Assembly: GCA_036279855.1 (NCBI GenBank)
Contig: DASUIH010000049.1
Span: forward strand, 11,517 to 75,516
Length of the DNA: 64,000 nt
Direction: 5' to 3'
From: Solirubrobacteraceae bacterium
Lineage (GTDB): Bacteria > Actinomycetota > Thermoleophilia > Solirubrobacterales > Solirubrobacteraceae
Shown here: piece by piece, positions 1-64,000 of the stretch
Numbering within the stretch: the first letter of the stretch is position 1
How the letters are laid out: each line of letters opens with the position of its first letter
Notes under the pieces: generated by a model
The model's input: the letters and a program-made list of their open reading frames with translations, nothing else
What the model was told of the DNA's origin: nothing
Databases searched by the model: none
Made by a program: the position numbers and the translations under genes

Positions 1-18
1 GAAATCGGAGGAAGATGG

Positions 19-426
19 ATGGGCTCGGAATTGTTGGGTGAGATTCGCCGCGAAATCGACGCGCGCCTGCTTGAGTTGCGACCGGCGATTGAGGAATACG
101 AGCAACTGCTGCACGCCGCGCAGGCACTTGACGCTGAAGAGGCGCCGCCGACCAGGCGTCGGCGCGCGGCCGTCAAGGTCACTCCATCTCAGGCCGACGC
201 CGCGCCCGCTCCCGCCAAGGCGCCGCGCACGGTTCGTGGCGCTGCGCGCGAAGCGATCTTAGGCGCCCTGGAGCACGGCTCGCACACGGTGGGCGAGCTC
301 GCGGTCGTGACCGCGATGAGCGCCGCCGGCCTGAACGCCAGTCTGCGTAAGCTGGCAGTCGAGGGTGCGATCGCCAAGACGCAGCGGGAAGGGAAGTCGG
401 CCTGGATGCTGGCCGAGCACATTTGA
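19..426 (+). CDS. Hypothetical protein with N-terminal coiled coil and C-terminal winged-HTH-like domain
   Basis: 135-aa ORF with upstream GGAGG; helical N-terminus, Ala/Pro linker, C-terminal AILGAL..HTVGELAVVTAMS..LNASLRKL HTH-like pattern. Confidence 0.6.
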   Translation: MGSELLGEIRREIDARLLELRPAIEEYEQLLHAAQALDAEEAPPTRRRRAAVKVTPSQADAAPAPAKAPRTVRGAAREAILGALEHGSHTVGELAVVTAMSAAGLNASLRKLAVEGAIAKTQREGKSAWMLAEHI

Positions 427-483
427 GCTTGGATTTTTGGGCGTGCCCGTGGCGCTCGTCGGCCGGCGAGTAGCCTGGACGAT

Positions 484-2118
484 GTGAGACCACTGCGCAG
501 GCGCCTTGCGGCTCCTGAGGCCGCTCGGATGCGGCTTGTGCTGCTTGCGTGCATCCTCGGCTCAAGCATCGTGCTGCTCGACAGCACGGTGGTAAACGTT
601 GCGCTCCCACGCATCCAACACGACCTCGGCGGCGGCCTGGCCGGGCAGCAGTGGGTCGTCAACGCTTACCTGCTCACACTTGGATCTCTGATCTTGGTCG
701 GCGGGTCGTTGGCTGACCTGTTCGGAGAGCGGCGCGTGTTCGCAGTCGGGGTCAGCGGCTTCGGGCTGGCTTCGCTGGCGTGCGCCGCGGCTCCGACGAG
801 TGGAGCGCTGATCGCTTGCCGGGCGCTGCAGGGGGTTGCCGGCGCGCTGCTCACGCCAAGCGCGCTGGCAGTCATAGTCGCGACTTTTCCCCGTGAGCGT
901 CGTGGCCCGGCGATCGGGACCTGGACGGCATGGATCGGGGTGGCGATGGTGATCGGCCCGCTGGCCGGAGGAGAGTTGCTCGCGCTCGGCTCGTGGCGGT
1001 TGATCTTCTTGATTAATCTGCCATTGGTTGCCGTCTGCCTGTTGTTGATAAAGCTCTCAATGCCAATCGAGCAGCGTCCGCCAGGGGACTGGCGTGAGAT
1101 TGACTTTGCCGGCGCGGCGCTGTGTGCAGGCGGCCTTGCCGGCCCTGTGTTCGCGTTGATCGAGCAGCCGCGGTTGGGCTGGGGCAGCCCGGCGGTGCTC
1201 GTTCCGCTGCTTGCGGGGGTTGGGTTGATGGTGGCCTTCGTGTGGCGCGAGTCGCGCGTGAGCAGACCGATGCTGCCACTTGAGCTTTTCCGGCGTCGCA
1301 ACTTCTCGGCAGGGAACCTACAGACCCTCAGCATGTACGCGGGGCTTGCCTGCGTGTCGTTCTTCGTAACGTTGTTCCTGCAGCAGGTCGGGGGCTACAC
1401 ACCGCTGCAGAGCGGGTTGGCGACATTGCCGATCACGGTCGTGATGCTGCTGTTTTCGCGTCGTTTTGGAGCGCTTGCCGATCGTTTCGGCCCACGCCTG
1501 TTCATGGGCTGCGGCCCGCTGATTGGCGCCCTCGGACTGTTGTTGTTCCAGCGCGTGGGCGCGCATGTCGACTACGTCGGCGCCGTGTTGCCAGCGCTGC
1601 TTGTGTTCTCGCTCGGCTTGGCGATGACGGTTGCACCGCTGACGGCGGCCGTGCTGGCCGATGTGAGCGAGCGCCAAGCTGGGATCGCCTCAGCCGTTAA
1701 TAACGCGGTTGCTCGCGTCGCGGCCCTGCTTGCAACCGCAGCGGTCGGTGCCGCTGTCGCCGCCTCGTTCGTCTCAAAGCTCGAATCGAACTTGGCCGGT
1801 CGGCCGCTCGGCCCACGCGCGCGCTCGGCTGTGAGCGAAGCCAAGCGCCTGCCGCTGGGCAGGGCAGACGTCAGCGGCTTGCCGCCGGGACAGAAGCACG
1901 CCGTTGCCACGGCCGCCGAACAGGCATCGGTCGACAGCTTCCATCTCGGCCTGGGCATTGCCGCGCTGCTGCTTGCGGTGGGGGGCGTCGTCGGCCTGCT
2001 GGGCATCCGCAACGCTCGACGGCCGGTCCTCGCCGAGGAGTGTGAGGGGGGTGCGCTGGTGGGTGCGGCGCTGGACGCGGCGGGCTGTCATGAGCAGCCG
2101 GCGGGCAGCGTCGGCTAG
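484..2118 (+). CDS. MFS transporter, DHA2 (EmrB/QacA) family
   Basis: LDSTVVNVALPRI, WVVNAYLL, GSLADLFGERRVF motifs; about 14 hydrophobic segments; start could be ATG 529. Confidence 0.92.
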   Translation: MRPLRRRLAAPEAARMRLVLLACILGSSIVLLDSTVVNVALPRIQHDLGGGLAGQQWVVNAYLLTLGSLILVGGSLADLFGERRVFAVGVSGFGLASLACAAAPTSGALIACRALQGVAGALLTPSALAVIVATFPRERRGPAIGTWTAWIGVAMVIGPLAGGELLALGSWRLIFLINLPLVAVCLLLIKLSMPIEQRPPGDWREIDFAGAALCAGGLAGPVFALIEQPRLGWGSPAVLVPLLAGVGLMVAFVWRESRVSRPMLPLELFRRRNFSAGNLQTLSMYAGLACVSFFVTLFLQQVGGYTPLQSGLATLPITVVMLLFSRRFGALADRFGPRLFMGCGPLIGALGLLLFQRVGAHVDYVGAVLPALLVFSLGLAMTVAPLTAAVLADVSERQAGIASAVNNAVARVAALLATAAVGAAVAASFVSKLESNLAGRPLGPRARSAVSEAKRLPLGRADVSGLPPGQKHAVATAAEQASVDSFHLGLGIAALLLAVGGVVGLLGIRNARRPVLAEECEGGALVGAALDAAGCHEQPAGSVG

Positions 2119-2735
2119 CGGGTGGCCTTGACGCCTTGCAGCAGCTCGCCGATGTCGAGCTCGGACAGCTGCTGGAGTGGGGCCGGAACGGGGTCGCCTC
2201 GACGGTAGGAGGTACACGTGCGGTAGCCACCTGGCCCTGGCTGGGTATAGCTTTCAAGCTCTCCGCACGGGAGGTTCAGCAGCCAGTACCTTGGTATTCC
2301 GGCTCGCGCATAAAGCGGGCCCTTACGGTTGCGGTCCTCCGTGTAGGAATGGATGGCGACCTCGACCACCAGCAGCGCTTTACGTGGATGGTGCTTGGTT
2401 GAAGGTGCTTCGTCAAGCAGGGCAAGATCGGGTTCGGGCGCTGAGTTGGGAGGTATCTCAAGCGGAGATTGCACGCGCAGCCAATATCCGCGTGGCGTGC
2501 CCAGGTACCGCGTCAGCCTGTCCACGACCGCCGCGTGTGTCGGGGACGGAGGGCTCACGCTGACCAGATCCCCTTCGAGCAGCTCGACAGAGCTGTCGTC
2601 CAACTCGCCGCGTGCCAGCATCTCGTAGTAGGCGGCGAGATCGATCGGCGAGGCGGTGGAGGGGATGAGCGGCGCGACCGCCATCGGCTCATCGTCCCTC
2701 CCCGGTCGCGGCGACCGTTTGCTGTCGGGGCTCAT
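2115..2735 (-). CDS. Uma2 (DUF820) family PD-(D/E)xK endonuclease-like protein
   Basis: VELLEG..SPPSPTH, PEPDL, LVVEV, YARAGIPRYWLLN motifs; start uncertain. Confidence 0.85.
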   Translation of the reverse strand: MSPDSKRSPRPGRDDEPMAVAPLIPSTASPIDLAAYYEMLARGELDDSSVELLEGDLVSVSPPSPTHAAVVDRLTRYLGTPRGYWLRVQSPLEIPPNSAPEPDLALLDEAPSTKHHPRKALLVVEVAIHSYTEDRNRKGPLYARAGIPRYWLLNLPCGELESYTQPGPGGYRTCTSYRRGDPVPAPLQQLSELDIGELLQGVKATR

Positions 2736-2891
2736 CTACCGGCCGCTCCGCGTATCTGCTCGCTGGGAATCTTGCTGGCATGTCCGCTTAATCCGACCGT
2801 TGGCCGGAACCGGGACACAATCGCGAGAGCTCTTTTGCTCAATGAATACATCTGTACTCAGAATCCTCGCAGAGGCGGATGTCGGAACCTG

Positions 2892-3215
2892 TCAGCCAAC
2901 CCCCTCGGCGTAGGCGCGCATGGCCTCGATCACCGGCGCCAGCCTGCGCCCACGTGCCGTCAACCGGTACTCGACTGTTGGTGGGCTCGTGGGCAGCACG
3001 GTGCGTTCGATCAGGCCGGCGGCGTCCAGGTCACGCAGCCGCTCGGCGAGCATCCGTGGAGAGATGCCGTCGACCGCCTGGGCGAATTCGTTGAAGCGCA
3101 GCGCTCCGGTCAACGCCGCGTAGATAATCGACAGCTGCCAGCGGCGCTCAAGCAGCTCTGCCGCTTGGCGGACCTGCGCCGGCACCGGCTGGCATCTGCG
3201 TGGCTTGGCGGCCAT
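2892..3215 (-). CDS. HxlR-family winged-helix transcriptional regulator
   Basis: LRFNEF..ISPRMLAERLRDL..GLIER..PPTVEYRLT; start moved to ATG 3215 (GGAGAGGGAG upstream), which removes the overlap with lon. Confidence 0.88.
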   Translation of the reverse strand: MAAKPRRCQPVPAQVRQAAELLERRWQLSIIYAALTGALRFNEFAQAVDGISPRMLAERLRDLDAAGLIERTVLPTSPPTVEYRLTARGRRLAPVIEAMRAYAEGVG

Positions 3216-3243
3216 TTCCCGGTCTCCCTCTCCGGCGTCGCGT

Positions 3244-5601
<2,358 letters not shown>

Positions 5602-5647
5602 ATAAGCTTACGAAAGTGTAGTTAGTATAGCTCTCTACCGGAATCCT

Positions 5648-6559
5648 TCAAGGGGCTCCGAACAGCCGCCGCGGCCACAGCCGCCGTGCCCGCACGACAT
5701 TGACCTCGGCCGCGAACAGCAGCACTTGCCCCCCCAGGTACAGCCAGCTCAGCAGCCCCAGCACGATCGCGAAGAAGCCCGAGGTGTCCTTGGCATGACG
5801 AATCACGTGTTCGACATAGAGCCCGCCGACGTGTTGCAACAATTGCCACAGCAGTGCCGCCAGCACGATCCCTGGCAGCAGGTCGCTGGTGGCGATCTGC
5901 TCTGAGGTCATCAAACGAAAGACCGTGAAGAACAGCAGTAGGTTCGCGGCGAGCGCGATCGCGACGCCGACCAGGACCGCCGTCGCGCCGCGCGTCTGGC
6001 CGGTCGCGTAGCCGGCGGCGACTGTCGAGACGATGCTGAGGCTACCCAGGGCCACCAGCATCGCGAGCCCGCGCAGACGCCAGCCAAAGAAGCCGAAGCG
6101 CCTGCGCCTTGGAATCTGCCAGATCTTGTTGAAGGCGTTCTGTGTAGCGCCCGTGACCGCCAGTCCCGCCAGCAGCGATCCAACGATGCCAAGGACAAGT
6201 CCCACCAAGCTGCCTTTGAGCGAGCCGACGTTGCTGCGAATCTGCTCGCCGATCACCGGGATCTGGCTGAGAGTCGAGTGCAGCACGCTTTCCTGCGCTT
6301 TGGCGTCTCCTTGCAGCACGAAGCCAAGCACGGTCACGAACACGAGCAGCAGCGGGAACAGCGAGAAGAAGCCGTAGTAGGCGATCAGCGCGCCGAGCGA
6401 GCCGGCTTCGTCCTCGCCGTAGTGCTTGAGCACCGCCACCAGAAAGCCAAGTCGTGGCGAGCGCTGCTGGCGCTCGTCGAAGGCGCGCGGCAACGCGCGC
6501 ACACGCCGGCCGAACGAGACGCTTTGGGAGGGGGGTGTGTCCGCCACTCGCACCGACAT
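5648..6559 (-). CDS. YihY/virulence factor BrkB family membrane protein
   Basis: AYYGFFSLFPLL motif, multiple TM segments, LSWLYL near C-terminus; start set at ATG 6559. Confidence 0.9.
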   Translation of the reverse strand: MSVRVADTPPSQSVSFGRRVRALPRAFDERQQRSPRLGFLVAVLKHYGEDEAGSLGALIAYYGFFSLFPLLLVFVTVLGFVLQGDAKAQESVLHSTLSQIPVIGEQIRSNVGSLKGSLVGLVLGIVGSLLAGLAVTGATQNAFNKIWQIPRRRRFGFFGWRLRGLAMLVALGSLSIVSTVAAGYATGQTRGATAVLVGVAIALAANLLLFFTVFRLMTSEQIATSDLLPGIVLAALLWQLLQHVGGLYVEHVIRHAKDTSGFFAIVLGLLSWLYLGGQVLLFAAEVNVVRARRLWPRRLFGAP

Positions 6560-6646
6560 GCTCGCGTGTCTACCCGACGCCACAGCGCGCAACCGGCTGG
6601 TCGCACGCTTTTCGGTGCCACCGATCCGCAGGAAGCCGTAGCGCGC

Positions 6647-7243
6647 GTGGCTGCGACTCGACGCCGGCTACTGCTGGCGTCACACAGCCGCGACCTGAGC
6701 TGGGACGAGCTGGAGGACTGCTACAGCCAGGCGACGTTCGAGATGCTGATGCGCGCCAGGTCGCGCGGGCCGTTCCGCAGCGATGAGCACATCGCCCACG
6801 CGCTTGAGCAGCGGCTCTGCTCGCGAATCGACGATCGCCACCGGGCGCGCGGCGGTCGCAGCCCCGGCGCAGCCGCCTTGGCGCACGCGCTGCCACTGGC
6901 GCTGTGCGATCGAAATCGCGCCACTCGCGCCACCGTCGACGAGCGTGCCGACGTCGAGCGAATCGTGCTGCAGCGCGAGGAACTGGGCCGCATCGCCCGC
7001 TACTCGCGCCGGCTCACACAGGACCAACGACTGTTGCTTCACAGCCAGATTGGCGGCGAGCAGACACCTGCCGCGTTTTGCACCGAGCACAACTGGAGCC
7101 TTGAGAAGTACCGCAAGGTAGGTCAGCGCGCCCGCGCGCGGCTGCTCGGGCTGCTTAGCAGCGAATCGGTTGTCCCGGTTGTGCTCGCTCGTCGGATCAG
7201 TGGGCACGGACCCGCTTGTGAAGCCACCTCGCCCACCACATAA
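6647..7243 (+). CDS. Putative ECF-like sigma-70 factor heading the T4SS-like operon
   Basis: C-terminal part of ORF 6278..7243; region-2-like DELEDCYSQATFEML and region-4-like LTQDQRLLL..TPAAFCTEHNWSLEKYRKVGQRARARL; GTG 6647 is an inferred start. Confidence 0.6.
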   Translation: MAATRRRLLLASHSRDLSWDELEDCYSQATFEMLMRARSRGPFRSDEHIAHALEQRLCSRIDDRHRARGGRSPGAAALAHALPLALCDRNRATRATVDERADVERIVLQREELGRIARYSRRLTQDQRLLLHSQIGGEQTPAAFCTEHNWSLEKYRKVGQRARARLLGLLSSESVVPVVLARRISGHGPACEATSPTT

Positions 7244-7252
7244 GCGCGTCCG

Positions 7253-7366
7253 CCGAGACGCCTCAGACCGGCACGGCAAACGGTCATATGGCGTCTCGGG
7301 CACGCGCGCAAGCGACCGGGAGCGGGAACACTCCCCGTCCCGGCTCCCGGTCGCCCGCGCCTCGTG
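7253..7366 (+). repeat. Two tandem inverted repeats (stem-loops) between the sigma-like gene and the transfer operon
   Basis: CCGAGACGCC (7253-7262)/GGCGTCTCGG (7290-7299) perfect 10 bp; GCGACCGGGAGC (7312-7323)/GCTCCCGGTCGC (7343-7354) perfect 12 bp, extendable with bulges to about 7301-7366. Confidence 0.75.
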
Positions 7367-7378
7367 GCGGAGGCGGAG

Positions 7379-7879
7379 ATGACGTTGCTCAAACGTGAGC
7401 CGCGCTCTGTCTACCGGGTCTACGCCGACGATGAGTACCTCGACAGCGAGCAGCCTGAGACCACGGCGGACTCGCAATCGCCGGCACCTGAGTTCGAGCC
7501 AACCAGCAACCCGGCCGCGCAGAAGCGTCAGCGGCCCGCGGTCGCCCTGCTGGTCGGGGCGTTGATCGTGATGGTCATGCTGGCGGCGGTCGCGATCGTC
7601 ATCGACGTGGGTCACGGCACACGCGGCCGCGCGAGGCCAGCCGTAGCGGCCGGCCCGGCTCGGCAGGGGATGTCGAAGCGCCGCCAGCCGCGGCGGTTGC
7701 GTCCGTACCGAAGGCCTGTCCGTGCCAAGCAGCAAAAGCAGCCCAAGCAGGCCGACTTAGATCGCAAGGCAAGGCAACAGCCGGCATCGGCGCCTGTGCC
7801 GGCACCACCCGTCGTTTTTGCCGTTCCCCGGCTGCGGCTTGCGCCGGATGCCCAGGTCGAGTTCGGCTTTGAGCGGTGA
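7379..7879 (+). CDS. Hypothetical single-pass membrane protein, first gene of the transfer operon
   Basis: ATG after GGAGGCGGAG; one hydrophobic segment AVALLVGALIVMVMLAAVAIVI; basic Pro-rich tail. Confidence 0.6.
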   Translation: MTLLKREPRSVYRVYADDEYLDSEQPETTADSQSPAPEFEPTSNPAAQKRQRPAVALLVGALIVMVMLAAVAIVIDVGHGTRGRARPAVAAGPARQGMSKRRQPRRLRPYRRPVRAKQQKQPKQADLDRKARQQPASAPVPAPPVVFAVPRLRLAPDAQVEFGFER

Positions 7880-7885
7880 GCGCCG

Positions 7886-8746
7886 ATGCCCGCCGGCGAG
7901 CGCCCATTGGTAACCGTGACCGCGCGGACGCTTTGGCGTTTGCGCCTGCGCCAGGAAGCGCCGCGGCTGTTGCTGCAAGCGGCTGCTGTCTTTGGGCTGC
8001 TGGCAAGCGCTCGTTACGCGATCGATCCGCCCGTGCCAAGCGTGAGAGTCCCACAGCTCGGACCGGCGACGCAGCCGGATCGCGGTGCCGAAGCCTTCGC
8101 GGCGCTGTTCGCACGCCGTTATCTGAGCTGGGACGCCGAGGAACCGGAAATGCATCGGCGGGAACTTGCTCCTTATGTCGACCAGCAGATGGAAGCCGAA
8201 GCGGGATTCCAACCGCCGCAGGCAGGCTCGCAGCGAGTGCTGTGGACACAGGTGGTTCAGGCGAGCGCCGGCGCCGCCGGCGAGCGCTACACGGTCGCTG
8301 TGCAAACCGATGCGTCGGGCCTGCTGTATCTCGGCATCGGCGTGAGACGTCTTGCCGGAGGAGCGCTCGCGCTGAGCGGATACCCGGCGTTTGTCGGCCC
8401 GCCACCGATCGCCGCGGCAGCGCCGTTGCCGCCATCGAGAGAAGTGCAGGACGGGGCGCTCGTCACGGTGGCCACGCGGGCGCTTCGCAACTATCTCGCG
8501 GGACAGGCCTCCGAGCTCGCCGCCGACTTGGCGCCGGGAGTTCAGGTTTCTCCCCCCTCACCGTCGCTCACGCTGGAATCGCTGTACGCGCTGGAGTGGC
8601 TGCACGCCGGCAGCTCGCTGTACGCGCTCGTGCATGCCAACGACCGCGCAGGCGGCAGCTACGCGCTCGCCTATCGCCTGGGCCTGGCCGATGCCGCCGG
8701 CCGTTGGGAGATCACCGCGATCGAACTGGCCGGCGGGAGTGACTAG
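7886..8746 (+). CDS. Conjugal transfer protein, TcpC/VirB8-like
   Basis: N-terminal TM, then AFAALFARRYLSW followed by two repeated beta-rich NTF2-like halves; position in operon. Confidence 0.72.
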   Translation: MPAGERPLVTVTARTLWRLRLRQEAPRLLLQAAAVFGLLASARYAIDPPVPSVRVPQLGPATQPDRGAEAFAALFARRYLSWDAEEPEMHRRELAPYVDQQMEAEAGFQPPQAGSQRVLWTQVVQASAGAAGERYTVAVQTDASGLLYLGIGVRRLAGGALALSGYPAFVGPPPIAAAAPLPPSREVQDGALVTVATRALRNYLAGQASELAADLAPGVQVSPPSPSLTLESLYALEWLHAGSSLYALVHANDRAGGSYALAYRLGLADAAGRWEITAIELAGGSD

Positions 8747-8836
8747 CCGCGCTTGGCGATGGCTGCGCGGGCCGAGCCGAATTTCGCAAAAACGCACACC
8801 AACCCATCCCAAAAATCAAAAGCAAGGAGATACGAG

Positions 8837-9184
8837 ATGAACAGAAATCGACGGCACGGCCTGCTGGCGCTGACTGCGATTTTGGCACTGAGCGTGCCGG
8901 CATCCCCGTCGGCCTTGGCACAGGCAGCGCCGATCCCGCTTGCGGATACCGCCGGCGCGTCGTCGCTTGAATCGGCTGCGACCAAGGCCGGCGAAACGGG
9001 ACGCAGGGTTGCGATGAGCATGATCGCGCTCGGCTTCGCGATCGCCTCAGTCGTGCTTGCTTTCCGTCGCGACTTCAAGGAGGCAGCGGGCGTGTTCGCG
9101 ATCGGCATTGTCGCAATCCTGCTTGCCACTCCCGCCGGCGTAAACGTTCTGCACGACACCGTCAACACCCTGTTCGGGAGCTGA
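8837..9184 (+). CDS. Pilin-like (VirB2/TcpD-type) membrane protein
   Basis: AAGGAG RBS; signal peptide ending ALAQAA, then two hydrophobic helices separated by RRDFKE. Confidence 0.65.
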   Translation: MNRNRRHGLLALTAILALSVPASPSALAQAAPIPLADTAGASSLESAATKAGETGRRVAMSMIALGFAIASVVLAFRRDFKEAAGVFAIGIVAILLATPAGVNVLHDTVNTLFGS

Positions 9185-9187
9185 GCG

Positions 9188-9706
9188 GTGGTCGAGATTC
9201 GCTCGTTTCGCACCGTCTTTGACCTTGAGCGGCGTATCTATCGGGTCGATCGCCTGCGCCTGAACCCCGCCGGCGTGCCTGTGCGCGGCATCGTCTACTT
9301 CCTGGTGATCGCTGCCTGCTGCGAGCTGGCGGCGCGACTGCCGCTGCTCGGCGCTCTTGCGGCTGCGCCCCCGTGGTATCTGCGCGAGCTGGCGTTGCCT
9401 GGCGCGCTGGCAGCCCTGTTCTGCTTGATCGCGATCGAGGGTCGCCCGTTTCACCTGGCCGCGCTTGCCCTCATACGGTTCGCCTTGGCGCCGCGCGAGC
9501 TCTCGGCATTGCGTGCGCGGCGCGAGCACGACCGCCGTCTGCTGCCGGGCGAGCTGCTGGTGCTGGTGGACGGCTCGGAGTCGCGCCGGCGCCGTCTGCG
9601 CTACACGGGCCCCGGCGCTGTGCGCGTGTACGGTCCTGCGCCGCGCCGCGGCCGTGTGATCGAGTTGGAGCGCGGCGGGCGCTTCGAGGTGGCGGCACGG
9701 CCGTGA
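9188..9706 (+). CDS. TcpE-like (VirB3-type) conjugal transfer membrane protein
   Basis: IRSFRTVFDLERRIYRVD..L..P N-terminal motif, two TM segments, IEGRP; stop overlaps start of the ATPase gene. Confidence 0.7.
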   Translation: MVEIRSFRTVFDLERRIYRVDRLRLNPAGVPVRGIVYFLVIAACCELAARLPLLGALAAAPPWYLRELALPGALAALFCLIAIEGRPFHLAALALIRFALAPRELSALRARREHDRRLLPGELLVLVDGSESRRRRLRYTGPGAVRVYGPAPRRGRVIELERGGRFEVAARP

Positions 9707-11753
9707 CTTTGCCGATCTCCTTCGTCTACGGCAACTTGGTCTTCGCCCGTCGACTCGATGACGTCTGGGCAGCGTTCCGGCTGCCCTGCTCTTCCTATGC
9801 CTGGCTCTCCTCGGAGGCCAAGCGCTCACGCTTCGCTGCCCTGGCAGGCGCGCTGGCGGCGATCGAGTCTGACCTGCAGCTCGTGCGCGTCAGCCAAGCG
9901 TGGGACATAGAGCGCTATCTGCGTGAGGCCGCGGCCGGCCAGGGCAGTCGGTCGGGCGCTCGACATGACTATGTGCAGGCGCACTGCCAGCACCTGCGCG
10001 AGCGCCTACCGCATGAGCCGTCGCTGTACGCGTTCGTCTCGTTGCGTGAGCCCGAGCGCGACATCTCCTCGTATGTCTCGCGTGCCGCCGAGCAGCACCC
10101 GCGCGAGTGGCTGCGCTCGCTCTCACGGGCTTTGCGCGCGCGCGACCGCCGGCTGCTGCCGTCGGCCGAGCTGGAGGCGCTGCGGGTGCGGGCCGATCGC
10201 GTGCACGCGCGCCTGAGCGATTACCTGCCGGCCCGGCCGGCTCGCGGGATCGAGCTGCAGTGGCTGGTGCGCCGCTGTTTCTGCCGCGGTCTCGGCGAGC
10301 CGCCGCTCGACGGCCTGCACGAGCCACGCGCGCTTGCCTTTGAGTGCAACGGCGAAGCGTTGCTGGCGCCATTGGAGGCGGATGTGGTGCGTTGGGCCGA
10401 GAGCCTGGTCGAGCACCGTGGCCGTTTGCTGAGAGTCGAGTCCGAGCTGGGCCGCAGCCACCAGGCATTGCTCGTGCTCGGCGCGTTGCCTGAGCACGCG
10501 AACTTCCCCTCCGAGCGCGTCGAGCTGTTGTTCGCGCCGCTGGAAACGCTCCCATTCCCGGTAGACGCTTCGCTCAACGCTCGTTTCCTGCCCAACGAGC
10601 TGGCTTTGCGCATCGCCCGCCGCAGGGTGCAGGACGCCGACCAGATCCTCCGTGCGGAGTCCGACGGCGACCAGGGCGTCTCGGAGGTCGGCTACGAGCG
10701 CACGCTGCAGGCACGCGACCTGCTGGCCTACCTGCAGTCGGCCTCGCGCCCGCCGCTGCTGCGCGCGACGCTCTCGCTTGCGATCGGTGCAAGCGAGGAG
10801 GACGAGCTGTCCGAGCGGGTCGAGTCGTGCCGGCGCGCCTACGGCGAGATCCGCCTGCACCGTCCGCTGGGCGACCAGTTGGCTTTGTTCTGCCAGCACC
10901 TGCCGGGTCAGCGCACGGCTGTCGCCGGCTACGACGACACGCTCACGAGCGAGCAGGTTGCCGCGATGATGCCGACCGCGGCGCATACGGTTGGCTCAGA
11001 CTCTGGCTTTTACCTCGGCCACACGCTGTCGGGCAGTCGCCGACCGGTGCGCTTCAACCTGCGCGAGGGGTCTGAGCGCGACCGCAACACCGCGATCCTC
11101 TCGGTCGGCGCGCTCGGCTCGGGCAAGACGACGCTCGCGCAGAAGCTCCAGTACGAGGCGTTCCTGCAGGGCGCCCGAGTGGTCGACTGCGATCCCAAGG
11201 GCGACCACGCTTTTCACCTGCTTGAGCAAGTGGCTCCGCACGCGCAGACGATCGCGCTGCGCCCCGACCCGGAGCTGCGCGGCATGCTCGACCCGCTGCA
11301 AGTTGCCCCCGAGCACCTGCGTCAGGAGGCGGCCGTGTCGTTCCTACGCGACCTGCTGCCCGCTCGGGCGGAGGCGGCCTGGGAGACGGCTGTCGTTGGC
11401 GCCGTCGAGGCGGTCCTGTGTCGCGCTCGCGAGCCGACCTGCCTAGAGGTGGTGCGGGCTCTGCGCGAGGCCGACGGAGAGGGTGCTCAGGTCGGTGAGG
11501 CGCTGGCGGTGTACGCGCGCTCGGGCATGACACAGCTGGCTTTTGCCGAGGCCGGCGTCCGCCGCGCCCTCTCTGTCGGCGAGGCGCAGGTCAGCTATAT
11601 CGCGATCCGCGATCTGCCGGCCCCTGAGCCGGGCACGCGGCGCGACGAATACACCCAAGCCGAGCGTGTCGGAGTGCAAATGGTGCGGCTGATCGCGATG
11701 TTCGCGATGCACCTGTTGGCCAGCGAGCGCGAGCGCCTGAAGGTGTTCGTGTT
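9703..11753 (+). pseudogene. VirB4/TcpF-like conjugation ATPase, 5' segment, interrupted in the Walker B motif
   Basis: GTG 9703 overlapping upstream TGA; Walker A GALGSGKTT, CDPKGD; frame reads LKVFV then runs into element sequence (LDSVL*). Confidence 0.9.
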
Positions 11754-11770
11754 GGATAGCGTACTTTAGC
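11735..11770. other. attL junction of the serine-recombinase element (core TT at 11752-11753)
   Basis: virB4 sequence ..AAG GTG TTC GTG TT| switches to non-coding GGATAGCGTACTTTAGC. Confidence 0.8.
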
Positions 11771-11904
11771 GTTCACGCGCGCTTTCACATGCGCTGCCGC
11801 GAATTTTGCGCTTCACGAGAGCCTACTCGCGAGTGCCGACGAAGCCCCTTCCAAGTCTGGTCGTGGACCCCGCGTCTACGCGACTGCTCGCAGCTGGAGC
11901 GAGG

Positions 11905-12261
11905 TCAGCCAGCTGCTACGAGATCGGCGCCTTGCCCGTCTTCGGCAAGGTCGGTGATGTCGTCGGCAAAGCCGACAACGAGGTGCGTCTGCAGGGCGTC
12001 CGCGAGCCTGCGGAGCGTCTGCACGGTCGTGGGATGCTGACCGCTCTCGATGCGAGAGATCGCCGAATGGCTCGTACCCATGCGCTTGGCAAGCTCAGCT
12101 TGGCTTAGGCCAAGCTGGCCTCGTCTACGAATGACGATGCGCGCCAATGCCTCGTATGGAGCTAGCCGTTCGAACTCGGCGCGATAAACGGGGTTGTGCA
12201 TCCGCCTGCGTGTCGCCTCCGTGACGGATTCCCCGACGGGTGAGATGGTTCGTTCCTTCAT
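11905..12261 (-). CDS. XRE-family HTH antitoxin (HigA-like)
   Basis: GLSQAELAKRMGTSHSAISRIESG HTH; directly downstream of a RelE-like toxin. Confidence 0.85.
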   Translation of the reverse strand: MKERTISPVGESVTEATRRRMHNPVYRAEFERLAPYEALARIVIRRRGQLGLSQAELAKRMGTSHSAISRIESGQHPTTVQTLRRLADALQTHLVVGFADDITDLAEDGQGADLVAAG

Positions 12262-12273
12262 CGTGTGCTTACC

Positions 12274-12289
12274 TTACCAAAATCGGTAA
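12274..12289. promoter_or_regulatory. Palindromic operator candidate upstream of the antitoxin
   Basis: TTACC-N6-GGTAA in an AT-rich 35-bp gap; TAAGGT -10-like hexamer on the minus strand 9 nt before ATG. Confidence 0.45.
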
Positions 12290-12296
12290 AGGGAGT

Positions 12297-12692
12297 CTAG
12301 GGGGCATCGCTGCCGGCCGGCCTCGGAGGTACCCGTCGCCTGGCGTCCATCCGTGCCTTGAAGTCGCGCCAGCGGACCTTCGCAAGCTCGATCTCGGCGG
12401 CCGGGACCCGGCCGGTGTTCTTGCGGATCATGTGCAGCAGGACAAAGAGGTTCATCGATCTGCGGTAGAGCACTCGGTAGAGCACCGGCCCGTAGTGACA
12501 ACGTAGCTCGCGCAACTCTCCGTCTATCTGAGAGCTGGCCGGGAAGGGCAGAGGCGGATCGCGCGAGCTAAGGCCGTTCAAACGCCCGATCGCAAGATCG
12601 ATCGCCGCCTGATGCTTGGCAGGTAGGCCGGCGATGAATTCGTCGACGGGCTGCCGGCCACGCGCGTCGCGGTAGTAGACGGCTTGCGTCAT
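12297..12692 (-). CDS. RelE/ParE-superfamily toxin (HigB/Gp49-like)
   Basis: YYRDARGRQPVDEFI..IDGELRELR..YRVLY..FVLLHMIRKNT pattern; toxin-before-antitoxin order. Confidence 0.85.
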   Translation of the reverse strand: MTQAVYYRDARGRQPVDEFIAGLPAKHQAAIDLAIGRLNGLSSRDPPLPFPASSQIDGELRELRCHYGPVLYRVLYRRSMNLFVLLHMIRKNTGRVPAAEIELAKVRWRDFKARMDARRRVPPRPAGSDAP

Positions 12693-12889
12693 TGCTCGGC
12701 GAGCCAGTCCTCAAGCATCGCTTGCGTGAAGCGGATGTGACGGCCGACGCGCAAGCACGGAAGTCGTCCCGAACGGACGGCGTCGTAGATCCAGCTGGTC
12801 TTGACTGAGAGCAGCTGCGCGGCTTGCTCTGGTCGTAGCAGGGGGTCGGTGAGTTTGGGTCGGAGCGGGTCGTCTGTGGCTGGGTTCAC
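12689..12889 (-). CDS. Excisionase-family (HTH_17/AlpA-like) DNA-binding protein
   Basis: LLRPEQAAQLLSVKTSWIYDAVRSGRLPCLRVGRHIRF. Confidence 0.85.
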   Translation of the reverse strand: MNPATDDPLRPKLTDPLLRPEQAAQLLSVKTSWIYDAVRSGRLPCLRVGRHIRFTQAMLEDWLAEQ

Positions 12890-14456
12890 GGGTTGGCCTC
12901 CTGGGGGTGGAGCATGGTCGTGATCGTGGGTGGTTGCGCGCGGCCCGGTGTGATGAGAAGTGCTTGTCCGGTCACGAGTTGCTGGATGTTGCTGGGGTGG
13001 ATGCGGTAGTCGTAGTCGCGGCGGCGGTTGCCGCGGTCGGTAGCTCCGTAGCGCCCGAGTTGGTGGTCGGTCTGCTGGCTTGTCACCCAGACGGGTTGGT
13101 GGCTCGCGACCTTCGCGATCGTCTCGGCCGAGCTGGGCACGTTCTGGCGGTGAGCGATGACTGCTTGAACGTTGCCGAGGACCTGGTCGCGCAGGCTCGC
13201 GTCCGCCGCCTGCAGGTCGGCAAGCTCCTGCGTTGCCAGCAGCAGGCTGATCCCGGCCGAGCGGGCGCGCCCGAACAGTCGCGCGACGTGTCGCGCGGCG
13301 AGTGCGGAGAACTCGTCGATCAACACGACGGTCGGCGTCGGGTCGGCCTGCAGATGCGCGGCGAGCGTGACGAGGTCGCTGACCAGGGCAGCGGCGACCA
13401 TCTGCGCGAGCAGCGGTCGACGGTCGGCGTCGAGCGCGAAGTAGACGACCGCTCGCGAGCGGACCGCTTCGCGCAGGTCGATGCTCGGTGCCTGCGTTGG
13501 ATCGAACCAGCGACGGACGTCTGACTCCGCGAGGATCGATAGACGGTCGCGCACGCCGGCGAGGTCGCGGCGCTGGCGGTCGGTCAACGAGTCGAGGTAG
13601 TCGTTGATTGGCTCTGCGTGTTGCTCGTCCAGTGAGCGGGCGGTCACTTCGAGCTGATCGGGTCGCAGGTGCTTCATCAGCGCGGGCACGGTGACTGTGA
13701 CGTCGGCGGCGTGCATCGCCCTGACGGCATGACCGAGATAGCGTTGCGCCAATCGCAGGTAGTGCGGCTCAGTGAACACCTCGCCGGCGAGCGCCTTGTC
13801 GGCGATCTCGCTGTCGCTGCCGCTGGCGTAGGGGTTGTATGCGCAGGGACCGTTGGGAGTCCATTGCAGGAACTCGCGGTTGGCGGCGCCCGCCGCTCGC
13901 TGCAGCTCGCCGCGAAGCATCCTGTCGCCTTCGGGTCGATCGCGATCGCGCCGTGACCGGCTTCGATCATCCGCCCAGCGATCCAGGCCTCGCTGACGGT
14001 CTTGCCGGCGCCGGTTGCGCCCAGGACGAGCGCGTGCGACCCCGACGTCGTCTCGAACGGGATCGTGACCGGCAAACCTCGACTGTCGTGTCCAACGATC
14101 AACGAGCGATGGAGCAGCCATCCGTCGCGTCTGATGCGACGGTCCAGCCGACCGCGTTGGATCGCGTCTGTGATGCGCAGTCGGGCTTCTGCGGCTTGCG
14201 CCAGATCGCGGCCGGCGACCAGGTCGGCGGAGTGCCAGCGTGCGCCTAAAAGTGTCGCCCGAACGCTGACCCCTATGACTGTCGCCGCAAGCGAGATCGA
14301 GATCGGTCGAGCGAGGAGCGCCAACGGCAGGATCAAGAGGCTCCAGGTCCACATCAGCGAGCGGCGGCGTTGCCAGCGCGCGACGGTCAGTCCGCCCAGC
14401 AGGGTTAGCGCGACGAACAAAGCCAGCCCCTCTATGAAGTGTTCAGGCGAGTGCAT
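12886..14456 (-). pseudogene. Type IV coupling protein (TraD/VirD4-like), frameshifted
   Basis: N-terminal TMs and Walker A GATGAGKT in ORF 13677..14456; Walker B VLIDEF and GRARSAGISLLLATQ in ORF 12886..14352; frame change at IDPK/GD (AAGGCGAC lacks one G, about 13928-13929). Confidence 0.85.
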
Positions 14457-15144
14457 TGGGGGCCAGGTTCGAGAGGCTTTTGATGACCGAAGCGCTGTCG
14501 TTGAGATTGGCCACGGTGATGCGATCGGTGGCGTGGGTCGCGCGGATGGCGCGTTCGACGGCGCGTGCGGGTGCTGGCTCAGCCAGGTAGTAGATATGTG
14601 CGAGATGGCGGGCGCGGGCCCAGCCGCGACAGATCGCGACCAAACGGGCGGCTGACTTAACAGACAGCTCGATCTCGATCGCTACTACGCGCCCGTCTGG
14701 GGCCACCAGCGCCAGGTCGGGACGGTGCATCGCGGGCCGATCAGCGATCGCGCCGACCTTTGCCGAGGCGACGAGCTCTCCGCTGTCGAGCTCCTGCGCT
14801 CTGATCTCGCGCTCGCTCAGAAGTTGCCAGTCGGCCAGTCCGCCCTCAAGCGTCACCGCGGACGCAGCGGTCTGCTAGGCGTGCTCGAATCCACCTGGCG
14901 ATAGCGAGCAGCGCCCGAGGCGTTGGTTTCCTTGCCAGTGAAGGCCCGCGGCGGTGGCGAGATACATTCCGGGCCGTGCGTAGAGGATCGCGTGGCGATC
15001 GAGCAGGCCATCGCGGACGAGTGAGCCGAGGCGGTCATAGGCCACGGTGCGGCTCATCGCAAAGCTGTGCATCACATGCTCGGCGCCGGCGGCGCCCAGG
15101 CGCCCGATCCAGTCGACGATCTGTCCGTCCCTGTAGGTCTGCAC
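14443..15144 (-). pseudogene. Replication-relaxation (Replic_Relax-like) protein with in-frame TAG
   Basis: N-terminal wHTH ORF 14875..15144 and PD-(D/E)xK-type half (HRPDL..VAIEIELSVKS) are in one frame, separated by TAG at 14875-14877; family assignment is by pattern only. Confidence 0.65.
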
Positions 15145-15458
15145 AACAGCCTCCGATCTCGCAAGAAGATTCCGTTCGAAGGCTTAATCCGTCGAAATCA
15201 CGCAAACGGGACACGACACGAGAAAAAACGACGTTCCGCAGCTTTAGCGGAGAACCGGAGTAGCGCCACGCACGCCTAGATCACTGTCCCCAGGTGCGGC
15301 AGTTTCAGTCCCGTTGTGAGGAACTCGGAGCGCGAGGACGTTGGGATCGAGGCGGCGCTCATGTAGAGCAGCTGTCACAAACCCAAGGGCATGAGGTGTT
15401 GCGGCGATCGCGCCCTATGCCAACCACGCCACATCTTGCCGTCCAGGTGGGACTGGAA

Positions 15459-15636
15459 GGTTTTCGACCGTCGTGGCCCGAACCACAAAAGCTTCATCCT
15501 TAAACAGCAACACATGCGGGCCGCGACGGTCGAAAACCGATCCAGGCCGTTAGGCCTGGCGGTTTTACTCCGCTCCAGCGGATTCGATCACCGGGACGTA
15601 GTCCCGGCCCCAATCCACCCTATGCAGACGCTCTGC
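15459..15636. repeat. Cluster of five inverted repeats in the element's intergenic region
   Basis: 22-bp IR 15459-15480/15517-15538 (1 mismatch); hairpins 15542-15559, 15569-15582, 15591-15607, 15624-15636. Confidence 0.8.
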
Positions 15637-15776
15637 GTCCCGTTACATGTGCGGTCGTCGGAATAGGGATCATGGCCCAATCTCCTCCGGTGATGCCGCC
15701 GTTGGCGGTGCAAGCCGCTCTTGCGACATTTGCTCGTATCACGGCTGAACGCCAGCCAGGCGTAGTGCTTGTGCCG

Positions 15777-17210
15777 CTAGGAAGCGTAGGCACGGACGGG
15801 GCCGTTGTCTCTGCCTCGACGGGGCAAGTCGTCCGGCCCTTCGCCTCGCCAGAGGATCGTGACGCGATCCGTGATCGAGCTCTGGCCGTCGTCGCGTCTC
15901 ACGATCACGGCGTCGATCGAGCTGCCGATGATGCGCTTGCGGTCCTCGATCGGCAGCTCGTCGTAGCGAGCGATCGCGTCTGTGTCTAGCGCAGGTCCGC
16001 TGACTTGTTGCAGTTGTGCCTGCGCACGATTGACGGCGGTCGCGCGCGCCTCAAGCGCGGCGTGGTAGCCGCTTGCCAACAGCCGCCGGGCGGTGAGGTC
16101 TGAAGCAAACGCCCTCAGCTCATCTTCAGCTGCTTCGAGTTCGGCCGTAGCTGCCTTGAGCGCCTGCGAATCTTGCTTTATTGATAGCGCCTGCTCTGCC
16201 ATCTGCTCGCGCCAAACAGTCTCCACGTAACGCTCCACAGCTTCCCTTGAGATGCTCGCCGGCGCTGGACAGGAGCCGGCACTATGGACCTCACGACAGC
16301 GATAGACCCGCGTCGGGTTTGGTCTTCCCCCGCCATAGACCTGCGGCGCCAATACGTATCTGCAGGCGGCACAGCGGACGATGCCGCCGAGCAGGTTCGG
16401 ACGCTTCCCTCTATGAGACGAGCGCACGGGGGCGAGATTCGCAGCTTGCCACTCGGCAAAGGTCACGATCGCCTCGTGAGCATCCGGGTTGACGGTCTCG
16501 CCGCGATATGCCTCACCGAGGTAGACACGATTTTTGAGGATGCGCTCGACGCTTGAGGTAATCCAGCGACCCCCATTTGGGCGCTGAGCGATCTCGTCTA
16601 GCCTGCGCGCGATGTCCGTGCGTGTCTTATGGGCTCCCCGCATGAGAAAAATCTCGCGTACGGCCGGCGCGTCGGCATTGGGCACGAGGCGTTTGTCGGG
16701 AGCTCTGTCATAGCCAAAGGGCGTGAACTTGGTGATGTGAACGCCGCGGGCGATCGCGTTGTGTGTAGCCGTCCCCCAGTTCTCGGCGATGCGGTCGCGC
16801 TCAAGCTCCGCAAACACGAGCAGGATGCGGAGAAATGCCTTGCCCATCGGTGTCGAGAGGTCCAGGTTCTCGGCGACGCTCACAAGCACTGCGCCGTGGC
16901 GCCCGAACTCTTCAAGAGTGCTCAGCGCCCCGACTAGCGTCCGAGCGAAACGGTCTAGCTTGGCGACGATCACACCATCGCTCTGTCCGCTTCTGATTCG
17001 GCCCACGATCTGATCGAAGATCGGGCGGCTCATGCTGCCGCCGGAGACGTCGAGCTCCGGTGCGTGCCAAGTCAGCGAATGCCCATGAGCTTTCGCCCAT
17101 CGCTCGATCTGCTCGCGCTGGACCTCGGGCGAGATGAAGCTCGGTCCGCCACGCCCGCGCACCTGCGAGACGCGGACATAGGCATCGAGCCTCAGTCCGT
17201 TCGAAGTCAT
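15777..17210 (-). CDS. Large serine recombinase (integrase)
   Basis: YVRVS catalytic motif, SGGSMSRP, LDRFAR, recombinase domain (W..SSVERILKNRVYLG), Zn ribbon CAAC..C..C; ATG 17210 is 23 bp inside the right junction. Confidence 0.95.
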   Translation of the reverse strand: MTSNGLRLDAYVRVSQVRGRGGPSFISPEVQREQIERWAKAHGHSLTWHAPELDVSGGSMSRPIFDQIVGRIRSGQSDGVIVAKLDRFARTLVGALSTLEEFGRHGAVLVSVAENLDLSTPMGKAFLRILLVFAELERDRIAENWGTATHNAIARGVHITKFTPFGYDRAPDKRLVPNADAPAVREIFLMRGAHKTRTDIARRLDEIAQRPNGGRWITSSVERILKNRVYLGEAYRGETVNPDAHEAIVTFAEWQAANLAPVRSSHRGKRPNLLGGIVRCAACRYVLAPQVYGGGRPNPTRVYRCREVHSAGSCPAPASISREAVERYVETVWREQMAEQALSIKQDSQALKAATAELEAAEDELRAFASDLTARRLLASGYHAALEARATAVNRAQAQLQQVSGPALDTDAIARYDELPIEDRKRIIGSSIDAVIVRRDDGQSSITDRVTILWRGEGPDDLPRRGRDNGPVRAYAS

Positions 17211-17216
17211 GGGTTT

Positions 17217-17252
17217 GCAATTTAGCATTGTTATTCGACGAGGGATGGAGGC
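17217..17252. other. attR junction of the serine-recombinase element (core TT at 17234-17235)
   Basis: ..TTTAGCATTGTTA|TT C GAC GAG GGA TGG resumes the virB4 frame (FDEGW). Confidence 0.8.
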
Positions 17253-17620
17253 TTCTAGGCGATCCGGTCGGTCGCTCGCTGTTGGCCTCGCTGCAGCGAA
17301 TGGGCCGATCTGAGCTGGCCGTGCCGATCGTCTGCACGCAGCTGGTCACCGACGCGCTGCTCGGCGAGCGCGAGTCGCTTGAGAACCTGCTGGGGGCGAC
17401 ATTCGTGTTCGGCATGCGCTCGGAGGCCGAGGCGGCACGTGCCCTGTCGTTGCTTGGGCTCGACCCTGACGATCGGCATGCGCGCGAGCGCCTGCTGGAA
17501 ATGGACTCGGGGCGCTGTCTGTTCCGAGACCACAGCGGACGCGTCGAGGCGATCCAGGTTGAGCTTGTCGCGCCGGCGCTGTTGCGGGCGTTCTCGACGA
17601 TGCCGGCACCGGCGGCATGA
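17236..17620 (+). pseudogene. VirB4/TcpF-like ATPase, 3' segment
   Basis: FDEGWRLL..LQRMGRSELAVPIVCTQ..SGRCLFRDHSGRV, the C-terminal motifs absent from the 5' segment; its TGA overlaps the next ATG. Confidence 0.9.
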
Positions 17621-19839
17621 GCCGAACGCCTACGACGGCGAGGGTCGCGGTTCTTGGCATGCTGCTGCTCGCGGGGAGCGGGAGCGTGCCCGGGTCGGCC
17701 TACGCGGTCGCCGCGCGCTCTTCACCCCGCCATCGGGCTCCCACTCGTGCCCCGTCCGGGCCACCGCTCGTCGGCACCGGTGCGGCGGCGGGCGAAGAAA
17801 CCGAGCAGACCGTCGGCATCGAATCCGTCGCCGGCGACCAGTTGGTTGAAAATGGCCTGTCCAGCCCGCTCTGCAAAGGCGCGGTGGCCGCGTCCCTGTC
17901 GAGCGCCTCGCGCTCGGATTGCGCAAGCTCAGGGTTCGTCGGCGCGGCTGCGCCGTCCAACAACTACGCGCTTGACGTTCACATCGACACGGGCGCGTTC
18001 GGTCTGAGCAAGGGGGGCCTGCTCTCGGTCGTGCAGGACATTTTCATAGCTCCGGCGTGGGGAGCGCTTGAGTGGCTGGCGCACGCACTCGTGGTGATGC
18101 TCGAATGGTGCTACACGCTGGAACTGCTGGGCGGCGCCGGCACGAGCACCGTGGCGCATGCGCTGCTACAGGCACGGGCGGGCTTTACCGAACCGTGGCT
18201 GGCCCTGGTGTTGGCGCTCGCTTCATTGCTCGCCCTCTACCACGGCCTGGTGCAGCGCCGCGTGGCCGACACGCTCGGCGGCGCGCTGACGATGCTGGCG
18301 ATGATGGCGGGCGGCCTGTGGGTGATCGCCGACCCGGGCGGCACTGTCGGCGCGGTCGGTGGCTGGGCCAACCAGGCAAGCCTTGGCACGCTCGCCGCGA
18401 GTGCCAGCGGATCGCCGGGCGGCGGGGCGGCAACGCTCGCCGACGGCATGCGCGCGCTGTACACGGCCGCGATCGAAACACCCTGGTGCTACCTGGAGTT
18501 CGGCAACGTGCGTTGGTGCAGCGACCCCTCGCGGCTAGATCCGCGGCTGCGCGCGGTTGCGTTGGCCCTGGCAGCCGGCGGCAAACAGGACGTCGCAGTG
18601 CCGGCGCAAGCCGCCGAGCTGGCGCGTGTCGCGAGCACCAATGGCGCGCTGTTCCTGGCTTTTCCCGCCAATGGCCCACAGCGCAACTCGATCAATCAGC
18701 GCAGCTCGTTGTTGCGCGCCATCTGTCGCAGCCAAGAAGCCACCAAATGCACGGGCTCCGCGGCGCCCGAGGCCGAGTTTCGGACCGACGGCGGCACCTT
18801 CCCGCGCCTGCTCGGGCTGCTTGCGATCGCCGTCGGCGTGCTTGGCATGGCGCTGCTGTTCGGCCTGCTTGCACTGCACCTGCTGGCGGCGGCCTTCGTC
18901 GGCCTGTTCCTGTTGCTGCTGGCGCCGCTGGCGGTGCTGGCGCCGGCCTTTGGCGATGGTGGCCGGGCGTTGTTCACGGCCTGGTTGACGCGGCTGCTGG
19001 CAGCCTTCAGCTCCAAGCTGCTGTTCTCGTTCGTGCTGGGTGCGTCGCTGACGATGCAGCGGGCGCTGGCTGCGCTGGACACGCTCGGCTGGTGGACACA
19101 GTGGCTGCTCACCTGTGGCTTTTGGTGGACGCTGTTCGTCAAGCGCCACGAGCTGGCGGCGATGGCGCGGAGCGCCGGACGGCAAGGCGGGTCGTCGCGT
19201 TCTGCCGGACAACGCGACGGCAGCACGCACGTGTCTCCGGCTGGTATCGGCGCCGGCGGCCGACCGGGCGGTGGTGGCGGTGTCCGCCCGCTGCCGTTGC
19301 TGCGCCGAGCAGAGAACGCATTGCAGACATACGGCGTGGTGCGTCACCCAGCCAGGTGGGCCGAGGCTCAGATCGGCGCGCGGATCGCCCAGCGCCAGCC
19401 GCGAGAGGAGCGCCCGGCGCCCGGCCGGCAAAAGCAGCAGCAGCCGGCGGTTGCTGGGCGCCGTTTGCGCGAGCGCGCGTCACATCTGCTGCATGCTCGC
19501 GATCGCCGCTTGTCGCAAAGCGCCCGGCCGGCGGAGCCTACTGAGCCCTGGGTCGATCGGACCCGGGCGGCTGGCGCTGCTCACCGATCTTTGCAACAGC
19601 CGCGGCAGCAGTCACAGCCCTCCGAGCAGCCGCAGCAACAACTGTTGCCGTCGTCGGTCTCGGATCGGCGTGGTGGCGTAGCGGCGCCGGCTAGTAGCGC
19701 ACCGCTCTCTCCACCTCGCCGCGAGCAGCTCAAGCCTCCTGCGCCTGCCCTCCGCGAAGAGCGCTCACCGGTGATGGAAGACGCGTTTGCTGTGGCACGC
19801 GGGCGCAAGCGCCAGCTCGGCTACGACTCCGAGCAGTGA
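17617..19839 (+). CDS. Polytopic conjugation membrane protein (VirB6/TcpH-like)
   Basis: Signal-like N-terminus, several TM clusters, low-complexity Arg/Gln/Pro tail; ATGA coupling to virB4. Confidence 0.7.
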   Translation: MSRTPTTARVAVLGMLLLAGSGSVPGSAYAVAARSSPRHRAPTRAPSGPPLVGTGAAAGEETEQTVGIESVAGDQLVENGLSSPLCKGAVAASLSSASRSDCASSGFVGAAAPSNNYALDVHIDTGAFGLSKGGLLSVVQDIFIAPAWGALEWLAHALVVMLEWCYTLELLGGAGTSTVAHALLQARAGFTEPWLALVLALASLLALYHGLVQRRVADTLGGALTMLAMMAGGLWVIADPGGTVGAVGGWANQASLGTLAASASGSPGGGAATLADGMRALYTAAIETPWCYLEFGNVRWCSDPSRLDPRLRAVALALAAGGKQDVAVPAQAAELARVASTNGALFLAFPANGPQRNSINQRSSLLRAICRSQEATKCTGSAAPEAEFRTDGGTFPRLLGLLAIAVGVLGMALLFGLLALHLLAAAFVGLFLLLLAPLAVLAPAFGDGGRALFTAWLTRLLAAFSSKLLFSFVLGASLTMQRALAALDTLGWWTQWLLTCGFWWTLFVKRHELAAMARSAGRQGGSSRSAGQRDGSTHVSPAGIGAGGRPGGGGGVRPLPLLRRAENALQTYGVVRHPARWAEAQIGARIAQRQPREERPAPGRQKQQQPAVAGRRLRERASHLLHARDRRLSQSARPAEPTEPWVDRTRAAGAAHRSLQQPRQQSQPSEQPQQQLLPSSVSDRRGGVAAPASSAPLSPPRREQLKPPAPALREERSPVMEDAFAVARGRKRQLGYDSEQ

Positions 19840-20951
19840 GGGCCGGCGCGATCCCGGTTCGAGCAGGCACCAAAGCGGTCGTGGCTGCCGTCTTTGTCGT
19901 GACGGCCTTTTGCGTTGCCCTGCTGATGCTTGTCGCCGCCCTGGCGGGTGCCGGCACAGCTTCGACCGTTCAGGCCGGCGGCCTTGGCGTCTCCGCGCGA
20001 GCGCGCGCCGACATTCCGCCGCGCTATCTGGCGCTTTATCGCAGTGCCGCAGCGCGCTATGGCCTGGATTGGGCGATCCTTGCTGGGATCGGCAAGGTCG
20101 AGTGCGATCACGGCCGCGACCCCGATCCGTCGTGTACGCGTGAGGGAGCGGTCAACTCGGCCGGCGCTGGTGGCCCAATGCAGTTCCTGGCGGCGACATT
20201 CAGCGAGTACGGAGTCGCCCCGCAAGGGGGCAGGCCGGATCGTTGGGATGCCGCGGACGCGATCTACTCGGCGGCCAACTACCTGCGAGCAGCCGGCGCG
20301 CCTGGTGACTACCACCGGGCGATCTTCGCCTATAACCACGCTGACTGGTACGTAGCCGAGGTCGAGCGTTGGGCCACGCTTTACCGTGGCCCGGCACTGG
20401 CGGTGGAGACGCTGGCCGGCGAAGCCGAAAACGGGGTGGAGCAATGGCCCGGCGTCGGGCCGGTCCGCTACGTCGCCGGCGTCCGAGCACGCCTTGCGCC
20501 GGGCGACGGCCACGTGGCACTGGTCCCGTCGGCTGCGCCGGCAGCCGTCCAGGCGATGGTGATCGCCGGCAACGAGCTGCAGACGCTGCCATACGGGCCG
20601 ACGGGCCATCCCGACCCGCGTGGCGCCGACAGCGAGGACTGCTCAAGCACCGTCAACTACGTGCTCTATCGCTCAGGAGTGCGTCCGATCGATGAAATCG
20701 TGCGCGAGAACCCGCTGGCACAGGACTACGTCGACTGGGGTGAGCCAGGGCCCGGGCGCTGGGTGACGATCTACGCCACGACCGCGCCCACCGACCACGT
20801 CTTCATCGTGATCGCCGGGCTGCGCCTGGACACCTCGCACGATGGCACCGACGTGGGTCCCAACCGCGATCAGGACGGGCCACGCTGGCGCGTCCTCGAC
20901 CGCATCCCGACCTGGGCGCACTGGTCGGCCCGCCACCCGCCCGGGTTGTAA
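19836..20951 (+). CDS. Bifunctional cell-wall hydrolase (lytic transglycosylase plus NlpC/P60-like domain), VirB1-like
   Basis: YGLDWAILAGIGKVE, GPMQF, AANYL, AIFAYNH; C-terminal DCSS...HV. Confidence 0.85.
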   Translation: MRAGAIPVRAGTKAVVAAVFVVTAFCVALLMLVAALAGAGTASTVQAGGLGVSARARADIPPRYLALYRSAAARYGLDWAILAGIGKVECDHGRDPDPSCTREGAVNSAGAGGPMQFLAATFSEYGVAPQGGRPDRWDAADAIYSAANYLRAAGAPGDYHRAIFAYNHADWYVAEVERWATLYRGPALAVETLAGEAENGVEQWPGVGPVRYVAGVRARLAPGDGHVALVPSAAPAAVQAMVIAGNELQTLPYGPTGHPDPRGADSEDCSSTVNYVLYRSGVRPIDEIVRENPLAQDYVDWGEPGPGRWVTIYATTAPTDHVFIVIAGLRLDTSHDGTDVGPNRDQDGPRWRVLDRIPTWAHWSARHPPGL

Positions 20952-20960
20952 GGTGGCGTT

Positions 20961-22178
20961 GTGAGCGTGCGTGAGGTCGACTACCTGCTGGTCGGTGGCG
21001 GGCTGGCTTGCGCCAACTGCGCGCGCTGGCTGCGCGAGTCCGGCGCGGAGGGGGAGATCCTGCTTGTCGGCCGCGAGCCCGATGCCCCCTACAATCGCCC
21101 GGATTGCTCCAAGGGCTATCTGCGAGGGGAGGAGTCGCGCGAGCAGCCGCTGTTTCGCCCTGCCGACTTCTGGGAGGAGCAGCGGATCGAGTTGCTGACG
21201 CGTACCAGTGTGACCGCGCTCGATGCGCAGGCGCGCACGGCCAAGCTCTCAAACAAGCAAGAGGTCTCGTTCGAGAAGGCTTTGCTTGCCACCGGCGCCA
21301 ACGTGAGGCGGCTGAACGTGCCCGGCTGCGAGCTTGAGCAGATCCACTATCTACGCACGCTCGGCAACTCCGACGCGATCCGCGAGGGGGTCGCCGACGC
21401 CGAGCGCGTCGTGCTGATCGGCGGCTCCTACATCGGCTGCGAGGTGGCGGCCTCGCTAACGATGATGGGCAAGCAGGCCACGATCGTGATGCAGGAGGAC
21501 GTGACGCTCGAACGCGGCTTCGGCAAGGACGCCGGCCGCTTCTTCCAAGGTTTGCTCGAACAGCACGGCGTCACGATCCACGGCAAAGACGGCCTCGATC
21601 GCTTTGAGGGCGAGGGCCGTGTCGGCAAGGTCGTGACTACAAGCGGCCTGGAGCTTCCCGCCGAAGCGGTTGTGATCGGCGCTGGAGTCACGCCCGACGT
21701 TGCGCTGGCCCAGCGCGCCGGGCTGCAGATCGGCGAAAGGGGGGGTGTGCTCACTTCTTCGCGTCTGCAGACTTCGGCCCCCGGCGTCTACGCCGCCGGT
21801 GACATCGCCGAGTACGACTCGCCGCTGCACGACGGGCACGTGCGCATCGAGCATTGGGACGTCGCCTTCAACCACGGCAAGACCGCCGCGCTGAACATGC
21901 TCGGGCGCGACGTGCCGCATGAAGTGGTTCCCTACTTCTACTCGGTGCTCGCCGATTGGGGTGAGCTGGAGTACGTGGGGCCGGCATACGGATGGGATCA
22001 GGAGATAGTGCGCGGCTCCTATGACAGCGGCGAGTTCACGACTTGGTACCTCAAGGACAACGCCGTCAAGGCGGCGCTCACGTTCGGTCGCTCCGACGAC
22101 CTCGATCGCGCCCGTGAGTTGATCGCGTGCAAGGGCCCGCTCAGCGAGGACGAGCGGGCCGGCCTCGCCCGGGTATAG
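20961..22178 (+). CDS. FAD-dependent pyridine nucleotide-disulfide oxidoreductase (ferredoxin reductase-like)
   Basis: LVGGGLA, PYNRP, LIGGSYIGCEVA, TSAPGVYAAGD, RIEHW. Confidence 0.92.
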   Translation: MSVREVDYLLVGGGLACANCARWLRESGAEGEILLVGREPDAPYNRPDCSKGYLRGEESREQPLFRPADFWEEQRIELLTRTSVTALDAQARTAKLSNKQEVSFEKALLATGANVRRLNVPGCELEQIHYLRTLGNSDAIREGVADAERVVLIGGSYIGCEVAASLTMMGKQATIVMQEDVTLERGFGKDAGRFFQGLLEQHGVTIHGKDGLDRFEGEGRVGKVVTTSGLELPAEAVVIGAGVTPDVALAQRAGLQIGERGGVLTSSRLQTSAPGVYAAGDIAEYDSPLHDGHVRIEHWDVAFNHGKTAALNMLGRDVPHEVVPYFYSVLADWGELEYVGPAYGWDQEIVRGSYDSGEFTTWYLKDNAVKAALTFGRSDDLDRARELIACKGPLSEDERAGLARV

Positions 22179-22189
22179 GATTCCCTCCG

Positions 22190-22370
22190 TCCATAACGGT
22201 CGGTGGCGAAGGGAAGCCGGTGTGATTCCGGCGCGGACCCGCCACTGTGACCGGGGATGCCAACCGCGGCGCGCGAAGTCAGGCGCGCAGCCACTGGCGC
22301 CGTCATAAGGCGGGCCGGGAAGGCGCGGAGGGTAGGCCCGGGAGCCAGGAGACCTGCCTCCGACCGCAAG
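22190..22370 (+). ncRNA. Cobalamin (B12) riboswitch
   Basis: AGGGAAgCCGGTGtgATTCCGG..CCCGCCACTGTGA, second GCCACTG, GGGAAGG, GAGCCAGGAGACCTGCC; P1 GGTCGG (22198)/CCGACC (22360); precedes an ECF operon. Confidence 0.95.
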
Positions 22371-22405
22371 CCCACAAGCCCTCGTGGAAAGGGGTGGCTC
22401 ACAAC

Positions 22406-23164
22406 ATGAAGCACTCACGCATCATCACCGCTGCCGGCGCGTTCGCCACGGCAGCGCTCTCGCTGGCACTGCTCCCGGCCTTCACGGCCGTCTCGGCGGC
22501 CGCGCCAACGCTGCACAGCAAAGGGACCGAGGTCAACGTCCGCGTCGAGGGGATCGCCAAGACGCTGCTCCCCGAAACGAACGTGTTGGTGCGGAGCCGA
22601 TCGATCGACAAGGACGGCAAGCCCGCGGACTCCTGCACGGGCCTCACGGCCGCGGCCGCGCTGGAATATGCGACCAAAGGCAGCTGGACCGCCGGCAGCT
22701 TCTCCGCCGGCCTCGGCTATCCCGTGATCGCGATCCTTGGCGAGTCCTACCCGTTCACCTCCAGCTACTACTGGTCGTTCTGGATCGACGGCAAGCCCGC
22801 CACGACGGGCATCTGCGGCGCGACGCTGCACGCCAAAGATCGGTTGCTGTTCTTCCCACAGTGCTCGCAGGAAAGCGCGTCGGCCTGCCCGCAGGGCATG
22901 TTCGACCCACCGGTGCTCGACCTGAAGGGAACCGCGCGCGTACGGATCGGACATCCGCTCAACCTGAGCGTGCTCTCGCTTGCCAACTTCACCGGCAAGT
23001 CAACGCCGGCGGCCGGCGTGAAGGTAAGTGGTGGTGGCAAGAGCGCCACGACCAGCAGCTCGGGCAAGGCGAAGCTGACGTTCGCGAAAGCCGGCACGTA
23101 CAAGCTGCTCGCGAGCCAGGCCGGCTCGGTACGCGATGAGCTGACGGTGAAGGTGACCCGCTAG
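22406..23164 (+). CDS. Secreted DUF4430-like protein with C-terminal Ig-like domain
   Basis: Signal peptide; YYWSFWIDGKPATTGICGATLHAKDRLLF resembles the DUF4430 W..Y.NG..A..G motif; first gene after the riboswitch. Confidence 0.7.
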   Translation: MKHSRIITAAGAFATAALSLALLPAFTAVSAAAPTLHSKGTEVNVRVEGIAKTLLPETNVLVRSRSIDKDGKPADSCTGLTAAAALEYATKGSWTAGSFSAGLGYPVIAILGESYPFTSSYYWSFWIDGKPATTGICGATLHAKDRLLFFPQCSQESASACPQGMFDPPVLDLKGTARVRIGHPLNLSVLSLANFTGKSTPAAGVKVSGGGKSATTSSSGKAKLTFAKAGTYKLLASQAGSVRDELTVKVTR

Positions 23165-23186
23165 CCGGCGCACACGAGTAGCGACG

Positions 23187-24170
23187 ATGACCCCTTGGCG
23201 TCTCCCCGCCCCCCTTGCCGCCGTGGCTGCGCTGTGCGCGCTGGCCGGCTGTGGGTTGGGGGCGGGGAACACGCCCAAAGGAGTGCAGCTGACCGTCACG
23301 CGCGACTTCGGCGCTCGCGTGCTGCTGCGGAAGGGGGCTCCGCGCGCGGTTGGCGAAGAGACCGTGATGAGCCTGCTGCGCCGCAATGCTGCCGTCAGCA
23401 CTCGCTTCGGCGGCGGCTTCGTGCAGAGCATTGACGGTGTTCAAGGAGGCAGCGAAGGCGGCGATCAGGTCGACTGGTTCTACTACGTCAATGGCGTGGA
23501 GGCGACCAAGGGCGCGGCCGCCACGGTCGTGCATCCCGGCGATCGCGTCTGGTGGGACCGCCACGACTGGTCGCAGACCGACAATGTGCCGGCCGTCATC
23601 GGCTCGTTTCCGCAGCCGCTGCTAAGCGGCTATGAAGGCAAGCGTGTGCCCGTGCGGGTGGAATGCGTCGAAGTTGAATCGACCTCCTGTCAGGGCGTGC
23701 TCGACCGGCTGCGCTCGCTCGGGGTGCTTGCCGCTGTGGCCTCCGTGTCCGGTGGCGACGAGCCGTACACGCTGCGGGTGCTGGTCGGCCAGCTGTCGCA
23801 GCTGGCTGCCGACCCCGGCGTTCACCAGATCGAAGCCGGGCCACGCTACAGCGGCGTGTACGCCCGCTTCGGCGCCGGCGCCAAGGCGCTGCAGCTGCTC
23901 GACGGCAAAGGGCAGACCGTGCTCACGCTGGGAGCGCGCTCGGGGCTGTTGGCTGCCACCCGCTACCGCGAAGAGGCTCCCGTTTGGGTCGTGAGCGGCA
24001 CCGACGAAGCCGGCGTGGAGCGCGCGGCCGGTGCGCTCAGCGAAACCGCGCTGCGTGATCGCTTCGCGATCGCCCTGCCGGAAACGGGGGGGCCGATCGG
24101 GCTGCCCGTGCCCGAGCCGGTGGCCCGCACGGCGGTCCCGCCCGCCGGCGCCGCCAATTCCAAGCCCTAG
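23187..24170 (+). CDS. DUF4430-domain lipoprotein, putative B12 binding
   Basis: Lipobox LAGC; FGGGFVQSIDG..DWFYYVNGVEATKGAA..V.PGDRVWW. Confidence 0.8.
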   Translation: MTPWRLPAPLAAVAALCALAGCGLGAGNTPKGVQLTVTRDFGARVLLRKGAPRAVGEETVMSLLRRNAAVSTRFGGGFVQSIDGVQGGSEGGDQVDWFYYVNGVEATKGAAATVVHPGDRVWWDRHDWSQTDNVPAVIGSFPQPLLSGYEGKRVPVRVECVEVESTSCQGVLDRLRSLGVLAAVASVSGGDEPYTLRVLVGQLSQLAADPGVHQIEAGPRYSGVYARFGAGAKALQLLDGKGQTVLTLGARSGLLAATRYREEAPVWVVSGTDEAGVERAAGALSETALRDRFAIALPETGGPIGLPVPEPVARTAVPPAGAANSKP

Positions 24171-24177
24171 CGAAGCG

Positions 24178-25092
24178 ATGAGCGTGCGCACGAGCCTGTT
24201 CGTCTATCGCCGCCACGCGACGCCGCTGCATGCCGCTCGCGCCGGCGTGGGAGCGGCCTGGTGCCTGGCGCTGGTGCCGGCGGCCTTGGCCAACGACAGC
24301 CCGATCGTGCTCACGGCGGTGCTCGCCACGGTCCTCACCGCCGGCGTGCTCGCCGGCGTCGGCTGGGAGCTGTGGCGCTCGCTGCGCGTGGCGGCGATCG
24401 TGGCGGTGCCGATCGTCGCGGTCAACGTGCTTGTCTCGCGCCAAGGGCTGACCGTGTTCGCGCGGCTCGGCGACCTCGGCCCGTTTGGCCAGGGGGACCT
24501 GACCGTCGAGGCGCTCGTGTACGGCGCGAGCATCGCGCTGAAGGTGACGATCTTGATGCTGGCCACGACGATTGCCAGCCTCGCGGTCGACCCCGACGAG
24601 CTGCTGCGCGGAGCGCGCAGGCTGTCGTTTCGCTCGGCGTTGACGGTCTCGCTTGCCACGCGCATGCTGCCGGTGCTCGCCGGCGACGCACGCCGGCTGG
24701 CCGACGCACAGCGCACGCGACCAACCACTGAGGCGGACGGCGACAGTCGCGCCGGTCGTGCCCGCCGGCGCACACGGCTGATCGGCGCTGTCGTCGCATC
24801 TTCGCTGGACCGCGCGTTGGACGTCGCCGCGACGCTTGAGCTGCGCGGCTTTGCGCACGGGCGCCGTGCCCCACGACGACATCGAGTGCTCTCTCGCCAC
24901 GACGTCGCCTTCGCCGTCTCGGCCGTAGCACTGCTGATGTTGACGCTCGCGGGCAAGCTGAGTGATTTCGCACCGTTTCATACATACCCGGAAGTGCGCT
25001 CTGGTCCGGTGCTTCCCGCCTGCGCCTTGGCGGCAGCGCTGGCGCTGGTCGCTTTGCTGCCGTTTGCCGACCGCCGCGGGATCGCACCGTGA
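24178..25092 (+). CDS. ecfT: ECF transporter transmembrane T component
   Basis: TM bundle, AQRTR and ATLELRGF Ala-Arg-Gly-type motifs. Confidence 0.85.
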   Translation: MSVRTSLFVYRRHATPLHAARAGVGAAWCLALVPAALANDSPIVLTAVLATVLTAGVLAGVGWELWRSLRVAAIVAVPIVAVNVLVSRQGLTVFARLGDLGPFGQGDLTVEALVYGASIALKVTILMLATTIASLAVDPDELLRGARRLSFRSALTVSLATRMLPVLAGDARRLADAQRTRPTTEADGDSRAGRARRRTRLIGAVVASSLDRALDVAATLELRGFAHGRRAPRRHRVLSRHDVAFAVSAVALLMLTLAGKLSDFAPFHTYPEVRSGPVLPACALAAALALVALLPFADRRGIAP

Positions 25093-26717
25093 GCGCGCTC
25101 TGCTTTGAACGTGTCACCTACACCTATCCGAACGCGGAGCGCCCCGCGCTGCGCGACGTGACGCTGACGATCGAGCCGGGCGAGCTATGCGTGCTGGCGG
25201 GCCTCTCCGGCCATGGCAAGTCGACGCTGCTGCGTGTCGCCTGTGGGCTTGCCCCTCACTTCCACGGCGGCGTCTTTGCCGGCCGCGCCAGCGTGCAGGG
25301 CCGCGACACCCGCGAGTACCCGCCGGCGCGGCTGGGGGAGCTGACCGGGGTGCTGTTCCAGGATCCCGAGACCCAACTGGTGATGGGCTCGGTCCGGGCC
25401 GAGCTTGAGCTGCCGCTGGAAAGCCGCGGCGAGAGCGCCGCCGCGGTCGCGCGCGGCGTCGAGGAGGTGGCGCTCGCGCTCGGGGTCGATCATCTGCTCG
25501 AACGCTCCACACACGAGCTCTCCGGCGGCGAGCAGCAGCGCGTCGCGCTGGCCGCCGCGCTGGCCGGGCAGCCCTCGTTGGTGTTGCTGGACGAGCCGAC
25601 CTCGCAGCTCGACCCGGTCGCCGGAGACGAGCTGATCGGGTTGCTGCGGCGGCTCAACCAGGAGTGGGACACGACAATCCTGCTGTGCGAGCATCGCTTG
25701 GAGCGCTGCCTGAGCGCGGCGGATCGCGTGATCGCCATGCACGATGGCGCGCTCGCGCACGACGGCGCCCCGGCCGCCTTTCTGGCCTGGGCCGAGCGCG
25801 AGGCGCCGGCGCTGCTCACGCCCGGCGCCAAGCTGTTCTCGCTGGCCGGGCTGCAGCCGCCGCCGGTGGGCGTCAAGCAGGCGCGCGCGCGCCTGCGTGA
25901 ACGTGAGCTGCTGCCAAAGGTGGTGGAGCCGCAAGGCCAAGCCGAGATGCGAGTGGACCATGCGCCGCGCCGAAAAAGGGGTCGTTTTTGGGGGAGGGGG
26001 AGTGGGGCGCCCGTGGAAGTGCACGGGGTTTGGTTTGAGATGCCGCGCGGGCCGGCTGTCCTTCGCGGTGTGGATCTGTCGCTGCAGCCGGGCGAAGCCG
26101 TCGCCCTGATGGGGCGAAACGGCGCCGGCAAGTCGACGCTGCTGCGCCATATGGCTGGGCTGTTGGCTCCGACCCGGGGATCTGTCAAGAGTGCTGGTCG
26201 AGTCGCGCTGCTGCTGCAGAATCCTGGCGACTACTTTCTGCACGAGCGGGTCGACCAGGAGCTCTCAGCGGCCGCGCTGCGCAGCGCCGGACTGGAGCCA
26301 TTTGCGCAGCGCAACCCGCGCGACCTATCCGGCGGCGAGCGCCAACGTCTGGCACTCGCGATCGTCTGCGGGGAGGGCGAGCCGCCGGCGGCGCTGGCGC
26401 TCGACGAGCCGACGCGTGGCATGGACCGTGAGGCCAAGGCCATACTCGGCGCCGAGCTTCGCCGTCGGGCTGAGGAAGGGCAGGCGGTGGTCGTCGCCAC
26501 TCACGATCCCGAGTTCGCGGCCGGCTTTGCCGAGCGTGCGCTGTTGCTGGCCGATGGGCGAATAGTCGCCGACGGCACCGCCGCCGAGTTGCTCAGCGGC
26601 GGCTGGTACTTCGCCACCGAGACGGCGCGCATCCTGGGCGGCGCCGACGGAGCGTTGTTGCCCGAGCAGGGGGCTCGGCTGTTGCGCGCGCCGGGGCTCG
26701 TGGAGGCACAGGCATGA
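25089..26717 (+). CDS. ECF transporter duplicated ATPase (A-A' fusion)
   Basis: Two Walker A (GLSGHGKST, GRNGAGKST), two LSGGE signatures, LDEPT twice. Confidence 0.92.
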   Translation: MSALCFERVTYTYPNAERPALRDVTLTIEPGELCVLAGLSGHGKSTLLRVACGLAPHFHGGVFAGRASVQGRDTREYPPARLGELTGVLFQDPETQLVMGSVRAELELPLESRGESAAAVARGVEEVALALGVDHLLERSTHELSGGEQQRVALAAALAGQPSLVLLDEPTSQLDPVAGDELIGLLRRLNQEWDTTILLCEHRLERCLSAADRVIAMHDGALAHDGAPAAFLAWAEREAPALLTPGAKLFSLAGLQPPPVGVKQARARLRERELLPKVVEPQGQAEMRVDHAPRRKRGRFWGRGSGAPVEVHGVWFEMPRGPAVLRGVDLSLQPGEAVALMGRNGAGKSTLLRHMAGLLAPTRGSVKSAGRVALLLQNPGDYFLHERVDQELSAAALRSAGLEPFAQRNPRDLSGGERQRLALAIVCGEGEPPAALALDEPTRGMDREAKAILGAELRRRAEEGQAVVVATHDPEFAAGFAERALLLADGRIVADGTAAELLSGGWYFATETARILGGADGALLPEQGARLLRAPGLVEAQA

Positions 26718-28420
26718 GTTGGCCGATTGCTTCGTCTGCGATCGTGCTGGCAATCCTGTTGGTGGGCTGGCTAGCCTACGAGCGCTCGCGGCCCACAGCG
26801 CGGATGGCCGCGGTCGTCGGCACGCTCGCGGCGGTAGCGGCGCTCGGGCGCGACGCGTTCGTGGCTGTGCCCGACGTCAAGCCGATAACCGCGATCGCCC
26901 TGGTCGTCGGCTACGCGCTCGGGCCGCTGCCCGGCTTCACGGTCGGCGCGGTTGGGATGCTCGCCTCCAACGTGATGCTCGGCCAGGGCTCCTACACGCC
27001 ATGGCAGATGGCGGCCTGGGGCTTGGTCGGCCTGATCGGCGCCGGTTTGGCCGCCCTCGGCGGCCGGCGAGCCGGCCGGCTCACGATCGCGCTGGCCTGC
27101 GCGGTCGGGGCGCTGCTGGCCAAGGAGATCATGAACGTGTACACATGGACGTTGTCAGGCACGCACACGCCGGCGGGACTGCTGGCGATCGCTGTTGCCG
27201 CGCTGTCGTTTGACCTCACCGATGTCATCGCAAGCTTTCTGTTCGGGTTGGCGTTCGGTCCCGAGCTGGCGCGGCTGCTCGCGCGCGTGCGCGCGCGAAT
27301 GACTGTCAGCTGGCAAACGGCAACGCCGTTCGTGCTGCTGTTGGCGCTCGTGGCTGTGCTCGTGCCGCGCGCGCAAGCGGCCAGCTCGACCGGCACCGTG
27401 AGTGGCGGCGTTGCCTACCTGCGCGACGCTCAGAACGCCGATGGCGGCTTCGGGGCAGAGCCCGGGCAGCGCAGCAGCGAGCTGTTCTCGGCATGGGCGG
27501 CGATCGGCCTGGCCGCGGCCGGACAGGATCCTGTCGCGTTGCGCGGCGGCGGGTCGAGCGTGCTCGACTCGATTCGCGCTGAAGCCGGCACGCTGCAAGG
27601 TGCCGGCGACCTTGAGCGAACGATCCTTGCCCTACGCGCCTGTGGCGCCTCCGCGCGGTCGCTGCCCGGTGGCGATCCTGTAGCGCGCCTGCTTGGCTAC
27701 CGCGCGGGCGATGGCTCGTTCGGGCGGCTGGTGAACCTGACGGCGTTCGCGATCCTGGCGCTGCGCGCCGCCGGCGAGTCGGCGGGCTCGACCGCTGTCA
27801 ACGGTGCCGCGCGCTGGCTTGCCCACCAGCAGAACCCTGACGGCGGCTTCGGCTACGCGGCGCGCGGGACCGCCTCCGACGTGGACGACACCGGTGCGGC
27901 GCTGCAGGCGGTGGTTGCCGCCAGCGTGCCTGACGGGCCTGTCGTCTCCAGCGCCGTCGGCTATCTCCAACACGCCCAGAACAGCGACGGAGGCTACCCG
28001 CAGGAACGCGGTGGGCTTTCAAACGCGCAGTCCACGGCGTGGGCGGCGCAGGGGCTGATCGCCGCTGGGCGCAATCCCAGCAGCGTTCGCCGTGGTGGAC
28101 GCTCGCCGCTTGACTACCTGCGCTCGCTGGCGGCAGCGAACGGCAGCGTGCGCTATTCGGCTGAAAGCGCGCAGACCCCGGTGTGGGTGACCGGCGAGGC
28201 GTTGGCTGCGTTGGCCGGCAAGCCATTGCCGGTGGCGCCGGCAGCCGCGGCCGTCGCGGCGGCGCCCGTCTCTCGCGCTTTGGCTCATCGCGCGCACACG
28301 CCCCATCGGCGCTCGCAACGATCGGCGGTCAAGGCCGGGAGGGCATTCGCGCGCGTGGACGCGCTTGCCCGCGGCGCCGGCGTGCTGATCGCGATCGTGC
28401 TGTACCCGGCGCTGCGCTGA
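26714..28420 (+). CDS. ECF S component (CbrT-like) fused to an extracellular prenyltransferase/squalene-oxidase-repeat domain
   Basis: N-terminal PDVKP..GP..GF.VG..SN..LGQG.YTPWQM; repeats YL..AQNxDGGFG; C-terminal TM. Confidence 0.85.
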   Translation: MSWPIASSAIVLAILLVGWLAYERSRPTARMAAVVGTLAAVAALGRDAFVAVPDVKPITAIALVVGYALGPLPGFTVGAVGMLASNVMLGQGSYTPWQMAAWGLVGLIGAGLAALGGRRAGRLTIALACAVGALLAKEIMNVYTWTLSGTHTPAGLLAIAVAALSFDLTDVIASFLFGLAFGPELARLLARVRARMTVSWQTATPFVLLLALVAVLVPRAQAASSTGTVSGGVAYLRDAQNADGGFGAEPGQRSSELFSAWAAIGLAAAGQDPVALRGGGSSVLDSIRAEAGTLQGAGDLERTILALRACGASARSLPGGDPVARLLGYRAGDGSFGRLVNLTAFAILALRAAGESAGSTAVNGAARWLAHQQNPDGGFGYAARGTASDVDDTGAALQAVVAASVPDGPVVSSAVGYLQHAQNSDGGYPQERGGLSNAQSTAWAAQGLIAAGRNPSSVRRGGRSPLDYLRSLAAANGSVRYSAESAQTPVWVTGEALAALAGKPLPVAPAAAAVAAAPVSRALAHRAHTPHRRSQRSAVKAGRAFARVDALARGAGVLIAIVLYPALR

Positions 28421-28429
28421 GAGCGTTTC

Positions 28430-29044
28430 TCAGCTGCTCGCGGCCGAGTGCCCGGCGCCGTGCTCGCCCGGCGCCCACAGCGCCTCTGAATGCTCGCCAC
28501 CCGCCTCACCGGCAGCGCGGGCGAGGATGAACAGCATGTCCGACAGGCGGTTCAGATAGCGCACGACCTCGGGATTGCCGTCCTGCACCGCCAGCGCGCG
28601 TCGCTCGGCACGGCGGCAGACGGTGCGACAGATGTGCAGCTGGGCCACCGCCGGCGTCCCGCCCGGGATCACGAACGAGCGCAGTGGCGCGAGCGTCGCG
28701 TTGACCTCGTCGCAGACTTGCTCCAGCCAGCCGGCGTAATCGGCGTTGACGCGCAGACGGGCCTGTCCCTTGGCGGTCGCGTCGTCCTGCTCGTCGGACG
28801 GTGGCGGCACCGACAGGTCCGCGCCGACGTCGAGCAGGTCGTTCTGCACGCGCCCGAGCCAGCCGCCGAAGCGCTCGGGCAGCCCCGGCTGGGCGAGCGC
28901 GACGCCGATCGTCGCGTTCAGCTCATCCACGGTCCCGTACGCCTCTACGCGCGGGTGCAGCTTGGAGACGCGGCTCATGTCTCCGAGATGGGTCTCGCCG
29001 CTGTCGCCGAGCTTGGTGTAGATGCGAGTCAGGTTGACGGTCAC
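28430..29044 (-). CDS. pduO: PduO-type cob(I)alamin adenosyltransferase
   Basis: RIYTKLGDSGET, VEAYGTVDELN, CRTVCRRAERR, YLNRLSD; start set at GTG 29044. Confidence 0.95.
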   Translation of the reverse strand: MTVNLTRIYTKLGDSGETHLGDMSRVSKLHPRVEAYGTVDELNATIGVALAQPGLPERFGGWLGRVQNDLLDVGADLSVPPPSDEQDDATAKGQARLRVNADYAGWLEQVCDEVNATLAPLRSFVIPGGTPAVAQLHICRTVCRRAERRALAVQDGNPEVVRYLNRLSDMLFILARAAGEAGGEHSEALWAPGEHGAGHSAASS

Positions 29045-29133
29045 GCCCCATCGAGTGTCGCACACCGCCCAGGCGGGTCGCCTAAGGGGGAGACTGCGCG
29101 CCGTCCCCGCGATCGGATACTTTCCCGCCCTTC

Positions 29134-30288
29134 ATGCAGGTTGGAGTCCCGAAGGAGACAGCCGAGGGCGAGCAGCGCGTGGCGCTGGTGCCGGAGGTGG
29201 TCGGCAAGCTGAAGGCCAAGGGCCTTGACGTCGTCGTGCAGAGCGGCGCGGGCGAGGCTGCGCTGTTGCCGGACTCCGCCTTCGAGCAGGCCGGCGCGCG
29301 CATGAGCGCCGACGCCGGCGAGGTTTGGCGCTCGGACGTGGTCGTGAAGATCTCGCCACCGAGCGAGAGCGAGGTCGGCATGCTTGGCTCCGGCTCGATC
29401 TTGATCGGGTTTCTGGCGCCATTGAGCAGCCCGCAGACCACGCGTGCGCTGGCCGCCGCCAAAGCGACTGCGTTCGCGATGGAGTCGATTCCGCGCATCT
29501 CGCGCGCCCAGTCGATGGACGCGCTCTCCAGTCAGAGCAACATCGCCGGCTACAAGGCGGCGCTGCTCGGCGCCGAGAACATGGGGCGCTTCTACCCGAT
29601 GCTGATGACCGCCGCGGGCACGATCCCGCCGGCCAAGGTGCTGGTGCTCGGGGCCGGCGTCGCCGGCCTGCAGGCGCTGGCAACCGCCAAGCGACTGGGG
29701 GCGCGCACGACCGGCTATGACGTGCGCCCGGAGGTGGCCGAGCAGGTGCAGTCGCTTGGCGCGCAGTGGCTCGACCTGGGTCTTGAGGCAAGCGGCGAGG
29801 GGGGGTATGCGCGCGAGTTGACCGATCAGGAGCGAGCCCAGCAGCAGCAGGCTCTCACCGACGCGATCAAGGGCTTTGACGTTGTCATCACGACCGCGCT
29901 CGTGCCCGGTCGGCCCGCCCCAAAGCTGGTCACGGCGGAGGCGGTCGAAGGGATGAAGCCCGGCTCGGTGATCGTCGACCTGGCAGGCGAGTCGGGCGGC
30001 AACTGCGAGCTGACCGAGCCTGGACAAACCGTCGTCAAGCACGACGTCAAGATCGTCTCCCCGTTGAACCTGCCGTCGAGCATGGCCGAGCACTCCTCGC
30101 AGTTGTTCGCGCGCAACGTGCAGGCGCTGCTCGACCTGCTTGTCACCAAAAAAGAGGACGGGGCGGATGGGGTTGCGGCCGAGCTGAAGCTCGACTTCGA
30201 CGACGAGATAGTCGCCGGTGCCTGCGTCGTGCGCGAGGGCGAGGTCGTCAACGCCGGCGCCAAGGCGGCAGTGGAGGCAAGCGCATGA
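29134..30288 (+). CDS. pntAA: NAD(P) transhydrogenase subunit alpha 1 (domain I)
   Basis: GVPKET, RISRAQSMDALSS, GAGVAGLQA, IVDLA..SGGNC. Confidence 0.96.
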   Translation: MQVGVPKETAEGEQRVALVPEVVGKLKAKGLDVVVQSGAGEAALLPDSAFEQAGARMSADAGEVWRSDVVVKISPPSESEVGMLGSGSILIGFLAPLSSPQTTRALAAAKATAFAMESIPRISRAQSMDALSSQSNIAGYKAALLGAENMGRFYPMLMTAAGTIPPAKVLVLGAGVAGLQALATAKRLGARTTGYDVRPEVAEQVQSLGAQWLDLGLEASGEGGYARELTDQERAQQQQALTDAIKGFDVVITTALVPGRPAPKLVTAEAVEGMKPGSVIVDLAGESGGNCELTEPGQTVVKHDVKIVSPLNLPSSMAEHSSQLFARNVQALLDLLVTKKEDGADGVAAELKLDFDDEIVAGACVVREGEVVNAGAKAAVEASA

Positions 30289-30635
30289 TCCTCGCGAGCG
30301 TTCTGACCACCAACCTGGCGATCCTGGTGCTCGCCGGCTTCATCGGCTTTGTCGTCATCTCCAAGGTGCCGAACACGCTGCACACCCCACTGATGAGCGG
30401 CACCAACGCGATCCACGGGATCGTGTTGCTTGGCGGCTTGATCCTGTTCGGCTTCGGCGACCTCGACGCTTTCAGCAAGGTGCTGCTCGTGATCGCGGTG
30501 GCGTTCGGGACGATCAACATAGTCGGCGGCTTCCTGGTGACCGATCGCATGCTCGACATGTTCAAGTCGCGCCCGAAGCCCAGGGCCTCCGAGCAGGACG
30601 GGCAGTCGGGCTCTGACGGGAAGGGCAATTCGTGA
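30285..30635 (+). CDS. pntAB: NAD(P) transhydrogenase subunit alpha 2 (membrane part)
   Basis: VPNTLHTPLMSGTNAIHG, NIVGGFLVTDRMLDMF. Confidence 0.96.
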   Translation: MILASVLTTNLAILVLAGFIGFVVISKVPNTLHTPLMSGTNAIHGIVLLGGLILFGFGDLDAFSKVLLVIAVAFGTINIVGGFLVTDRMLDMFKSRPKPRASEQDGQSGSDGKGNS

Positions 30636-32125
30636 GCACCCCGCTGGCCACCAGCTTTCTGCAGAGCGAAAGCTTCATCTATGTCCTGTACATAGTCGCC
30701 TTCGCGCTGTTCATCCAGGGCTTGCGAGGGCTCTCGGGACCGACGACCGCGGTCCGCGGGAACCGCATCGCGGCGGTCGGCATGGCGATCGCGGTCGTCG
30801 CGACGCTGTTGATACCGGCCGAGGGCAACTGGGGCCTGATCGCGCTTGGGATCGCGCTCGGCGTCGTTGTCGGGGTACCGGCCGCGCGGCAGGTGAAGAT
30901 GACGGCGATGCCGCAGATGGTGGCGCTATTCAACGGCGTCGGCGGTGGCGCGGTGGCGCTCATCTCCTGGGTCGAGTTCCGCAGTCACGGCTCCACCTAC
31001 GGCTCACATACCGTCCTGACCACCTACGAATCCGGCCCGTTCGTAGAACACTCGATCGTGCACACAGGCGCTCTGCCCACCTACGTGGCGATCTTCTCGG
31101 TGTTCGCCGCGATCGTCGGCTCGGTCTCCTTCTGGGGCTCGAACATCGCCTTCGGCAAGCTTCAGGAAATCCTGCCGGGCCGCCCGATCACGCTTGGCGC
31201 CGGCCAGCAGGTCGTGAACATGGTGCTGCTGGTGCTCGCGCTGGCGGCGGGTGTCGACCTGGTCGCCGGGGCTCACTCCGAACTGCTGTTCATCGGCATG
31301 TTGATTGTCGCTGCACTGCTGGGCAACGCGGTCGTGCTGCCGATCGGCGGCGCTGACATGCCGGTCGTCATCTCGCTGCTCAACGCCTTCACGGGGCTCT
31401 CTGCCGCCGCTACCGGCATGGCGCTGAACAACCCGGCGCTGATCGTCGCGGGCATGATCGTTGGCGCGTCGGGATCGATCCTGACCAACCTGATGGCGGT
31501 GGCGATGAACCGCTCGATCCCGTCGATCGTCGCCGGTGGCTTCGGCGGCGGTGGCGCGGTCGCCGGCGCCGTCGGCGCCGGCGAGCACCAAGGGACGGTG
31601 CGTTCCACCAGCGCGGCCGACGCCGCGATCCAGCTCGCCTACGCCAGCCGCGTCGTGGTCGTGCCGGGCTACGGCATGGCTGTCGCTCAGGCTCAGCACG
31701 CGGTGCGCGAGCTGACCAAGGAGCTTGAGGCCCGCGGGGTGGAGGTCAGCTACGCGATTCATCCCGTTGCCGGGCGCATGCCCGGCCACATGAACGTGCT
31801 GCTGGCCGAGGCCGACGTGCCTTACGACCAGCTCAAGGAGATGGACGACGCAAATCCCGAGTTTCAGCGCACCGACGTCTCGCTGGTGATCGGCGCCAAT
31901 GACGTCACCAACCCGGCGGCCAAGAACACGCCCTCCTCGCCGATCTACGGGATGCCGATCCTTGAGGTTGCCGACTCGCGTTCGGTGATCGTGATCAAGC
32001 GCTCCATGAATCCCGGCTTCGCCGGCATCGAGAACGAGCTGTACTTCGACCCGAAGACCTCGATGCTGTTCGGCGACGCCAAGTCGGCGGCGAGCGAGAT
32101 CACCGCCGAGCTCGCCGGCCTGTAG
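30632..32125 (+). CDS. pntB: NAD(P) transhydrogenase subunit beta
   Basis: MTAMPQMVA, IGGADMPVVIS, HPVAGRMPGHMNVLLAEA, GANDVTNPA. Confidence 0.97.
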   Translation: MSTPLATSFLQSESFIYVLYIVAFALFIQGLRGLSGPTTAVRGNRIAAVGMAIAVVATLLIPAEGNWGLIALGIALGVVVGVPAARQVKMTAMPQMVALFNGVGGGAVALISWVEFRSHGSTYGSHTVLTTYESGPFVEHSIVHTGALPTYVAIFSVFAAIVGSVSFWGSNIAFGKLQEILPGRPITLGAGQQVVNMVLLVLALAAGVDLVAGAHSELLFIGMLIVAALLGNAVVLPIGGADMPVVISLLNAFTGLSAAATGMALNNPALIVAGMIVGASGSILTNLMAVAMNRSIPSIVAGGFGGGGAVAGAVGAGEHQGTVRSTSAADAAIQLAYASRVVVVPGYGMAVAQAQHAVRELTKELEARGVEVSYAIHPVAGRMPGHMNVLLAEADVPYDQLKEMDDANPEFQRTDVSLVIGANDVTNPAAKNTPSSPIYGMPILEVADSRSVIVIKRSMNPGFAGIENELYFDPKTSMLFGDAKSAASEITAELAGL

Positions 32126-32391
32126 AGGGCCCTGCATCACCCGTCAGGGCTGCGCACACGCCCGCGTCGATCGACCGGCGGCTCCGTTGGCAAGCGGCTG
32201 ATAGCCGGCGTCTTACGCCAACTTGGCACGTATTGCAGACAACGCATGCCTTGTCATCGGAGTACGACGTGTCTTACATTCAACTGAGGAGAGGAGACAT
32301 AGGCATATAAGGGGTCAGTATTTCGGCGCAGGGGTGCACATCTTCGAGTCACAGATGGCTCGCGCTCGCGCTCGGGGCGCTGGCGCTGACG

Positions 32392-33363
32392 TTGCCGGCG
32401 GCGGTGGTCTACGGGGGGAAGGACGGGCCGCTGCCCTACCGGCAAGTGAGCGCCAGGTCGGCACCCCCGCCCCGAGCGAGTGCGAGCGTCGTTGGTGGGC
32501 AGAGCGCGTCGATCACACAGTTTCCATTTCAGGTGGCCCTGTACGACACACGCGCCGGGTCGGCCGCGGGCGGCTTCTTCTGCGGAGGGGTGATCGTCGA
32601 CGCCACCCACGTGGCGACGGCGGCCCACTGTGTCGCCGGCGCTCAGTCGAGCGCCGGACAGCTGGCGGCTCTGGCGGGATCGAGCAGCCTTGCCGGCGAA
32701 GCCGGTGAGCTGCGCGCCGCGGTGCGCTCGATCGCAATCGACCCTCACTACAGCGCCTCCAGCAGCTCATTCGACGTGGCCTTGCTGACGCTGGCCGAGC
32801 CGCTGTGGAGCGGCGCGCAGGCGCCGAACGCCGACGGCGCGGCACGGATAGCGCCGGTCACGCTCGATCGCGCCGGCGCGCAGGCTGCCGCCGATCCCAA
32901 CGCCTCGCCCGCGCCCACCGTTCTCGCCAGCGGCTGGGGCGATGTCAACCCGGCGCCCGGTCGTGTGCCTTCCTATCCGACGCGGCTGCGCTCGGTGCGG
33001 ATGGCGCTCGTGTCCGACTCGCTCTGCGAAGAACAGTACGCGGCGATCGAACAGCCGATCACGGCCAGCATGATCTGCGCCGGCGGCGGACGCACGCACC
33101 TGGACACGTGTTACGGCGACAGCGGCGGCCCGCTGCTGGCCGATCGCGATAGCCCGGCGCGCCCTCCACAGGATTACGTGCTCGTCGGGCTGGTCGACTT
33201 CGGCAACGGCTGTGCTCAGAGCGGCTACGCCGGCGTGTACACGCGTGTTGCCAACAGCGAGGTGATGGGCTTTCTGCTCTCCGGCATCGGTCGCGGGCCG
33301 CGCTCGGTAGCGGCACAGGCCAAGCACAAGAAGAAGAAGCGCAAGCGGCATCGCCACCGCTAG
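32392..33363 (+). CDS. Secreted trypsin-like serine protease (S1) with basic tail
   Basis: VVGG, CGG, TAAHC, DVALL, GDSGGP triad motifs; KHKKKKRKRHRHR tail; 5' end uncertain. Confidence 0.92.
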   Translation: MPAAVVYGGKDGPLPYRQVSARSAPPPRASASVVGGQSASITQFPFQVALYDTRAGSAAGGFFCGGVIVDATHVATAAHCVAGAQSSAGQLAALAGSSSLAGEAGELRAAVRSIAIDPHYSASSSSFDVALLTLAEPLWSGAQAPNADGAARIAPVTLDRAGAQAAADPNASPAPTVLASGWGDVNPAPGRVPSYPTRLRSVRMALVSDSLCEEQYAAIEQPITASMICAGGGRTHLDTCYGDSGGPLLADRDSPARPPQDYVLVGLVDFGNGCAQSGYAGVYTRVANSEVMGFLLSGIGRGPRSVAAQAKHKKKKRKRHRHR

Positions 33364-33387
33364 CGACGTGGCTGCAGGATGGGTGGC

Positions 33388-35064
33388 TCAGCGTAGGCGC
33401 GCCGGCGGCAGGTACCGGTACAGGCCGGGGCGCACCAACGTGGAGTTGCGGATTGTCCAGGCCGTGGTCGGCGTACAGTTGCGAGCAGCCCTACAGGGAC
33501 GCGACACGATCGCGAAACGCACGGCGCCGACGCGCACGAGCGCGCGCAGTTGCGCCACCGAGACGCGTATCCCGTCAACCGTGCGCAGGAACAGGACCGG
33601 CTGACCATCGTTGGCGATCAGGCCGACGACGGCCAGCGGATTGGTGGCTGCGGCCTCATAGCGGGCGCCGTCGCGGTGAGCGCGCAGGTAGGCGCTGTAC
33701 TGGTCGCCAGAGCCGGTCGGGTTGGCGTCGCTTGTGCGCGATTCGATCTCCTCGATCGACGCCCGCGCGGGGGCGGCCAGCGCCACCAGCAGCAACGCCG
33801 CCAGTGCGGGCGCGCGCACCGGTTGCCTGAGCATGCCCCCCGCGCGAGCGAGCAGGTAGGCGCCGGCCAGGCCGATCGTTGCCGCCACGGCCGGTGTCAG
33901 AGCTTCCAGGTAGCGCGGCTGGAGATGACCCATGAAGCTGAACAGCAGATAGCCGATCGCAAGCCAGACCAGCAGCGCCATCGCCAGCCAGCGGACGGTA
34001 CGCTGATCGCGGCCGCGCGCCGAGGCCAGAGGCCACAAGCGTCGGTCCGGGTCACGCAGCCACAGCGCCAGCGCCAGGCCCGCCAGCAGCAGGGCTACCA
34101 GCAGCCCGACCCCGACCAGGCGCGCGTAGTGGGGCTGGCCGCTGCCGAGCAGTCGCAGGGCGCCGGCCGGGGTATAGAAGCCGTATGGCGAGGATTCCCG
34201 GCTTTTCCCGGTCAGCCGTTCGATGCCGTTGTAGACGAAGATCGCGCGATAGATGCTGCCGGTGCGCGAGCCCTGCGGGAATGGTCGTGCGCTGAGCGGC
34301 GTCAGTGAGGCGGTGAAGGCCCACGCCATCGCCACCACAACCAGCGCAGCAGCCGAAGCGACGGCCAATCGTGCGCGTCGTCGCGGCTCGGCGGCGGCCC
34401 ACCACAACAGCGCCAGTGCCGGCAACGGCACCAGCGCCTGTAGCAGCTTGACGTTGAAGGCCAGCGCCACCAGTGCCGCGCTGGCCAACACCCAACGCTG
34501 GCGCCGGCCTTGCACGGCCACGATTGCAGCCCACAGCGCGGCTACGAGCAGCGCTGCCATGACCGAGTCCATCGTGTCGCTGCGGGCAGTCAGCACCGCC
34601 ACCGGCAGCATTGCCAGCGTCAGCGCCGCGAGGCTGCCAGCCAGGCGGCCACAGGCGCGCGTTATCGCCGCGTACAGCAGCGCCACGGCGGCGGTGCCGC
34701 CAAGCGCCTCGGGCAACGCCAACGCCGTGCGGTTGAATCCGAGCATCTTGGTGGCGGCGACCTGCAGCCACAGGTCGATCGGCGGCTTGTCGATCGCGAG
34801 CGTTGCGCCCGGGTCGATCGCGCCGAAGAAGAAATTGTGCCAAGACAGCCCCATGCTGCGCACGGCCGCGTCGTAGAAAGGGTTGGCCCGGGCTTGGTCG
34901 ATCGCCCACAGTCGCAGCAGCGCCGCCAGCGCGACGATTGCCACCGGCACGATCCAGCCGCGCCAGTCGCGCAGGCGTTCAGACGCTCGCCACTTGCTGC
35001 GCGCAGCCGCACCGAGCGGCGCGCTCGCGTCCGGGGATGGTGCGGGCTGTGGTCGGCGCGCCAT
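33388..35064 (-). CDS. GT39/ArnT-like integral membrane glycosyltransferase
   Basis: NPFYDAAVRSM..SWHNFFFG..IDKPP, many TMs; start set at ATG 35064. Confidence 0.85.
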   Translation of the reverse strand: MARRPQPAPSPDASAPLGAAARSKWRASERLRDWRGWIVPVAIVALAALLRLWAIDQARANPFYDAAVRSMGLSWHNFFFGAIDPGATLAIDKPPIDLWLQVAATKMLGFNRTALALPEALGGTAAVALLYAAITRACGRLAGSLAALTLAMLPVAVLTARSDTMDSVMAALLVAALWAAIVAVQGRRQRWVLASAALVALAFNVKLLQALVPLPALALLWWAAAEPRRRARLAVASAAALVVVAMAWAFTASLTPLSARPFPQGSRTGSIYRAIFVYNGIERLTGKSRESSPYGFYTPAGALRLLGSGQPHYARLVGVGLLVALLLAGLALALWLRDPDRRLWPLASARGRDQRTVRWLAMALLVWLAIGYLLFSFMGHLQPRYLEALTPAVAATIGLAGAYLLARAGGMLRQPVRAPALAALLLVALAAPARASIEEIESRTSDANPTGSGDQYSAYLRAHRDGARYEAAATNPLAVVGLIANDGQPVLFLRTVDGIRVSVAQLRALVRVGAVRFAIVSRPCRAARNCTPTTAWTIRNSTLVRPGLYRYLPPARLR

Positions 35065-35089
35065 CGGCGCCAGAGCGTACTCTGGCAAG
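35065..35089. promoter_or_regulatory. Candidate bidirectional leaderless promoter (GT39 / glpD)
   Basis: 25-bp gap; TACTCT 6 nt before GTG (+), TACGCT 9 nt before ATG (-); embedded in palindrome GCCAGAG-N4-CTCTGGC (35069-35086). Confidence 0.55.
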
Positions 35090-36859
35090 GTGATCGCGCG
35101 CGAAGATGCCTTGCAGGCAATGGCTGCCGAGGAGTTCGACCTGGTCGTTGTCGGCGGCGGCATCACCGGCGCCGGCGTTGCGCTTGACGCCGCATCGCGT
35201 GGCTACAGCGTCGCGCTGGTTGAGCGCGCCGACTACGCCTCGGGAACATCCAGCCGCTCCAGCAAGCTCGTGCACGGCGGCCTGCGCTACCTGCAGAACT
35301 TCGATCTGGGGCTCGTGCGCGAGGCGCTGCTTGAGCGTCAGCTGCTGGTGGCGCTGGCACCACACCTGGTGCGCCCACTGCCGCTGGTCGTTCCCGCCTT
35401 CGAAGGAGCGCGGCTGGACCGGCTGATGGGGGTGGGACTGAACCTCTACGACGTGATGTCGGTAGCCGACCGCCGCGCCGTCGGCGAGCGCCTGCGCTCG
35501 CGCCGAGGGCGTCGTACACGTGGGGATCGTGAGGTGGCCGAGCGTGACGCCGAAGCTGACGCCGGCGCCGTCACGGCCGTGCTTGAGCGCGGCGAATCGT
35601 GGAGCCCAGAGCGCCATCGGATCGTCTCCGGCGAGGAGGTGATGGAGCTGCTACCGGCGCTGGCCGGTCGCGATCCGACCAGCGGCTACCTGTTCTATGA
35701 CTGTCAGACCGACGACGCCCGCCTGGTCTTGACCGTGCTCGGTGAGGCCGAGCGCTTTGGCGCCGTTTGCGCCAATCGCGTGACGGCAACCGCGCTGTTG
35801 GAGCGTGACGGGCGTGCCTGTGGCGTGCGCGCGCGCGACGTCGAGGACGGCGCCGAGTTCGATTTGCGGGCTGTCAACGTGGTCAACGCTACAGGCGTCT
35901 GGGCGGACGGTCTACGGCCGCGCGACCGATCGGAGATCGGCCGGCGCGACGAGGACGAGCTGGATGAGGGGGTCCAAATCCGGCCGAGCCGGGGCACACA
36001 CCTGACGCTGCCGCACGAGCGCCTGCCGCTGGTGGCCGGCGCGATCGTGCCGGCAGGCGGCGGCCGCTCGATCTTCGCTCTGCCCTGGCTCGGACGAACC
36101 CTGATCGGCACTACCGACAACGATTACGAGGGACCGCTCGATCACATTGCGCCTTCTACTGAGGACGTCGCGTATCTGCTCGATGCGGTCAACGAGTTCT
36201 TCGGCTCGGATGTCGAGCCGGGCGAGGTGAGTGGAGCTTTCGCCGGGGTGCGGCCGCTGATCTCAAGCGGCGACAGCAAGAAGTCGGTGGACATCTCGCG
36301 CAAGGCTGAGCTGTACGAGACTTCCAGCGGCATGATCACGATCACCGGTGGCAAGCTCACCACCTGGCGGCGAATGGCCAAGGCGACCGTTGACAGGTTG
36401 GTCGAGCGCGAAGCGCGGGAGGCCCCATGTCGAACCGCTGAGATACCGCTCGGGCAGCCGGTCAACGGGCAGGACTTGCCTGTCCTCGCCGGCGTGCCCG
36501 ATTCCGCGCGCGCCGCGTTGGCCGGCCGCTACGGCTACGCCGCGCACGAGGTGCTGGCATTGGCCGGTGAGGATCCCCGGCTGGCGCGCCCGATCCAGCC
36601 GGGTCTACCCGACCTGATGGCCGAGGTGGTGCTGGCGGCGCGACGCGAGCAGGCACGCAGCATCGGAGACGTACTGTTGCGTCGTACCCGACTTGGCCTG
36701 TTGGCGGCGCGAGAGCTGTGCGAGCAGACAGGCACAGCGGTTGAGTCGGTTGGCGAGCTGCTTGGAGAGGAGCTCGGCTGGGATTTCGATCGCCGCCGAC
36801 GCGAGGTGCAGCGATTCCGCCGGGAGGCACGCGACGAGGGCATTGTGGTGGGCGCGTGA
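35090..36859 (+). CDS. glpD: FAD-dependent glycerol-3-phosphate dehydrogenase/oxidase
   Basis: VVGGGITG, GTSSRSSKLVHGGLRYL, NATGVWAD, GGKLTT; start set at GTG 35090. Confidence 0.93.
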   Translation: MIAREDALQAMAAEEFDLVVVGGGITGAGVALDAASRGYSVALVERADYASGTSSRSSKLVHGGLRYLQNFDLGLVREALLERQLLVALAPHLVRPLPLVVPAFEGARLDRLMGVGLNLYDVMSVADRRAVGERLRSRRGRRTRGDREVAERDAEADAGAVTAVLERGESWSPERHRIVSGEEVMELLPALAGRDPTSGYLFYDCQTDDARLVLTVLGEAERFGAVCANRVTATALLERDGRACGVRARDVEDGAEFDLRAVNVVNATGVWADGLRPRDRSEIGRRDEDELDEGVQIRPSRGTHLTLPHERLPLVAGAIVPAGGGRSIFALPWLGRTLIGTTDNDYEGPLDHIAPSTEDVAYLLDAVNEFFGSDVEPGEVSGAFAGVRPLISSGDSKKSVDISRKAELYETSSGMITITGGKLTTWRRMAKATVDRLVEREAREAPCRTAEIPLGQPVNGQDLPVLAGVPDSARAALAGRYGYAAHEVLALAGEDPRLARPIQPGLPDLMAEVVLAARREQARSIGDVLLRRTRLGLLAARELCEQTGTAVESVGELLGEELGWDFDRRRREVQRFRREARDEGIVVGA

Positions 36860-37761
36860 GCACTCGGCTGGTGCTGCGGGCCGGCATGCACACGCTCCAG
36901 GTTGGCGAGCGGCCGCTGTTGATGGGGGTCGTCAACGCCTCGGCCGACTCCTTCAGCGACGGTGGTCGTTATCGGACGCTGCAGCAGCGCGTCGAGCTGG
37001 CTGCCGAGCAACTGCGCGGCGGAGCCGACATCCTCGACGTCGGCGGCGAGTCGGCCAGCACCGATCGGCCGGCCGTCGCCGAGGCCGATGAGATCGAGCG
37101 AGTGGTTCCGTTGATCGCGCGACTCACCGGCGAACTTGGCGCGCTCGTCTCGATCGACACGTACAAGCCGGCTGTCGCCCGGGCGGCGATCGCCGCCGGG
37201 GCGTCGATCGTCAACGACGTCAGCGGGTTGCGCGACCCAGAGCTTGCACGAGTGTGCGCACAGACGGGGTCGGCGCTCGTATTGATGCACACACACGCGG
37301 CGCCCAAGCAACGCCTACAAGAGCCTGGGCTTTACGCGGATGTCATGCAGGACGTGCTCGACTTCATCGGCGAGCGGATCGAGGTTGCCATGCGGGCTGG
37401 AGTTGAGCGCGAGCAGTTGATTGTCGATCCCGGCCCCGATTTCGCCAAGACGCCGATGCAGACGATCGAGTTGTTGCATGCGTTGCCGCGCCTGCACGAG
37501 CTGGAACGGCCGGTGTTGATGGCGATCTCGCGCAAGGACTTCATCGGTGCCCTAACGCGGCGAGCGCCGCGGGAGCGGCTGGCGGGCACGTTGGCAGCGT
37601 TGGCCCACGGGCTCGAGGGTGGCGCCCAGTTGTTTCGCGTGCACGACGTTGCCGCGGCGGCAGATTTCATCGCGGTGCGCTCGGCTCTGCGCGGCGAGCG
37701 CGTCACCGACGGTGAGCTTGTGCTTGCCGAGGAGCTTCGTCACGACCGCACGCTCGGCTAG
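36856..37761 (+). CDS. folP: Dihydropteroate synthase
   Basis: MGVVN..DSFSDGG, DVGGES, SIDTYK, VNDVSG, DPGPDFAK, SRK, RVHDV. Confidence 0.95.
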   Translation: MSTRLVLRAGMHTLQVGERPLLMGVVNASADSFSDGGRYRTLQQRVELAAEQLRGGADILDVGGESASTDRPAVAEADEIERVVPLIARLTGELGALVSIDTYKPAVARAAIAAGASIVNDVSGLRDPELARVCAQTGSALVLMHTHAAPKQRLQEPGLYADVMQDVLDFIGERIEVAMRAGVEREQLIVDPGPDFAKTPMQTIELLHALPRLHELERPVLMAISRKDFIGALTRRAPRERLAGTLAALAHGLEGGAQLFRVHDVAAAADFIAVRSALRGERVTDGELVLAEELRHDRTLG

Positions 37762-37848
37762 GGTCTTACACGCAAATAGTGGGTGCCGGCTGCTGTCCAA
37801 CGCGGCCGGACGCCAACCGCCCTGGCCACATACACAAGGAGAAACAAG

Positions 37849-39048
37849 ATGACCGTGCTTGACCGCTCTGAGCTGGAGGCAAGCTCGCTAGCCGATCTGC
37901 ACCAGATCGCCGACCAGATCGGACTGGAGGGCTTTCGCCGTCTGCGCAAGGCCGACCTGATTGACACGATCCTCGGCGAGCCCGGCAGCGAGCCCGGCAG
38001 CGAGCCCGGCGGTGAGGTTGCTGATGAGCCCGATGGGAACGAGGGCGAGGCCGCTGAGCGCACCGCTCGCCCTGCCCGCCGTTCGCGTTCGCGCTCACGC
38101 TCTCCGCGCCGCGACGGGAGTGCTTCAGCCGGGCAGGACGACGTCGAGGCCGTGACCGACGGGGTTGTCGAGATCCTCGCCAACGGCTCGGCGCTGCTGC
38201 GCGTGAGCCTGCCGCAGGAGTCCGATCGCGACGTATACGTGTCGGCGGCGCAGGTGCGCCGCTGCGAGTTGGTGCCCGGCGACCGCGTCAGTGGCCCGAC
38301 GCGCCCGCCGCGGCGCTCAGAGCGCCATCCTTCGCTCGTACGAGTGGAGACGATCAACGGCGCGTCCGCCGACTCGGTCAGCGAGGGCACGCGCTATGAC
38401 GAGCTTGCCGTCGCGTATCCAAGCGAGCATCTGACCTTCGGCTCTGAGGACCCGACGTTGAAGGCGATCGAGTGGCTGACGCCGATCGGCCGGGGCTCGC
38501 GCGTGACGATTGTCGGAGCGGAGCGCTCGGGCAAGACCGAGGCGTTGCGGCAGATCGCGGTCGCGCTGAACGGGCGCGAGGGCCTGGAGCTGACACTGGT
38601 GCTGGCAGGGGCGCGGCCGGAGGAGGTAGCCGAGTGGGCCGACGGAGAGCTGGAGTTGGCAGCGGCGCTCAGCTTTGCCGCTTCGGCGGATGCCCAGGCG
38701 CAGGCGGTCGAGGCCGCCGTCGAGACGGCCAAGCGGCTCGCCGCGCGCGGCGCTGACGCCGTCGTTTTGATCGACGGGCTCGGAGGTCTGCACCCGCACG
38801 CCGCTCGCAAAGCGCTGGCCGCCGCTCGCAACTTGCGTGAGGGAGGCTCACTGACGGTGATCGCTACGGCGCCGACGCCGCTCGGCGGTGAGACGACCGT
38901 TATCGTGCTCGACGCGCTGTTGGCCGGCAGCGGTCGCTTTCCGGCGCTTGACCTGGTGCGTAGCGGCACGCTGCGGCCTGAGCTGCTGGTTGGCGAGGAT
39001 GGGGCTGCGGCGATCGCCCGCGCCCGTGCGGCCGCGATCGATGGCTAA
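37849..39048 (+). CDS. Rho-like protein with degenerate ATPase domain
   Basis: Rho N-terminal helical domain, RNA-binding OB domain (DVYVSAAQVRR..L.PGD.VSG), P-loop GAERSGKT, but catalytic and Q/R-loop motifs altered or missing; AAGGAG RBS. Confidence 0.85.
   Translation: MTVLDRSELEASSLADLHQIADQIGLEGFRRLRKADLIDTILGEPGSEPGSEPGGEVADEPDGNEGEAAERTARPARRSRSRSRSPRRDGSASAGQDDVEAVTDGVVEILANGSALLRVSLPQESDRDVYVSAAQVRRCELVPGDRVSGPTRPPRRSERHPSLVRVETINGASADSVSEGTRYDELAVAYPSEHLTFGSEDPTLKAIEWLTPIGRGSRVTIVGAERSGKTEALRQIAVALNGREGLELTLVLAGARPEEVAEWADGELELAAALSFAASADAQAQAVEAAVETAKRLAARGADAVVLIDGLGGLHPHAARKALAAARNLREGGSLTVIATAPTPLGGETTVIVLDALLAGSGRFPALDLVRSGTLRPELLVGEDGAAAIARARAAAIDG
37978..38013 (+). repeat. 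In-frame 12-bp tandem repeat x3 (EPGS-EPGS-EPGG)
   Basis: GAGCCCGGCAGC GAGCCCGGCAGC GAGCCCGGCGGT in the Rho-like linker. Confidence 0.8.
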
Positions 39049-39497
39049 CGGCGGTAGGCGACACGGCCCCAGGATGGCTCGGGGGCGAGCTCGATCGGCT
39101 CGCCGCCGCCGTCCTGCTGCACGTATACGAAGCTGCCCGTCTCCTCGATGAAGCAGAACTCCAGCTCTCCCTCGTTGACGCGCTGGTCGAGCCAAGCGCT
39201 GCGGAACACGAGCCGGCGCAACCAGTGCACGAGCGAGCGCTCGGCCGGGCCGACCAGGTCAGGCCAGCAATCGTTGACGTGCTCGCCCAGTTCGGAGGCC
39301 GGGTCGGAGACGTCGCCGTTGACGGCCAGGTTCACGAGGTCCTCCAGCTCGTCCTCGCCAAGACGGCCGCCAACGAAGCCGAGCTTGAGCGCCGCCTGCT
39401 CGCAGCGCTCGGAGAAGTCGCGCTCGTTGAAGGTGAAGCGCAGGTCGCCGTATTCGAGAACGAAGTCCTGGCCGGAGTCGTAGTTGCCTCGCCGCAT
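39045..39497 (-). CDS. Hypothetical acidic protein
   Basis: Protein-like composition (DFVLEYGDLRFTFNERDF..HWLRRLVFRSAWLD); start set at ATG 39497. Confidence 0.7.
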   Translation of the reverse strand: MRRGNYDSGQDFVLEYGDLRFTFNERDFSERCEQAALKLGFVGGRLGEDELEDLVNLAVNGDVSDPASELGEHVNDCWPDLVGPAERSLVHWLRRLVFRSAWLDQRVNEGELEFCFIEETGSFVYVQQDGGGEPIELAPEPSWGRVAYRR

Positions 39498-39585
39498 CGC
39501 GTCGGGATCATAAGTTGAACTCCTTTGCCGCCGTCCAGTCTGCACGGGATTTTGCAGGTGCGCGAGCTATACGCTCCAGGCTGAG

Positions 39586-41511
39586 ATGGCACGTCTAACA
39601 GAGCATGGCCTGCGCCGATCGGTCGGCGTGCCGGGGCTGTTCGCAACCGCGTACGGCAACGTCGGCTCCTCGATCTACTACGCGCTCGGGCTCGTCGCCG
39701 CGCACGCGCTCGGGCTCACCCCGCTGGTTTTCGTGTTCGCCGGCGGCCTGTTCGCGCTGACCGCCAAGACGTACGCCGAGGGCGCTTCGATGTACCCCGA
39801 AGCGGGGGGGTCATCGTCGTTCGCACGCCACGCCTTCAACGAGCTCGTCTCCTTTTTTGCGGGCTGGGCGCTGAGCCTCGACTACATCCTCACGATCGCG
39901 ATCTCGGCTTTCTTTGTGCCGCACTATCTGAGCGCCTTCCCGGGCCTGAGCGGCCTCAACCACAACCCCGGCGACATCTTCGGTGGGTTGGTAGTGGTGG
40001 CGGCGCTAGCGGCCCTGAACATCAGGGGCCTGGGCGAGTCGGCCAAGCTCAACTTCATCCTCGCCGTCGTCGACCTCTCGACGCAGGTTCTATTGGTAGC
40101 TATTGGCGCCTTCCTGGTGCTCAACCCGTCGCTGCTGATCCACCAGGTGCACCTCGGCGTCGCGCCCAGCTGGCACGAACTGATCTTCGCGCTCTCGCTT
40201 GCCATGCTCGCCTATACCGGCATCGAGACGGTCTCAAACATGGCCGAGGAGGCGCGCGACCCGGGCAGGCAGGTGCCCAAGGCCGTCAATCTGGTCGTGC
40301 TCGCGGTGCTTGGCGTGTACTTGGGCATCTCGCTGGTGGCGCTCTCAGCGCTGCCCGTAACGCACGTTCCCGGCCATCCGCACCAGTACCAGACGTTGCT
40401 AGGGGTGGAAGGCAGCGGCGGCTTCCAAAACGATCCCGTGCTGGGCATCGTCTCGCGGCTGGGGTTGCACGGCGCGGTCCTGCACATATCCCAGTATTAC
40501 GTGGGCATTCTCGCGGCGACGATCCTGTTCATCGCCACCAACGCCGGCATGATCGGCATCTCGCGGCTGTCGTGGTCGTTGGCCGAGCATCGACAGCTGC
40601 CGGGAATCTTCTCGCAGCTACACCCACGCTTTCGCACTCCCTGGTTCACGATCCTGTTCTTCTCGGGGCTCGCCGGGCTGCTGGTGCTTTACGGCAATAC
40701 CAACGTGCTCGGCAACCTCTACTCGTTTGGCGCGTTGCTGTCGTTCACGGTGGCGCACATCGCCGTGCTGGCGCTGCGCGTCCGCCAGCCCGATCGCGAG
40801 CGGCCATACCGGTTGCCGTGGAACGTCCGCGTTCGCGGCTATCAGATCCCGCTGACCGCGGTGATCGGCGCGATCGGCACGTTCACCGTGTGGGTGGTTG
40901 TGGTCATTACACACCAGGAGGCACGCACCGTCGGCATCCCCTGGATGGTGCTCGGCATGTGCGGCTACGTCTACTATCGCCGCCGCCAGGGCCTCGACCT
41001 GTTCAGCACGCACCGGCTGCCCAAACCGGAGCGGCCCGCGGACTTTCAGGCGCTTGGCTACAAGACCGCGCTGGTGCCGATCTTTGGCGGCGATGTGTCC
41101 GCCAGCGCGCTCACCAGCGCGGCCAAGCTGATCGGCGAAGAAGGGATTGTGTACGCGGTGTTCGTGCTGCCGGTGCCCAGCCAGCTGTCGTTGGAGTCAG
41201 GCCTTGAGAGCGAGGAGGCCGAAGGGCGCGCGGTGCTTGAGAGCGCGCGCATCAAGGCGCGCCGCTCGAACATCAAGATCCGCACGGGACTGATCCGCAC
41301 CCGCAACCCCGGCGCCGCCCTGGTTGAGGAGGCCCACCGTGTCGGGGCCGATGTGATCTATTGGTCGACGATCCACGCGCCGGTCGGCGAGCAGCGGATC
41401 GGGCCGACGGCCGCCTATCTGCTTGCCAAGCGGCCCTGCCGGGTGATCATCGAGACGGAGAATCGCCCGCGTGGGAGGTCGACGCCCGAGCGGGCGCCAT
41501 TGCCGGCTTAG
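39586..41511 (+). CDS. APC-family permease with C-terminal universal-stress-protein-like domain
   Basis: GNVGSSIYY, GGSSSF, YTGIE, about 12 TMs; C-terminal ALVP..RNPGAALVEEA..ADVI..IG.TA.YLLAKRPCRVII. Confidence 0.88.
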   Translation: MARLTEHGLRRSVGVPGLFATAYGNVGSSIYYALGLVAAHALGLTPLVFVFAGGLFALTAKTYAEGASMYPEAGGSSSFARHAFNELVSFFAGWALSLDYILTIAISAFFVPHYLSAFPGLSGLNHNPGDIFGGLVVVAALAALNIRGLGESAKLNFILAVVDLSTQVLLVAIGAFLVLNPSLLIHQVHLGVAPSWHELIFALSLAMLAYTGIETVSNMAEEARDPGRQVPKAVNLVVLAVLGVYLGISLVALSALPVTHVPGHPHQYQTLLGVEGSGGFQNDPVLGIVSRLGLHGAVLHISQYYVGILAATILFIATNAGMIGISRLSWSLAEHRQLPGIFSQLHPRFRTPWFTILFFSGLAGLLVLYGNTNVLGNLYSFGALLSFTVAHIAVLALRVRQPDRERPYRLPWNVRVRGYQIPLTAVIGAIGTFTVWVVVVITHQEARTVGIPWMVLGMCGYVYYRRRQGLDLFSTHRLPKPERPADFQALGYKTALVPIFGGDVSASALTSAAKLIGEEGIVYAVFVLPVPSQLSLESGLESEEAEGRAVLESARIKARRSNIKIRTGLIRTRNPGAALVEEAHRVGADVIYWSTIHAPVGEQRIGPTAAYLLAKRPCRVIIETENRPRGRSTPERAPLPA

Positions 41512-41518
41512 AAGGGCG

Positions 41519-43249
41519 CTAGGAGAGTCCGAGCACGGCCTTGTAACGGCTGACGCTGCCCTGGCTGCTCGCGCCCGCCGTCAACGTCCCGAGCGATTTC
41601 AGATAGGGCACTAGGTTCGACACGCCCGGGCTCTGGGTGAGGCCGACGCCTTCCAGGAAGCCGAGCAGCGTCGGGAATTCCACGATCAAGCTGGGTTCGA
41701 GGCCGCCGCCAAGTGTCGCGGCGGCGCTTGAGTAGGCGGCGGACGTGGACAGCGTTGCCGAGGGGGAAAGCGCTCCTTCAACCGACTGCTGCCCGAGCCC
41801 GAGCACGAACTTGCCGGCGCCGTCGGCGATGAAGATCACGGCGGGGAAGCCCTGCAGCTTGACGCTCTTGGCGGCATCGGTGCCGGGAATCGATGCGTTG
41901 GCGACCACGGCGCCCGCTGCGTGCATCAGGCCCGCCAGCTTCGCCACGGCCGCCTGTGAGGCGGCCGGGTTCTTGGATGCGATCACCAGTGCTGCTTGCA
42001 GGTTGAACAGGCTGCTGCCGCTGACGAACATCGCGCCGGGACCGGCCCACGAGCCAAACGTCTGCTGCAGGTGCGCGCCTGGCGCCGACAGCGTTTTGAA
42101 CACGCGTTCGATGCTTGGGCCGCCGAAGTTGGCAAAGACGGTCGAGCTGCCGAGCGAGGCAACGCCCTGCAGCAACCCAAGCGCGCGGGGCAGGTTGGCG
42201 CCCGTGTCGCCGACGCCGGCCGCCAGCCAGGCGCTCGCCGGCAGCTCGCCGAGCGCCTGTGCGCCTTCGCTCCCGAACAGAGGCTTGGTCGTGCCGGTGG
42301 TGTGGGCTTCGCCCTGCAGCGAGATCGCGCTGCCGGTCCCCGTCACTGTCAACGATGCCGACTGAACGCCGTGCAGGAACTGGCTCGCCAGCGAGGAGAA
42401 CTGCGCGCCGGTGGCGCCGCTGCCGGCGCCAGTTGCGCCGAGGAGCGCTTCGGGCTTGGCATAGATGCTTGCGATCGTGTCGCTTGAAGGCTTGACGTAG
42501 CCGCTGGCGTTGGCGTAGGAAGGACCGCCGAGCGAAGTGTCGATGACGGCGTGCAACGAGGCTTCGCTGCCGATCACCGCGAAGTCCTTGACCATTCCCT
42601 CAGCTAGGCCACTGGGCGCGACGTGGAAGGAGATGCCGCGATAGCGGTCTGAGTGCGCCCCCAGCGCGGCGGCCTGCTTGCTGAGGAACGAGTTGGCGGC
42701 GCCGGCGTCGGAGGTCGAGAGCACGATCGCTCCCTGTGTGCCCTGAGCGCTGAGCGCGCCGATGTCAAGCACCGAAGAGAGGCCGCTCAGGCCGCCCTGC
42801 AGCAGCGACTGCAGCGAGCCTGCGCTCTGCGTGAGCTTGCCGGCGTTCAGGGAAGTCAGGAAGATCGCGGCGCGTTCCCCAATCCAGGGGGAGAGGTCGC
42901 GCTTGTATTCGAGCTTGGCGCCAGGGCTCGCCAGCAGCGTCTGCGCGAGGCTTGCGTACGGTTCGGCCAGATGCGTGAGCTTGCTCGCGGCGACAGCGGC
43001 GGCGGCGCGGGAGCCGCCGGCCGGCTTGAGCGCGACGTTCGCGACCAGCGGCGCCGAAGCCGGAGTCAGTCCGGCCGGGTCGGCGCTGCCGGAGCCGGAG
43101 GAGCCGCCACAGCCGGCGGCGCCGGCGGCGATCGCCAGTAGGGCGGGGGCGGCGGCGCATACGCGCCGCCAGCGGCGAGCGGGGTGATTGCTGGGCAAAG
43201 GGTCCTCTCCTTGCGCGGTGCCGGTGTGGCGATCGCAGTCTCGCAACAA
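41519..43249 (-). CDS. DUF3352-like lipoprotein
   Basis: Lipobox AAGC, PW.GERAAI, beta-rich repeats; start uncertain. Confidence 0.65.
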   Translation of the reverse strand: MLRDCDRHTGTAQGEDPLPSNHPARRWRRVCAAAPALLAIAAGAAGCGGSSGSGSADPAGLTPASAPLVANVALKPAGGSRAAAAVAASKLTHLAEPYASLAQTLLASPGAKLEYKRDLSPWIGERAAIFLTSLNAGKLTQSAGSLQSLLQGGLSGLSSVLDIGALSAQGTQGAIVLSTSDAGAANSFLSKQAAALGAHSDRYRGISFHVAPSGLAEGMVKDFAVIGSEASLHAVIDTSLGGPSYANASGYVKPSSDTIASIYAKPEALLGATGAGSGATGAQFSSLASQFLHGVQSASLTVTGTGSAISLQGEAHTTGTTKPLFGSEGAQALGELPASAWLAAGVGDTGANLPRALGLLQGVASLGSSTVFANFGGPSIERVFKTLSAPGAHLQQTFGSWAGPGAMFVSGSSLFNLQAALVIASKNPAASQAAVAKLAGLMHAAGAVVANASIPGTDAAKSVKLQGFPAVIFIADGAGKFVLGLGQQSVEGALSPSATLSTSAAYSSAAATLGGGLEPSLIVEFPTLLGFLEGVGLTQSPGVSNLVPYLKSLGTLTAGASSQGSVSRYKAVLGLS

Positions 43250-43378
43250 ACGTTACAGCGACAGGCTTTGCATGGCGCCGTGCAAATTTGAGCCAGGCGG
43301 CGGGAGATTGCCTCCCACCGCCGAAAACAGCCTTTTAGCAGGCATTTCTATTGCGATTGCGCACGTTTGGAGGCCTGG

Positions 43379-43453
43379 GTGGGAGAAAATGTGCAATTCG
43401 ACTTGCGTTGTGGGGGAAAGTGGGGTAAGTTCGCGGCAGTGAGCCGTGGTGGA
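43379..43453 (+). promoter_or_regulatory. MraZ-binding direct repeats (GTGGG-type boxes)
   Basis: GTGGG at 43379, 43410, 43420; GTGAG 43439; GTGGA 43449; about 10-bp spacing upstream of mraZ. Confidence 0.8.
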
Positions 43454-43509
43454 GGAGTTCCTCCCACCCCTCCACTGCGGCTCTCAACCACTTCGACCCG
43501 GCTTCCAAA

Positions 43510-43950
43510 GTGGCTTTCCGCGGCACCTTCGACCACACTCTCGACGCCAAGAATCGGCTCACCGTCCCGGCCCGCTACCGGGCCGCGTTGTCAGAGGGGG
43601 TTGTGCTGGCGATGCCGGTGGACCTGAAGCCCTACGTCGGCGTCTGGCGCCCGCAGGACTACGAGCACTACACCGAGCGCTCGCTGGCCGAGCTGCCGCC
43701 GCTGTCGGCGCGACTGACCGAGCTGGAGCGCTTCTTCTATGGCAGCTCGCAGGACGCCGACCTGGATGCCGCCGGCCGGATCATGGTGCCGGGCTTCCTT
43801 GGCGAGCACGCCGGCCTGGGCAAAGACGTCGTTGTCGTCGGCGCCGGCGAGCGCATGGAGCTATGGGATCGCAATGCCTGGCAAGAGCATCGACCGGCGC
43901 TGCTCGGCAGCGTCGCCGAAATTACCGCGCGAGTTGACCATCCTGCTTGA
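43510..43950 (+). CDS. mraZ: Division/cell wall cluster transcriptional repressor MraZ
   Basis: FRGTFDHTLDAKNRL.VP and DAAGRI duplicated DxxxR motifs. Confidence 0.96.
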   Translation: MAFRGTFDHTLDAKNRLTVPARYRAALSEGVVLAMPVDLKPYVGVWRPQDYEHYTERSLAELPPLSARLTELERFFYGSSQDADLDAAGRIMVPGFLGEHAGLGKDVVVVGAGERMELWDRNAWQEHRPALLGSVAEITARVDHPA

Positions 43951-43951
43951 C

Positions 43952-44917
43952 ATGGCCACGACGCACACCCCGGTGCTCGCGGACGAGCTGCTTGGGCTGA
44001 TCGACCCTCAGCCCGGCCAGCTGGTCGTCGACTGCACTTTCGGCGGCGGTGGACACGCGCGCATGGTCGCCGAGCAACTCGGCCCAACCGGCACGCTGGT
44101 CGCGATCGACCGTGATCCATTGGCCGAGGAGCGCTTCCTGGAGCTTGCCGAGCAGGTGTCCTGCTCGATGCGCTTCCTACGCGGGGGCTACGCCGAGGGG
44201 CTAGAGCTGCTTGGTTGTGAGCGAGCTCGCGCCGACGCGGTCTATTTCGACTTGGGGATGTCCTCGATGCAGGTGGACACGCGCGAGCGTGGCTTCTCTT
44301 ACTCCTACGACGCGCCGCTTGACATGCGCATGGACCCCGAGCAAGAGCTGAGCGCGCGGGAGATAGTCGGCAGCTGGGACGAGCGCCGCCTGGCGGCGAT
44401 CCTGCGCGGGCTGGGCGAGGAGCGCTATGCCACGCAGATCGCGCGCGCGATCGTCAGGCGCCGGGTGCTGAGCCCGATTGACACGACGCTTGAGCTGGTG
44501 GACGTGATCGTCTCGGCGATCCCCGCGCCGGCTCGCTTTGCCGGCGGCCATCCAGCCAAGCGCAGCTTCCAAGCGCTGCGGATCGCGGTCAACGACGAGC
44601 TGGGCCAGCTCGACGCGGCACTGCCACTGGCCTGGCAGCTGTTGCGCGACGGTGGCACGCTGGCCGGGATCTCTTTCCACTCGCTGGAGGACAGGCGCGT
44701 AAAGCGCTTCTTGGCCGACCGCGCGAGGGGCTGCGTCTGCCCACCTGACCTACCGGTGTGCGCTTGTGGCCACCAGCCCGAGGCAAGCCTCGTCACACGC
44801 GGCGGGATCGTGCCGTCGGCAACCGAGACGGACCGCAACCCGCGTTCCGCCTCGGCGCGCCTGCGGGCCGCGGTCAAGCTGAAAACCAGTCCAGCAGATC
44901 AAGGAGGCAGGCGATGA
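43952..44917 (+). CDS. rsmH: 16S rRNA m4C1402 methyltransferase
   Basis: HTPVL, DCTFGGGGH, DLGMSSMQ, LDMRMD, ISFHSLEDR. Confidence 0.97.
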   Translation: MATTHTPVLADELLGLIDPQPGQLVVDCTFGGGGHARMVAEQLGPTGTLVAIDRDPLAEERFLELAEQVSCSMRFLRGGYAEGLELLGCERARADAVYFDLGMSSMQVDTRERGFSYSYDAPLDMRMDPEQELSAREIVGSWDERRLAAILRGLGEERYATQIARAIVRRRVLSPIDTTLELVDVIVSAIPAPARFAGGHPAKRSFQALRIAVNDELGQLDAALPLAWQLLRDGGTLAGISFHSLEDRRVKRFLADRARGCVCPPDLPVCACGHQPEASLVTRGGIVPSATETDRNPRSASARLRAAVKLKTSPADQGGRR

Positions 44918-45717
44918 CACCACCCGCTGCCGCCGTCGCCGAGCCGCTGCCACGGCGACGACACTCGACCAAGCGCACACCGGTGCGCCATCCACGCCGT
45001 GTGTCCGGTCCGGCCGCGCCCGCACGCACGTCGCAGCCGCGGCACAGCCGTCAGACATCCCGAGCGGCAAGCGAGACGCAGGCGCGCGGACTGGCGCTGC
45101 TGGGACTGGACGCTTATCGCCGCGTCGCCGACAGCGCGCTGCTTGACCGGCTCGTGCGCGGGCGGCTGTGGATCGGGCTGCTTGCCTTTGGCCTGATCGG
45201 GATAGTCGCGATGCAACTGATGGTGCTCAAGCTCAATACCGGCATCGGCGCGACGCTCGGGCGGGCTGCCGACCTGCAGCGCGCCAACGCCCAGTTGCGA
45301 ATCGAAGCGGCGAGCGGATCCGGCGAAGGACGGATCGAGCCGTTGGCCGCGGCCACTGGAATGACATTCGCGACATCGGGGAGCGTGCATTTCGTCTCCT
45401 CCAGCCCCGTTGCCGACACAGCTCGCGCCGCACAAGTGCTCTCGCAGCCGATCCAGCCGCACGAAAGCGTCGCCACCACCAGCGTGCAAGCAAGCGTGGG
45501 GACGAGCGAAAGCGAAGCGAGCACCGCAGCGGCATCGAGCGCCACAGGCGAAGCCGGCGCGGCCGAACCGCTCTCCCAATCGAGCGAAGCGAGCTCGGCC
45601 GGCTCCGCTGAAAGTGGTGCTACGGCCGAAAGTCCCAGCAGCGAAGCTGCGCCGGCGACTACCAGCGAACCGGAAGCGTCGGCCTCAGCGGCCGGCGGTG
45701 TGGCGGCCGGTCACTGA
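44914..45717 (+). CDS. FtsL-like cell division protein with low-complexity tail
   Basis: Position between rsmH and ftsI; basic N-terminus, one TM, coiled coil, GRIE..A..GM; Ser/Ala/Glu tail. Confidence 0.7.
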   Translation: MTPPAAAVAEPLPRRRHSTKRTPVRHPRRVSGPAAPARTSQPRHSRQTSRAASETQARGLALLGLDAYRRVADSALLDRLVRGRLWIGLLAFGLIGIVAMQLMVLKLNTGIGATLGRAADLQRANAQLRIEAASGSGEGRIEPLAAATGMTFATSGSVHFVSSSPVADTARAAQVLSQPIQPHESVATTSVQASVGTSESEASTAAASSATGEAGAAEPLSQSSEASSAGSAESGATAESPSSEAAPATTSEPEASASAAGGVAAGH

Positions 45718-45720
45718 CCT

Positions 45721-47385
45721 ATGGCGACCATTCAGCACCGTGTGGGACAGCTGTTCGCCCTTTTCGTTCTGTTGCTGCTCTTGGCCGCCGCCCGTACCCT
45801 GTATCTGGGTGGACCGCACAGCGGCGCGCTGCGCCGTGCCGCCCAAACGCAGCAGCTGACCGACGAAACCGTGCCGGCCCAGCGCGGCACGATCACCGAT
45901 CGCAACGGGATCGCGCTCGCCATCTCCGAGCCGGCTGAGCAACTGAGCGCCGATCCATACCTGGTCAAATCGCCGCTGCGGGCCTCGCAGCGGCTGGCGC
46001 CGCTGTTGGGACTGACGCAGGCGCAGGTGCTGGCCAAGCTCAGCGAGAACAGCGGCTTCGTCTACCTTGCGCACGCGCTGCCCTACAACCAAGCCAAGCA
46101 GGTGCTGGCGCTGCGCATCCCCGGTGTGCAGGGCGTGCCGACGATGCGACGCGTCTATCCGCGCGGTTCGCTGGCCGGGCAGGTGCTCGGCTTCGTCGGC
46201 GGGGAAGAAGGCGTCGGTCGGATGGGGCTTGAGTACGCACTGAACTCGCAACTGGCGGGTCGAGCCGGCAAGCGCCAAGTCGTCAGCGACGCGATCGGCC
46301 AGCCCGTCTCGATCGCCGAATCGCGGCCCGAGCGACCCGGGCGCTCGCTGACGCTGACGCTCGACGCCAACATCCAGCAGCGCGCCGAAGACGTGCTGGC
46401 GGCGGTGGGTAGCGACTTTCACCCCAAGGACGCGACCGCGATCGTGATGCAGCCGCGTACCGGCGCGATCCTGGCTATGGCCAACTGGCCTGCCGCCAAT
46501 CCCAACGAACCGGGCGCCAATGCCGTCGAAGCGTTCCAGGACCGCGCCGTCAGCTTCAACTACGAACCGGGCTCGACCTTCAAGTCGGTCGTCGTCTCCG
46601 GCGCGCTGCAGGAAGGGCGCATCACTCCCGGCAGCGGCTTTGAAATACCCGACCAGATCGAATTGGGTGGTCGCACGATCCACGACGACACCGAACACGC
46701 CACCGAGTCGCTGACGACTTCGCAGATCCTGGCGCAGTCCAGCAATGTCGGCGCGATCAAGATCGGGCAGATCGAGGGTCCGTACCGCTTCAACGAATGG
46801 GTGCACCGCTTCGGCTTCGGCTTGCGCACGGATGTCGACCTGCCGAGCGAGGAAAGCGGAGCGACGCTGCCGCTGTCGCGCTATTCAGGCTCGTCGATGG
46901 GCAACCTGCCGATCGGGCAGGGGGAGCTGGTCACACCGATCCAGATGGCCACTGCCTACTCGGCGATCGCCAACGGCGGCGTGCTGCCGCGACCGCACAT
47001 AGTCCAGGCAATCGGTGGACAACCGGTTCGCCGGGCCCCCGGTCGGCGGGTCGTCTCGGCGACGACCGCCTCCGAGCTGCGCGAAATGCTCAAGGGAGTG
47101 CTGGCCGCCGGTGGCACCGCGAGCGAGGTCTCGGTGCCCGGGTACACGTTGGCCGGCAAGACCGGCACTGCCAGCAAGATCGATCCGAAGACCGGCGAAT
47201 ACTCCAAATCCGCCTACGTGGCCTCCTTCGTCGGCTTTGCGCCCGCGTCCGACCCGAAGCTGCTGGCCGCCGTGATCGTCGACGAACCGCAAGACCTGTC
47301 GATCTACGGCGGCGTGGCTGCCGCGCCCGCGTTCGGGCAGATCATGGAATTCGCGCTGCCGTACCTGGGCATCTCGCCGCGCTAG
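45721..47385 (+). CDS. ftsI: Class B penicillin-binding protein (FtsI)
   Basis: RGTITDRNG, EPGSTFK (SxxK), SSNVG (SxN), GKTGTA. Confidence 0.95.
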   Translation: MATIQHRVGQLFALFVLLLLLAAARTLYLGGPHSGALRRAAQTQQLTDETVPAQRGTITDRNGIALAISEPAEQLSADPYLVKSPLRASQRLAPLLGLTQAQVLAKLSENSGFVYLAHALPYNQAKQVLALRIPGVQGVPTMRRVYPRGSLAGQVLGFVGGEEGVGRMGLEYALNSQLAGRAGKRQVVSDAIGQPVSIAESRPERPGRSLTLTLDANIQQRAEDVLAAVGSDFHPKDATAIVMQPRTGAILAMANWPAANPNEPGANAVEAFQDRAVSFNYEPGSTFKSVVVSGALQEGRITPGSGFEIPDQIELGGRTIHDDTEHATESLTTSQILAQSSNVGAIKIGQIEGPYRFNEWVHRFGFGLRTDVDLPSEESGATLPLSRYSGSSMGNLPIGQGELVTPIQMATAYSAIANGGVLPRPHIVQAIGGQPVRRAPGRRVVSATTASELREMLKGVLAAGGTASEVSVPGYTLAGKTGTASKIDPKTGEYSKSAYVASFVGFAPASDPKLLAAVIVDEPQDLSIYGGVAAAPAFGQIMEFALPYLGISPR

Positions 47386-47445
47386 CGAGGCCCGTCGCGG
47401 CCTGGCCGTAGACTCACGGGCCTTGCCACCGCGGGGCCACAAGCG

Positions 47446-49014
47446 ATGAGACTGGCTGAGCTGACGGGCGCGGACGTACCGGGCCTGCTGGGCGTATCGC
47501 CGGGGTGCGAGGACGTCGAGATTGCCCAACTGGCCTACGACAGCCGCGCTGTCGCTCCGCGGGCGCTGTTCTTCTGCGTGCCGGGCCACGAGCGCGACGG
47601 CCACGAGTTCGCGGTGGCCGCCGTGGCGAGCGGAGCGGCGGCGCTGGTGCTGGAGCGCTCGCTTGGGTTGGGAGTGCCGGAGCTTTTGGTTGAGTCGGTG
47701 CGCGACGCGATGGGCCCGATCGCCGTCCGCTTCTATGACGATCCGACGTCGCGGTTGCAGGTGTTGGGGGTGACCGGCACCAACGGCAAGACGACAAGCG
47801 CGCATCTGCTGCGCCACTTGATCGAAGCGCAGGGCGAGCGTTGTGGCCTGCTTGGCACCGTGCGCACAGTGATAGCCGGTAGCGAGCGCGATGCCGATTG
47901 GGGCTCGATTCCCCATTCGAGGCACGCGGCGGGAGCGCCAATCGGCCAACGCACGACACCGGAGGCGATCGATCTGCAGCGCGATTTTCGCGCGATGCTC
48001 GACGGCGGCGATGCCTATTGCGCGATGGAGGTCTCCTCGCACGCGCTGTCGCTGCAACGCACGCGCGGCACGCGCTTTGCCGCAGCGATCTTCACGAACT
48101 TGACCCAGGACCATCTGGATTTCCACGCGACGATGGAGGACTACTTCCAGGCCAAGCGGCAGCTGTTCCTACCGGTCGATGGGTTGCCGGCCCCGGCCGT
48201 CAGCGTCGTCAACGTGGACGATCCCTACGGCCGCCGGCTGGTCGGTGAGCTCGACCGCGCCGTCACCTTTGCAATCGACGGCGACGCCGACTATCGCGCG
48301 CACCATCTGCGAACAGATCTGTCCGGCTCGCGCTTCCGCCTGAGCACGCCGGACGGCGAGCGCAGCATCAGCCTGCCGCTGGCCGGCCGCTACAACGTCG
48401 CCAACGCGCTCGCTGCGCTGGCTGCCTGCCACGCGCTCGGGGGGCAGCTGGATGTGCTGGTCGCGGGCCTCGAAAGCGGGGTGCGCGTGCCGGGTCGTCT
48501 GGAGCCGGTCGAGGAGGGGCAGGGGTTTGCCGTGCTGGTCGATTACGCGCACACGCCGGATTCGCTTGAGAACGTGCTCAGCGCGGCCCATGGGCTCGGC
48601 GACGGGCGTGTGATCTGCGTGTTCGGCGCCGGTGGCGATCGCGATCGCGGCAAGCGGCCCCTGATGGGGGAGATCGGGGCGCGGCTGGCCGACGTGCTGG
48701 TGGTCACCTCGGACAATCCGCGCTCCGAGGACCCCGAGCAGATCCTGGCCGAAATCATGGCCGGCGCGCGCTCGGCCGAGCGGCCGGCACGGGCGCCTGC
48801 GGTCGAGGCGCAGGTCGACCGCCGCGCCGCGATCGAGCGCGCCGTCGACATCGCCCGTGACGGCGACGTGCTCGTGATCGCGGGCAAGGGGCACGAGCAG
48901 GGCCAGGAGCTGGCAGGTGGGATGAAGGTTCCCTTCGACGACGTCACGGTCGCGCGCGAAGCGCTGCGCTGCCGCCGCCAGACGAAGGCCGCGACGGGGG
49001 CGCGCGGCGGCTGA
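47446..49014 (+). CDS. murE: UDP-MurNAc-tripeptide synthetase
   Basis: GVTGTNGKTT, TTPE, MEVSSH, NLTQDHLD, DYAHTPD, DNPR, AGKGHE; DNPR suggests meso-DAP specificity. Confidence 0.96.
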   Translation: MRLAELTGADVPGLLGVSPGCEDVEIAQLAYDSRAVAPRALFFCVPGHERDGHEFAVAAVASGAAALVLERSLGLGVPELLVESVRDAMGPIAVRFYDDPTSRLQVLGVTGTNGKTTSAHLLRHLIEAQGERCGLLGTVRTVIAGSERDADWGSIPHSRHAAGAPIGQRTTPEAIDLQRDFRAMLDGGDAYCAMEVSSHALSLQRTRGTRFAAAIFTNLTQDHLDFHATMEDYFQAKRQLFLPVDGLPAPAVSVVNVDDPYGRRLVGELDRAVTFAIDGDADYRAHHLRTDLSGSRFRLSTPDGERSISLPLAGRYNVANALAALAACHALGGQLDVLVAGLESGVRVPGRLEPVEEGQGFAVLVDYAHTPDSLENVLSAAHGLGDGRVICVFGAGGDRDRGKRPLMGEIGARLADVLVVTSDNPRSEDPEQILAEIMAGARSAERPARAPAVEAQVDRRAAIERAVDIARDGDVLVIAGKGHEQGQELAGGMKVPFDDVTVAREALRCRRQTKAATGARGG

Positions 49015-49979
49015 TGGGCAGGGTCCTGATCGGCGGCACCGCTGCCCTGCTCATCTGCATATTCCTCTCGCCGAAGTTCATCGAGTTCCTGCGTAACCGC
49101 GAGTTTGGCCAGCACATCCGTGAGGACGGGCCGCAGGGCCACTTGCAAAAGGCCGGCACGCCGACGATGGGCGGCGTAATCGTCTTCCTGGCGGTGATGG
49201 TGCCCTATCTGATCCTCTCGGACTTCGAATGGCGCTCGGTCGGCGTTTTCGCGACCGCGATCGCCTGCACGCTGCTTGGCTTTGCCGACGACTACACCAA
49301 GCTCGTACGACGACGCTCTCTGGGGCTGCGCGGGCGCACCAAGCTGGCGGTGACGATCGCGATTTCGCTCGGACTGTGGTTTGTGGCCGCACACGAGGCG
49401 CACCTGGCCTCGACGCTGCGGCTGCGCTTTGTCGATTACCAGATCGATCTGGGAATCTTCTATCCGGTACTGATCTACCTGGTTGTGGCGGGCACGACCA
49501 ACGCCGTCAACCTCACTGACGGGCTGGACGGGCTCGCGGCCGGCTGTGGCGCGATCGTGCTGCTCGCCTACGTTGGCATCACCTTCATCGCCGAAGACTT
49601 CGACATGGCGATGCTGGCCGGCGCACTCGTCGGCGGCTGCATCGGCTTTCTCTGGTTCAACGCCTTTCCGGCGACGATCTTCATGGGGGACACCGGCTCG
49701 CTGGGCATCGGCGGCGCGATTGCCGGCCTGGCCGTGATGACCAAGACCGAGGTGCTGCTGATCCTGCTCGGCGGGATATTCGTGATCGAGGCTCTCTCGG
49801 TCGTAATCCAGGTCGTCTCATTTCAGACGACGCGCAAGCGCGTCTTTCTGATGGCGCCGATACACCACCATTTTGAGCTGCGCGCATGGTCTGAGACGAA
49901 GATCATCCTGCGCTTCTGGATCGTCGCCGCGATCTGCGCGGCGATCGGCTTTACGCTCTACCGCCAGAGCATCGGGTGA
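49014..49979 (+). CDS. mraY: Phospho-MurNAc-pentapeptide transferase
   Basis: KAGTPTMGG, GFADD, NAVNLTDGLDGL, FMGDTGS, MAPIHHHFE. Confidence 0.97.
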   Translation: MGRVLIGGTAALLICIFLSPKFIEFLRNREFGQHIREDGPQGHLQKAGTPTMGGVIVFLAVMVPYLILSDFEWRSVGVFATAIACTLLGFADDYTKLVRRRSLGLRGRTKLAVTIAISLGLWFVAAHEAHLASTLRLRFVDYQIDLGIFYPVLIYLVVAGTTNAVNLTDGLDGLAAGCGAIVLLAYVGITFIAEDFDMAMLAGALVGGCIGFLWFNAFPATIFMGDTGSLGIGGAIAGLAVMTKTEVLLILLGGIFVIEALSVVIQVVSFQTTRKRVFLMAPIHHHFELRAWSETKIILRFWIVAAICAAIGFTLYRQSIG

Positions 49980-51310
49980 AGCCCCGCCCCGAGCTGCCGC
50001 CCGGGCCATACCTGGTCGTCGGTCTTGCACGCTCCGGTCGCGCTGCCGCGCTGACGTTGCGGGCGCGAGGCGAGCGGGTGATCGGCCTGGACTCCGGCAA
50101 GCCCGCCGACCTCGATGCGCTGCTGGCCGCGGGGGTGGAGCTGCACTTGGGCGAGCAGGACGGCGCGTCGCTGGTCGAACGGGCTGCCTGCATCGTCAAG
50201 AGCCCCGGGGTTCCGGCGGCCGTCCCGGCCGTGCAACACGCGCTGGCGGAAAGGAAGCGCGTGCTGGGGGAGCTGGAGCTGGCCTGGCGGCTGCTCGCCA
50301 ACGAGTTCATCGCTGTGACCGGAACCAACGGCAAGACGACGACCGTCGAGCTGATCGGCCACATCCACGGTGTCGCAGGCGTCCCGGCGACGGTCGCCGG
50401 CAACGTTGGCGTGGCGCTCAGTGGTCTGGTCGGCCGGATCGACCCGGCCGCGACGATCGTGTGCGAGGCGTCCTCGTTCCAGCTTGAGGACGCGCTGGCG
50501 TTCTCGCCCGAGTTGGCGGTGCTGTTGAACCTCGCGCCCGATCACCTCGACCGTCACGGGACCTTCGAGCACTACCGGCAGGCCAAGTTGCGGATCTTCG
50601 CCCGTCAGGACGCGGGCGACACAGCGGCGCTGCCGGCCGGGCTGGAGCTGGGCACGATCCCGGGCGCGGCACGACGGGTGTTCTTCGGCGCGGGGGAGGT
50701 CGCGGACCTCTCGCTTGCCGATGGCGTCCTGTACTGGCGGGGCAAGCCGCTGGTGAAGGCAAGCGAGCTGCGCATACCGGGCCGTCACAACCTGCAGAAC
50801 GCGATGGCCGCGGCGGCGGCGTGCTTGGTGCGGGGACTCGACCCGCGGGCCGTGTGCGAGGGACTGCGCTCCTTCCCGGGTGTCGCTCACCGGCTCCAAG
50901 AGGTCACCGTGCGCGACGGCGTGCGCTATGTCAACGACTCCAAGGCGACCAATGTCGCCAGCACGCTGGTGGCACTCGACGCGCTCGCGGGCGCGCATCC
51001 GGGCATCCACCTGATCCTTGGGGGGCGGGGAAAGGGGCAGGACTTCGCGCCGCTGCGGCTCCCGGTCGAGCGCTGCTGCCGGGCCGTCTATCTGATCGGC
51101 GAAGACGCCGAGCGGATCGCCACCGCTCTCGACGGCGCTACCACGCCTATGAGCCGTTGTGAGACGATCGAGCGCGCGGTCGAGCGAGCCCGCGGGCAGG
51201 CACGCCCGGGCGAGACGGTCCTGCTCTCGCCGGCGTGCGCGAGCTTCGATCAGTTTGTCGACTTCGAAGCGCGGGGCGAGCGCTTCAGGGAATTGGTCAG
51301 TCCTTCGTAG
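49976..51310 (+). CDS. murD: UDP-MurNAc-L-Ala--D-glutamate ligase
   Basis: GLARSG, VTGTNGKTT, EASSFQL, DHLDRH, NDSKATN, LSPACASFD. Confidence 0.96.
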   Translation: MKPRPELPPGPYLVVGLARSGRAAALTLRARGERVIGLDSGKPADLDALLAAGVELHLGEQDGASLVERAACIVKSPGVPAAVPAVQHALAERKRVLGELELAWRLLANEFIAVTGTNGKTTTVELIGHIHGVAGVPATVAGNVGVALSGLVGRIDPAATIVCEASSFQLEDALAFSPELAVLLNLAPDHLDRHGTFEHYRQAKLRIFARQDAGDTAALPAGLELGTIPGAARRVFFGAGEVADLSLADGVLYWRGKPLVKASELRIPGRHNLQNAMAAAAACLVRGLDPRAVCEGLRSFPGVAHRLQEVTVRDGVRYVNDSKATNVASTLVALDALAGAHPGIHLILGGRGKGQDFAPLRLPVERCCRAVYLIGEDAERIATALDGATTPMSRCETIERAVERARGQARPGETVLLSPACASFDQFVDFEARGERFRELVSPS

Positions 51311-51319
51311 TTTTCCGCT

Positions 51320-51810
51320 ATGTTGACTGCATTGCGAGGGCGGGTCACAACATGGACGGTCGTTGCGCTTGCGTCGATCGTGCTCGGCGCGGCTTCCAGC
51401 GCCAGCGCCAATGCCTTGACGACGGCCAGGAAGGTAGCCAGTCGCAGGCATCCAGCCCGTTCTCGATCGAAGGTTGCACGGCCGCCGCGACGGGCACCGG
51501 GCCGCCCATCGAATCCTTAACTCCGAAGTCCTCGAAACCGAGCCGACCGCAGCTACGCCACCTACAGGCACGGGTCGTCGGGCATCGGCTGCTGTTGAGC
51601 TTTGATCTCTCTGCCCCGGCTGAGCTGGACGTGACCGGCCCCGGCGTGCGCCGGTATGCGCACAAGCTGCGAGCGGGCAGGCACGACCTGGTTCTGAATC
51701 TCAGTCGCACTGGTATGGCAGATGTCCGTCATGGGCGTCGCGTCGACATCCGTCTCCGGGCTCGTACGTCCGCCGGCTCGACTTACGTGCCTGTCGCCGT
51801 GCGTCCGTAG
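51320..51810 (+). pseudogene. Relic of a secreted protein gene (signal peptide and C-terminal beta domain in different frames)
   Basis: Signal peptide in ORF 51320..51520; protein-like C-terminal domain in the 51235..51810 frame from about 51418. Confidence 0.55.
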
Positions 51811-51833
51811 ATCGCCCGGCAGGCATCGGCGCC

Positions 51834-53192
51834 GTGGCGTCGAAATCAGCCCTGATGTCAGCATCGGCAGCCGTCCGGCGATCCAGGCCGCGCGTCAGCG
51901 CGACCGGCAAAGCAGCCGCCGCGGCCTCGCTTGAGCACAACATCCTGCTGACCGCCACGCTCTGCCTGCTCGCGCTCGGCGCTGTGATGGTTTACAGCTC
52001 CTCCTCGGCGCCGACCGTGCTCGAAGGCCACGGCAGCGGCACCGGCTACCTGATCAAGTTCGTCGTCTACGGCGCGCTCGGCCTGGTCGCGATGCGCGTG
52101 CTTGCCCGCGACGGGATCGCGCGCGTGCAGTCGCTGGTGGGGCCGTTGCTTGCGGTCTCGTTCGTGCTTGTGCTGGCGGTGCACGTGCCGCGCCTGGGCG
52201 TCAGCGTCAACGGCGCCAAGCGCTGGCTCGGCGCGGGGCCGCTGCAGTTCCAGCCCTCGGAGCTGTTGAAGATCGCGCTCGTGCTCTACGGCGCTTCGCT
52301 GCTCGCGCGCCGGCCCGCGCGTGTCAACGACCTGCGCGACCTGTTCAAACCGTTGCTGGCGGTCGTCGGCGCTGCCTGCCTGCTTGTCGCTACTCAGCCC
52401 GACATCGGCACGGCGATGATCATCGCCTTCACCACTTTCGCGCTGCTGGTCGCCGCCGGCATCCCCCGGCGCAATCTCGCGATCATCCTCGGCTGGTGCT
52501 TTGCGCTCGTCGCTTTGTACGCGATCGCCCGCCCGTATGCGCGGGCGCGCCTGACCTCGTTCGTCGACCCGTGGGCGCACGCCTCCGGCAGTGGCTTCCA
52601 AGCCGTCCAAGGCCAGATCGCGATCGGCTCGGGTGGGCTGTTCGGCGTTGGGCCCGGGCAGTCGGTGCAGAAGATCTTCTATCTGCCCGAGGCGCACACA
52701 GACTTCATCCTGGCTGTGATCGGCGAGGAGCTTGGCGTGATCGGCATCTCCGCTGTGCTGTTCCTGTACGGCCTGATTGCCTACGCCGGCCTGCGCGCGG
52801 CCAAGGCCGCCCGCAGCCTGCACAGCGCGCTGATCGCCGTCGGCATGACCTCGCTGATCGTCTCCCAAGCGCTGCTGAACGTGTTCGCCGTGCTCGGCCT
52901 GGCGCCGCTCACGGGAGTGCCGCTGCCGCTCGTCTCCTACGGGTCGAGCAGCATGATCGTGACGCTGGCGGCGATGGGGCTGTTGCTGAACGTGGCCGCA
53001 GGCGGCAGCGCGCACGTACGCGCGGTGTCGGCCCCCACCCGTGCGCGCCGCCGCCCCGACGCGCCGCCGCGCGAGCAGGCAGGATGGGGCCGTGAGCAGC
53101 GCGCCGAAGCCGAAGCGATTCGTAATAGCCGCGGGAGGGACGGCCGGGCACGTGGCGCCGGCACTCGCGGTCGCGGACGCGCTGCGGGCTGA
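51834..53192 (+). CDS. ftsW: Peptidoglycan polymerase FtsW
   Basis: MVYSSS, NGAKRW, QPSE, QPDIG, PEAHTDFI, TGVPLPLVSYG. Confidence 0.95.
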   Translation: MASKSALMSASAAVRRSRPRVSATGKAAAAASLEHNILLTATLCLLALGAVMVYSSSSAPTVLEGHGSGTGYLIKFVVYGALGLVAMRVLARDGIARVQSLVGPLLAVSFVLVLAVHVPRLGVSVNGAKRWLGAGPLQFQPSELLKIALVLYGASLLARRPARVNDLRDLFKPLLAVVGAACLLVATQPDIGTAMIIAFTTFALLVAAGIPRRNLAIILGWCFALVALYAIARPYARARLTSFVDPWAHASGSGFQAVQGQIAIGSGGLFGVGPGQSVQKIFYLPEAHTDFILAVIGEELGVIGISAVLFLYGLIAYAGLRAAKAARSLHSALIAVGMTSLIVSQALLNVFAVLGLAPLTGVPLPLVSYGSSSMIVTLAAMGLLLNVAAGGSAHVRAVSAPTRARRRPDAPPREQAGWGREQRAEAEAIRNSRGRDGRARGAGTRGRGRAAG

Positions 53193-54165
53193 CGGCGCGC
53201 AGGTCAGCTTCATCGGTGGCGATCGCGCCGAGGCGGAGCTGGTGCCGGCAGCGGGCTATCCGCTGCGAGCGATCTCAGTCGAAGGCCTGCCGCGGCGCCG
53301 GCCGCTACGCGCGCTGCTGGCCCTGGCCAAGGCGCTGCGCGCCTTCTGGCGCTCGCGAGCGCTGCTGCGCGAGCTGGCGCCAGACGCGGTGATGGGCGGT
53401 GGCGGCTATGTCGCCGGGCCGGTCGGTCTCGCTGCCGTGAGCCTGCGCGTGCCGCTCGTGCTGACCGAGGCCGACTCGCACCTGGGGATCACCAACCGGC
53501 TGCTCGCCCGCTTCGCGCGGCGCGTCTGCCTGGCGTTCCCGATCGCCGGGCGCGACGGCCCGCGCTACCGCGTGACCGGGCGCCCGATCCCGGTGGCGAG
53601 CGCGCGGCGCGAGGACGCCCGCGGGCAACTCGGCATTGGTCCCAATGAGACGTGCGTGCTCGTATTCGGCGGATCGCTCGGCGCACGCACGATCAACCAA
53701 GCCGCGCTGGGGGCCTTCGCGCAGGGCGACTTTCGCGTCATCCACGTCTGTGGCCGTCGCGACTACGCCGAGTCAAGCTCCGAGCCGCTGCGAGCGGGCT
53801 ATGACCTGCACGAGTACCTGGACCTGACGAGCTTCGCGCAAGCGCTTGCCGCCAGCGACCTGGTTGTCGCCCGTGCCGGTGGCTCGGTGTTTGAGATCGC
53901 CGCCTACGGCCTGCCGGCGATCCTCGTGCCCTACCCACACGCCGCCGCGGATCACCAGAGCGCCAACGCGCGCTGGATGGCCGACGGGGGCGCCGCGAGC
54001 GTGATCGCGGACGGCGAGCTGACGCCGGCGCGGCTGGCAAAGGAGGTCGCCGCACTGCTTGCCAACCCGGCACGGCTGGGGGCGATGGCCGCCGCCTCCC
54101 GCCGCCTGGCGCGGCCGGATGCCGCCCGCGAGGTCGCCGAGGAGCTGATCGAGGCGGCGGAGTGA
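53092..54165 (+). CDS. murG: Lipid II GlcNAc transferase
   Basis: AGGTAGH, GGGGYVAGP, FGGSLGA, ARAGG, PYP..DHQ..NA; GTG 53092 overlaps the ftsW tail by 101 nt. Confidence 0.95.
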   Translation: MSSAPKPKRFVIAAGGTAGHVAPALAVADALRADGAQVSFIGGDRAEAELVPAAGYPLRAISVEGLPRRRPLRALLALAKALRAFWRSRALLRELAPDAVMGGGGYVAGPVGLAAVSLRVPLVLTEADSHLGITNRLLARFARRVCLAFPIAGRDGPRYRVTGRPIPVASARREDARGQLGIGPNETCVLVFGGSLGARTINQAALGAFAQGDFRVIHVCGRRDYAESSSEPLRAGYDLHEYLDLTSFAQALAASDLVVARAGGSVFEIAAYGLPAILVPYPHAAADHQSANARWMADGGAASVIADGELTPARLAKEVAALLANPARLGAMAAASRRLARPDAAREVAEELIEAAE

Positions 54166-55502
54166 GCGCAAAGCCTTGGCAGGGACGACGCCTGCACCTG
54201 GTCGGCGTCGGTGGCGCCGGCATGAGCGGCTACGCGCGCGCCGCTCACGCGCTCGGCGCGACCGTCACCGGCTCTGACCGAGCCGAGACCGCCTACCTGC
54301 AACGCCTGCGCGACGAGGAAGCGCTCGCCGCCGTGACGGTCGGCCACGACGCCGCCAATGTGCCGGCCGGCACGGGCGTCGAGCTGGTCTATTCGAGCGC
54401 GATCGCGCCCGAGAACTCAGAGCGCTTGGCGGCGCGCGAGCGAGGGCTCCCAGAGCACTCGCGCGCCTGGCTGCTTGCCGAGCTGACCGGGCTGCGGCGC
54501 ACAATCGCGGTCGCCGGCGCGCACGGCAAGACGACGACGTCCTCGATGATCGTCCACATCCTGCGTGGCGAAGGCCTCGACCCGGGTTGGCTGATCGGCA
54601 GCTCGATCGGTGAGGGTCTGGCCAACTCGCACTGGAGCGAGGGGGAATGGCTGGTGGTCGAGGCTGACGAGTCCGACCGCTCGATGCTCGCGCTGAACGT
54701 GGAGATAGCGGTGCTCACGAACGTCGAGCTGGACCACCATGCGAGCTTCTCCTCGCTGGCCGAGCTGCGCGCGGCATTCGCCCAGTTCCTCTTGCGCGCC
54801 AGCGGTCCGCTCGTGGTCTGGGACCGGCCCGAGCTGGTCGCGCTGGCTGCGCCAAAAGCCGGGCTGCACCGCTACGACGCGCCTGCGCCCGTCATGGGCC
54901 CAGGCGGGAGCGAGTTCGCTTGGCGCGGCCGGCAGGTCGCGCTGGCCGTTCCGGGCGCGCACAACGCCCTCAACGCGACCGCGGCGCTGGAGGCGGCTGT
55001 CCTGGCAGGAGCGGACGAGCAGCGCGCGCCCGCCTGGCTGGCCGGCTTCGCTGGAGCCGGCCGGCGCTTCCAGCGCGTCGGCACGACGCGCGCCGGGGCG
55101 GTCGTGATCGACGACTACGCCCACCACCCGACCGAGGTCGCGGCCACGCTGCAGGCCGCGCGCACGCTTGCTCCGAAGCGGCTGGTGGCGGTGTTTCAAC
55201 CTCACCTGTACTCGCGCACGGCGATGCTCTCCCGCGAGTTCGGCCAGGCGCTCGCGCACGCCGACGCAATCGCCGTGCTCGACGTGTACGCGGCGCGCGA
55301 GCGCCCCGAGGACCACCCGGGCGTGAGCGGCTTGACGATCGCTCGCGCTGCCGCCGAGCACGCGCACGGCCGTGCCGTCCTGTGGCTGCCCGACTTCGCC
55401 CTGGCTCACAAGACGCTGAGCGGCGTGCTGCGCGAAGGCGACCTGTGCGTGGTGATGGGCGCCGGCGACAGCGACGTGCTCGCGCGGGAGCTTGTCGCGT
55501 GA
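54162..55502 (+). CDS. murC: UDP-MurNAc--L-alanine ligase
   Basis: GVGGAGMSG, GAHGKTTT, EADESD, DDYAHHPTE, FQPHLYSRT. Confidence 0.96.
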   Translation: MSAKPWQGRRLHLVGVGGAGMSGYARAAHALGATVTGSDRAETAYLQRLRDEEALAAVTVGHDAANVPAGTGVELVYSSAIAPENSERLAARERGLPEHSRAWLLAELTGLRRTIAVAGAHGKTTTSSMIVHILRGEGLDPGWLIGSSIGEGLANSHWSEGEWLVVEADESDRSMLALNVEIAVLTNVELDHHASFSSLAELRAAFAQFLLRASGPLVVWDRPELVALAAPKAGLHRYDAPAPVMGPGGSEFAWRGRQVALAVPGAHNALNATAALEAAVLAGADEQRAPAWLAGFAGAGRRFQRVGTTRAGAVVIDDYAHHPTEVAATLQAARTLAPKRLVAVFQPHLYSRTAMLSREFGQALAHADAIAVLDVYAARERPEDHPGVSGLTIARAAAEHAHGRAVLWLPDFALAHKTLSGVLREGDLCVVMGAGDSDVLARELVA

Positions 55503-56407
55503 GCGGGCGGCCCGCGGCGATCCGCGAGAACGTCGCGTTGGCGCGGCTTGCGACCGTGCGCACCGGCGGCGAGGCCGAGCTGTTCGCACGCGCCGGCAGC
55601 GAGCGCGAGCTGACCGAGCTGCTCGCCTGGGCCGACGCTGAGGAGGTCCCGGTCAGCGTCGTCGGCTCGGGGTCGAACCTGTTGATCGCCGACGAGGGGG
55701 TGGCGGGCCTCGTGCTCAAGCTCGATCGCGAGCTGGCCGGGATCGAGCGCGACGGCGATGCGCTGCAGTGCGGCGGCGGCGCTCGCTTGCCCGCTGTCGC
55801 GGCCGAGGCGGCGCGCGCGGGGCTGGCCGGAATCGAGTTCGGGGTGAACATCCCCGGCACCGTCGGCGGCGCCGTGCGGATGAACGCCAATGCCTATGGC
55901 GGCGAGCTGGCGCGGGTGCTGGAGTGGGCGCTGCTGATCGACGCCGGCGGGTCTGAGCAGCGGCCGCCCGATCGGCTCGGCTTCGGCTATCGCAAGTCGA
56001 ACCTGCGGGCCGGCGAGATCGTCGCCGGCGCACGCTTCACGCTTGCCCCCTCGGACCCTCAGACGGTCAAGGCAACGCTCTCGCAGATGCGCTCGCGCCG
56101 CCACGAAGCCCAGCCGCAGGGGATCAAGACATTTGGCTCGACGTTCGTCAATCCAGAAGATCCCCGCGCGGAGGGCCGCAGCGCCGGCCTGCTGCTCTCA
56201 CAGGCCGGCTGCAACGGACTGCGAGTCGGCGGTGCGCGCTTCTCGCCCAAGCACGCCAACTTCGTCGAGAACACCGGCACCGCGACGACTGCCGATGTCC
56301 TGGCGCTGATGGCCGAGGGCCGCCGGCGCGTCCACGAGCGCTTCGGGATCGAGCTTGAGCCGGAGGTTCAGACGCTCGGCGCGGTGCGCTTTCCCTGGCG
56401 GACGTAG
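55499..56407 (+). CDS. murB: UDP-N-acetylenolpyruvoylglucosamine reductase
   Basis: GSGSNLL, IPGTVGGAVRMNA, FGYRKS, GSTFVNP, HANF, LEPEV. Confidence 0.95.
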   Translation: MSGRPAAIRENVALARLATVRTGGEAELFARAGSERELTELLAWADAEEVPVSVVGSGSNLLIADEGVAGLVLKLDRELAGIERDGDALQCGGGARLPAVAAEAARAGLAGIEFGVNIPGTVGGAVRMNANAYGGELARVLEWALLIDAGGSEQRPPDRLGFGYRKSNLRAGEIVAGARFTLAPSDPQTVKATLSQMRSRRHEAQPQGIKTFGSTFVNPEDPRAEGRSAGLLLSQAGCNGLRVGGARFSPKHANFVENTGTATTADVLALMAEGRRRVHERFGIELEPEVQTLGAVRFPWRT

Positions 56408-57300
56408 CCGCTCGCCGTCAGCCGCAGGATCTCGATCATCGCCGGCGTGGCAGGGCTGAGCCGGGCGTCAGCGGGAGCGGCGGCGAACACCTGGCGTTGG
56501 GGCGGGGCCGGCGAGAGCGCTCTGATCGCGATGTCCTCGCGCACGACCGACAGCGCCAGCTCGGGTATCAGCGCCACGCCGACACCAGCCGCCACCAGGC
56601 CCTGCACCGTCTGATAGTCGTCGCTTTCAAAGGCGACGTTCGGCTCAAAGCCGGCGACGTGGCACGAGCGCACGACGTGAAGCGCGCACGGGCTCGCAAG
56701 CGATGTCTGCACCCACGCCTCGCCGCTGAGGTCCTCAAGGCGCAGGTCGCTCTTGCCCGCCAGCGGATGGCTTCCCGGCAGCGCCAGGCACATCGGGTCC
56801 TCAAGCAGCCCCACCCGGCGCATCGCCCCCATTCCCTCCAGCGGCTCGGCGAACTCGAACAGCAGCGCCAGGTCGAGCTCGCCCGAGCGCAGTCGTGGCG
56901 CGATCTGCTCGGGCTCGCCCTCGGCCAGCGTCAACTCGACATCGGGGTGCGCGGCGCGGAAGTTGGCGATCGCAAGTGGCATCAGCGTCGCGCCGGCCGT
57001 GGGAAAGGAGGCCATCCGCAGCCGGCCCGCGCGCAGGCCGGCGATCGCCGCCAGGTCGGCCTCGGCGGCCTCCAGGCGTGCGAGCACGCCCTCGGCGTGC
57101 TCGCACAAAGCCTCGCCGGCGGCGGTCAGGCGCACCCCGCGCGCGTGGCGCTCAAGCAGCGTCAGGCCGACTTCGGCCTCTAGCGTGGCGATCTGCTGGG
57201 AAACGGCTGACTGGGTGTAGGAGAGATCCTCAGCCGCGGCCGAGAAGGAGCCGCGCCTTGCGACCTCCACCAGCACCCGCAGCCTGCCGACGTTGAGCAT
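56368..57300 (-). CDS. LysR-family transcriptional regulator
   Basis: GSFSAAAEDLSYTQSAVSQQIATLE HTH plus substrate-binding domain. Confidence 0.96.
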   Translation of the reverse strand: MLNVGRLRVLVEVARRGSFSAAAEDLSYTQSAVSQQIATLEAEVGLTLLERHARGVRLTAAGEALCEHAEGVLARLEAAEADLAAIAGLRAGRLRMASFPTAGATLMPLAIANFRAAHPDVELTLAEGEPEQIAPRLRSGELDLALLFEFAEPLEGMGAMRRVGLLEDPMCLALPGSHPLAGKSDLRLEDLSGEAWVQTSLASPCALHVVRSCHVAGFEPNVAFESDDYQTVQGLVAAGVGVALIPELALSVVREDIAIRALSPAPPQRQVFAAAPADARLSPATPAMIEILRLTASGYVRQGKRTAPSV

Positions 57301-57420
57301 CAGTGCTCCTTATACCTCAGATCAGCAGTCTGACTGGAGTATCTGGCAGGTGCGGGGAAGACTGTTAGCGAAGCCAACTTCGTCCGCAGAGAGATCCCCA
57401 CAGAACAAGGAGCCACCGCC

Positions 57421-58107
57421 ATGTCCACCAAGATCGTCGTCTCCTATGACGGCACCTATAACGAGGACGACGCCGTTGCCCTTGGTCGCCTGTTCGCCCA
57501 CGCCGGCGCTGAGGTATCGCTGGCCTATGTCCGGCACGTCGCCGAAGTGGAGGCCAGCCGCGAGATCCTCGCTCAGCACGAGGCCGAAGCGTTGCTGCAG
57601 CGCGGTGCTGAGGCGCTCGGCAACGCTGACATCGACAAGCACGTCGTCACCGACCGTTCCACCCCCGACGGCCTGCGCGCGCTGGCCGAGCGCATCGGCG
57701 CCGATGCGCTCGTGTTCTGCTCGGACTCCCACACCGCGCAGGGCCGCGTCGCCGTCGGCAATTCGGCGCGACGACTGCTTGAGGGCGGTCCGGTCGCGGT
57801 CGCGATCGCGCCGGCCGGCTTCGCCAAGTCGGCCACGGCGGCCGGCGTTCGCAACGTCGGCGTCGTCGGCGACGGCAGCGCGCATGCGACTGCCGAGGCG
57901 CTGGCCGGCGCGCTCGGCGCGCAGGTGGTGGCGGCCGACCATCAGGCGCTCGATGCGCTCGTGGTCGGGTCGCGCCCGGAGGCCGAGCAGGGGCGGGTGT
58001 CGATCAGCGCCGCCAGCGAGAACCTGATCGAGAACGCGGCAAGCCCGGTGCTGGTCGTCGCCCACGGGCGCGCGCTGTCCTTCGACAGTGCTCTGGCGAC
58101 GCTGTAG
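57421..58107 (+). CDS. Tandem universal stress protein
   Basis: KIVVSYDG, two USP-like halves ending PVAVA and PVLVV; AAGGAG RBS. Confidence 0.88.
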   Translation: MSTKIVVSYDGTYNEDDAVALGRLFAHAGAEVSLAYVRHVAEVEASREILAQHEAEALLQRGAEALGNADIDKHVVTDRSTPDGLRALAERIGADALVFCSDSHTAQGRVAVGNSARRLLEGGPVAVAIAPAGFAKSATAAGVRNVGVVGDGSAHATAEALAGALGAQVVAADHQALDALVVGSRPEAEQGRVSISAASENLIENAASPVLVVAHGRALSFDSALATL

Positions 58108-58162
58108 AAGAGAGGGCTGGGCAGGTCCGGCGGTCGCTCGCAGGGCCTGCCTCAAGCTCGCC

Positions 58163-58300
58163 TCAGCGTCCGTGCCAGCGGGCGCGGTAATAGCGCAGCA
58201 TCGCTTCGGCGAAGTCGAGCGTCCCACCGACCAGGTGCCCGACCGGGCCGCTCCACAACCACGTCTCCAGACGCTGCGAGTAGGGCTTGAGCTTAGGCAT
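58163..58300 (-). CDS. Small 45-aa hypothetical protein
   Basis: MPKLKPYSQRLETWLWSGPVGHLVGGTLDFAEAMLRYYRARWHGR; leaderless-type TACCGT 8 nt upstream. Confidence 0.5.
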   Translation of the reverse strand: MPKLKPYSQRLETWLWSGPVGHLVGGTLDFAEAMLRYYRARWHGR

Positions 58301-58325
58301 CGCGGCGCACGGTATCGTGGCAGCC
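58301..58325. promoter_or_regulatory. Candidate bidirectional leaderless promoter (small ORF / tig)
   Basis: 25-bp gap; TATCGT 7 nt before tig GTG; TACCGT 8 nt before the minus-strand ATG. Confidence 0.5.
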
Positions 58326-59735
58326 GTGTCCAACGTGCTGAAGACGACCGTCACGGAGCTGCCCGAGTCGCGGGTGCGCGTTCAGGTCGAAGTCCCATCC
58401 GCTGAGGTGCAGGCACGACTGGAGCGCAAGGCGCGCGAGCTTGGCCGCGAAATGAAGATTCCGGGCTTTCGCAGCGGCAAGGTGCCGGCACCGCTTGTGA
58501 TCCAGCGCGTCGGCCGCGAGGCCGTGCTTGAGGAGGCCGTGCGCGACACGCTCGGCCATTGGTACTCCGACGCGATCGACACGGCAGGCATCGCGACCGT
58601 GGGCGATCCCAAGCTCGACCTGTCTGACCTGCCCGAGCAGGGGGGTGCGCTGGAATTCTCGATTGAGATAGGGGTGCTGCCACGCGCCACGCTCAGCGAT
58701 TACAAGGGGCTGGAGGTCGGCCGCCGCGAGGTCTCGATCGAGGACGAGGCCGTCAAGCAGGAGATCGAAGGGCTGCGCGAGCGCCTGGCGCGGCTCGACA
58801 CCGTCGAGCGGGCCGCTGAAGCCGGCGACTTCGTCGTCGTGGACTACGTCGGCTCGATCGAGGGCGAGCCGTTCGAGGGTGGCGAGGGGCGCGACCAGTT
58901 GGTCGAGCTCGGGTCGGGCAACCTGATCCCCGGCTTTGAGGAAGGGCTGACCGGCGCCGCCGCCGGTGAAGCCCGCTCGATCGAGCTGAAATTTCCAGAG
59001 GACTATCCCAGCCAGCCACTGGCCGGCGCCGATGCGACATTTGCGGTCAGCGTCAAGGAGGTCAAGCAGAAGCGGCTTCCCGACGTCGACGACGACTTCG
59101 CCGCGGACGTCGGATTTGACTCGGTCGATGAGCTGCGCGAGGACATCAGCACGCGCCTCGGCGAGGCCGACGAGCAGCGGGTGGAGGCCGAGTATCGCGA
59201 AGCGGTGCTGGATGCTGTCGCCGCCTCAGCTCAGGTGCAGACGCCCGAGACGCTGGTGCAGGCCAAGGCCAAGGAGATGTGGGAGCGGATGCTGCACTCG
59301 CTCTCGCACCGCGGCATCACACGCGAGGCGTACCTGAAGGTCACTGGACGGGACGAGGCCGACCTGCTGGCCGAGCTACAGCCCGAGGCCGAGCAGTCGT
59401 TGCGACGCGAAGCTGTGATCGCCGCGGTGATCGAGGCTGAGCAGATCGTGCCGAATGAGCAGGACCTGCTGCAGGCGCTGGAGCTGACCGCCGAGCGCGA
59501 GGGGGTTCAGCCACAGCAGCTGCTTGAGCAGCTGCGCAGCAACGGCCGCGTGGCGGACCTGGCCGAGGATCTTGCCGCCCGCCAAGCCGTCGAGCTGGTC
59601 GCCGCGCAAGCTCAGCCGATCCCGCTGGAGCGGGCGCAGGCGCGCGAGAAGCTGTGGACGCCGGAGTCCGAGCGGCGCGAGAGCGCACAGGCCAAGGACG
59701 AGCCGCCGGCTCGACTTTGGACGCCGGGCCGCTAG
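58326..59735 (+). CDS. tig: Trigger factor
   Basis: IPGFRSGKVP ribosome-binding motif, FKBP domain (GDFVVVDY.G..F.GG, LIPGFEE); followed by clpP-clpX. Confidence 0.96.
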   Translation: MSNVLKTTVTELPESRVRVQVEVPSAEVQARLERKARELGREMKIPGFRSGKVPAPLVIQRVGREAVLEEAVRDTLGHWYSDAIDTAGIATVGDPKLDLSDLPEQGGALEFSIEIGVLPRATLSDYKGLEVGRREVSIEDEAVKQEIEGLRERLARLDTVERAAEAGDFVVVDYVGSIEGEPFEGGEGRDQLVELGSGNLIPGFEEGLTGAAAGEARSIELKFPEDYPSQPLAGADATFAVSVKEVKQKRLPDVDDDFAADVGFDSVDELREDISTRLGEADEQRVEAEYREAVLDAVAASAQVQTPETLVQAKAKEMWERMLHSLSHRGITREAYLKVTGRDEADLLAELQPEAEQSLRREAVIAAVIEAEQIVPNEQDLLQALELTAEREGVQPQQLLEQLRSNGRVADLAEDLAARQAVELVAAQAQPIPLERAQAREKLWTPESERRESAQAKDEPPARLWTPGR

Positions 59736-59868
59736 CCTGAAGGCCAGCTCGCGTGCGTCGGCAGCAGGAATCCGGGCGGCGAGGCGAAACTGAAGCGTGG
59801 ATCGCGACCGTGTGGGAGAGCCCGGCGGTCGCGCAAGCGAACATTCCGAGAAGGAGAGCGAGTAGAGG

Positions 59869-60453
59869 ATGAGCCCACTGGTGCCAATGGTGGTCGAGCA
59901 GACCTCGCGCGGTGAGCGCGCCTTTGACATCTACTCGCGCCTGCTCAACGAGCGAATCATCTTCCTCGGCACGCCCGTAGACGACCAGATCGCCAACCTG
60001 ATCGTCGCTCAGCTCCTGCACCTGGAGTCAGAGGATCCGACCAAGGACGTGTCGCTGTACATCAACTCGCCGGGCGGCTCGGTCTACGCCGGCCTGGCGA
60101 TCTACGACACGATGCAGTTCATCAAGCCCGACGTGCAGACGATCTGCGTCGGCATCGCGATGTCGATGGGCGCGCTGCTCCTGGCCGGCGGCGCCGAGGG
60201 CAAGCGAATGGCGCTGCCCAACGCCAAGATCCTGATCCACCAGGTGTCCTCCAGCTTCCAAGGGCAGGCGACCGACATCGAGATCCACGCCAAGGAGATC
60301 ATCGACGTGCGCAAACGGCTCGATGAGATCATCGCCAAGCACACGCACAAGAAGCTTGAGCAGGTCTCCAAAGACACCGAGCGCGACTACTTCATGAGCT
60401 CGGAGGAGGCCAAGGAGTACGGCATCATCGACCGGGTCATCTCCGAACACTAG
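59869..60453 (+). CDS. clpP: ATP-dependent Clp protease proteolytic subunit
   Basis: [35 protein letters not shown]. Confidence 0.98.
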
Positions 60454-60486
60454 GCACGACAAGGGCTCGACAGGGAGACACTCGCG

Positions 60487-61770
<1,284 letters not shown>

Positions 61771-61772
61771 CT

Positions 61773-62285
61773 TCAGCGCTCTCGCCGCCGATTTCGGCGT
61801 GCCATGTGGCGCGCTGCTTCCAAGGCTTCTACGTCAACTAGGTCCAGCGGCCGGCTCGCGGCGCGCTTCATCGACAGCAGGTCCTCAAGAGCGACGACTC
61901 GGACTGGGAGCCCTTCGTAGTCAACTACTTCCGAGCGACTGCGCAACGTCTCATAGGGCGGCGCCCCGGATGGGTCCACCAGCAGGTCCAATCCGCCGTC
62001 GGTCGTGTCCAACGTGAGGATCTGCACGTGCTTGAGTGTGCGTGGGTCGGGAGTGAACGGCAGGTCCTCGGCTATGCCGCGCAAGCGGGCGCCAGCCGCG
62101 ATCAGCACGGCGCCCAGCGCCTCCAGGTTGTCGGCGTCAGTGGCATAGGTGATGTCGAGGTCCTTGGTGGAGCGGCCGTAGCCCTGCAGTGCGACGGCGA
62201 CTCCGCCGATCACGACGAAGTCCACACGACCTTCGATCAGGCGTCGCAGAAGCGGTACCAGGCGAAGTTCAGGAAAGTCGTTCAC
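61773..62285 (-). CDS. Nucleotidyltransferase-fold protein (AbiEii/MenT-like putative toxin)
   Basis: FVVIGGVAV..G..RSTKDLD motif and C-terminal MKRAASR.LD..D. Confidence 0.75.
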   Translation of the reverse strand: MNDFPELRLVPLLRRLIEGRVDFVVIGGVAVALQGYGRSTKDLDITYATDADNLEALGAVLIAAGARLRGIAEDLPFTPDPRTLKHVQILTLDTTDGGLDLLVDPSGAPPYETLRSRSEVVDYEGLPVRVVALEDLLSMKRAASRPLDLVDVEALEAARHMARRNRRRER

Positions 62286-62616
62286 GCGTACGTTCTCCCG
62301 CTGCCACCAGCTTGCTCATTTCACGTATCTGAAAGTCGAGCTGTCTCAGGCGCTCCGCCGGAGGCAGTTCCAGCTGCTGGCGGATCAGGCTTTCGTCCAC
62401 GCCGGGCTGCCGTGCTGTGGCGGTGAGCGTCAGGCGCTGTCCCGTCGCCCACAGCACGTCGTCGAGCGTGTCCACCGTCGGATTGCTGCCCGGCCGCTCC
62501 AACTTCGCGACCGCGGCCTGGCTCATCCCAAGGCGCTTTCCAAGCTCGGCCTGGCTGAGGCCGGCTTCGTTGCGCGCTTTGCGGATCAGGGCCGCAGCTT
62601 CGGACACGATTTCCAT
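62269..62616 (-). CDS. XRE-family HTH protein (putative antitoxin)
   Basis: IRKARNEAGLSQAELGKRLGMSQAAVAKLE; overlaps the NTase gene by 17 nt. Confidence 0.85.
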   Translation of the reverse strand: MEIVSEAAALIRKARNEAGLSQAELGKRLGMSQAAVAKLERPGSNPTVDTLDDVLWATGQRLTLTATARQPGVDESLIRQQLELPPAERLRQLDFQIREMSKLVAAGERTRERLS

Positions 62617-62619
62617 AGT

Positions 62620-62635
62620 ATAACCTATAAGTTAT
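62620..62635. promoter_or_regulatory. Palindromic operator over the promoter of the HTH-NTase pair
   Basis: ATAAC-N6-GTTAT, 3 nt upstream of the minus-strand ATG, in an AT-rich patch. Confidence 0.55.
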
Positions 62636-62696
62636 GATGACTACTGTCTGCATAGATAAAGCTGTCAGTCCCGCCGACCGACTACCATCCACCGCC

Positions 62697-63377
62697 ATGC
62701 ACGACGAGTTCCGCATCGAGGTCGAGGTCCCGCAAGAGCGCGCGCACGATCTGCTTGACGAGCTGCGCTCGCTGGAAAGGAGTGGCCTGGCCGGTATTCC
62801 TAAGCCCAAGCACGTCGCGGTCAGCCACGAGCACGGGCACGTGTTCCTGTACGCCGACTCGCAGGAGGACACCGCGGCCGCCAAGGCAGCGCTCGCAGCG
62901 ATCCTGGCGCAGCTACAGATCGACGCGACCCCCAGCGCGCATCGCTGGCACCCGGAGGAGGAGCGTTGGGAGGACATCTCCGCGCCGCTGCCCTCCACCG
63001 CTGCCGATCGTCGATCGAAGGGATCGCCGATCGGCCAGCACGAGGCCGAGCACGAGCGGCTGGAGCAACTGGAGGCCAAGGAGTCAGAGCAGGTCGGTCA
63101 CGCCGAGTGGGAAGTGCGCGTGACGCTGCCCAGCCACCACGACGCGCGCGAATTCGCCGAGCGGCTGCAGTCCGAGGGTTATCTGCTGCGCCGGCACTGG
63201 CGCCACCTGCAGCTCGGTGCCCGCGACGAGGACGACGCCAACGCCTTGGCCGCGCGCCTGCGCGCCGAGGCGCCGTCGAACAGCGAGATCGAGGTCGAGG
63301 GCGACGCCGCCGACGCCTGGGCCGAGGTCACCGCGCCGGCTCGACCGTTTTCGGTCTTCGGCGGGCTCGCGCAGTAG
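62697..63377 (+). CDS. Hypothetical protein, two repeated alpha/beta units
   Basis: FRIEVEV..AHDLLDEL and WEVRVTL..AREFAERL repeats; TACCAT 8 nt upstream of ATG. Confidence 0.7.
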   Translation: MHDEFRIEVEVPQERAHDLLDELRSLERSGLAGIPKPKHVAVSHEHGHVFLYADSQEDTAAAKAALAAILAQLQIDATPSAHRWHPEEERWEDISAPLPSTAADRRSKGSPIGQHEAEHERLEQLEAKESEQVGHAEWEVRVTLPSHHDAREFAERLQSEGYLLRRHWRHLQLGARDEDDANALAARLRAEAPSNSEIEVEGDAADAWAEVTAPARPFSVFGGLAQ

Positions 63378-63992
63378 CTACAGGCTCGACTGCACGTGGC
63401 CGCAGTCGCGCATCGCGTAGCGCGACGCGCAGTAGGTCTGGCTTGTCCATCTTTCCCTGAAGCGCGCGACGAAGCGCGCGAGCGCTTCCTGTCGAGCTTT
63501 GGCGCCGCGATGCCCGGCGGCGACTCGCCGTTGGATTCGTTGGCTGAGCATGTCGAGTTCGACGCGCATCAGCAGGTCGGCGACTGTCTGCTTGCTCTTC
63601 TTCAGGAAGCGTTGGAAGTCCCGTCGCCGCGGAAACTGCAGGTGTCGCTCCAGCTCGAACTGCCGATGTACAGCGGCGGGGCTGACGTGGACGTGCAGCG
63701 CCCTGGCTTCCCCCTGTACCCACACGGAGGAGATCAGGAAGCCCATCACCTGCACGAGCAGATCGTGAGCGCTCGGTGGGTGCGCCTTGTCATCGCCGGT
63801 GGCTGCGACTTCGTCCCAGTGCTTGAACGTGGCTTCGGTGAGCGGTCGCGAGCCGACGCAGGCGATCACGACTTCCCCGGGCTCGCTCGCGGCAGTGACT
63901 TCGGCTGTTTCCGCGGGCGGGGGACAGACGGTCGTCGCTTGCGCGCTCGTGGGCACTGCAGCCACCAGCGCGAACAGCGCCATCGTCACCAA
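63378..63992 (-). CDS. PrsA/SurA-N-domain foldase-like protein lacking the PPIase domain (probably 5'-partial)
   Basis: QVMGFLISSVWVQGEA..V..QF..FP...FQRFLK.S..TVADL..RV.LDML; frame remains open to the window edge. Confidence 0.65.
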   Translation of the reverse strand: MVTMALFALVAAVPTSAQATTVCPPPAETAEVTAASEPGEVVIACVGSRPLTEATFKHWDEVAATGDDKAHPPSAHDLLVQVMGFLISSVWVQGEARALHVHVSPAAVHRQFELERHLQFPRRRDFQRFLKKSKQTVADLLMRVELDMLSQRIQRRVAAGHRGAKARQEALARFVARFRERWTSQTYCASRYAMRDCGHVQSSL

Positions 63993-64000
63993 CCGCGCGG

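Follow-up and report, generated by a model that had tools for sequence, protein, structure and literature searches.

The window, a stretch of 64,000 nucleotides from a Solirubrobacteraceae bacterium (contig DASUIH010000049.1), contains a cluster of T4SS genes between two conserved flanks. On the left lies a yihY/BrkB family membrane protein gene on the minus strand (5648 to 6592; PF03631, 118.9 bits), which adjoins the cluster in 14 relatives in the gene-neighbourhood comparison. On the right, the plus-strand gene of a ferredoxin-reductase-type flavoprotein, FdR (20961 to 22178; Pyr_redox_2, 206.7 bits, and Reductase_C), starts 9 bp 3' of the hydrolase gene that ends the cluster, an order found in 15 of the relatives checked; FdR was not found in relative L086. 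The boundaries given in the initial annotation are thus borne out, and no tRNA was found in positions 1 to 30000, in agreement with its statement that a tRNA target is lacking. GC3 of the cluster (0.72-0.80) is slightly lower than that of the neighbouring genes (0.83-0.88).

The first gene, g1 (6647 to 7243, plus strand), encodes a candidate ECF-like sigma factor with sigma2 and sigma4 helical domains. It has no Pfam or NCBIfam match, while a profile built from 16 g1 orthologues matches the ECF sigma factor CnrH (E 0.007) and another ECF sigma factor (E 0.011). The AF2 model (pLDDT 78.6) was searched against the PDB with Foldseek, and the top 50 matches were all sigma factors (probability up to 1.0, E 0.005-0.3). 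The earlier description of this protein as sigma-like therefore held under both profile search and structure prediction, and g1 may regulate the T4SS. In genera g14 and g31 the g1 protein carries, as a fusion, both a zf-HC2-like and a TM segment. Here g1 is followed by g2 (7364 to 7879, plus strand), a single-pass membrane protein with one TM segment (aa 55-86) and the C-terminal motif EFGFER. The motif EFGFE[RK] is also C-terminal in the long g1 proteins of L083-L086, and g2 corresponds to the C-terminal part of the fused g1 of other genera.

The remaining genes of the cluster, all on the plus strand, encode the T4SS components. TcpC, a VirB8-like component (7886 to 8746), matches PF12642 at 30.8 bits against a cut-off of 27. 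It is followed by a VirB2/TrbC-like pilin candidate (8753 to 9184; PF04956, E 0.001, below cut-off) with three hydrophobic segments that is conserved in all relatives compared, and by a TcpE/VirB3-like small membrane protein with two TM segments (9188 to 9706; PF12648, E 0.017, below cut-off). Beyond virB4 lies a VirB6/TcpH-like polytopic membrane protein (17617 to 19839; NF046089, CD3337/EF1877 mobilome membrane protein, E 3e-8, below cut-off), in which a Kyte-Doolittle scan found four hydrophobic stretches, one of 57 aa (aa 393-449). The T4SS genes named in the initial annotation are real; TcpC scores above its cut-off, and the pilin, TcpE and VirB6-like matches are weak. The last gene encodes a cell-wall hydrolase, an SLT transglycosylase (19836 to 20951; SLT_2, 34.1 bits; SLT, 25.1 bits). 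An NlpC/P60 domain had been placed at its C-terminus and is without HMM support, as the C-terminal 176 aa have no Pfam match even at E 10.

The interrupted virB4 gene and its insert

The VirB4 ATPase is encoded in two plus-strand parts. The N-terminal 683 codons (9703 to 11753, within 9373 to 11769) cover AAA_10 profile positions 18-247, and the C-terminal 127 codons (17236 to 17620, within 17228 to 17620), whose first residues are the Walker B residues DEGW, cover positions 245-362; the two profile halves are complementary and lie 5.5 kb apart. The cluster had been described as a tight operon, but about 5.5 kb of mostly minus-strand genes separate the two AAA_10 parts. The junctions were set by comparison with 12 intact relatives and with the empty site of the closest relative, L088 (89% identical), which reads CTGAAGGTGTTCGTCTT|CGACGAGGGCTGG and is shared by 12 other relatives. 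Both junctions (11752-53 and 17234-35) show the crossover dinucleotide TT. The N-terminal part ends at the first TT (11752-11753), and the integrated frame reads on as LDSVL to a stop codon at 11767-11769.

Joining the virB4 flanks yields a VirB4 of 811 aa, where intact homologues have about 812 aa. A search with residues 300-804 of the joined protein returned 1,484 homologues at E<=0.001, intact 812-aa homologues matched over 100% of the searched length, and the best 120 of the 1,484 are 77-91% identical. The joined protein is 89% identical to P0002 over 810 aa (residues 1-809), its C-terminal part is 91% identical to that of L088 at the amino acid level with a dN/dS of 0.10, and the two halves carry no lesion besides the insertion. 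By these comparisons a 5,482-bp insert interrupts VirB4 at the Walker B codons (F|DEGW), and excision of the insert would restore the reading frame exactly. Because VirB4 is interrupted, the machine as encoded here could not work unless the element excises.

The insert (11754 to 17235) is an IME-like integrated element delimited by these junctions; its GC content, at 0.62-0.66, is below that of the flanks (0.68-0.70). The initial annotation had stated that no integrase, relaxase or coupling protein was present; a serine recombinase, a TraG-D_C/TrwB-type coupling protein and a Replic_Relax-like gene all lie inside the same coordinates. All genes of the element described here are on the minus strand. 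They begin with a HigA-like HTH antitoxin (11905 to 12261; HTH_3, 58 bits) and a HigB/Gp49-like toxin (12297 to 12692; PF05973, 44.6 bits). The VirD4-type coupling protein (12886 to 14456; TraG-D_C, TrwB_AAD_bind) has an N-terminal TM region and the Walker A motif GATGAGKT. A 1-nt deletion (GGG to GG) just behind IDPK, within 13921-13940, breaks the gene, which matches the host coupling protein in two frames; this deletion could be an assembly error in the MAG.

The adjacent MOBC/Replic_Relax-like gene (14443 to 15144), recognized from its translation and by paralogue and profile comparison, encodes wHTH and PD-(D/E)xK-type motifs and carries an in-frame TAG (14875-14877) at a position occupied by Trp in relatives. 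The protein has no direct Pfam match and is 45% identical to the host paralogue RR2. Aligned with hhalign, its family matches the PF13814 domain of the host gene A (93.9% probability, E 1.6e-7) in the wHTH-to-His part only. The relaxase-like assignment is drawn from this partial profile-profile similarity and from a weak MobC_subf match of the host paralogue (E 0.009).

Between this gene and the recombinase lies a 22-nt inverted repeat (15459 to 15538; 95% complementary, 36-nt loop), a candidate oriT or terminator, which was not found conserved in two related elements. The repeat overlaps a doubtful ORF (15391-15666). The large serine recombinase (15777 to 17228; Resolvase 98.9 bits, Recombinase 49.9, Zn_ribbon_recom 35.6) is intact, and its start codon lies about 7-25 bp from the attR junction; its nearest NCBIfam models are XisF and CcrB, both below cut-off. 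Neither VirB4 nor channel genes occur in the element, no recombination directionality factor was recognized, and the attP-type pattern was absent from viral_contigs in a sequence-pattern search. With a frameshifted coupling protein, a stop in the relaxase-like gene and an intact recombinase, this copy is probably not self-mobilizable now and may still excise.

Inheritance of the cluster and the second locus

Among the 17 relatives checked, 15 have an uninterrupted cluster at this Lon-YihY...FdR locus; these 15 span three genera and comprise 10 genomes of the same genus, 4 of genera g14 and g31, and L088. In a sixteenth (G024) the locus is the same and VirB4 is interrupted at a different site; the remaining relative, from another family, lacks the Lon-YihY...FdR flanks. 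The dS of the cluster genes (0.43-0.66) equals that of the flanking housekeeping genes (0.40-0.50), which indicates vertical inheritance. VirB4 dN/dS is 0.10-0.15, and pairwise distances of VirB4 correlate with those of FdR, YihY and Lon (r 0.65-0.71) as well as housekeeping genes do with one another. No att-like boundaries were found around the cluster when relatives were compared at the locus, and there is no boundary repeat. The earlier proposal that the cluster is chromosomal rather than an ICE is upheld. T4CP, relaxase and integrase are all absent from the ancestral cluster as seen in the gene table of L088.

A second conserved locus near hrcA-dnaJ encodes a VirD4-type coupling protein (T4CP2), two MOBC-type proteins and SSB, so the cluster is not the orphan it was initially called. 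T4CP2 has Pfam matches to TrwB_AAD_bind, TraG-D_C and T4SS-DNA_transf, and was matched in 24/24 same-genus genomes. Gene A encodes an ATPase of 1,184 aa that has a Replic_Relax (MOBC) domain fused to it (PF13814, 49.3 bits). The second locus is syntenic in five of seven genomes checked and partly so in one more, and in G214 gene A directly adjoins the T4SS cluster. The two loci jointly would make up a chromosomally encoded conjugation-type DNA-transfer system.

The Tcp conjugation locus of the Clostridium perfringens plasmid pCW3 is an MPF_FA-FATA T4SS (Guglielmini et al. 2014, PMC4027160). The cluster resembles it in its co-oriented genes for TcpC, a TcpE-like protein, a VirB4/TcpF-type AAA_10 ATPase, a VirB6/TcpH-like protein and a peptidoglycan hydrolase. 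It differs in its pilin-like gene and sigma-like regulator, in its chromosomal position in two loci, and in a coupling protein that is VirD4-type, not TcpA/FtsK-type, alongside MOBC-type relaxase candidates.

Related elements and the origin of the insert

Recombinases 69-76% identical to that of the element abut the C-terminal part of VirB4 at the identical junction in OY970158.1, DATCBT010000039.1 and Ga0182024_10014131. In OY970158.1, a closed 2.6-Mb chromosome, the VirB4 halves lie about 101.6 kb apart, and the interval, which holds cargo-type genes and a recombinase fragment at its far end, may be one island, an accretion or a rearrangement. Sister recombinases (62% and 53% identity) interrupt gene A, in the second locus, between aa 485 and 486, in a target, CTGAAGAACTTGTT|CGATCAAGG, that resembles the one in virB4. 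The relaxase-to-T4CP modules of the element type form a separate clade in the tree (support 1.0 and 0.998), and a minority of genomes carry the insert.

We consider it quite probable that serine-recombinase mobilizable elements target a conjugation system that is fixed in the chromosome at two loci, and that the copy described here is partly decayed. A monoderm-type (Tcp/MPF_FA-FATA-like) T4SS gene set has become a permanent part of the chromosome in a Solirubrobacteraceae clade of several genera, with the channel half (sigma-like regulator, membrane partner, TcpC, pilin-like protein, TcpE-like protein, VirB4, VirB6-like protein and SLT hydrolase) at one locus and the DNA-processing half beside hrcA-dnaJ. 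The element, whose serine integrase, VirD4-type coupling protein, MOBC-like relaxase gene and HigBA addiction pair give it the architecture of a mobilizable element, was inserted by its large serine recombinase at TT in the virB4 Walker B codons, splitting the ATPase, and while integrated would silence the host channel. Excision by the recombinase would reunite the virB4 parts in frame and set free a circle, which the element's relaxase and coupling protein could feed into the restored channel.

A similar arrangement is known from streptococci, in which IME_Class_8 combines a VirD4 coupling protein, a PF13814/MobC relaxase and a serine integrase (Coluzzi et al. 2017, PMC5357655). PF13814 represents the MOBC relaxase superfamily, serine-integrase IMEs of streptococci insert in the ICE genes traG, maff2 and snf2, and their excision was proposed by the authors to be coupled to conjugation (PMC5357655). 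In our element, too, a serine integrase, a MOBC/Replic_Relax-type relaxase gene and a VirD4-type coupling protein are packed into a compact unit, which lacks VirB4 and channel genes and disrupts a conserved conjugation gene by site-specific insertion. Its family inserts into gene A, the ATPase-relaxase gene, or into virB4 at the Walker B codons instead of traG, maff2 and snf2, and its host machine is vertically inherited and chromosomal in Actinomycetota (Thermoleophilia), whereas the streptococcal host is a Firmicutes ICE. In contrast to IME_Class_8, the relaxase domain is similar to PF13814 at the profile level only and both mobilization genes carry lesions, which weakens the case for an active IME.

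The best placed of the alternatives, though itself unlikely, is the original proposal of an orphan, domesticated T4SS without integrase, relaxase or coupling protein, repurposed for a task such as protein secretion under the ECF-like sigma factor. The vertical inheritance and fixed locus, the sigma-like g1 and the absence of T4CP, relaxase and integrase from the L088 cluster itself are all in keeping with it. There is also a precedent in the chromosomal T4SS of Patescibacteria (Quinonero-Coronel et al. 2025, PMC12102498): most of those clusters are without a relaxase, and co-option for epibiosis has been proposed for them. Those systems are likewise monoderm-type (MPF_FATA-related), widespread, chromosomal and outside any recognisable mobile element, but the hosts here are free-living soil bacteria with 2.6-4.5-Mb genomes in which a VirD4 T4CP, two MOBC/Replic_Relax proteins and SSB are conserved at the second locus, contiguous with the cluster in G214. 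Together with elements that bear paralogous T4CP and relaxase modules and insert in genes of this system, these proteins point to DNA transfer, and an integrase and a T4CP do occur in the window.

Next in probability, and also doubtful, is a domesticated intervening element, kept by the host for a programmed DNA rearrangement, so that the T4SS is switched on only in cells in which excision has occurred. Large serine recombinases act on several gene-interrupting elements, including skin (SpoIVCA) in sigK, the fdxN element (XisF) and the Listeria comK prophage (cited in PMC5357655). As in those cases, a functional gene is interrupted and precise excision would restore its frame. The VirB4 halves are otherwise free of lesions, the recombinase, with its below-cut-off resemblance to XisF, is intact, and the T4CP and relaxase-like genes are broken, as if decaying because they are no longer needed; since the recombinase start abuts attR, its promoter context would change upon excision. 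However, virB4 is uninterrupted in 15 relatives including the closest (89% VirB4 identity), and the element is found in a minority of genomes without evidence of developmental control. Unlike skin, fdxN and comK, the elements here carry mobilization genes and variable cargo; same-site inserts range from 5.5 kb to about 101.6 kb, as mobile elements would, sister elements insert in another gene, and the addiction module suggests selfish maintenance.

It is very improbable that the whole 6.6-21 kb region is the remnant of one decayed ICE with the recombinase, T4CP and relaxase-like gene as its modules. Every type of ICE module does lie inside 15 kb, and cluster GC3 is slightly under that of its neighbours, but the segment holding these three genes is missing from 15 relatives with an otherwise collinear cluster, it breaks up an ORF instead of lying beside the cluster, cluster dS matches flank dS, and there is no tRNA or boundary repeat. 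Least probable of all is a chimeric join in the source genome, a 49-contig MAG with 4% contamination, as the same junction, related recombinases and the same att arms recur in three independent assemblies, one of them the closed 2.6-Mb chromosome.

A virB4 gene split by an inserted element

The T4SS-type gene set that the initial annotation placed between yihY and a ferredoxin reductase gene is present, as judged from an ORF listing, third-position GC and Pfam scans. All of its T4SS-type genes are on the plus strand, flanked by BrkB/YihY (5648-6592, minus strand) and a ferredoxin-reductase-type flavoprotein (20961-22178; FdR). The genes encode a TcpC/VirB8-like protein (7886-8746; PF12642, 30.8 bits against a cut-off of 27), a pilin-like protein with weak support (8753-9184), a TcpE/VirB3-like small membrane protein, g5 (9188-9706), a VirB4/TcpF-type ATPase in two halves (9703-11753 and 17236-17620; AAA_10 PF12846, 85.3 and 79.1 bits), a VirB6/TcpH-like polytopic protein (17617-19839) and an SLT hydrolase (19836-20951). 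The matches of g5 to TcpE (E 0.017) and of the VirB6-like protein to CD3337/EF1877 (E 3e-8) are below cut-off, and the TM topology fits in both cases. In the hydrolase, earlier described as SLT plus NlpC, the SLT and SLT_2 domains score above cut-off and the C-terminus has no HMM support as NlpC/P60. FdR lies 9-85 bp downstream of the hydrolase gene in most relatives and up to about 770 bp downstream in four, and was not found in one locus (L086); it may be co-transcribed with the cluster, with no functional link apparent. One relative (L018:4690-8001, G009:C9) has about 3.3 kb of additional DNA separating the TcpE-like gene from an uninterrupted VirB4.

The cluster is not the tight operon first described, as the AAA_10 match is split (profile positions 18-247 in 9373-11769 and 245-362 in 17228-17620) by 5.5 kb of mostly minus-strand genes. 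These include a serine recombinase and a TraG-D_C/TrwB-type coupling protein, inside the very interval (6647-20951) that had been read as free of integrase, relaxase and coupling protein. When joined, the VirB4 halves form a protein of 811-812 aa with 1,484 homologues; the best 120 of these 1,484, from Solirubrobacteraceae genomes and soil metagenomes, share 77-91% identity and are mostly exactly 811-812 aa long, and the alignment with an intact homologue (P0002) runs end to end at 89% identity. Comparison with 12 uninterrupted relatives and with L088, an ENA farmland scaffold that is the closest relative with an empty site, places the crossover at a TT directly 5' of CGACGAGGG, which encodes D-E-G of the Walker B motif F/DEGW (the slash marks the crossover). 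The motif of the channel ATPase that is interrupted is an essential one. The element occupies 11754-17235 (5,482 bp) and has a GC content of 0.62-0.66, against 0.68-0.70 in its surroundings. The attB site reads CTGAAGGTGTTCGTnTT/CGACGAGGGnTGG, attL reads ...GTGTT/GGATAGCGTACTTTAGCG and attR reads TGCAATTTAGCATTGTTATT/CGACGAGGG. In-silico excision restores full-length VirB4, and it is shown at the level of sequence that a serine-recombinase crossover at the TT would restore the virB4 reading frame. No attP-type pattern was found in viral_contigs.

The ORFs within 11754-17235 are HigA, HigB, the coupling protein (T4CP), a MOBC/Replic_Relax-like gene termed RR, the recombinase and one doubtful ORF (15391-15666), with no others. 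No VirB4 or other T4SS channel gene lies inside the element, whose ends follow from the TT crossover by comparison with empty sites. The large serine recombinase (15777-17228, minus strand) is an uninterrupted ORF of 483 aa with Resolvase, Recombinase and Zn_ribbon_recom domains, and its start codon is about 7-25 bp from attR. In the coupling protein (14456 to 12886, minus strand) a TM region at the N-terminus is accompanied by a Walker A motif; in the assembled sequence a 1-nt deletion in a G run, within 13921-13940, breaks the frame after IDPK. Pfam identifies a Gp49/HigB toxin and an HTH antitoxin. The RR gene consists of two small ORFs (14875-15144 and 14443-14856), with an in-frame TAG in the assembly (14875-14877) where a paralogue has Trp. 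Its product is winged-helix at the N-terminus and PD-(D/E)xK-like at the C-terminus; neither this protein nor its host paralogue has a Pfam match. By hhalign, an alignment of RR with related proteins matches the Replic_Relax domain (PF13814) of gene A, an ATPase gene elsewhere in the same genome, at 93.9% probability and E 1.6e-7. PF13814 belongs to the MOBC relaxase superfamily (PMC5357655), and Steczkiewicz et al. (PMC3424549) placed it in the PD-(D/E)XK fold. Between the RR gene and the recombinase lies a 22-nt inverted repeat (15459-15538; 95% complementary, 36-nt loop) that overlaps the doubtful ORF and is a candidate oriT or terminator; two related elements showed no conserved repeat of this kind ahead of their relaxase gene. 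Neither a recombination directionality factor nor an oriT was identified. The element's integrase is complete, channel genes are lacking and the relaxase-like gene is incomplete. Coluzzi 2017 requires a complete relaxase CDS of an integrative mobilizable element (IME; PMC5357655), so that this copy, with its in-frame TAG, is a decayed IME by that definition.

Inheritance of the cluster and its sigma-like gene

Of 24 species sampled from the same genus, 21 have a VirB4 orthologue (63-75% identity), as do 10 of 12 in a second sample of the genus and members of five other genera of the family (g14, g20, g22, g31 and g46); most other genera have VirB4 paralogues of 38-50% identity or none. Synteny was checked in 17 relatives by tblastn on regions of about 18 kb. 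The order Lon-YihY-g1-(g2)-TcpC-pilin-g5-VirB4-VirB6-SLT-FdR, together with two more conserved genes, is uninterrupted in 10 genomes of the genus and likewise in L088. Four genomes of g14 and g31 keep the core from g1 through VirB4 and VirB6 to SLT, with YihY, FdR or both at the ends; among the loci of these two genera, Lon and YihY were not found in L084, nor Lon and FdR in L086. G024 has the usual flanks and a different insertion in VirB4, and G025, from another family, is the only relative checked that has the cluster without these flanks. The cluster is found at the same locus, without an integrase, in 16 of 17 relatives from three genera. Relative to L088, dS is 0.43-0.66 for cluster genes and 0.40-0.50 for Lon, YihY and FdR, values that we call equal, and dN/dS of the two VirB4 halves is 0.15 and 0.10. 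In pairwise protein distance VirB4 tracks FdR, YihY and Lon (r 0.65-0.71), and these housekeeping proteins correlate no better among themselves (0.55-0.66). No tRNA gene occurs in positions 1-30000.

The fixed locus, matched dS and correlated distances show a vertical rather than a patchy pattern and support the cluster as a vertically inherited chromosomal locus. A programmed intervening element of the skin/XisF type, which would be excised under developmental control by the host and be fixed in the lineage, is unlikely, since 15 relatives, the closest one among them, lack the insert. An ICE or decayed ICE at this position is rejected because the locus is shared without an integrase by nearly all relatives checked, because dS equals that of the flanks and because no tRNA gene lies in 1-30000; the earlier proposal of a domesticated chromosomal machine rather than an ICE is supported on the same grounds.

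Several relatives have lesions of their own. In G024, VirB4 is interrupted at about residues 230-249 by about 16 kb (G024:C1 ~2853977-2870155; L025:8978 to L026:6155) that carry DarT-like, ADP-ribosylglycohydrolase, UvrD-like helicase and HNH-repeat genes, resembling a defence island; no recombinase was found among the ORFs scanned. The orthologous VirB4 has internal stops or frameshifts in G253 (C1:2861893-2863526) and G018 (C1:526039-528421) and is absent from the whole genomes of G064 and G179, of which G064 keeps the second locus described below, with gene A interrupted. The sequences of these four genomes suggest that the T4SS has been repeatedly lost or inactivated.

The first gene of the cluster, g1 (6647-7243), had been proposed as a dedicated ECF-like sigma factor. 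It has no Pfam or NCBIfam match. A profile of 16 orthologues matches the ECF sigmas CnrH (E 0.007) and 9isn_F (E 0.011) along its C-terminal half, which is region-4-like. The AlphaFold model (pLDDT 78.6) has two helical domains and a disordered linker, and the top 50 Foldseek hits in the PDB are all sigma factors (sigma-E, SigH, SigL, AlgU, SigK and others) at modest E-values and TM scores of about 0.3; such low scores are expected because the two domains are flexibly linked. In g14 and g31 the g1 orthologue is extended by an H-x3-C-x2-C segment (zf-HC2, E 0.011), followed by a TM helix and, at the C-terminus, EFGFE[RK]; these fused forms (L083:3576-5189, minus strand; L084:2920-5010; L085; L086) have a long Ala/Pro/Ser-rich tail before that end. 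In the genus of the window the TM helix and EFGFE[RK]-type end are in a gene of their own, g2 (7364-7879), and there is no zinc-finger segment. We regard a sigma-like g1 with a membrane-anchored partner as probable.

A second locus and related elements

Paralogues of the element's T4CP and RR (53% and 45%) are found on another contig of the same genome, C26, in the order gene A, gene B, T4CP2, RR2, SSB, followed by maoC-hrcA-dnaJ-prmA. Gene A (1,184 aa) has a TM region and a P-loop ATPase weakly similar to TraD, with a PF13814 domain (49.3 bits, cut-off 25.3) at its C-terminus. T4CP2 (C26:52109-53719, 537 aa) matches TrwB_AAD_bind (41 bits), TraG-D_C (34) and T4SS-DNA_transf (27.9), all above cut-off, and RR2 (247 aa) is linked to the PF13814 of gene A by hhalign only (93.9%). 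With these genes and SSB in the same genome, the cluster cannot be called an orphan. Every second-locus gene is uninterrupted there, and the locus is syntenic in five of seven relatives examined and partly in a sixth. T4CP2-like genes occur in all 24 same-genus genomes and in 1 of 16 from other families of the order (E 1.1e-21). In G214, of a more distant genus (VirB4 50% identity), the T4SS hydrolase gene is immediately followed by gene A (L087:595-3075, G214:C3); this adjacency links the two loci functionally, and G214 probably has their undivided ancestral arrangement. On paper, judging from gene content, the clade would have a complete conjugation-type apparatus in two chromosomal loci, comprising the channel, T4CP, MOBC-type relaxase candidates and SSB. 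The idea that the element supplies exactly what its host lacks is ruled out by the host's own T4CP and MOBC genes.

Related elements were sought by a recombinase search of 300 family genomes and an attR-arm pattern search in two large collections. Three further cases were found (OY970158.1, DATCBT010000039.1 and Ga0182024_10014131), each with a recombinase of 69-76% identity directly against VirB4-C at exactly this junction; on this recurrence, once in a closed chromosome, an assembly artefact in the window is rejected. That chromosome, OY970158.1 (2.6 Mb), has VirB4-N about 101.6 kb from VirB4-C, and both att arms resemble those of the window. Its insert, which encodes no VirB4, has cargo-type genes (Pfam) at both ends and part of a recombinase at the far one; by dc-megablast it has scattered 67-81% matches to contigs C33 and C3 of the window's genome. 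The fragment (L065:13959-14144, by VirB4-N) matches only the last 62 recombinase residues at 63% identity, lies beside the attL-type junction and has the same orientation as virB4; an earlier element (accretion) or a rearrangement may have left it behind.

In G064, with a 23.8-kb insert, and in G049 it is gene A that is split, at residue 485/486, and the recombinases are more distant (62% and 53%); the target, CTGAAGAACTTGTT/CGATCAAGG, resembles the one in virB4. The G049 element has uninterrupted relaxase-like and T4CP genes beside its recombinase. In trees, the element-type modules (relaxase then T4CP; window, G049 and G005) form a clade with support of 1.0 and 0.998, and host-locus modules (T4CP then relaxase) fall outside it. 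This separation indicates that the element's genes are an element lineage and not recent copies of host genes. The element belongs to a lineage found repeatedly in ATPase genes of this system. The G005 module (L079:7699-9994, G005:C1) has no host-locus flanks and no related serine recombinase within 8 kb, and may use another integrase.

Proposed mechanism and precedents

We propose that the element is, or was, an IME whose excision would restore virB4, that its own relaxase and coupling protein would then send the excised element out through the host channel, and that the HigBA pair would stabilise it. This copy may still excise and, given the two lesions in its mobilization genes, is probably no longer self-transmissible. 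Conjugation machines normally belong to plasmids and ICEs. A broader reading, which we offer tentatively and consider unlikely to hold in full, has a clade of free-living soil Actinomycetota carry a complete conjugation apparatus among its core chromosomal genes, in two loci and for Hfr-like, chromosome-borne gene exchange, and a guild of serine-recombinase elements specialised on the ATPase genes of that apparatus. The apparatus would consist of a VirD4 coupling protein, MOBC relaxases, SSB and a channel controlled by a sigma factor of its own; the elements would use the similar targets in virB4 and gene A, and each would be a reversible gate, the channel opening only on the element's departure.

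Direct precedent comes from streptococci, in which IMEs with serine integrases insert in traG, maff2 and snf2 of Tn5252-type ICEs, whereas the targets here are virB4 (Walker B) and gene A; IME_Class_8 combines a VirD4 coupling protein, a PF13814/MobC relaxase and a serine integrase, and the authors proposed a coupling of IME excision to the induction of conjugation (PMC5357655). Patescibacteria are known to have chromosomal T4SS of the monoderm type (PMC12102498); the system described here is likewise chromosomal and monoderm-type but, unlike theirs, still has a coupling protein and relaxase-type genes, a feature suggestive of DNA transfer owned by the host. In the literature searched, neither chromosomal monoderm-type T4SS nor IMEs inside conjugation genes were described for Thermoleophilia/Solirubrobacteraceae. 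What is new is that free-living Actinomycetota have a two-locus system, inherited vertically, in which T4CP and MOBC genes are retained, and that one recombinase lineage uses virB4 (Walker B) and an ATPase-relaxase gene as targets. If true, a core monoderm-type T4SS across several genera of abundant soil bacteria would be the second example after Patescibacteria. Repeated insertion in the virB4 Walker B codons and the partner ATPase gene carries the streptococcal idea of IMEs in conjugation genes to a different phylum and a different target, with concrete att sites and six natural examples for testing whether a secretion machine is gated by excision. With its attB/attP arms defined, the recombinase is also a candidate for a new site-specific integrase. 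Further large serine recombinases, with about 42% and 33-35% identity to that of the element, are encoded in the same genome at C36:1742-3166 and C21:89019-90506.

Follow-up and report, generated by a model that had tools for sequence, protein, structure and literature searches.

A serine-recombinase element interrupts the Walker B codons of a core VirB4-like gene in an uncultured soil actinobacterium

Introduction

Genes that are restored when an inserted element excises include sigK of Bacillus subtilis (the skin element, SpoIVCA), comK of Listeria (a prophage showing "active lysogeny") and fdxN of Anabaena (XisF). In Firmicutes, serine-integrase IMEs nest in the conjugation genes of ICEs of the Tn5252 superfamily, such as IME_Sco1050_traG_site1/2, Tn6104 and IMESp2907 (Coluzzi et al. 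2017, PMC5357655; Guedon et al. 2017, PMC5704250), and it has been hypothesized for Firmicute IMEs that excision restores the conjugation gene (PMC5357655). The streptococcal IME_Class_8 combines a serine integrase with a MobC/PF13814 relaxase and a VirD4 coupling protein (PMC5357655).

Here, we describe a mobile element inserted into the Walker B codons of a secretion/conjugation ATPase gene on the chromosome, found in a 64,000-nt stretch (the window) of an uncultured soil actinobacterium. The element is a relative in kind of the Firmicute ICE-nested IMEs, with another target gene, another host phylum and a core target locus. As in those systems, a small serine-integrase element with very short flanking repeats disrupts a conserved conjugation gene, several sites and several integrase lineages occur on one target gene, and toxin-antitoxin cargo is carried. 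However, the Firmicute elements hit traG (VirD4), maff2 or snf2, whereas here VirB4 is hit at its Walker B codons in a member of the Actinomycetota (Thermoleophilia), the target operon belongs to the syntenic chromosomal core of ~95% of the genus rather than to an ICE, and a sister integrase clade targets a core coupling-protein/relaxase fusion gene.

Results

The insertion splits a VirB4-like gene within its Walker B codons

The first-pass annotation had placed an interruption of virB4 at a TT inside KVFVF|DEGW, and this was borne out when both junctions were re-read in the sequence. The left junction reads AAGGTGTTCGTGTT|GGATAGCG (11753|11754) and the right junction CATTGTTATT|CGACGAGGGATGG (17235|17236), with TT, as had been claimed, the sole sequence common to both. 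The cut falls between the second and third base of a Phe codon in the Walker B strand (hhhF|DEGW), giving the following arrangement:

9703-11753, plus strand: VirB4/TcpF-like ATPase, N-terminal part; 683.7 codons, Walker A GALGSGKT, Pfam AAA_10 at 85.3 bits (profile 18-247)
11754-17235, minus strand: integrated mobilizable element, 5,482 bp with one TT copy; G+C 0.645, single copy in the genome
17236-17620, plus strand: VirB4 C-terminal part; 127 codons, the last Phe base and then DEGW, AAA_10 at 79.1 bits (profile 245-362)

In the integrated state, the reading frame of the N-terminal part enters the element for 4 codons and stops at a TAG (11767-11769). Joining 9703-11753 to 17236-17620 gave, on translation, the proposed 2,436-nt ORF of 811 aa with KVFVFDEGW; as also described, the ORF ends in a TGA that shares bases with the start codon of the following gene, the ATG at 17617. 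The AAA_10 profile spans of the two parts abut, and VLVVDEAW of a solved VirB4 (C-terminal domain, PDB 4AG5) aligned with VFVFDEGW of the target. The AAA_10 domain, GSGKT, the reconstructed VFVFDE and the T4SS neighbours place the protein among the VirB4/TcpF (AAA_10) T4SS ATPases. Against NCBIfam TcpF, the full-length protein scored 129 bits, with a cut-off of 1100, and given this score we read it as VirB4-like and not as a TcpF equivalog. The expected colinearity of uninterrupted homologues across KVFVFDEGW was found in 11/11 same-genus orthologues, aligned without gaps at the DNA level, and in most of 401 genus genomes the target gene is likewise colinear and without interruption. No second VirB4 was found in the source assembly.

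The split gene lies in an operon with the following members:

7244-7879, plus strand: orfA, upstream operon gene
7886-8746, plus strand: orfB, weakly TcpC/VirB8-like; 286-aa product, weak match to PF12642 TpcC in precomputed annotation
8837-9184, plus strand: 115-aa ORF, upstream operon gene
9188-9706, plus strand: orfC, upstream operon gene
17617-19839, plus strand: VirB6-like membrane protein, 740 aa; NF046089 CD3337/EF1877 domain at a sub-threshold 32.8 bits
19836-20951, plus strand: SLT-domain cell-wall hydrolase; Pfam SLT_2 and SLT

A Pfam search of the upstream genes (7244..9706) gave no match for three of them. The downstream genes are joined by 4-nt overlaps, and the operon comprises TcpC-like, VirB4, VirB6-like and SLT hydrolase genes. 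The target is present in 156/165 high-quality genus genomes, the order MFS-Lon-BrkB-[cluster]-PyrRedox around its cluster is conserved in the genus, and synteny of the upstream genes is kept too. The operon is a vertically inherited, core chromosomal T4SS-like locus and lies outside any ICE. In addition, the host genome encodes a core coupling-protein/MobC-like (relaxase) fusion of its own, so the T4SS need not have the elements described here as its purpose.

Since the source genome is a 49-contig MAG, the junctions might be an assembly or binning chimera found in no real molecule, a risk that the first-pass annotation had itself raised. However, a 15.1-kb Logan contig, assembled independently from run SRR25158402, was 100% identical across both junctions, a matching attR junction occurs in 28 other genomes, closed chromosomes included, and in 5 metagenome contigs, and the TT is the same in four complete attL/attR pairs. 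A chimera is thus effectively refuted and hardly conceivable.

The insert carries an intact serine recombinase and mobilization-like features

The insert has a G+C content of 63-65%, compared to ~70% in its flanks, and every recognisable gene in it lies on the minus strand, in keeping with the earlier description of its genes as antisense to the operon. Its features are as follows:

11724-11783, no strand: attL; B arm, TT core at 11752-11753, then P' arm GGATAGCGTACTTTAGCG
11905-12261, minus strand: Xre/HTH_3 antitoxin-like protein, 118 aa; Pfam HTH_3 at 58 bits, PHROG transcriptional regulators
12297-12692, minus strand: Gp49/HigB-like toxin, 131 aa; Pfam PF05973 Gp49 at 44.6 bits
12689-12889, minus strand: excisionase-family HTH_17 protein, 66 aa; Pfam HTH_17 at 53.2 bits, NCBIfam TIGR01764 "excise" at 46.9 bits (cut-off 28.8)
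12886-14456, minus strand: VirD4/TraD-type coupling protein, broken; Pfam TraG-D_C and TrwB_AAD_bind, TIGR03743 at a sub-threshold 58.8 bits
14443-15144, minus strand: MobC/Replic_Relax-like gene, broken; wHTH and PD-(D/E)xK-like HRPDL...EIELS.KS
15459-15480 and 15517-15538, no strand: oriT candidate, a 22-nt inverted repeat with a 36-nt loop; conserved in the related elements L039 and L040
15542-15559, no strand: terminator-like hairpin following the oriT-candidate repeat
15777-17228, minus strand: large serine recombinase (LSR), 483 aa; intact, YVRVS catalytic motif, alternative start M7 at 17210
17205-17265, no strand: attR; P arm GGGTTTGCAATTTAGCATTGTTA, TT core at 17234-17235, then B' arm CGACGAGGGATGG

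The LSR matched Pfam Resolvase (PF00239, 98.9 bits), Recombinase (PF07508, 49.9 bits) and Zn_ribbon_recom (PF13408, 35.6 bits), all above cut-off, and this three-domain architecture, together with a 2-bp TT core between otherwise dissimilar att sites, identifies it as a large serine recombinase. TT alone is common to the junctions in the window, L039, L040 and L041, with no long direct repeats. The integrases of phiC31, Bxb1, A118/LI and TP901-1 share the Resolvase, Recombinase and zinc ribbon domains, the 2-bp core (TT) and non-identical attP and attB sites with imperfect dyad symmetry. Unlike these phage-type enzymes, the LSR sits on a mobilizable element, and the start codon of the integrase itself falls within the P arm of attR. 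In the P' arm, TTTAGC at +12 to +17 is kept in 4/4 related elements and is the source of the in-frame TAG. The GC at positions 16-17 reported for all four half-sites was present in those of the window and in 6/6 P and 4/4 P' arms of relatives, but in only 3/4 B and 3/4 B' arms; as a recognition motif it is plausible for attP and weak for attB.

The Gp49/HigB-like and HTH_3 genes read as a HigBA-type toxin-antitoxin pair that is intact in the window copy. The HTH_17 gene has 4-nt overlaps with its neighbours. Its presence in L043 and L044 follows that of the coupling-protein gene and not that of the VirB4-targeting LSRs; being linked to the coupling-protein module, it is of uncertain role in directionality and only a weak candidate recombination directionality factor.

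The MobC/Replic_Relax, TraD and TcpF assignments all lie under curated thresholds. The MobC-like assignment comes from sub-threshold matches to NF041423 (E=1.4e-6) and PF13814 (E=0.095); the intact L039 orthologue scored 13.2 bits for PF13814 (E=0.095, cut-off 25.3) and 27.8 bits for NF041423 (cut-off 200), too low for either family. The matches of the orthologue cover most of each profile, and the wHTH and PD-(D/E)xK-like motifs are visible in it, suggesting at best a remote relative of the MobC/Replic_Relax (PF13814) relaxases. In L039 and L040, the oriT-candidate repeat is found ~300 bp upstream of the MobC-like gene, conserved along with ~165 nt of surrounding sequence.

With an LSR, a MobC-like protein, a TraD-like coupling protein, an oriT-like repeat, att sites at both ends and no T4SS genes, the insert is classed as an IME. 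It shares with IME_Class_8 the three signature functions and the compact order of coupling protein, relaxase, excisionase-like gene and integrase. However, the proteins are only remotely similar, with a sub-threshold MobC match, L039 and L040 are without a coupling protein, and both mobilization genes are broken in this copy.

This copy of the element appears partly decayed

The coupling-protein gene carries a 1-nt deletion at ~13928-13935 (AAG-GGC read as AAGGC), and the 529-aa homologue of L044 aligned with it over aa 7-192 in frame -2 and then over aa 181-528 in frame -1. In the MobC-like gene, an in-frame TAG (14875-14877) replaces the TGG of relatives, and intact proteins of 254-310 aa (L039, L040 and L047) match its two ORFs over their aa 1-89 and 97-218. 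Both lesions are also present in the independent Logan contig.

The split VirB4 of the window has accumulated 2-3 times as many lineage-specific substitutions as its empty-site sisters. In relative-rate tests, its N-terminal part showed 46-59 unique changes, compared to 17-35 (p = 0.017 to 6e-5), while tests on neighbouring genes were mostly symmetric, and its end branch in the VirB4 tree was 0.23, against 0.05-0.10 for the sisters. Both fragments are still free of stops and their private changes are mostly conservative; relaxed constraint on the split gene is therefore only suggestive. The LSR showed no rate acceleration compared to L039 and L040. Together, the broken mobilization genes, the accelerated VirB4 and the intact LSR and toxin-antitoxin pair suggest a long-standing knock-out: most likely, this copy is an old resident held by addiction, and the T4SS ATPase has long been switched off.

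Two of the IME signature genes are thus pseudogenes in the window copy. The 1-nt deletion sits in a G run, where a shared sequencing error is possible in principle.

Related elements occupy the same site across the genus and move horizontally

A survey of relatives for occupied sites, which the first-pass annotation had suggested, found the attR pattern in 28/401 genus genomes (~7%), with 0 control hits; among high-quality genomes only, the count was 12/165. All 12 loci checked had an identical layout. At the same TT, the 28 Solirubrobacteraceae genomes and 5 metagenome contigs carry orthologous LSRs (66-85% identity), with L039, L040, L041, L045 and L047 among the loci concerned, and in G001 a second, unrelated LSR has inserted at this TT. 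The conserved Walker B motif is thus a recurrent landing site across species, as had been anticipated. Family members range from 4 to >9 kb with variable cargo, the smaller L039 and L040 being those without a coupling protein.

LSR identities exceed those of host genes and the LSR topology differs from the host tree. Between L041 and L047, the dS of the LSR was 0.57, compared to 1.0-1.3 for host genes, and explaining occupancy on the VirB4 tree takes at least 3 changes. Target specificity tracks LSR clade, with the sister clade directed to the core coupling-protein/relaxase fusion gene of the genus. The family moves horizontally, and from this spread we infer mobilization in trans by a helper system. 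We consider it likely that the insert belongs to a family of small IMEs (4 to >9 kb) in Solirubrobacteraceae that is targeted by its LSR to the VirB4 Walker B codons, the window copy being an old resident.

An immobile element co-opted by the host to time its T4SS, like skin/sigK or the cyanobacterial nifD, fdxN and hupL elements, could also have lost its mobilization genes and kept its recombinase, as in a decayed skin element, and the best NCBIfam match of the LSR is XisF (90 bits, far under the cut-off). As in the skin, comK and fdxN systems, a serine recombinase element splits a coding sequence that precise excision would rebuild. However, the earlier examples are either fixed elements or prophages linked to a host programme, whereas this one shows ~7% occupancy, variable cargo and horizontal movement. 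The LSR and host trees conflict, the closest relatives of the source genome (G601, G493, G591 and G461) have empty sites, and VirB4 is accelerating, not conserved, in the source lineage. Developmental co-option is thus very improbable.

A domesticated skin-like element was rejected as a class for this insert, with 28/401 genomes occupied, empty sites in the nearest relatives and cargo that varies.

Possible consequences of excision for VirB4

The first-pass annotation had read the locus as a possible switch. The precise Walker B insertion and a gene that excision would rebuild stand, but the low occupancy and variable cargo speak against a fixed host switch. Neither attB nor attP junctions were found in the source assembly, and JGI metagenome contigs yielded only 5 attR matches and no attP; that excision switches secretion or conjugation is therefore something that we only infer.

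A working lock, in which signal-driven excision rebuilds VirB4 so that the T4SS runs only in element-free cells, has been published as a hypothesis for analogous IMEs in the conjugation genes of Firmicute ICEs (PMC5357655). It is consistent with an LSR that is intact and evolving at the normal rate of the family, with the excisionase-family gene, and with VirB4 fragments that are open in all of at least 17 occupied loci seen. VirB4 dN/dS was 0.02-0.29 among occupied genomes, and in L041 VirB4 showed no acceleration compared to an empty sister. In the window, however, both mobilization genes are broken, so excision would not yield transfer, the N-terminal part of VirB4 has evolved 2-3 times faster than in sisters, and excision products were absent from the source assembly and the JGI contigs. 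The LSR start codon also lies 7 bp from the crossover, too close for the integrated element to supply a promoter of its own. We therefore regard a working lock as unlikely.

For the mobilizable-element family, the following course is proposed. The LSR would act at the TT core in the Phe codon, and insertion cuts VirB4 off after residue 685 plus 4 foreign codons and separates its last 127 codons, which would abolish VirB4 activity, with a probable polar effect on the VirB6-like and hydrolase genes. LSR-mediated recombination of attL with attR would rebuild VirB4 exactly. Its members bring DNA-processing parts (the oriT-like hairpin, the MobC-like protein and sometimes the coupling protein) but lack genes for a mating pore, so the family probably uses the T4SS of its host. 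If so, excision would both free the element and repair the motor that it needs.

The VirB4 gene is split at a TT core inside its Walker B motif

The first-pass annotation had read the virB4 gene as broken by a 5,482-bp insert (11754-17235), and both junctions and the rejoined 811-aa ORF were confirmed as first reported. The left junction reads ...CTGAAGGTGTTCGTGTT|GGATAGCGTACTTTAGCG at 11753|11754, and the right junction ...TTTAGCATTGTTATT|CGACGAGGGATGG at 17235|17236. Joining 9703-11753 to 17236-17620 gave a single ORF containing ...ERERLKVFVFDEGWRLLGDP..., the stop of which overlaps the ATG at 17617. We defined the empty site (attB) as 11753 joined to 17236 (...GTGTTCGTGTTCGACGAGG...) and the circle junction (attP) as 17235 joined to 11754 (...AGCATTGTTATTGGATAGCG...). 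The Pfam profile AAA_10 was matched over positions 18-247 in the N-terminal part of VirB4 and 245-362 in the C-terminal part, and the Walker B motif VLVVDEAW of the solved VirB4 C-terminal domain (PDB 4AG5) aligned with VFVFDEGW of the rejoined protein. The conserved TTTAGC of the left element arm (P') supplies an in-frame TAG five codons past the crossover in 4/4 left junctions (attL; window 11754-11769 and the related loci L039, L040, and L041), so that the truncated VirB4 ends cleanly after 4 foreign residues.

Colinearity of uninterrupted homologues across the Walker B junction had been set as the main test of this reading. Uninterrupted orthologues of the joined VirB4 (65-86% identity over residues ~2-810) were present in 156 of 165 high-quality genomes of the genus, and 11 of them gave a gap-free DNA alignment across the junction, where they encode K(I/L/V)F(S/G/V)FDEGW; because they align colinearly, the reading of an interrupted gene held. 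The insert has a G+C content of 63-65%, compared to ~70% in its flanks, and occurs once in the assembly (2.85 Mb in 49 contigs). The Logan contig assembled independently from run SRR25158402 was 100% identical to window 6336-21435, including both junctions and the stop codon and frameshift described below. Exact-protein look-ups (orfC, SLT, LSR, and HTH_3) returned a single Logan contig, and presence/absence polymorphism was therefore not visible.

The genes of the insert are those of an integrative mobilizable element

The recognisable genes of the element all lie on the minus strand:

15777-17228 (-): large serine recombinase (LSR), 483 aa, with Resolvase, Recombinase, and zinc-ribbon domains and a YVRVS motif
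left of the LSR: terminator-like hairpin and a 22-nt inverted repeat with a 36-nt loop
14875-15144 and 14443-14856 (-): MobC-like gene present as two ORFs, matching residues 1-89 and 97-218 of intact relatives of 254-310 aa
(-): VirD4/TraD-type coupling-protein gene, frameshifted; the 529-aa homologue at the related locus L044 aligns in frame -2 and then in frame -1
(-): HTH_17 gene of the excisionase family, 66 aa (TIGR01764, above cut-off)
(-): Gp49/HigB-like toxin and Xre-type antitoxin (Pfam)

The two MobC-like ORFs are separated by an in-frame TAG (14875-14877) at a position where relatives encode Trp, and the coupling-protein gene is broken by a missing G in AAG-GGC (about 13930). Pfam gave no match for the 137-aa ORF on its own, which was recognised through intact orthologues as the C-terminal part of the split MobC-like gene. 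The intact orthologue is winged-helix at its N-terminus and contains an HRPDL...EIELS.KS motif, and the MobC and Replic_Relax profiles matched it below threshold, with most of the profile spanned. The L044 coupling protein has transmembrane segments and the motifs GATGSGKT, IDPKGD, and VLIDEF. Since an integrase and DNA-processing functions are present and mating-pore genes are absent, the insert corresponds in gene content to an integrative mobilizable element (IME), and its functional trio is the same as that of IME_Class_8, i.e., a serine integrase, a MobC/PF13814 relaxase, and a VirD4 coupling protein (PMC5357655). The inverted repeat is the best oriT candidate, since both L039 and L040 conserve it, with ~165 nt around it, ~300 bp upstream of their MobC-like gene. 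The HTH_17 protein was rejected as a firm call for the directionality factor of the whole family because tblastn gave no match to it in L039, L040, or L041.

Related elements use the same landing site and have spread between genomes

In a scan with one genome per species, we found nine LSR relatives (67-85% identity), all in Solirubrobacterales/Solirubrobacteraceae MAGs. For five of the nine (70-85% identity), a VirB4 C-terminal fragment is 8-25 bp away, and the N-terminal fragment is 4.0-7.0 kb off where the flank reaches that far. The same TT is used by every attL/attR pair, the right element arm (P) is conserved as GCAwTwTAGCrTTsnyA-TT in 6/6 elements, and TTTAGC occupies +12 to +17 of the P' arm in 4/4. 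A search pattern for the right junction (attR), made of the P arm and the host B' arm, matched 28 of 401 genomes of the genus (12 of the 165 of high quality), while the reversed control pattern matched 0; the layout of an LSR beside the VirB4 C-terminal fragment was seen at 12/12 loci inspected, and the attR arrangement was also present in five JGI metagenome contigs.

The cargo differs between these elements. In L039 and L040 there is little beyond the LSR, the oriT-like repeat, and the MobC-like gene, and in L041 and L045 the coupling protein and the MobC-like gene are both different ones. The element at L047 (1249-2342) encodes, as read by eye without a profile search, a PIN-domain protein and a protein with an HTH_17-type C-terminus; if the two are a toxin-antitoxin pair, modules of this kind would recur as cargo of the family.

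The LSRs of the window and L039 are 85% identical, compared to 71% for the VirB4 N-terminal fragments, and those of L041 and L047 are 83% identical, compared to 73-74% for host genes, with a dS of 0.57 for the LSR versus 1.0-1.3 for host genes. Placing the four fully resolved occupied genomes on the VirB4 tree requires a minimum of three gains or losses, and the nearest relatives of the window genome are all empty. These sequence comparisons indicate that the spread of the family is horizontal and not ancestral.

In another species of the genus (G001; locus L037, C376, 6557-8410), a 617-aa LSR sits at the same TT, with the junction near 8252. It is only 27% identical to the window LSR over 277 residues, and the shared TT specificity is either convergent or very anciently shared. 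A catalytic motif that is conserved universally can thus be a species-spanning integrase landing pad, used here by two unrelated integrases, which bears on how integrases choose targets "written in protein code" and on the mining of new site-specific integrases with known natural attB/attP pairs. The G001 ORF runs across the junction for ~52 codons into antisense host DNA, and its C-terminus would therefore differ between the integrated and excised states. The window's own genome has two further LSRs (C36:1742-3166, close to a contig end, and C21:89004-90482), 42% and 33% identical to the window LSR.

VirB4 lies in a core, syntenic part of the chromosome

The gene order MFS-Lon-BrkB-(orfA, TcpC-like, orfC, VirB4, VirB6-like, SLT)-PyrRedox was constant in all same-genus genomes examined, and the VirB4 target is a core chromosomal locus. 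This differs from the serine-integrase IMEs of Firmicutes, which sit in traG (VirD4), maff2, or snf2 of Tn5252-type ICEs (PMC5357655, PMC5704250). That IME excision restores a conjugation gene, with the IME then riding the repaired machine, has already been proposed by the authors of the Firmicute work (PMC5357655, PMC5704250). The present family carries the theme of a parasite inside a conjugation machine beyond Firmicute ICEs, to an abundant, uncultured lineage of soil actinobacteria in which the machine belongs to the core chromosome.

No second VirB4 was found in the window's own assembly. Many genomes of the genus have a second VirB4 paralogue, 36-41% identical (e.g., G009:C7:1365437-1367841 and G021:C2:1745707-1748105) and often present as two adjacent ORFs (residues ~1-403 and 404-808); these paralogues presumably sit on ICEs or plasmids. 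At another locus (L038; G024:C1:2852500-2872400, 1478-17656), it is the target VirB4 gene itself that is interrupted, at residue ~229-249, by a 16-kb island. The island encodes DarT, an ADP-ribosylglycohydrolase (DarG-like), a UvrD-like helicase, and DUF6414, with no recombinase seen among ORFs of ≥200 aa. The best VirB4 E-values in many genomes of the genus were near 1e-290 and may reflect this same split.

A sister clade of integrases targets a second motor-type ATPase gene

In the LSR tree, a clade with 100/99 support comprised two VirB4-targeting subclades and two subclades found in a different gene, which is intact in the window's own genome:

C26:44494-48048 (outside the window): coupling-protein/MobC-like fusion gene, 1,184 aa

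The product has N-terminal transmembrane segments, a coupling-protein-like ATPase, and a C-terminal MobC/Replic_Relax-like domain, and the gene was present in 55 of 59 high-quality genomes of the genus. In at least 4 of 61 genomes the gene is interrupted near residue 460, which is the landing site of the sister LSR clade (L042-L044, L046, and L033). Both motor-type ATPase genes of the core conjugation-like system are therefore integrase targets. A further split of the fusion gene, near residue 522-527, was seen in one genome (G283).

The window's own genome also has an intact second pair at C26:52109-54429, 4 kb from the fusion gene, consisting of a 537-aa coupling protein (53% identity to that of the element) and a 247-aa MobC-like protein, which may be another integrated element. 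A strict scheme, in which the element provides just those functions that are missing from the host, was rejected, as this genome has both the intact 1,184-aa fusion and this pair.

The window copy is probably a decaying knock-out

Given that dS was near saturation (0.5-1.6), dN/dS was set aside as a gauge of lasting function in favour of relative-rate tests. The VirB4 N-terminal fragment showed 46-59 lineage-specific residue changes in the window, compared to 17-35 in its sisters with empty sites (G601, G493, and G591; p = 0.017 to 6e-5). The tests were mostly symmetric for Lon, SLT, PyrRedox, VirB6-like, and orfC, and the window LSR showed no acceleration. On the VirB4 tree, the end branch of the window was 0.23, compared to 0.05-0.10 for its sisters; that of the occupied L041 (0.071) was close to that of its empty sister (0.081). 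Private VirB4 changes at otherwise invariant sites were mostly conservative, and both fragments are still open. We read these sequence patterns as those of a long-resident copy that appears to be no longer mobilizable and to retain its integrase and addiction module while the target gene drifts, i.e., probably a decaying knock-out.

Excision, control of the secretion system, and integrase expression

Neither attB nor attP was present in the own assembly with up to three mismatches allowed. A family-wide attP pattern gave 0 matches in JGI metagenome contigs, a weak negative, as the attR control gave only 5.

The first-pass annotation had further proposed that the element may work as a DNA-rearrangement switch. 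This interpretation was partly supported: the insert is an excisable-type serine-integrase element at a recurrent Walker B site (attR in 28 of 401 genomes), but the variable cargo and horizontal spread point to a mobile IME family and not a host switch. A wider reading, which we put forward tentatively and think rather unlikely, is that Solirubrobacteraceae have a core, vertically inherited conjugation-type machine (the TcpC/VirB4/VirB6/hydrolase operon and the separate 1,184-aa fusion), both motor ATPase genes of which would be dedicated sites of sister IME clades, the Walker B TT serving an unrelated integrase as well. The IMEs would then be reversible locks on host DNA transfer, with the type IV secretion system (T4SS) on only when the resident IME is excised and ready to ride. 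If this were true, T4SS activity would be a population-level, recombinase-controlled phase variation. Should excision be active, the element would offer a testable model of recombinase-gated control of a T4SS, and a handle on the role of the orphan core T4SS in these bacteria.

The start codon of the LSR is inside the P arm, 7 bp from the crossover (25 bp with M7 as the start), and in the integrated state an int promoter would therefore need to be in host DNA, antisense to virB4. A sigma-70 scan, uninformative for this phylum, gave no promoter-like sites in the element. A junction-dependent scheme of int expression is possible: in the excised circle, transcription of the minus-strand operon, which ends at the left end, would continue across attP into int, and this would promote integrase expression once the element has excised or entered a new cell. 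The P arm (17205-17235) overlaps the first six LSR codons (MLNCKP).
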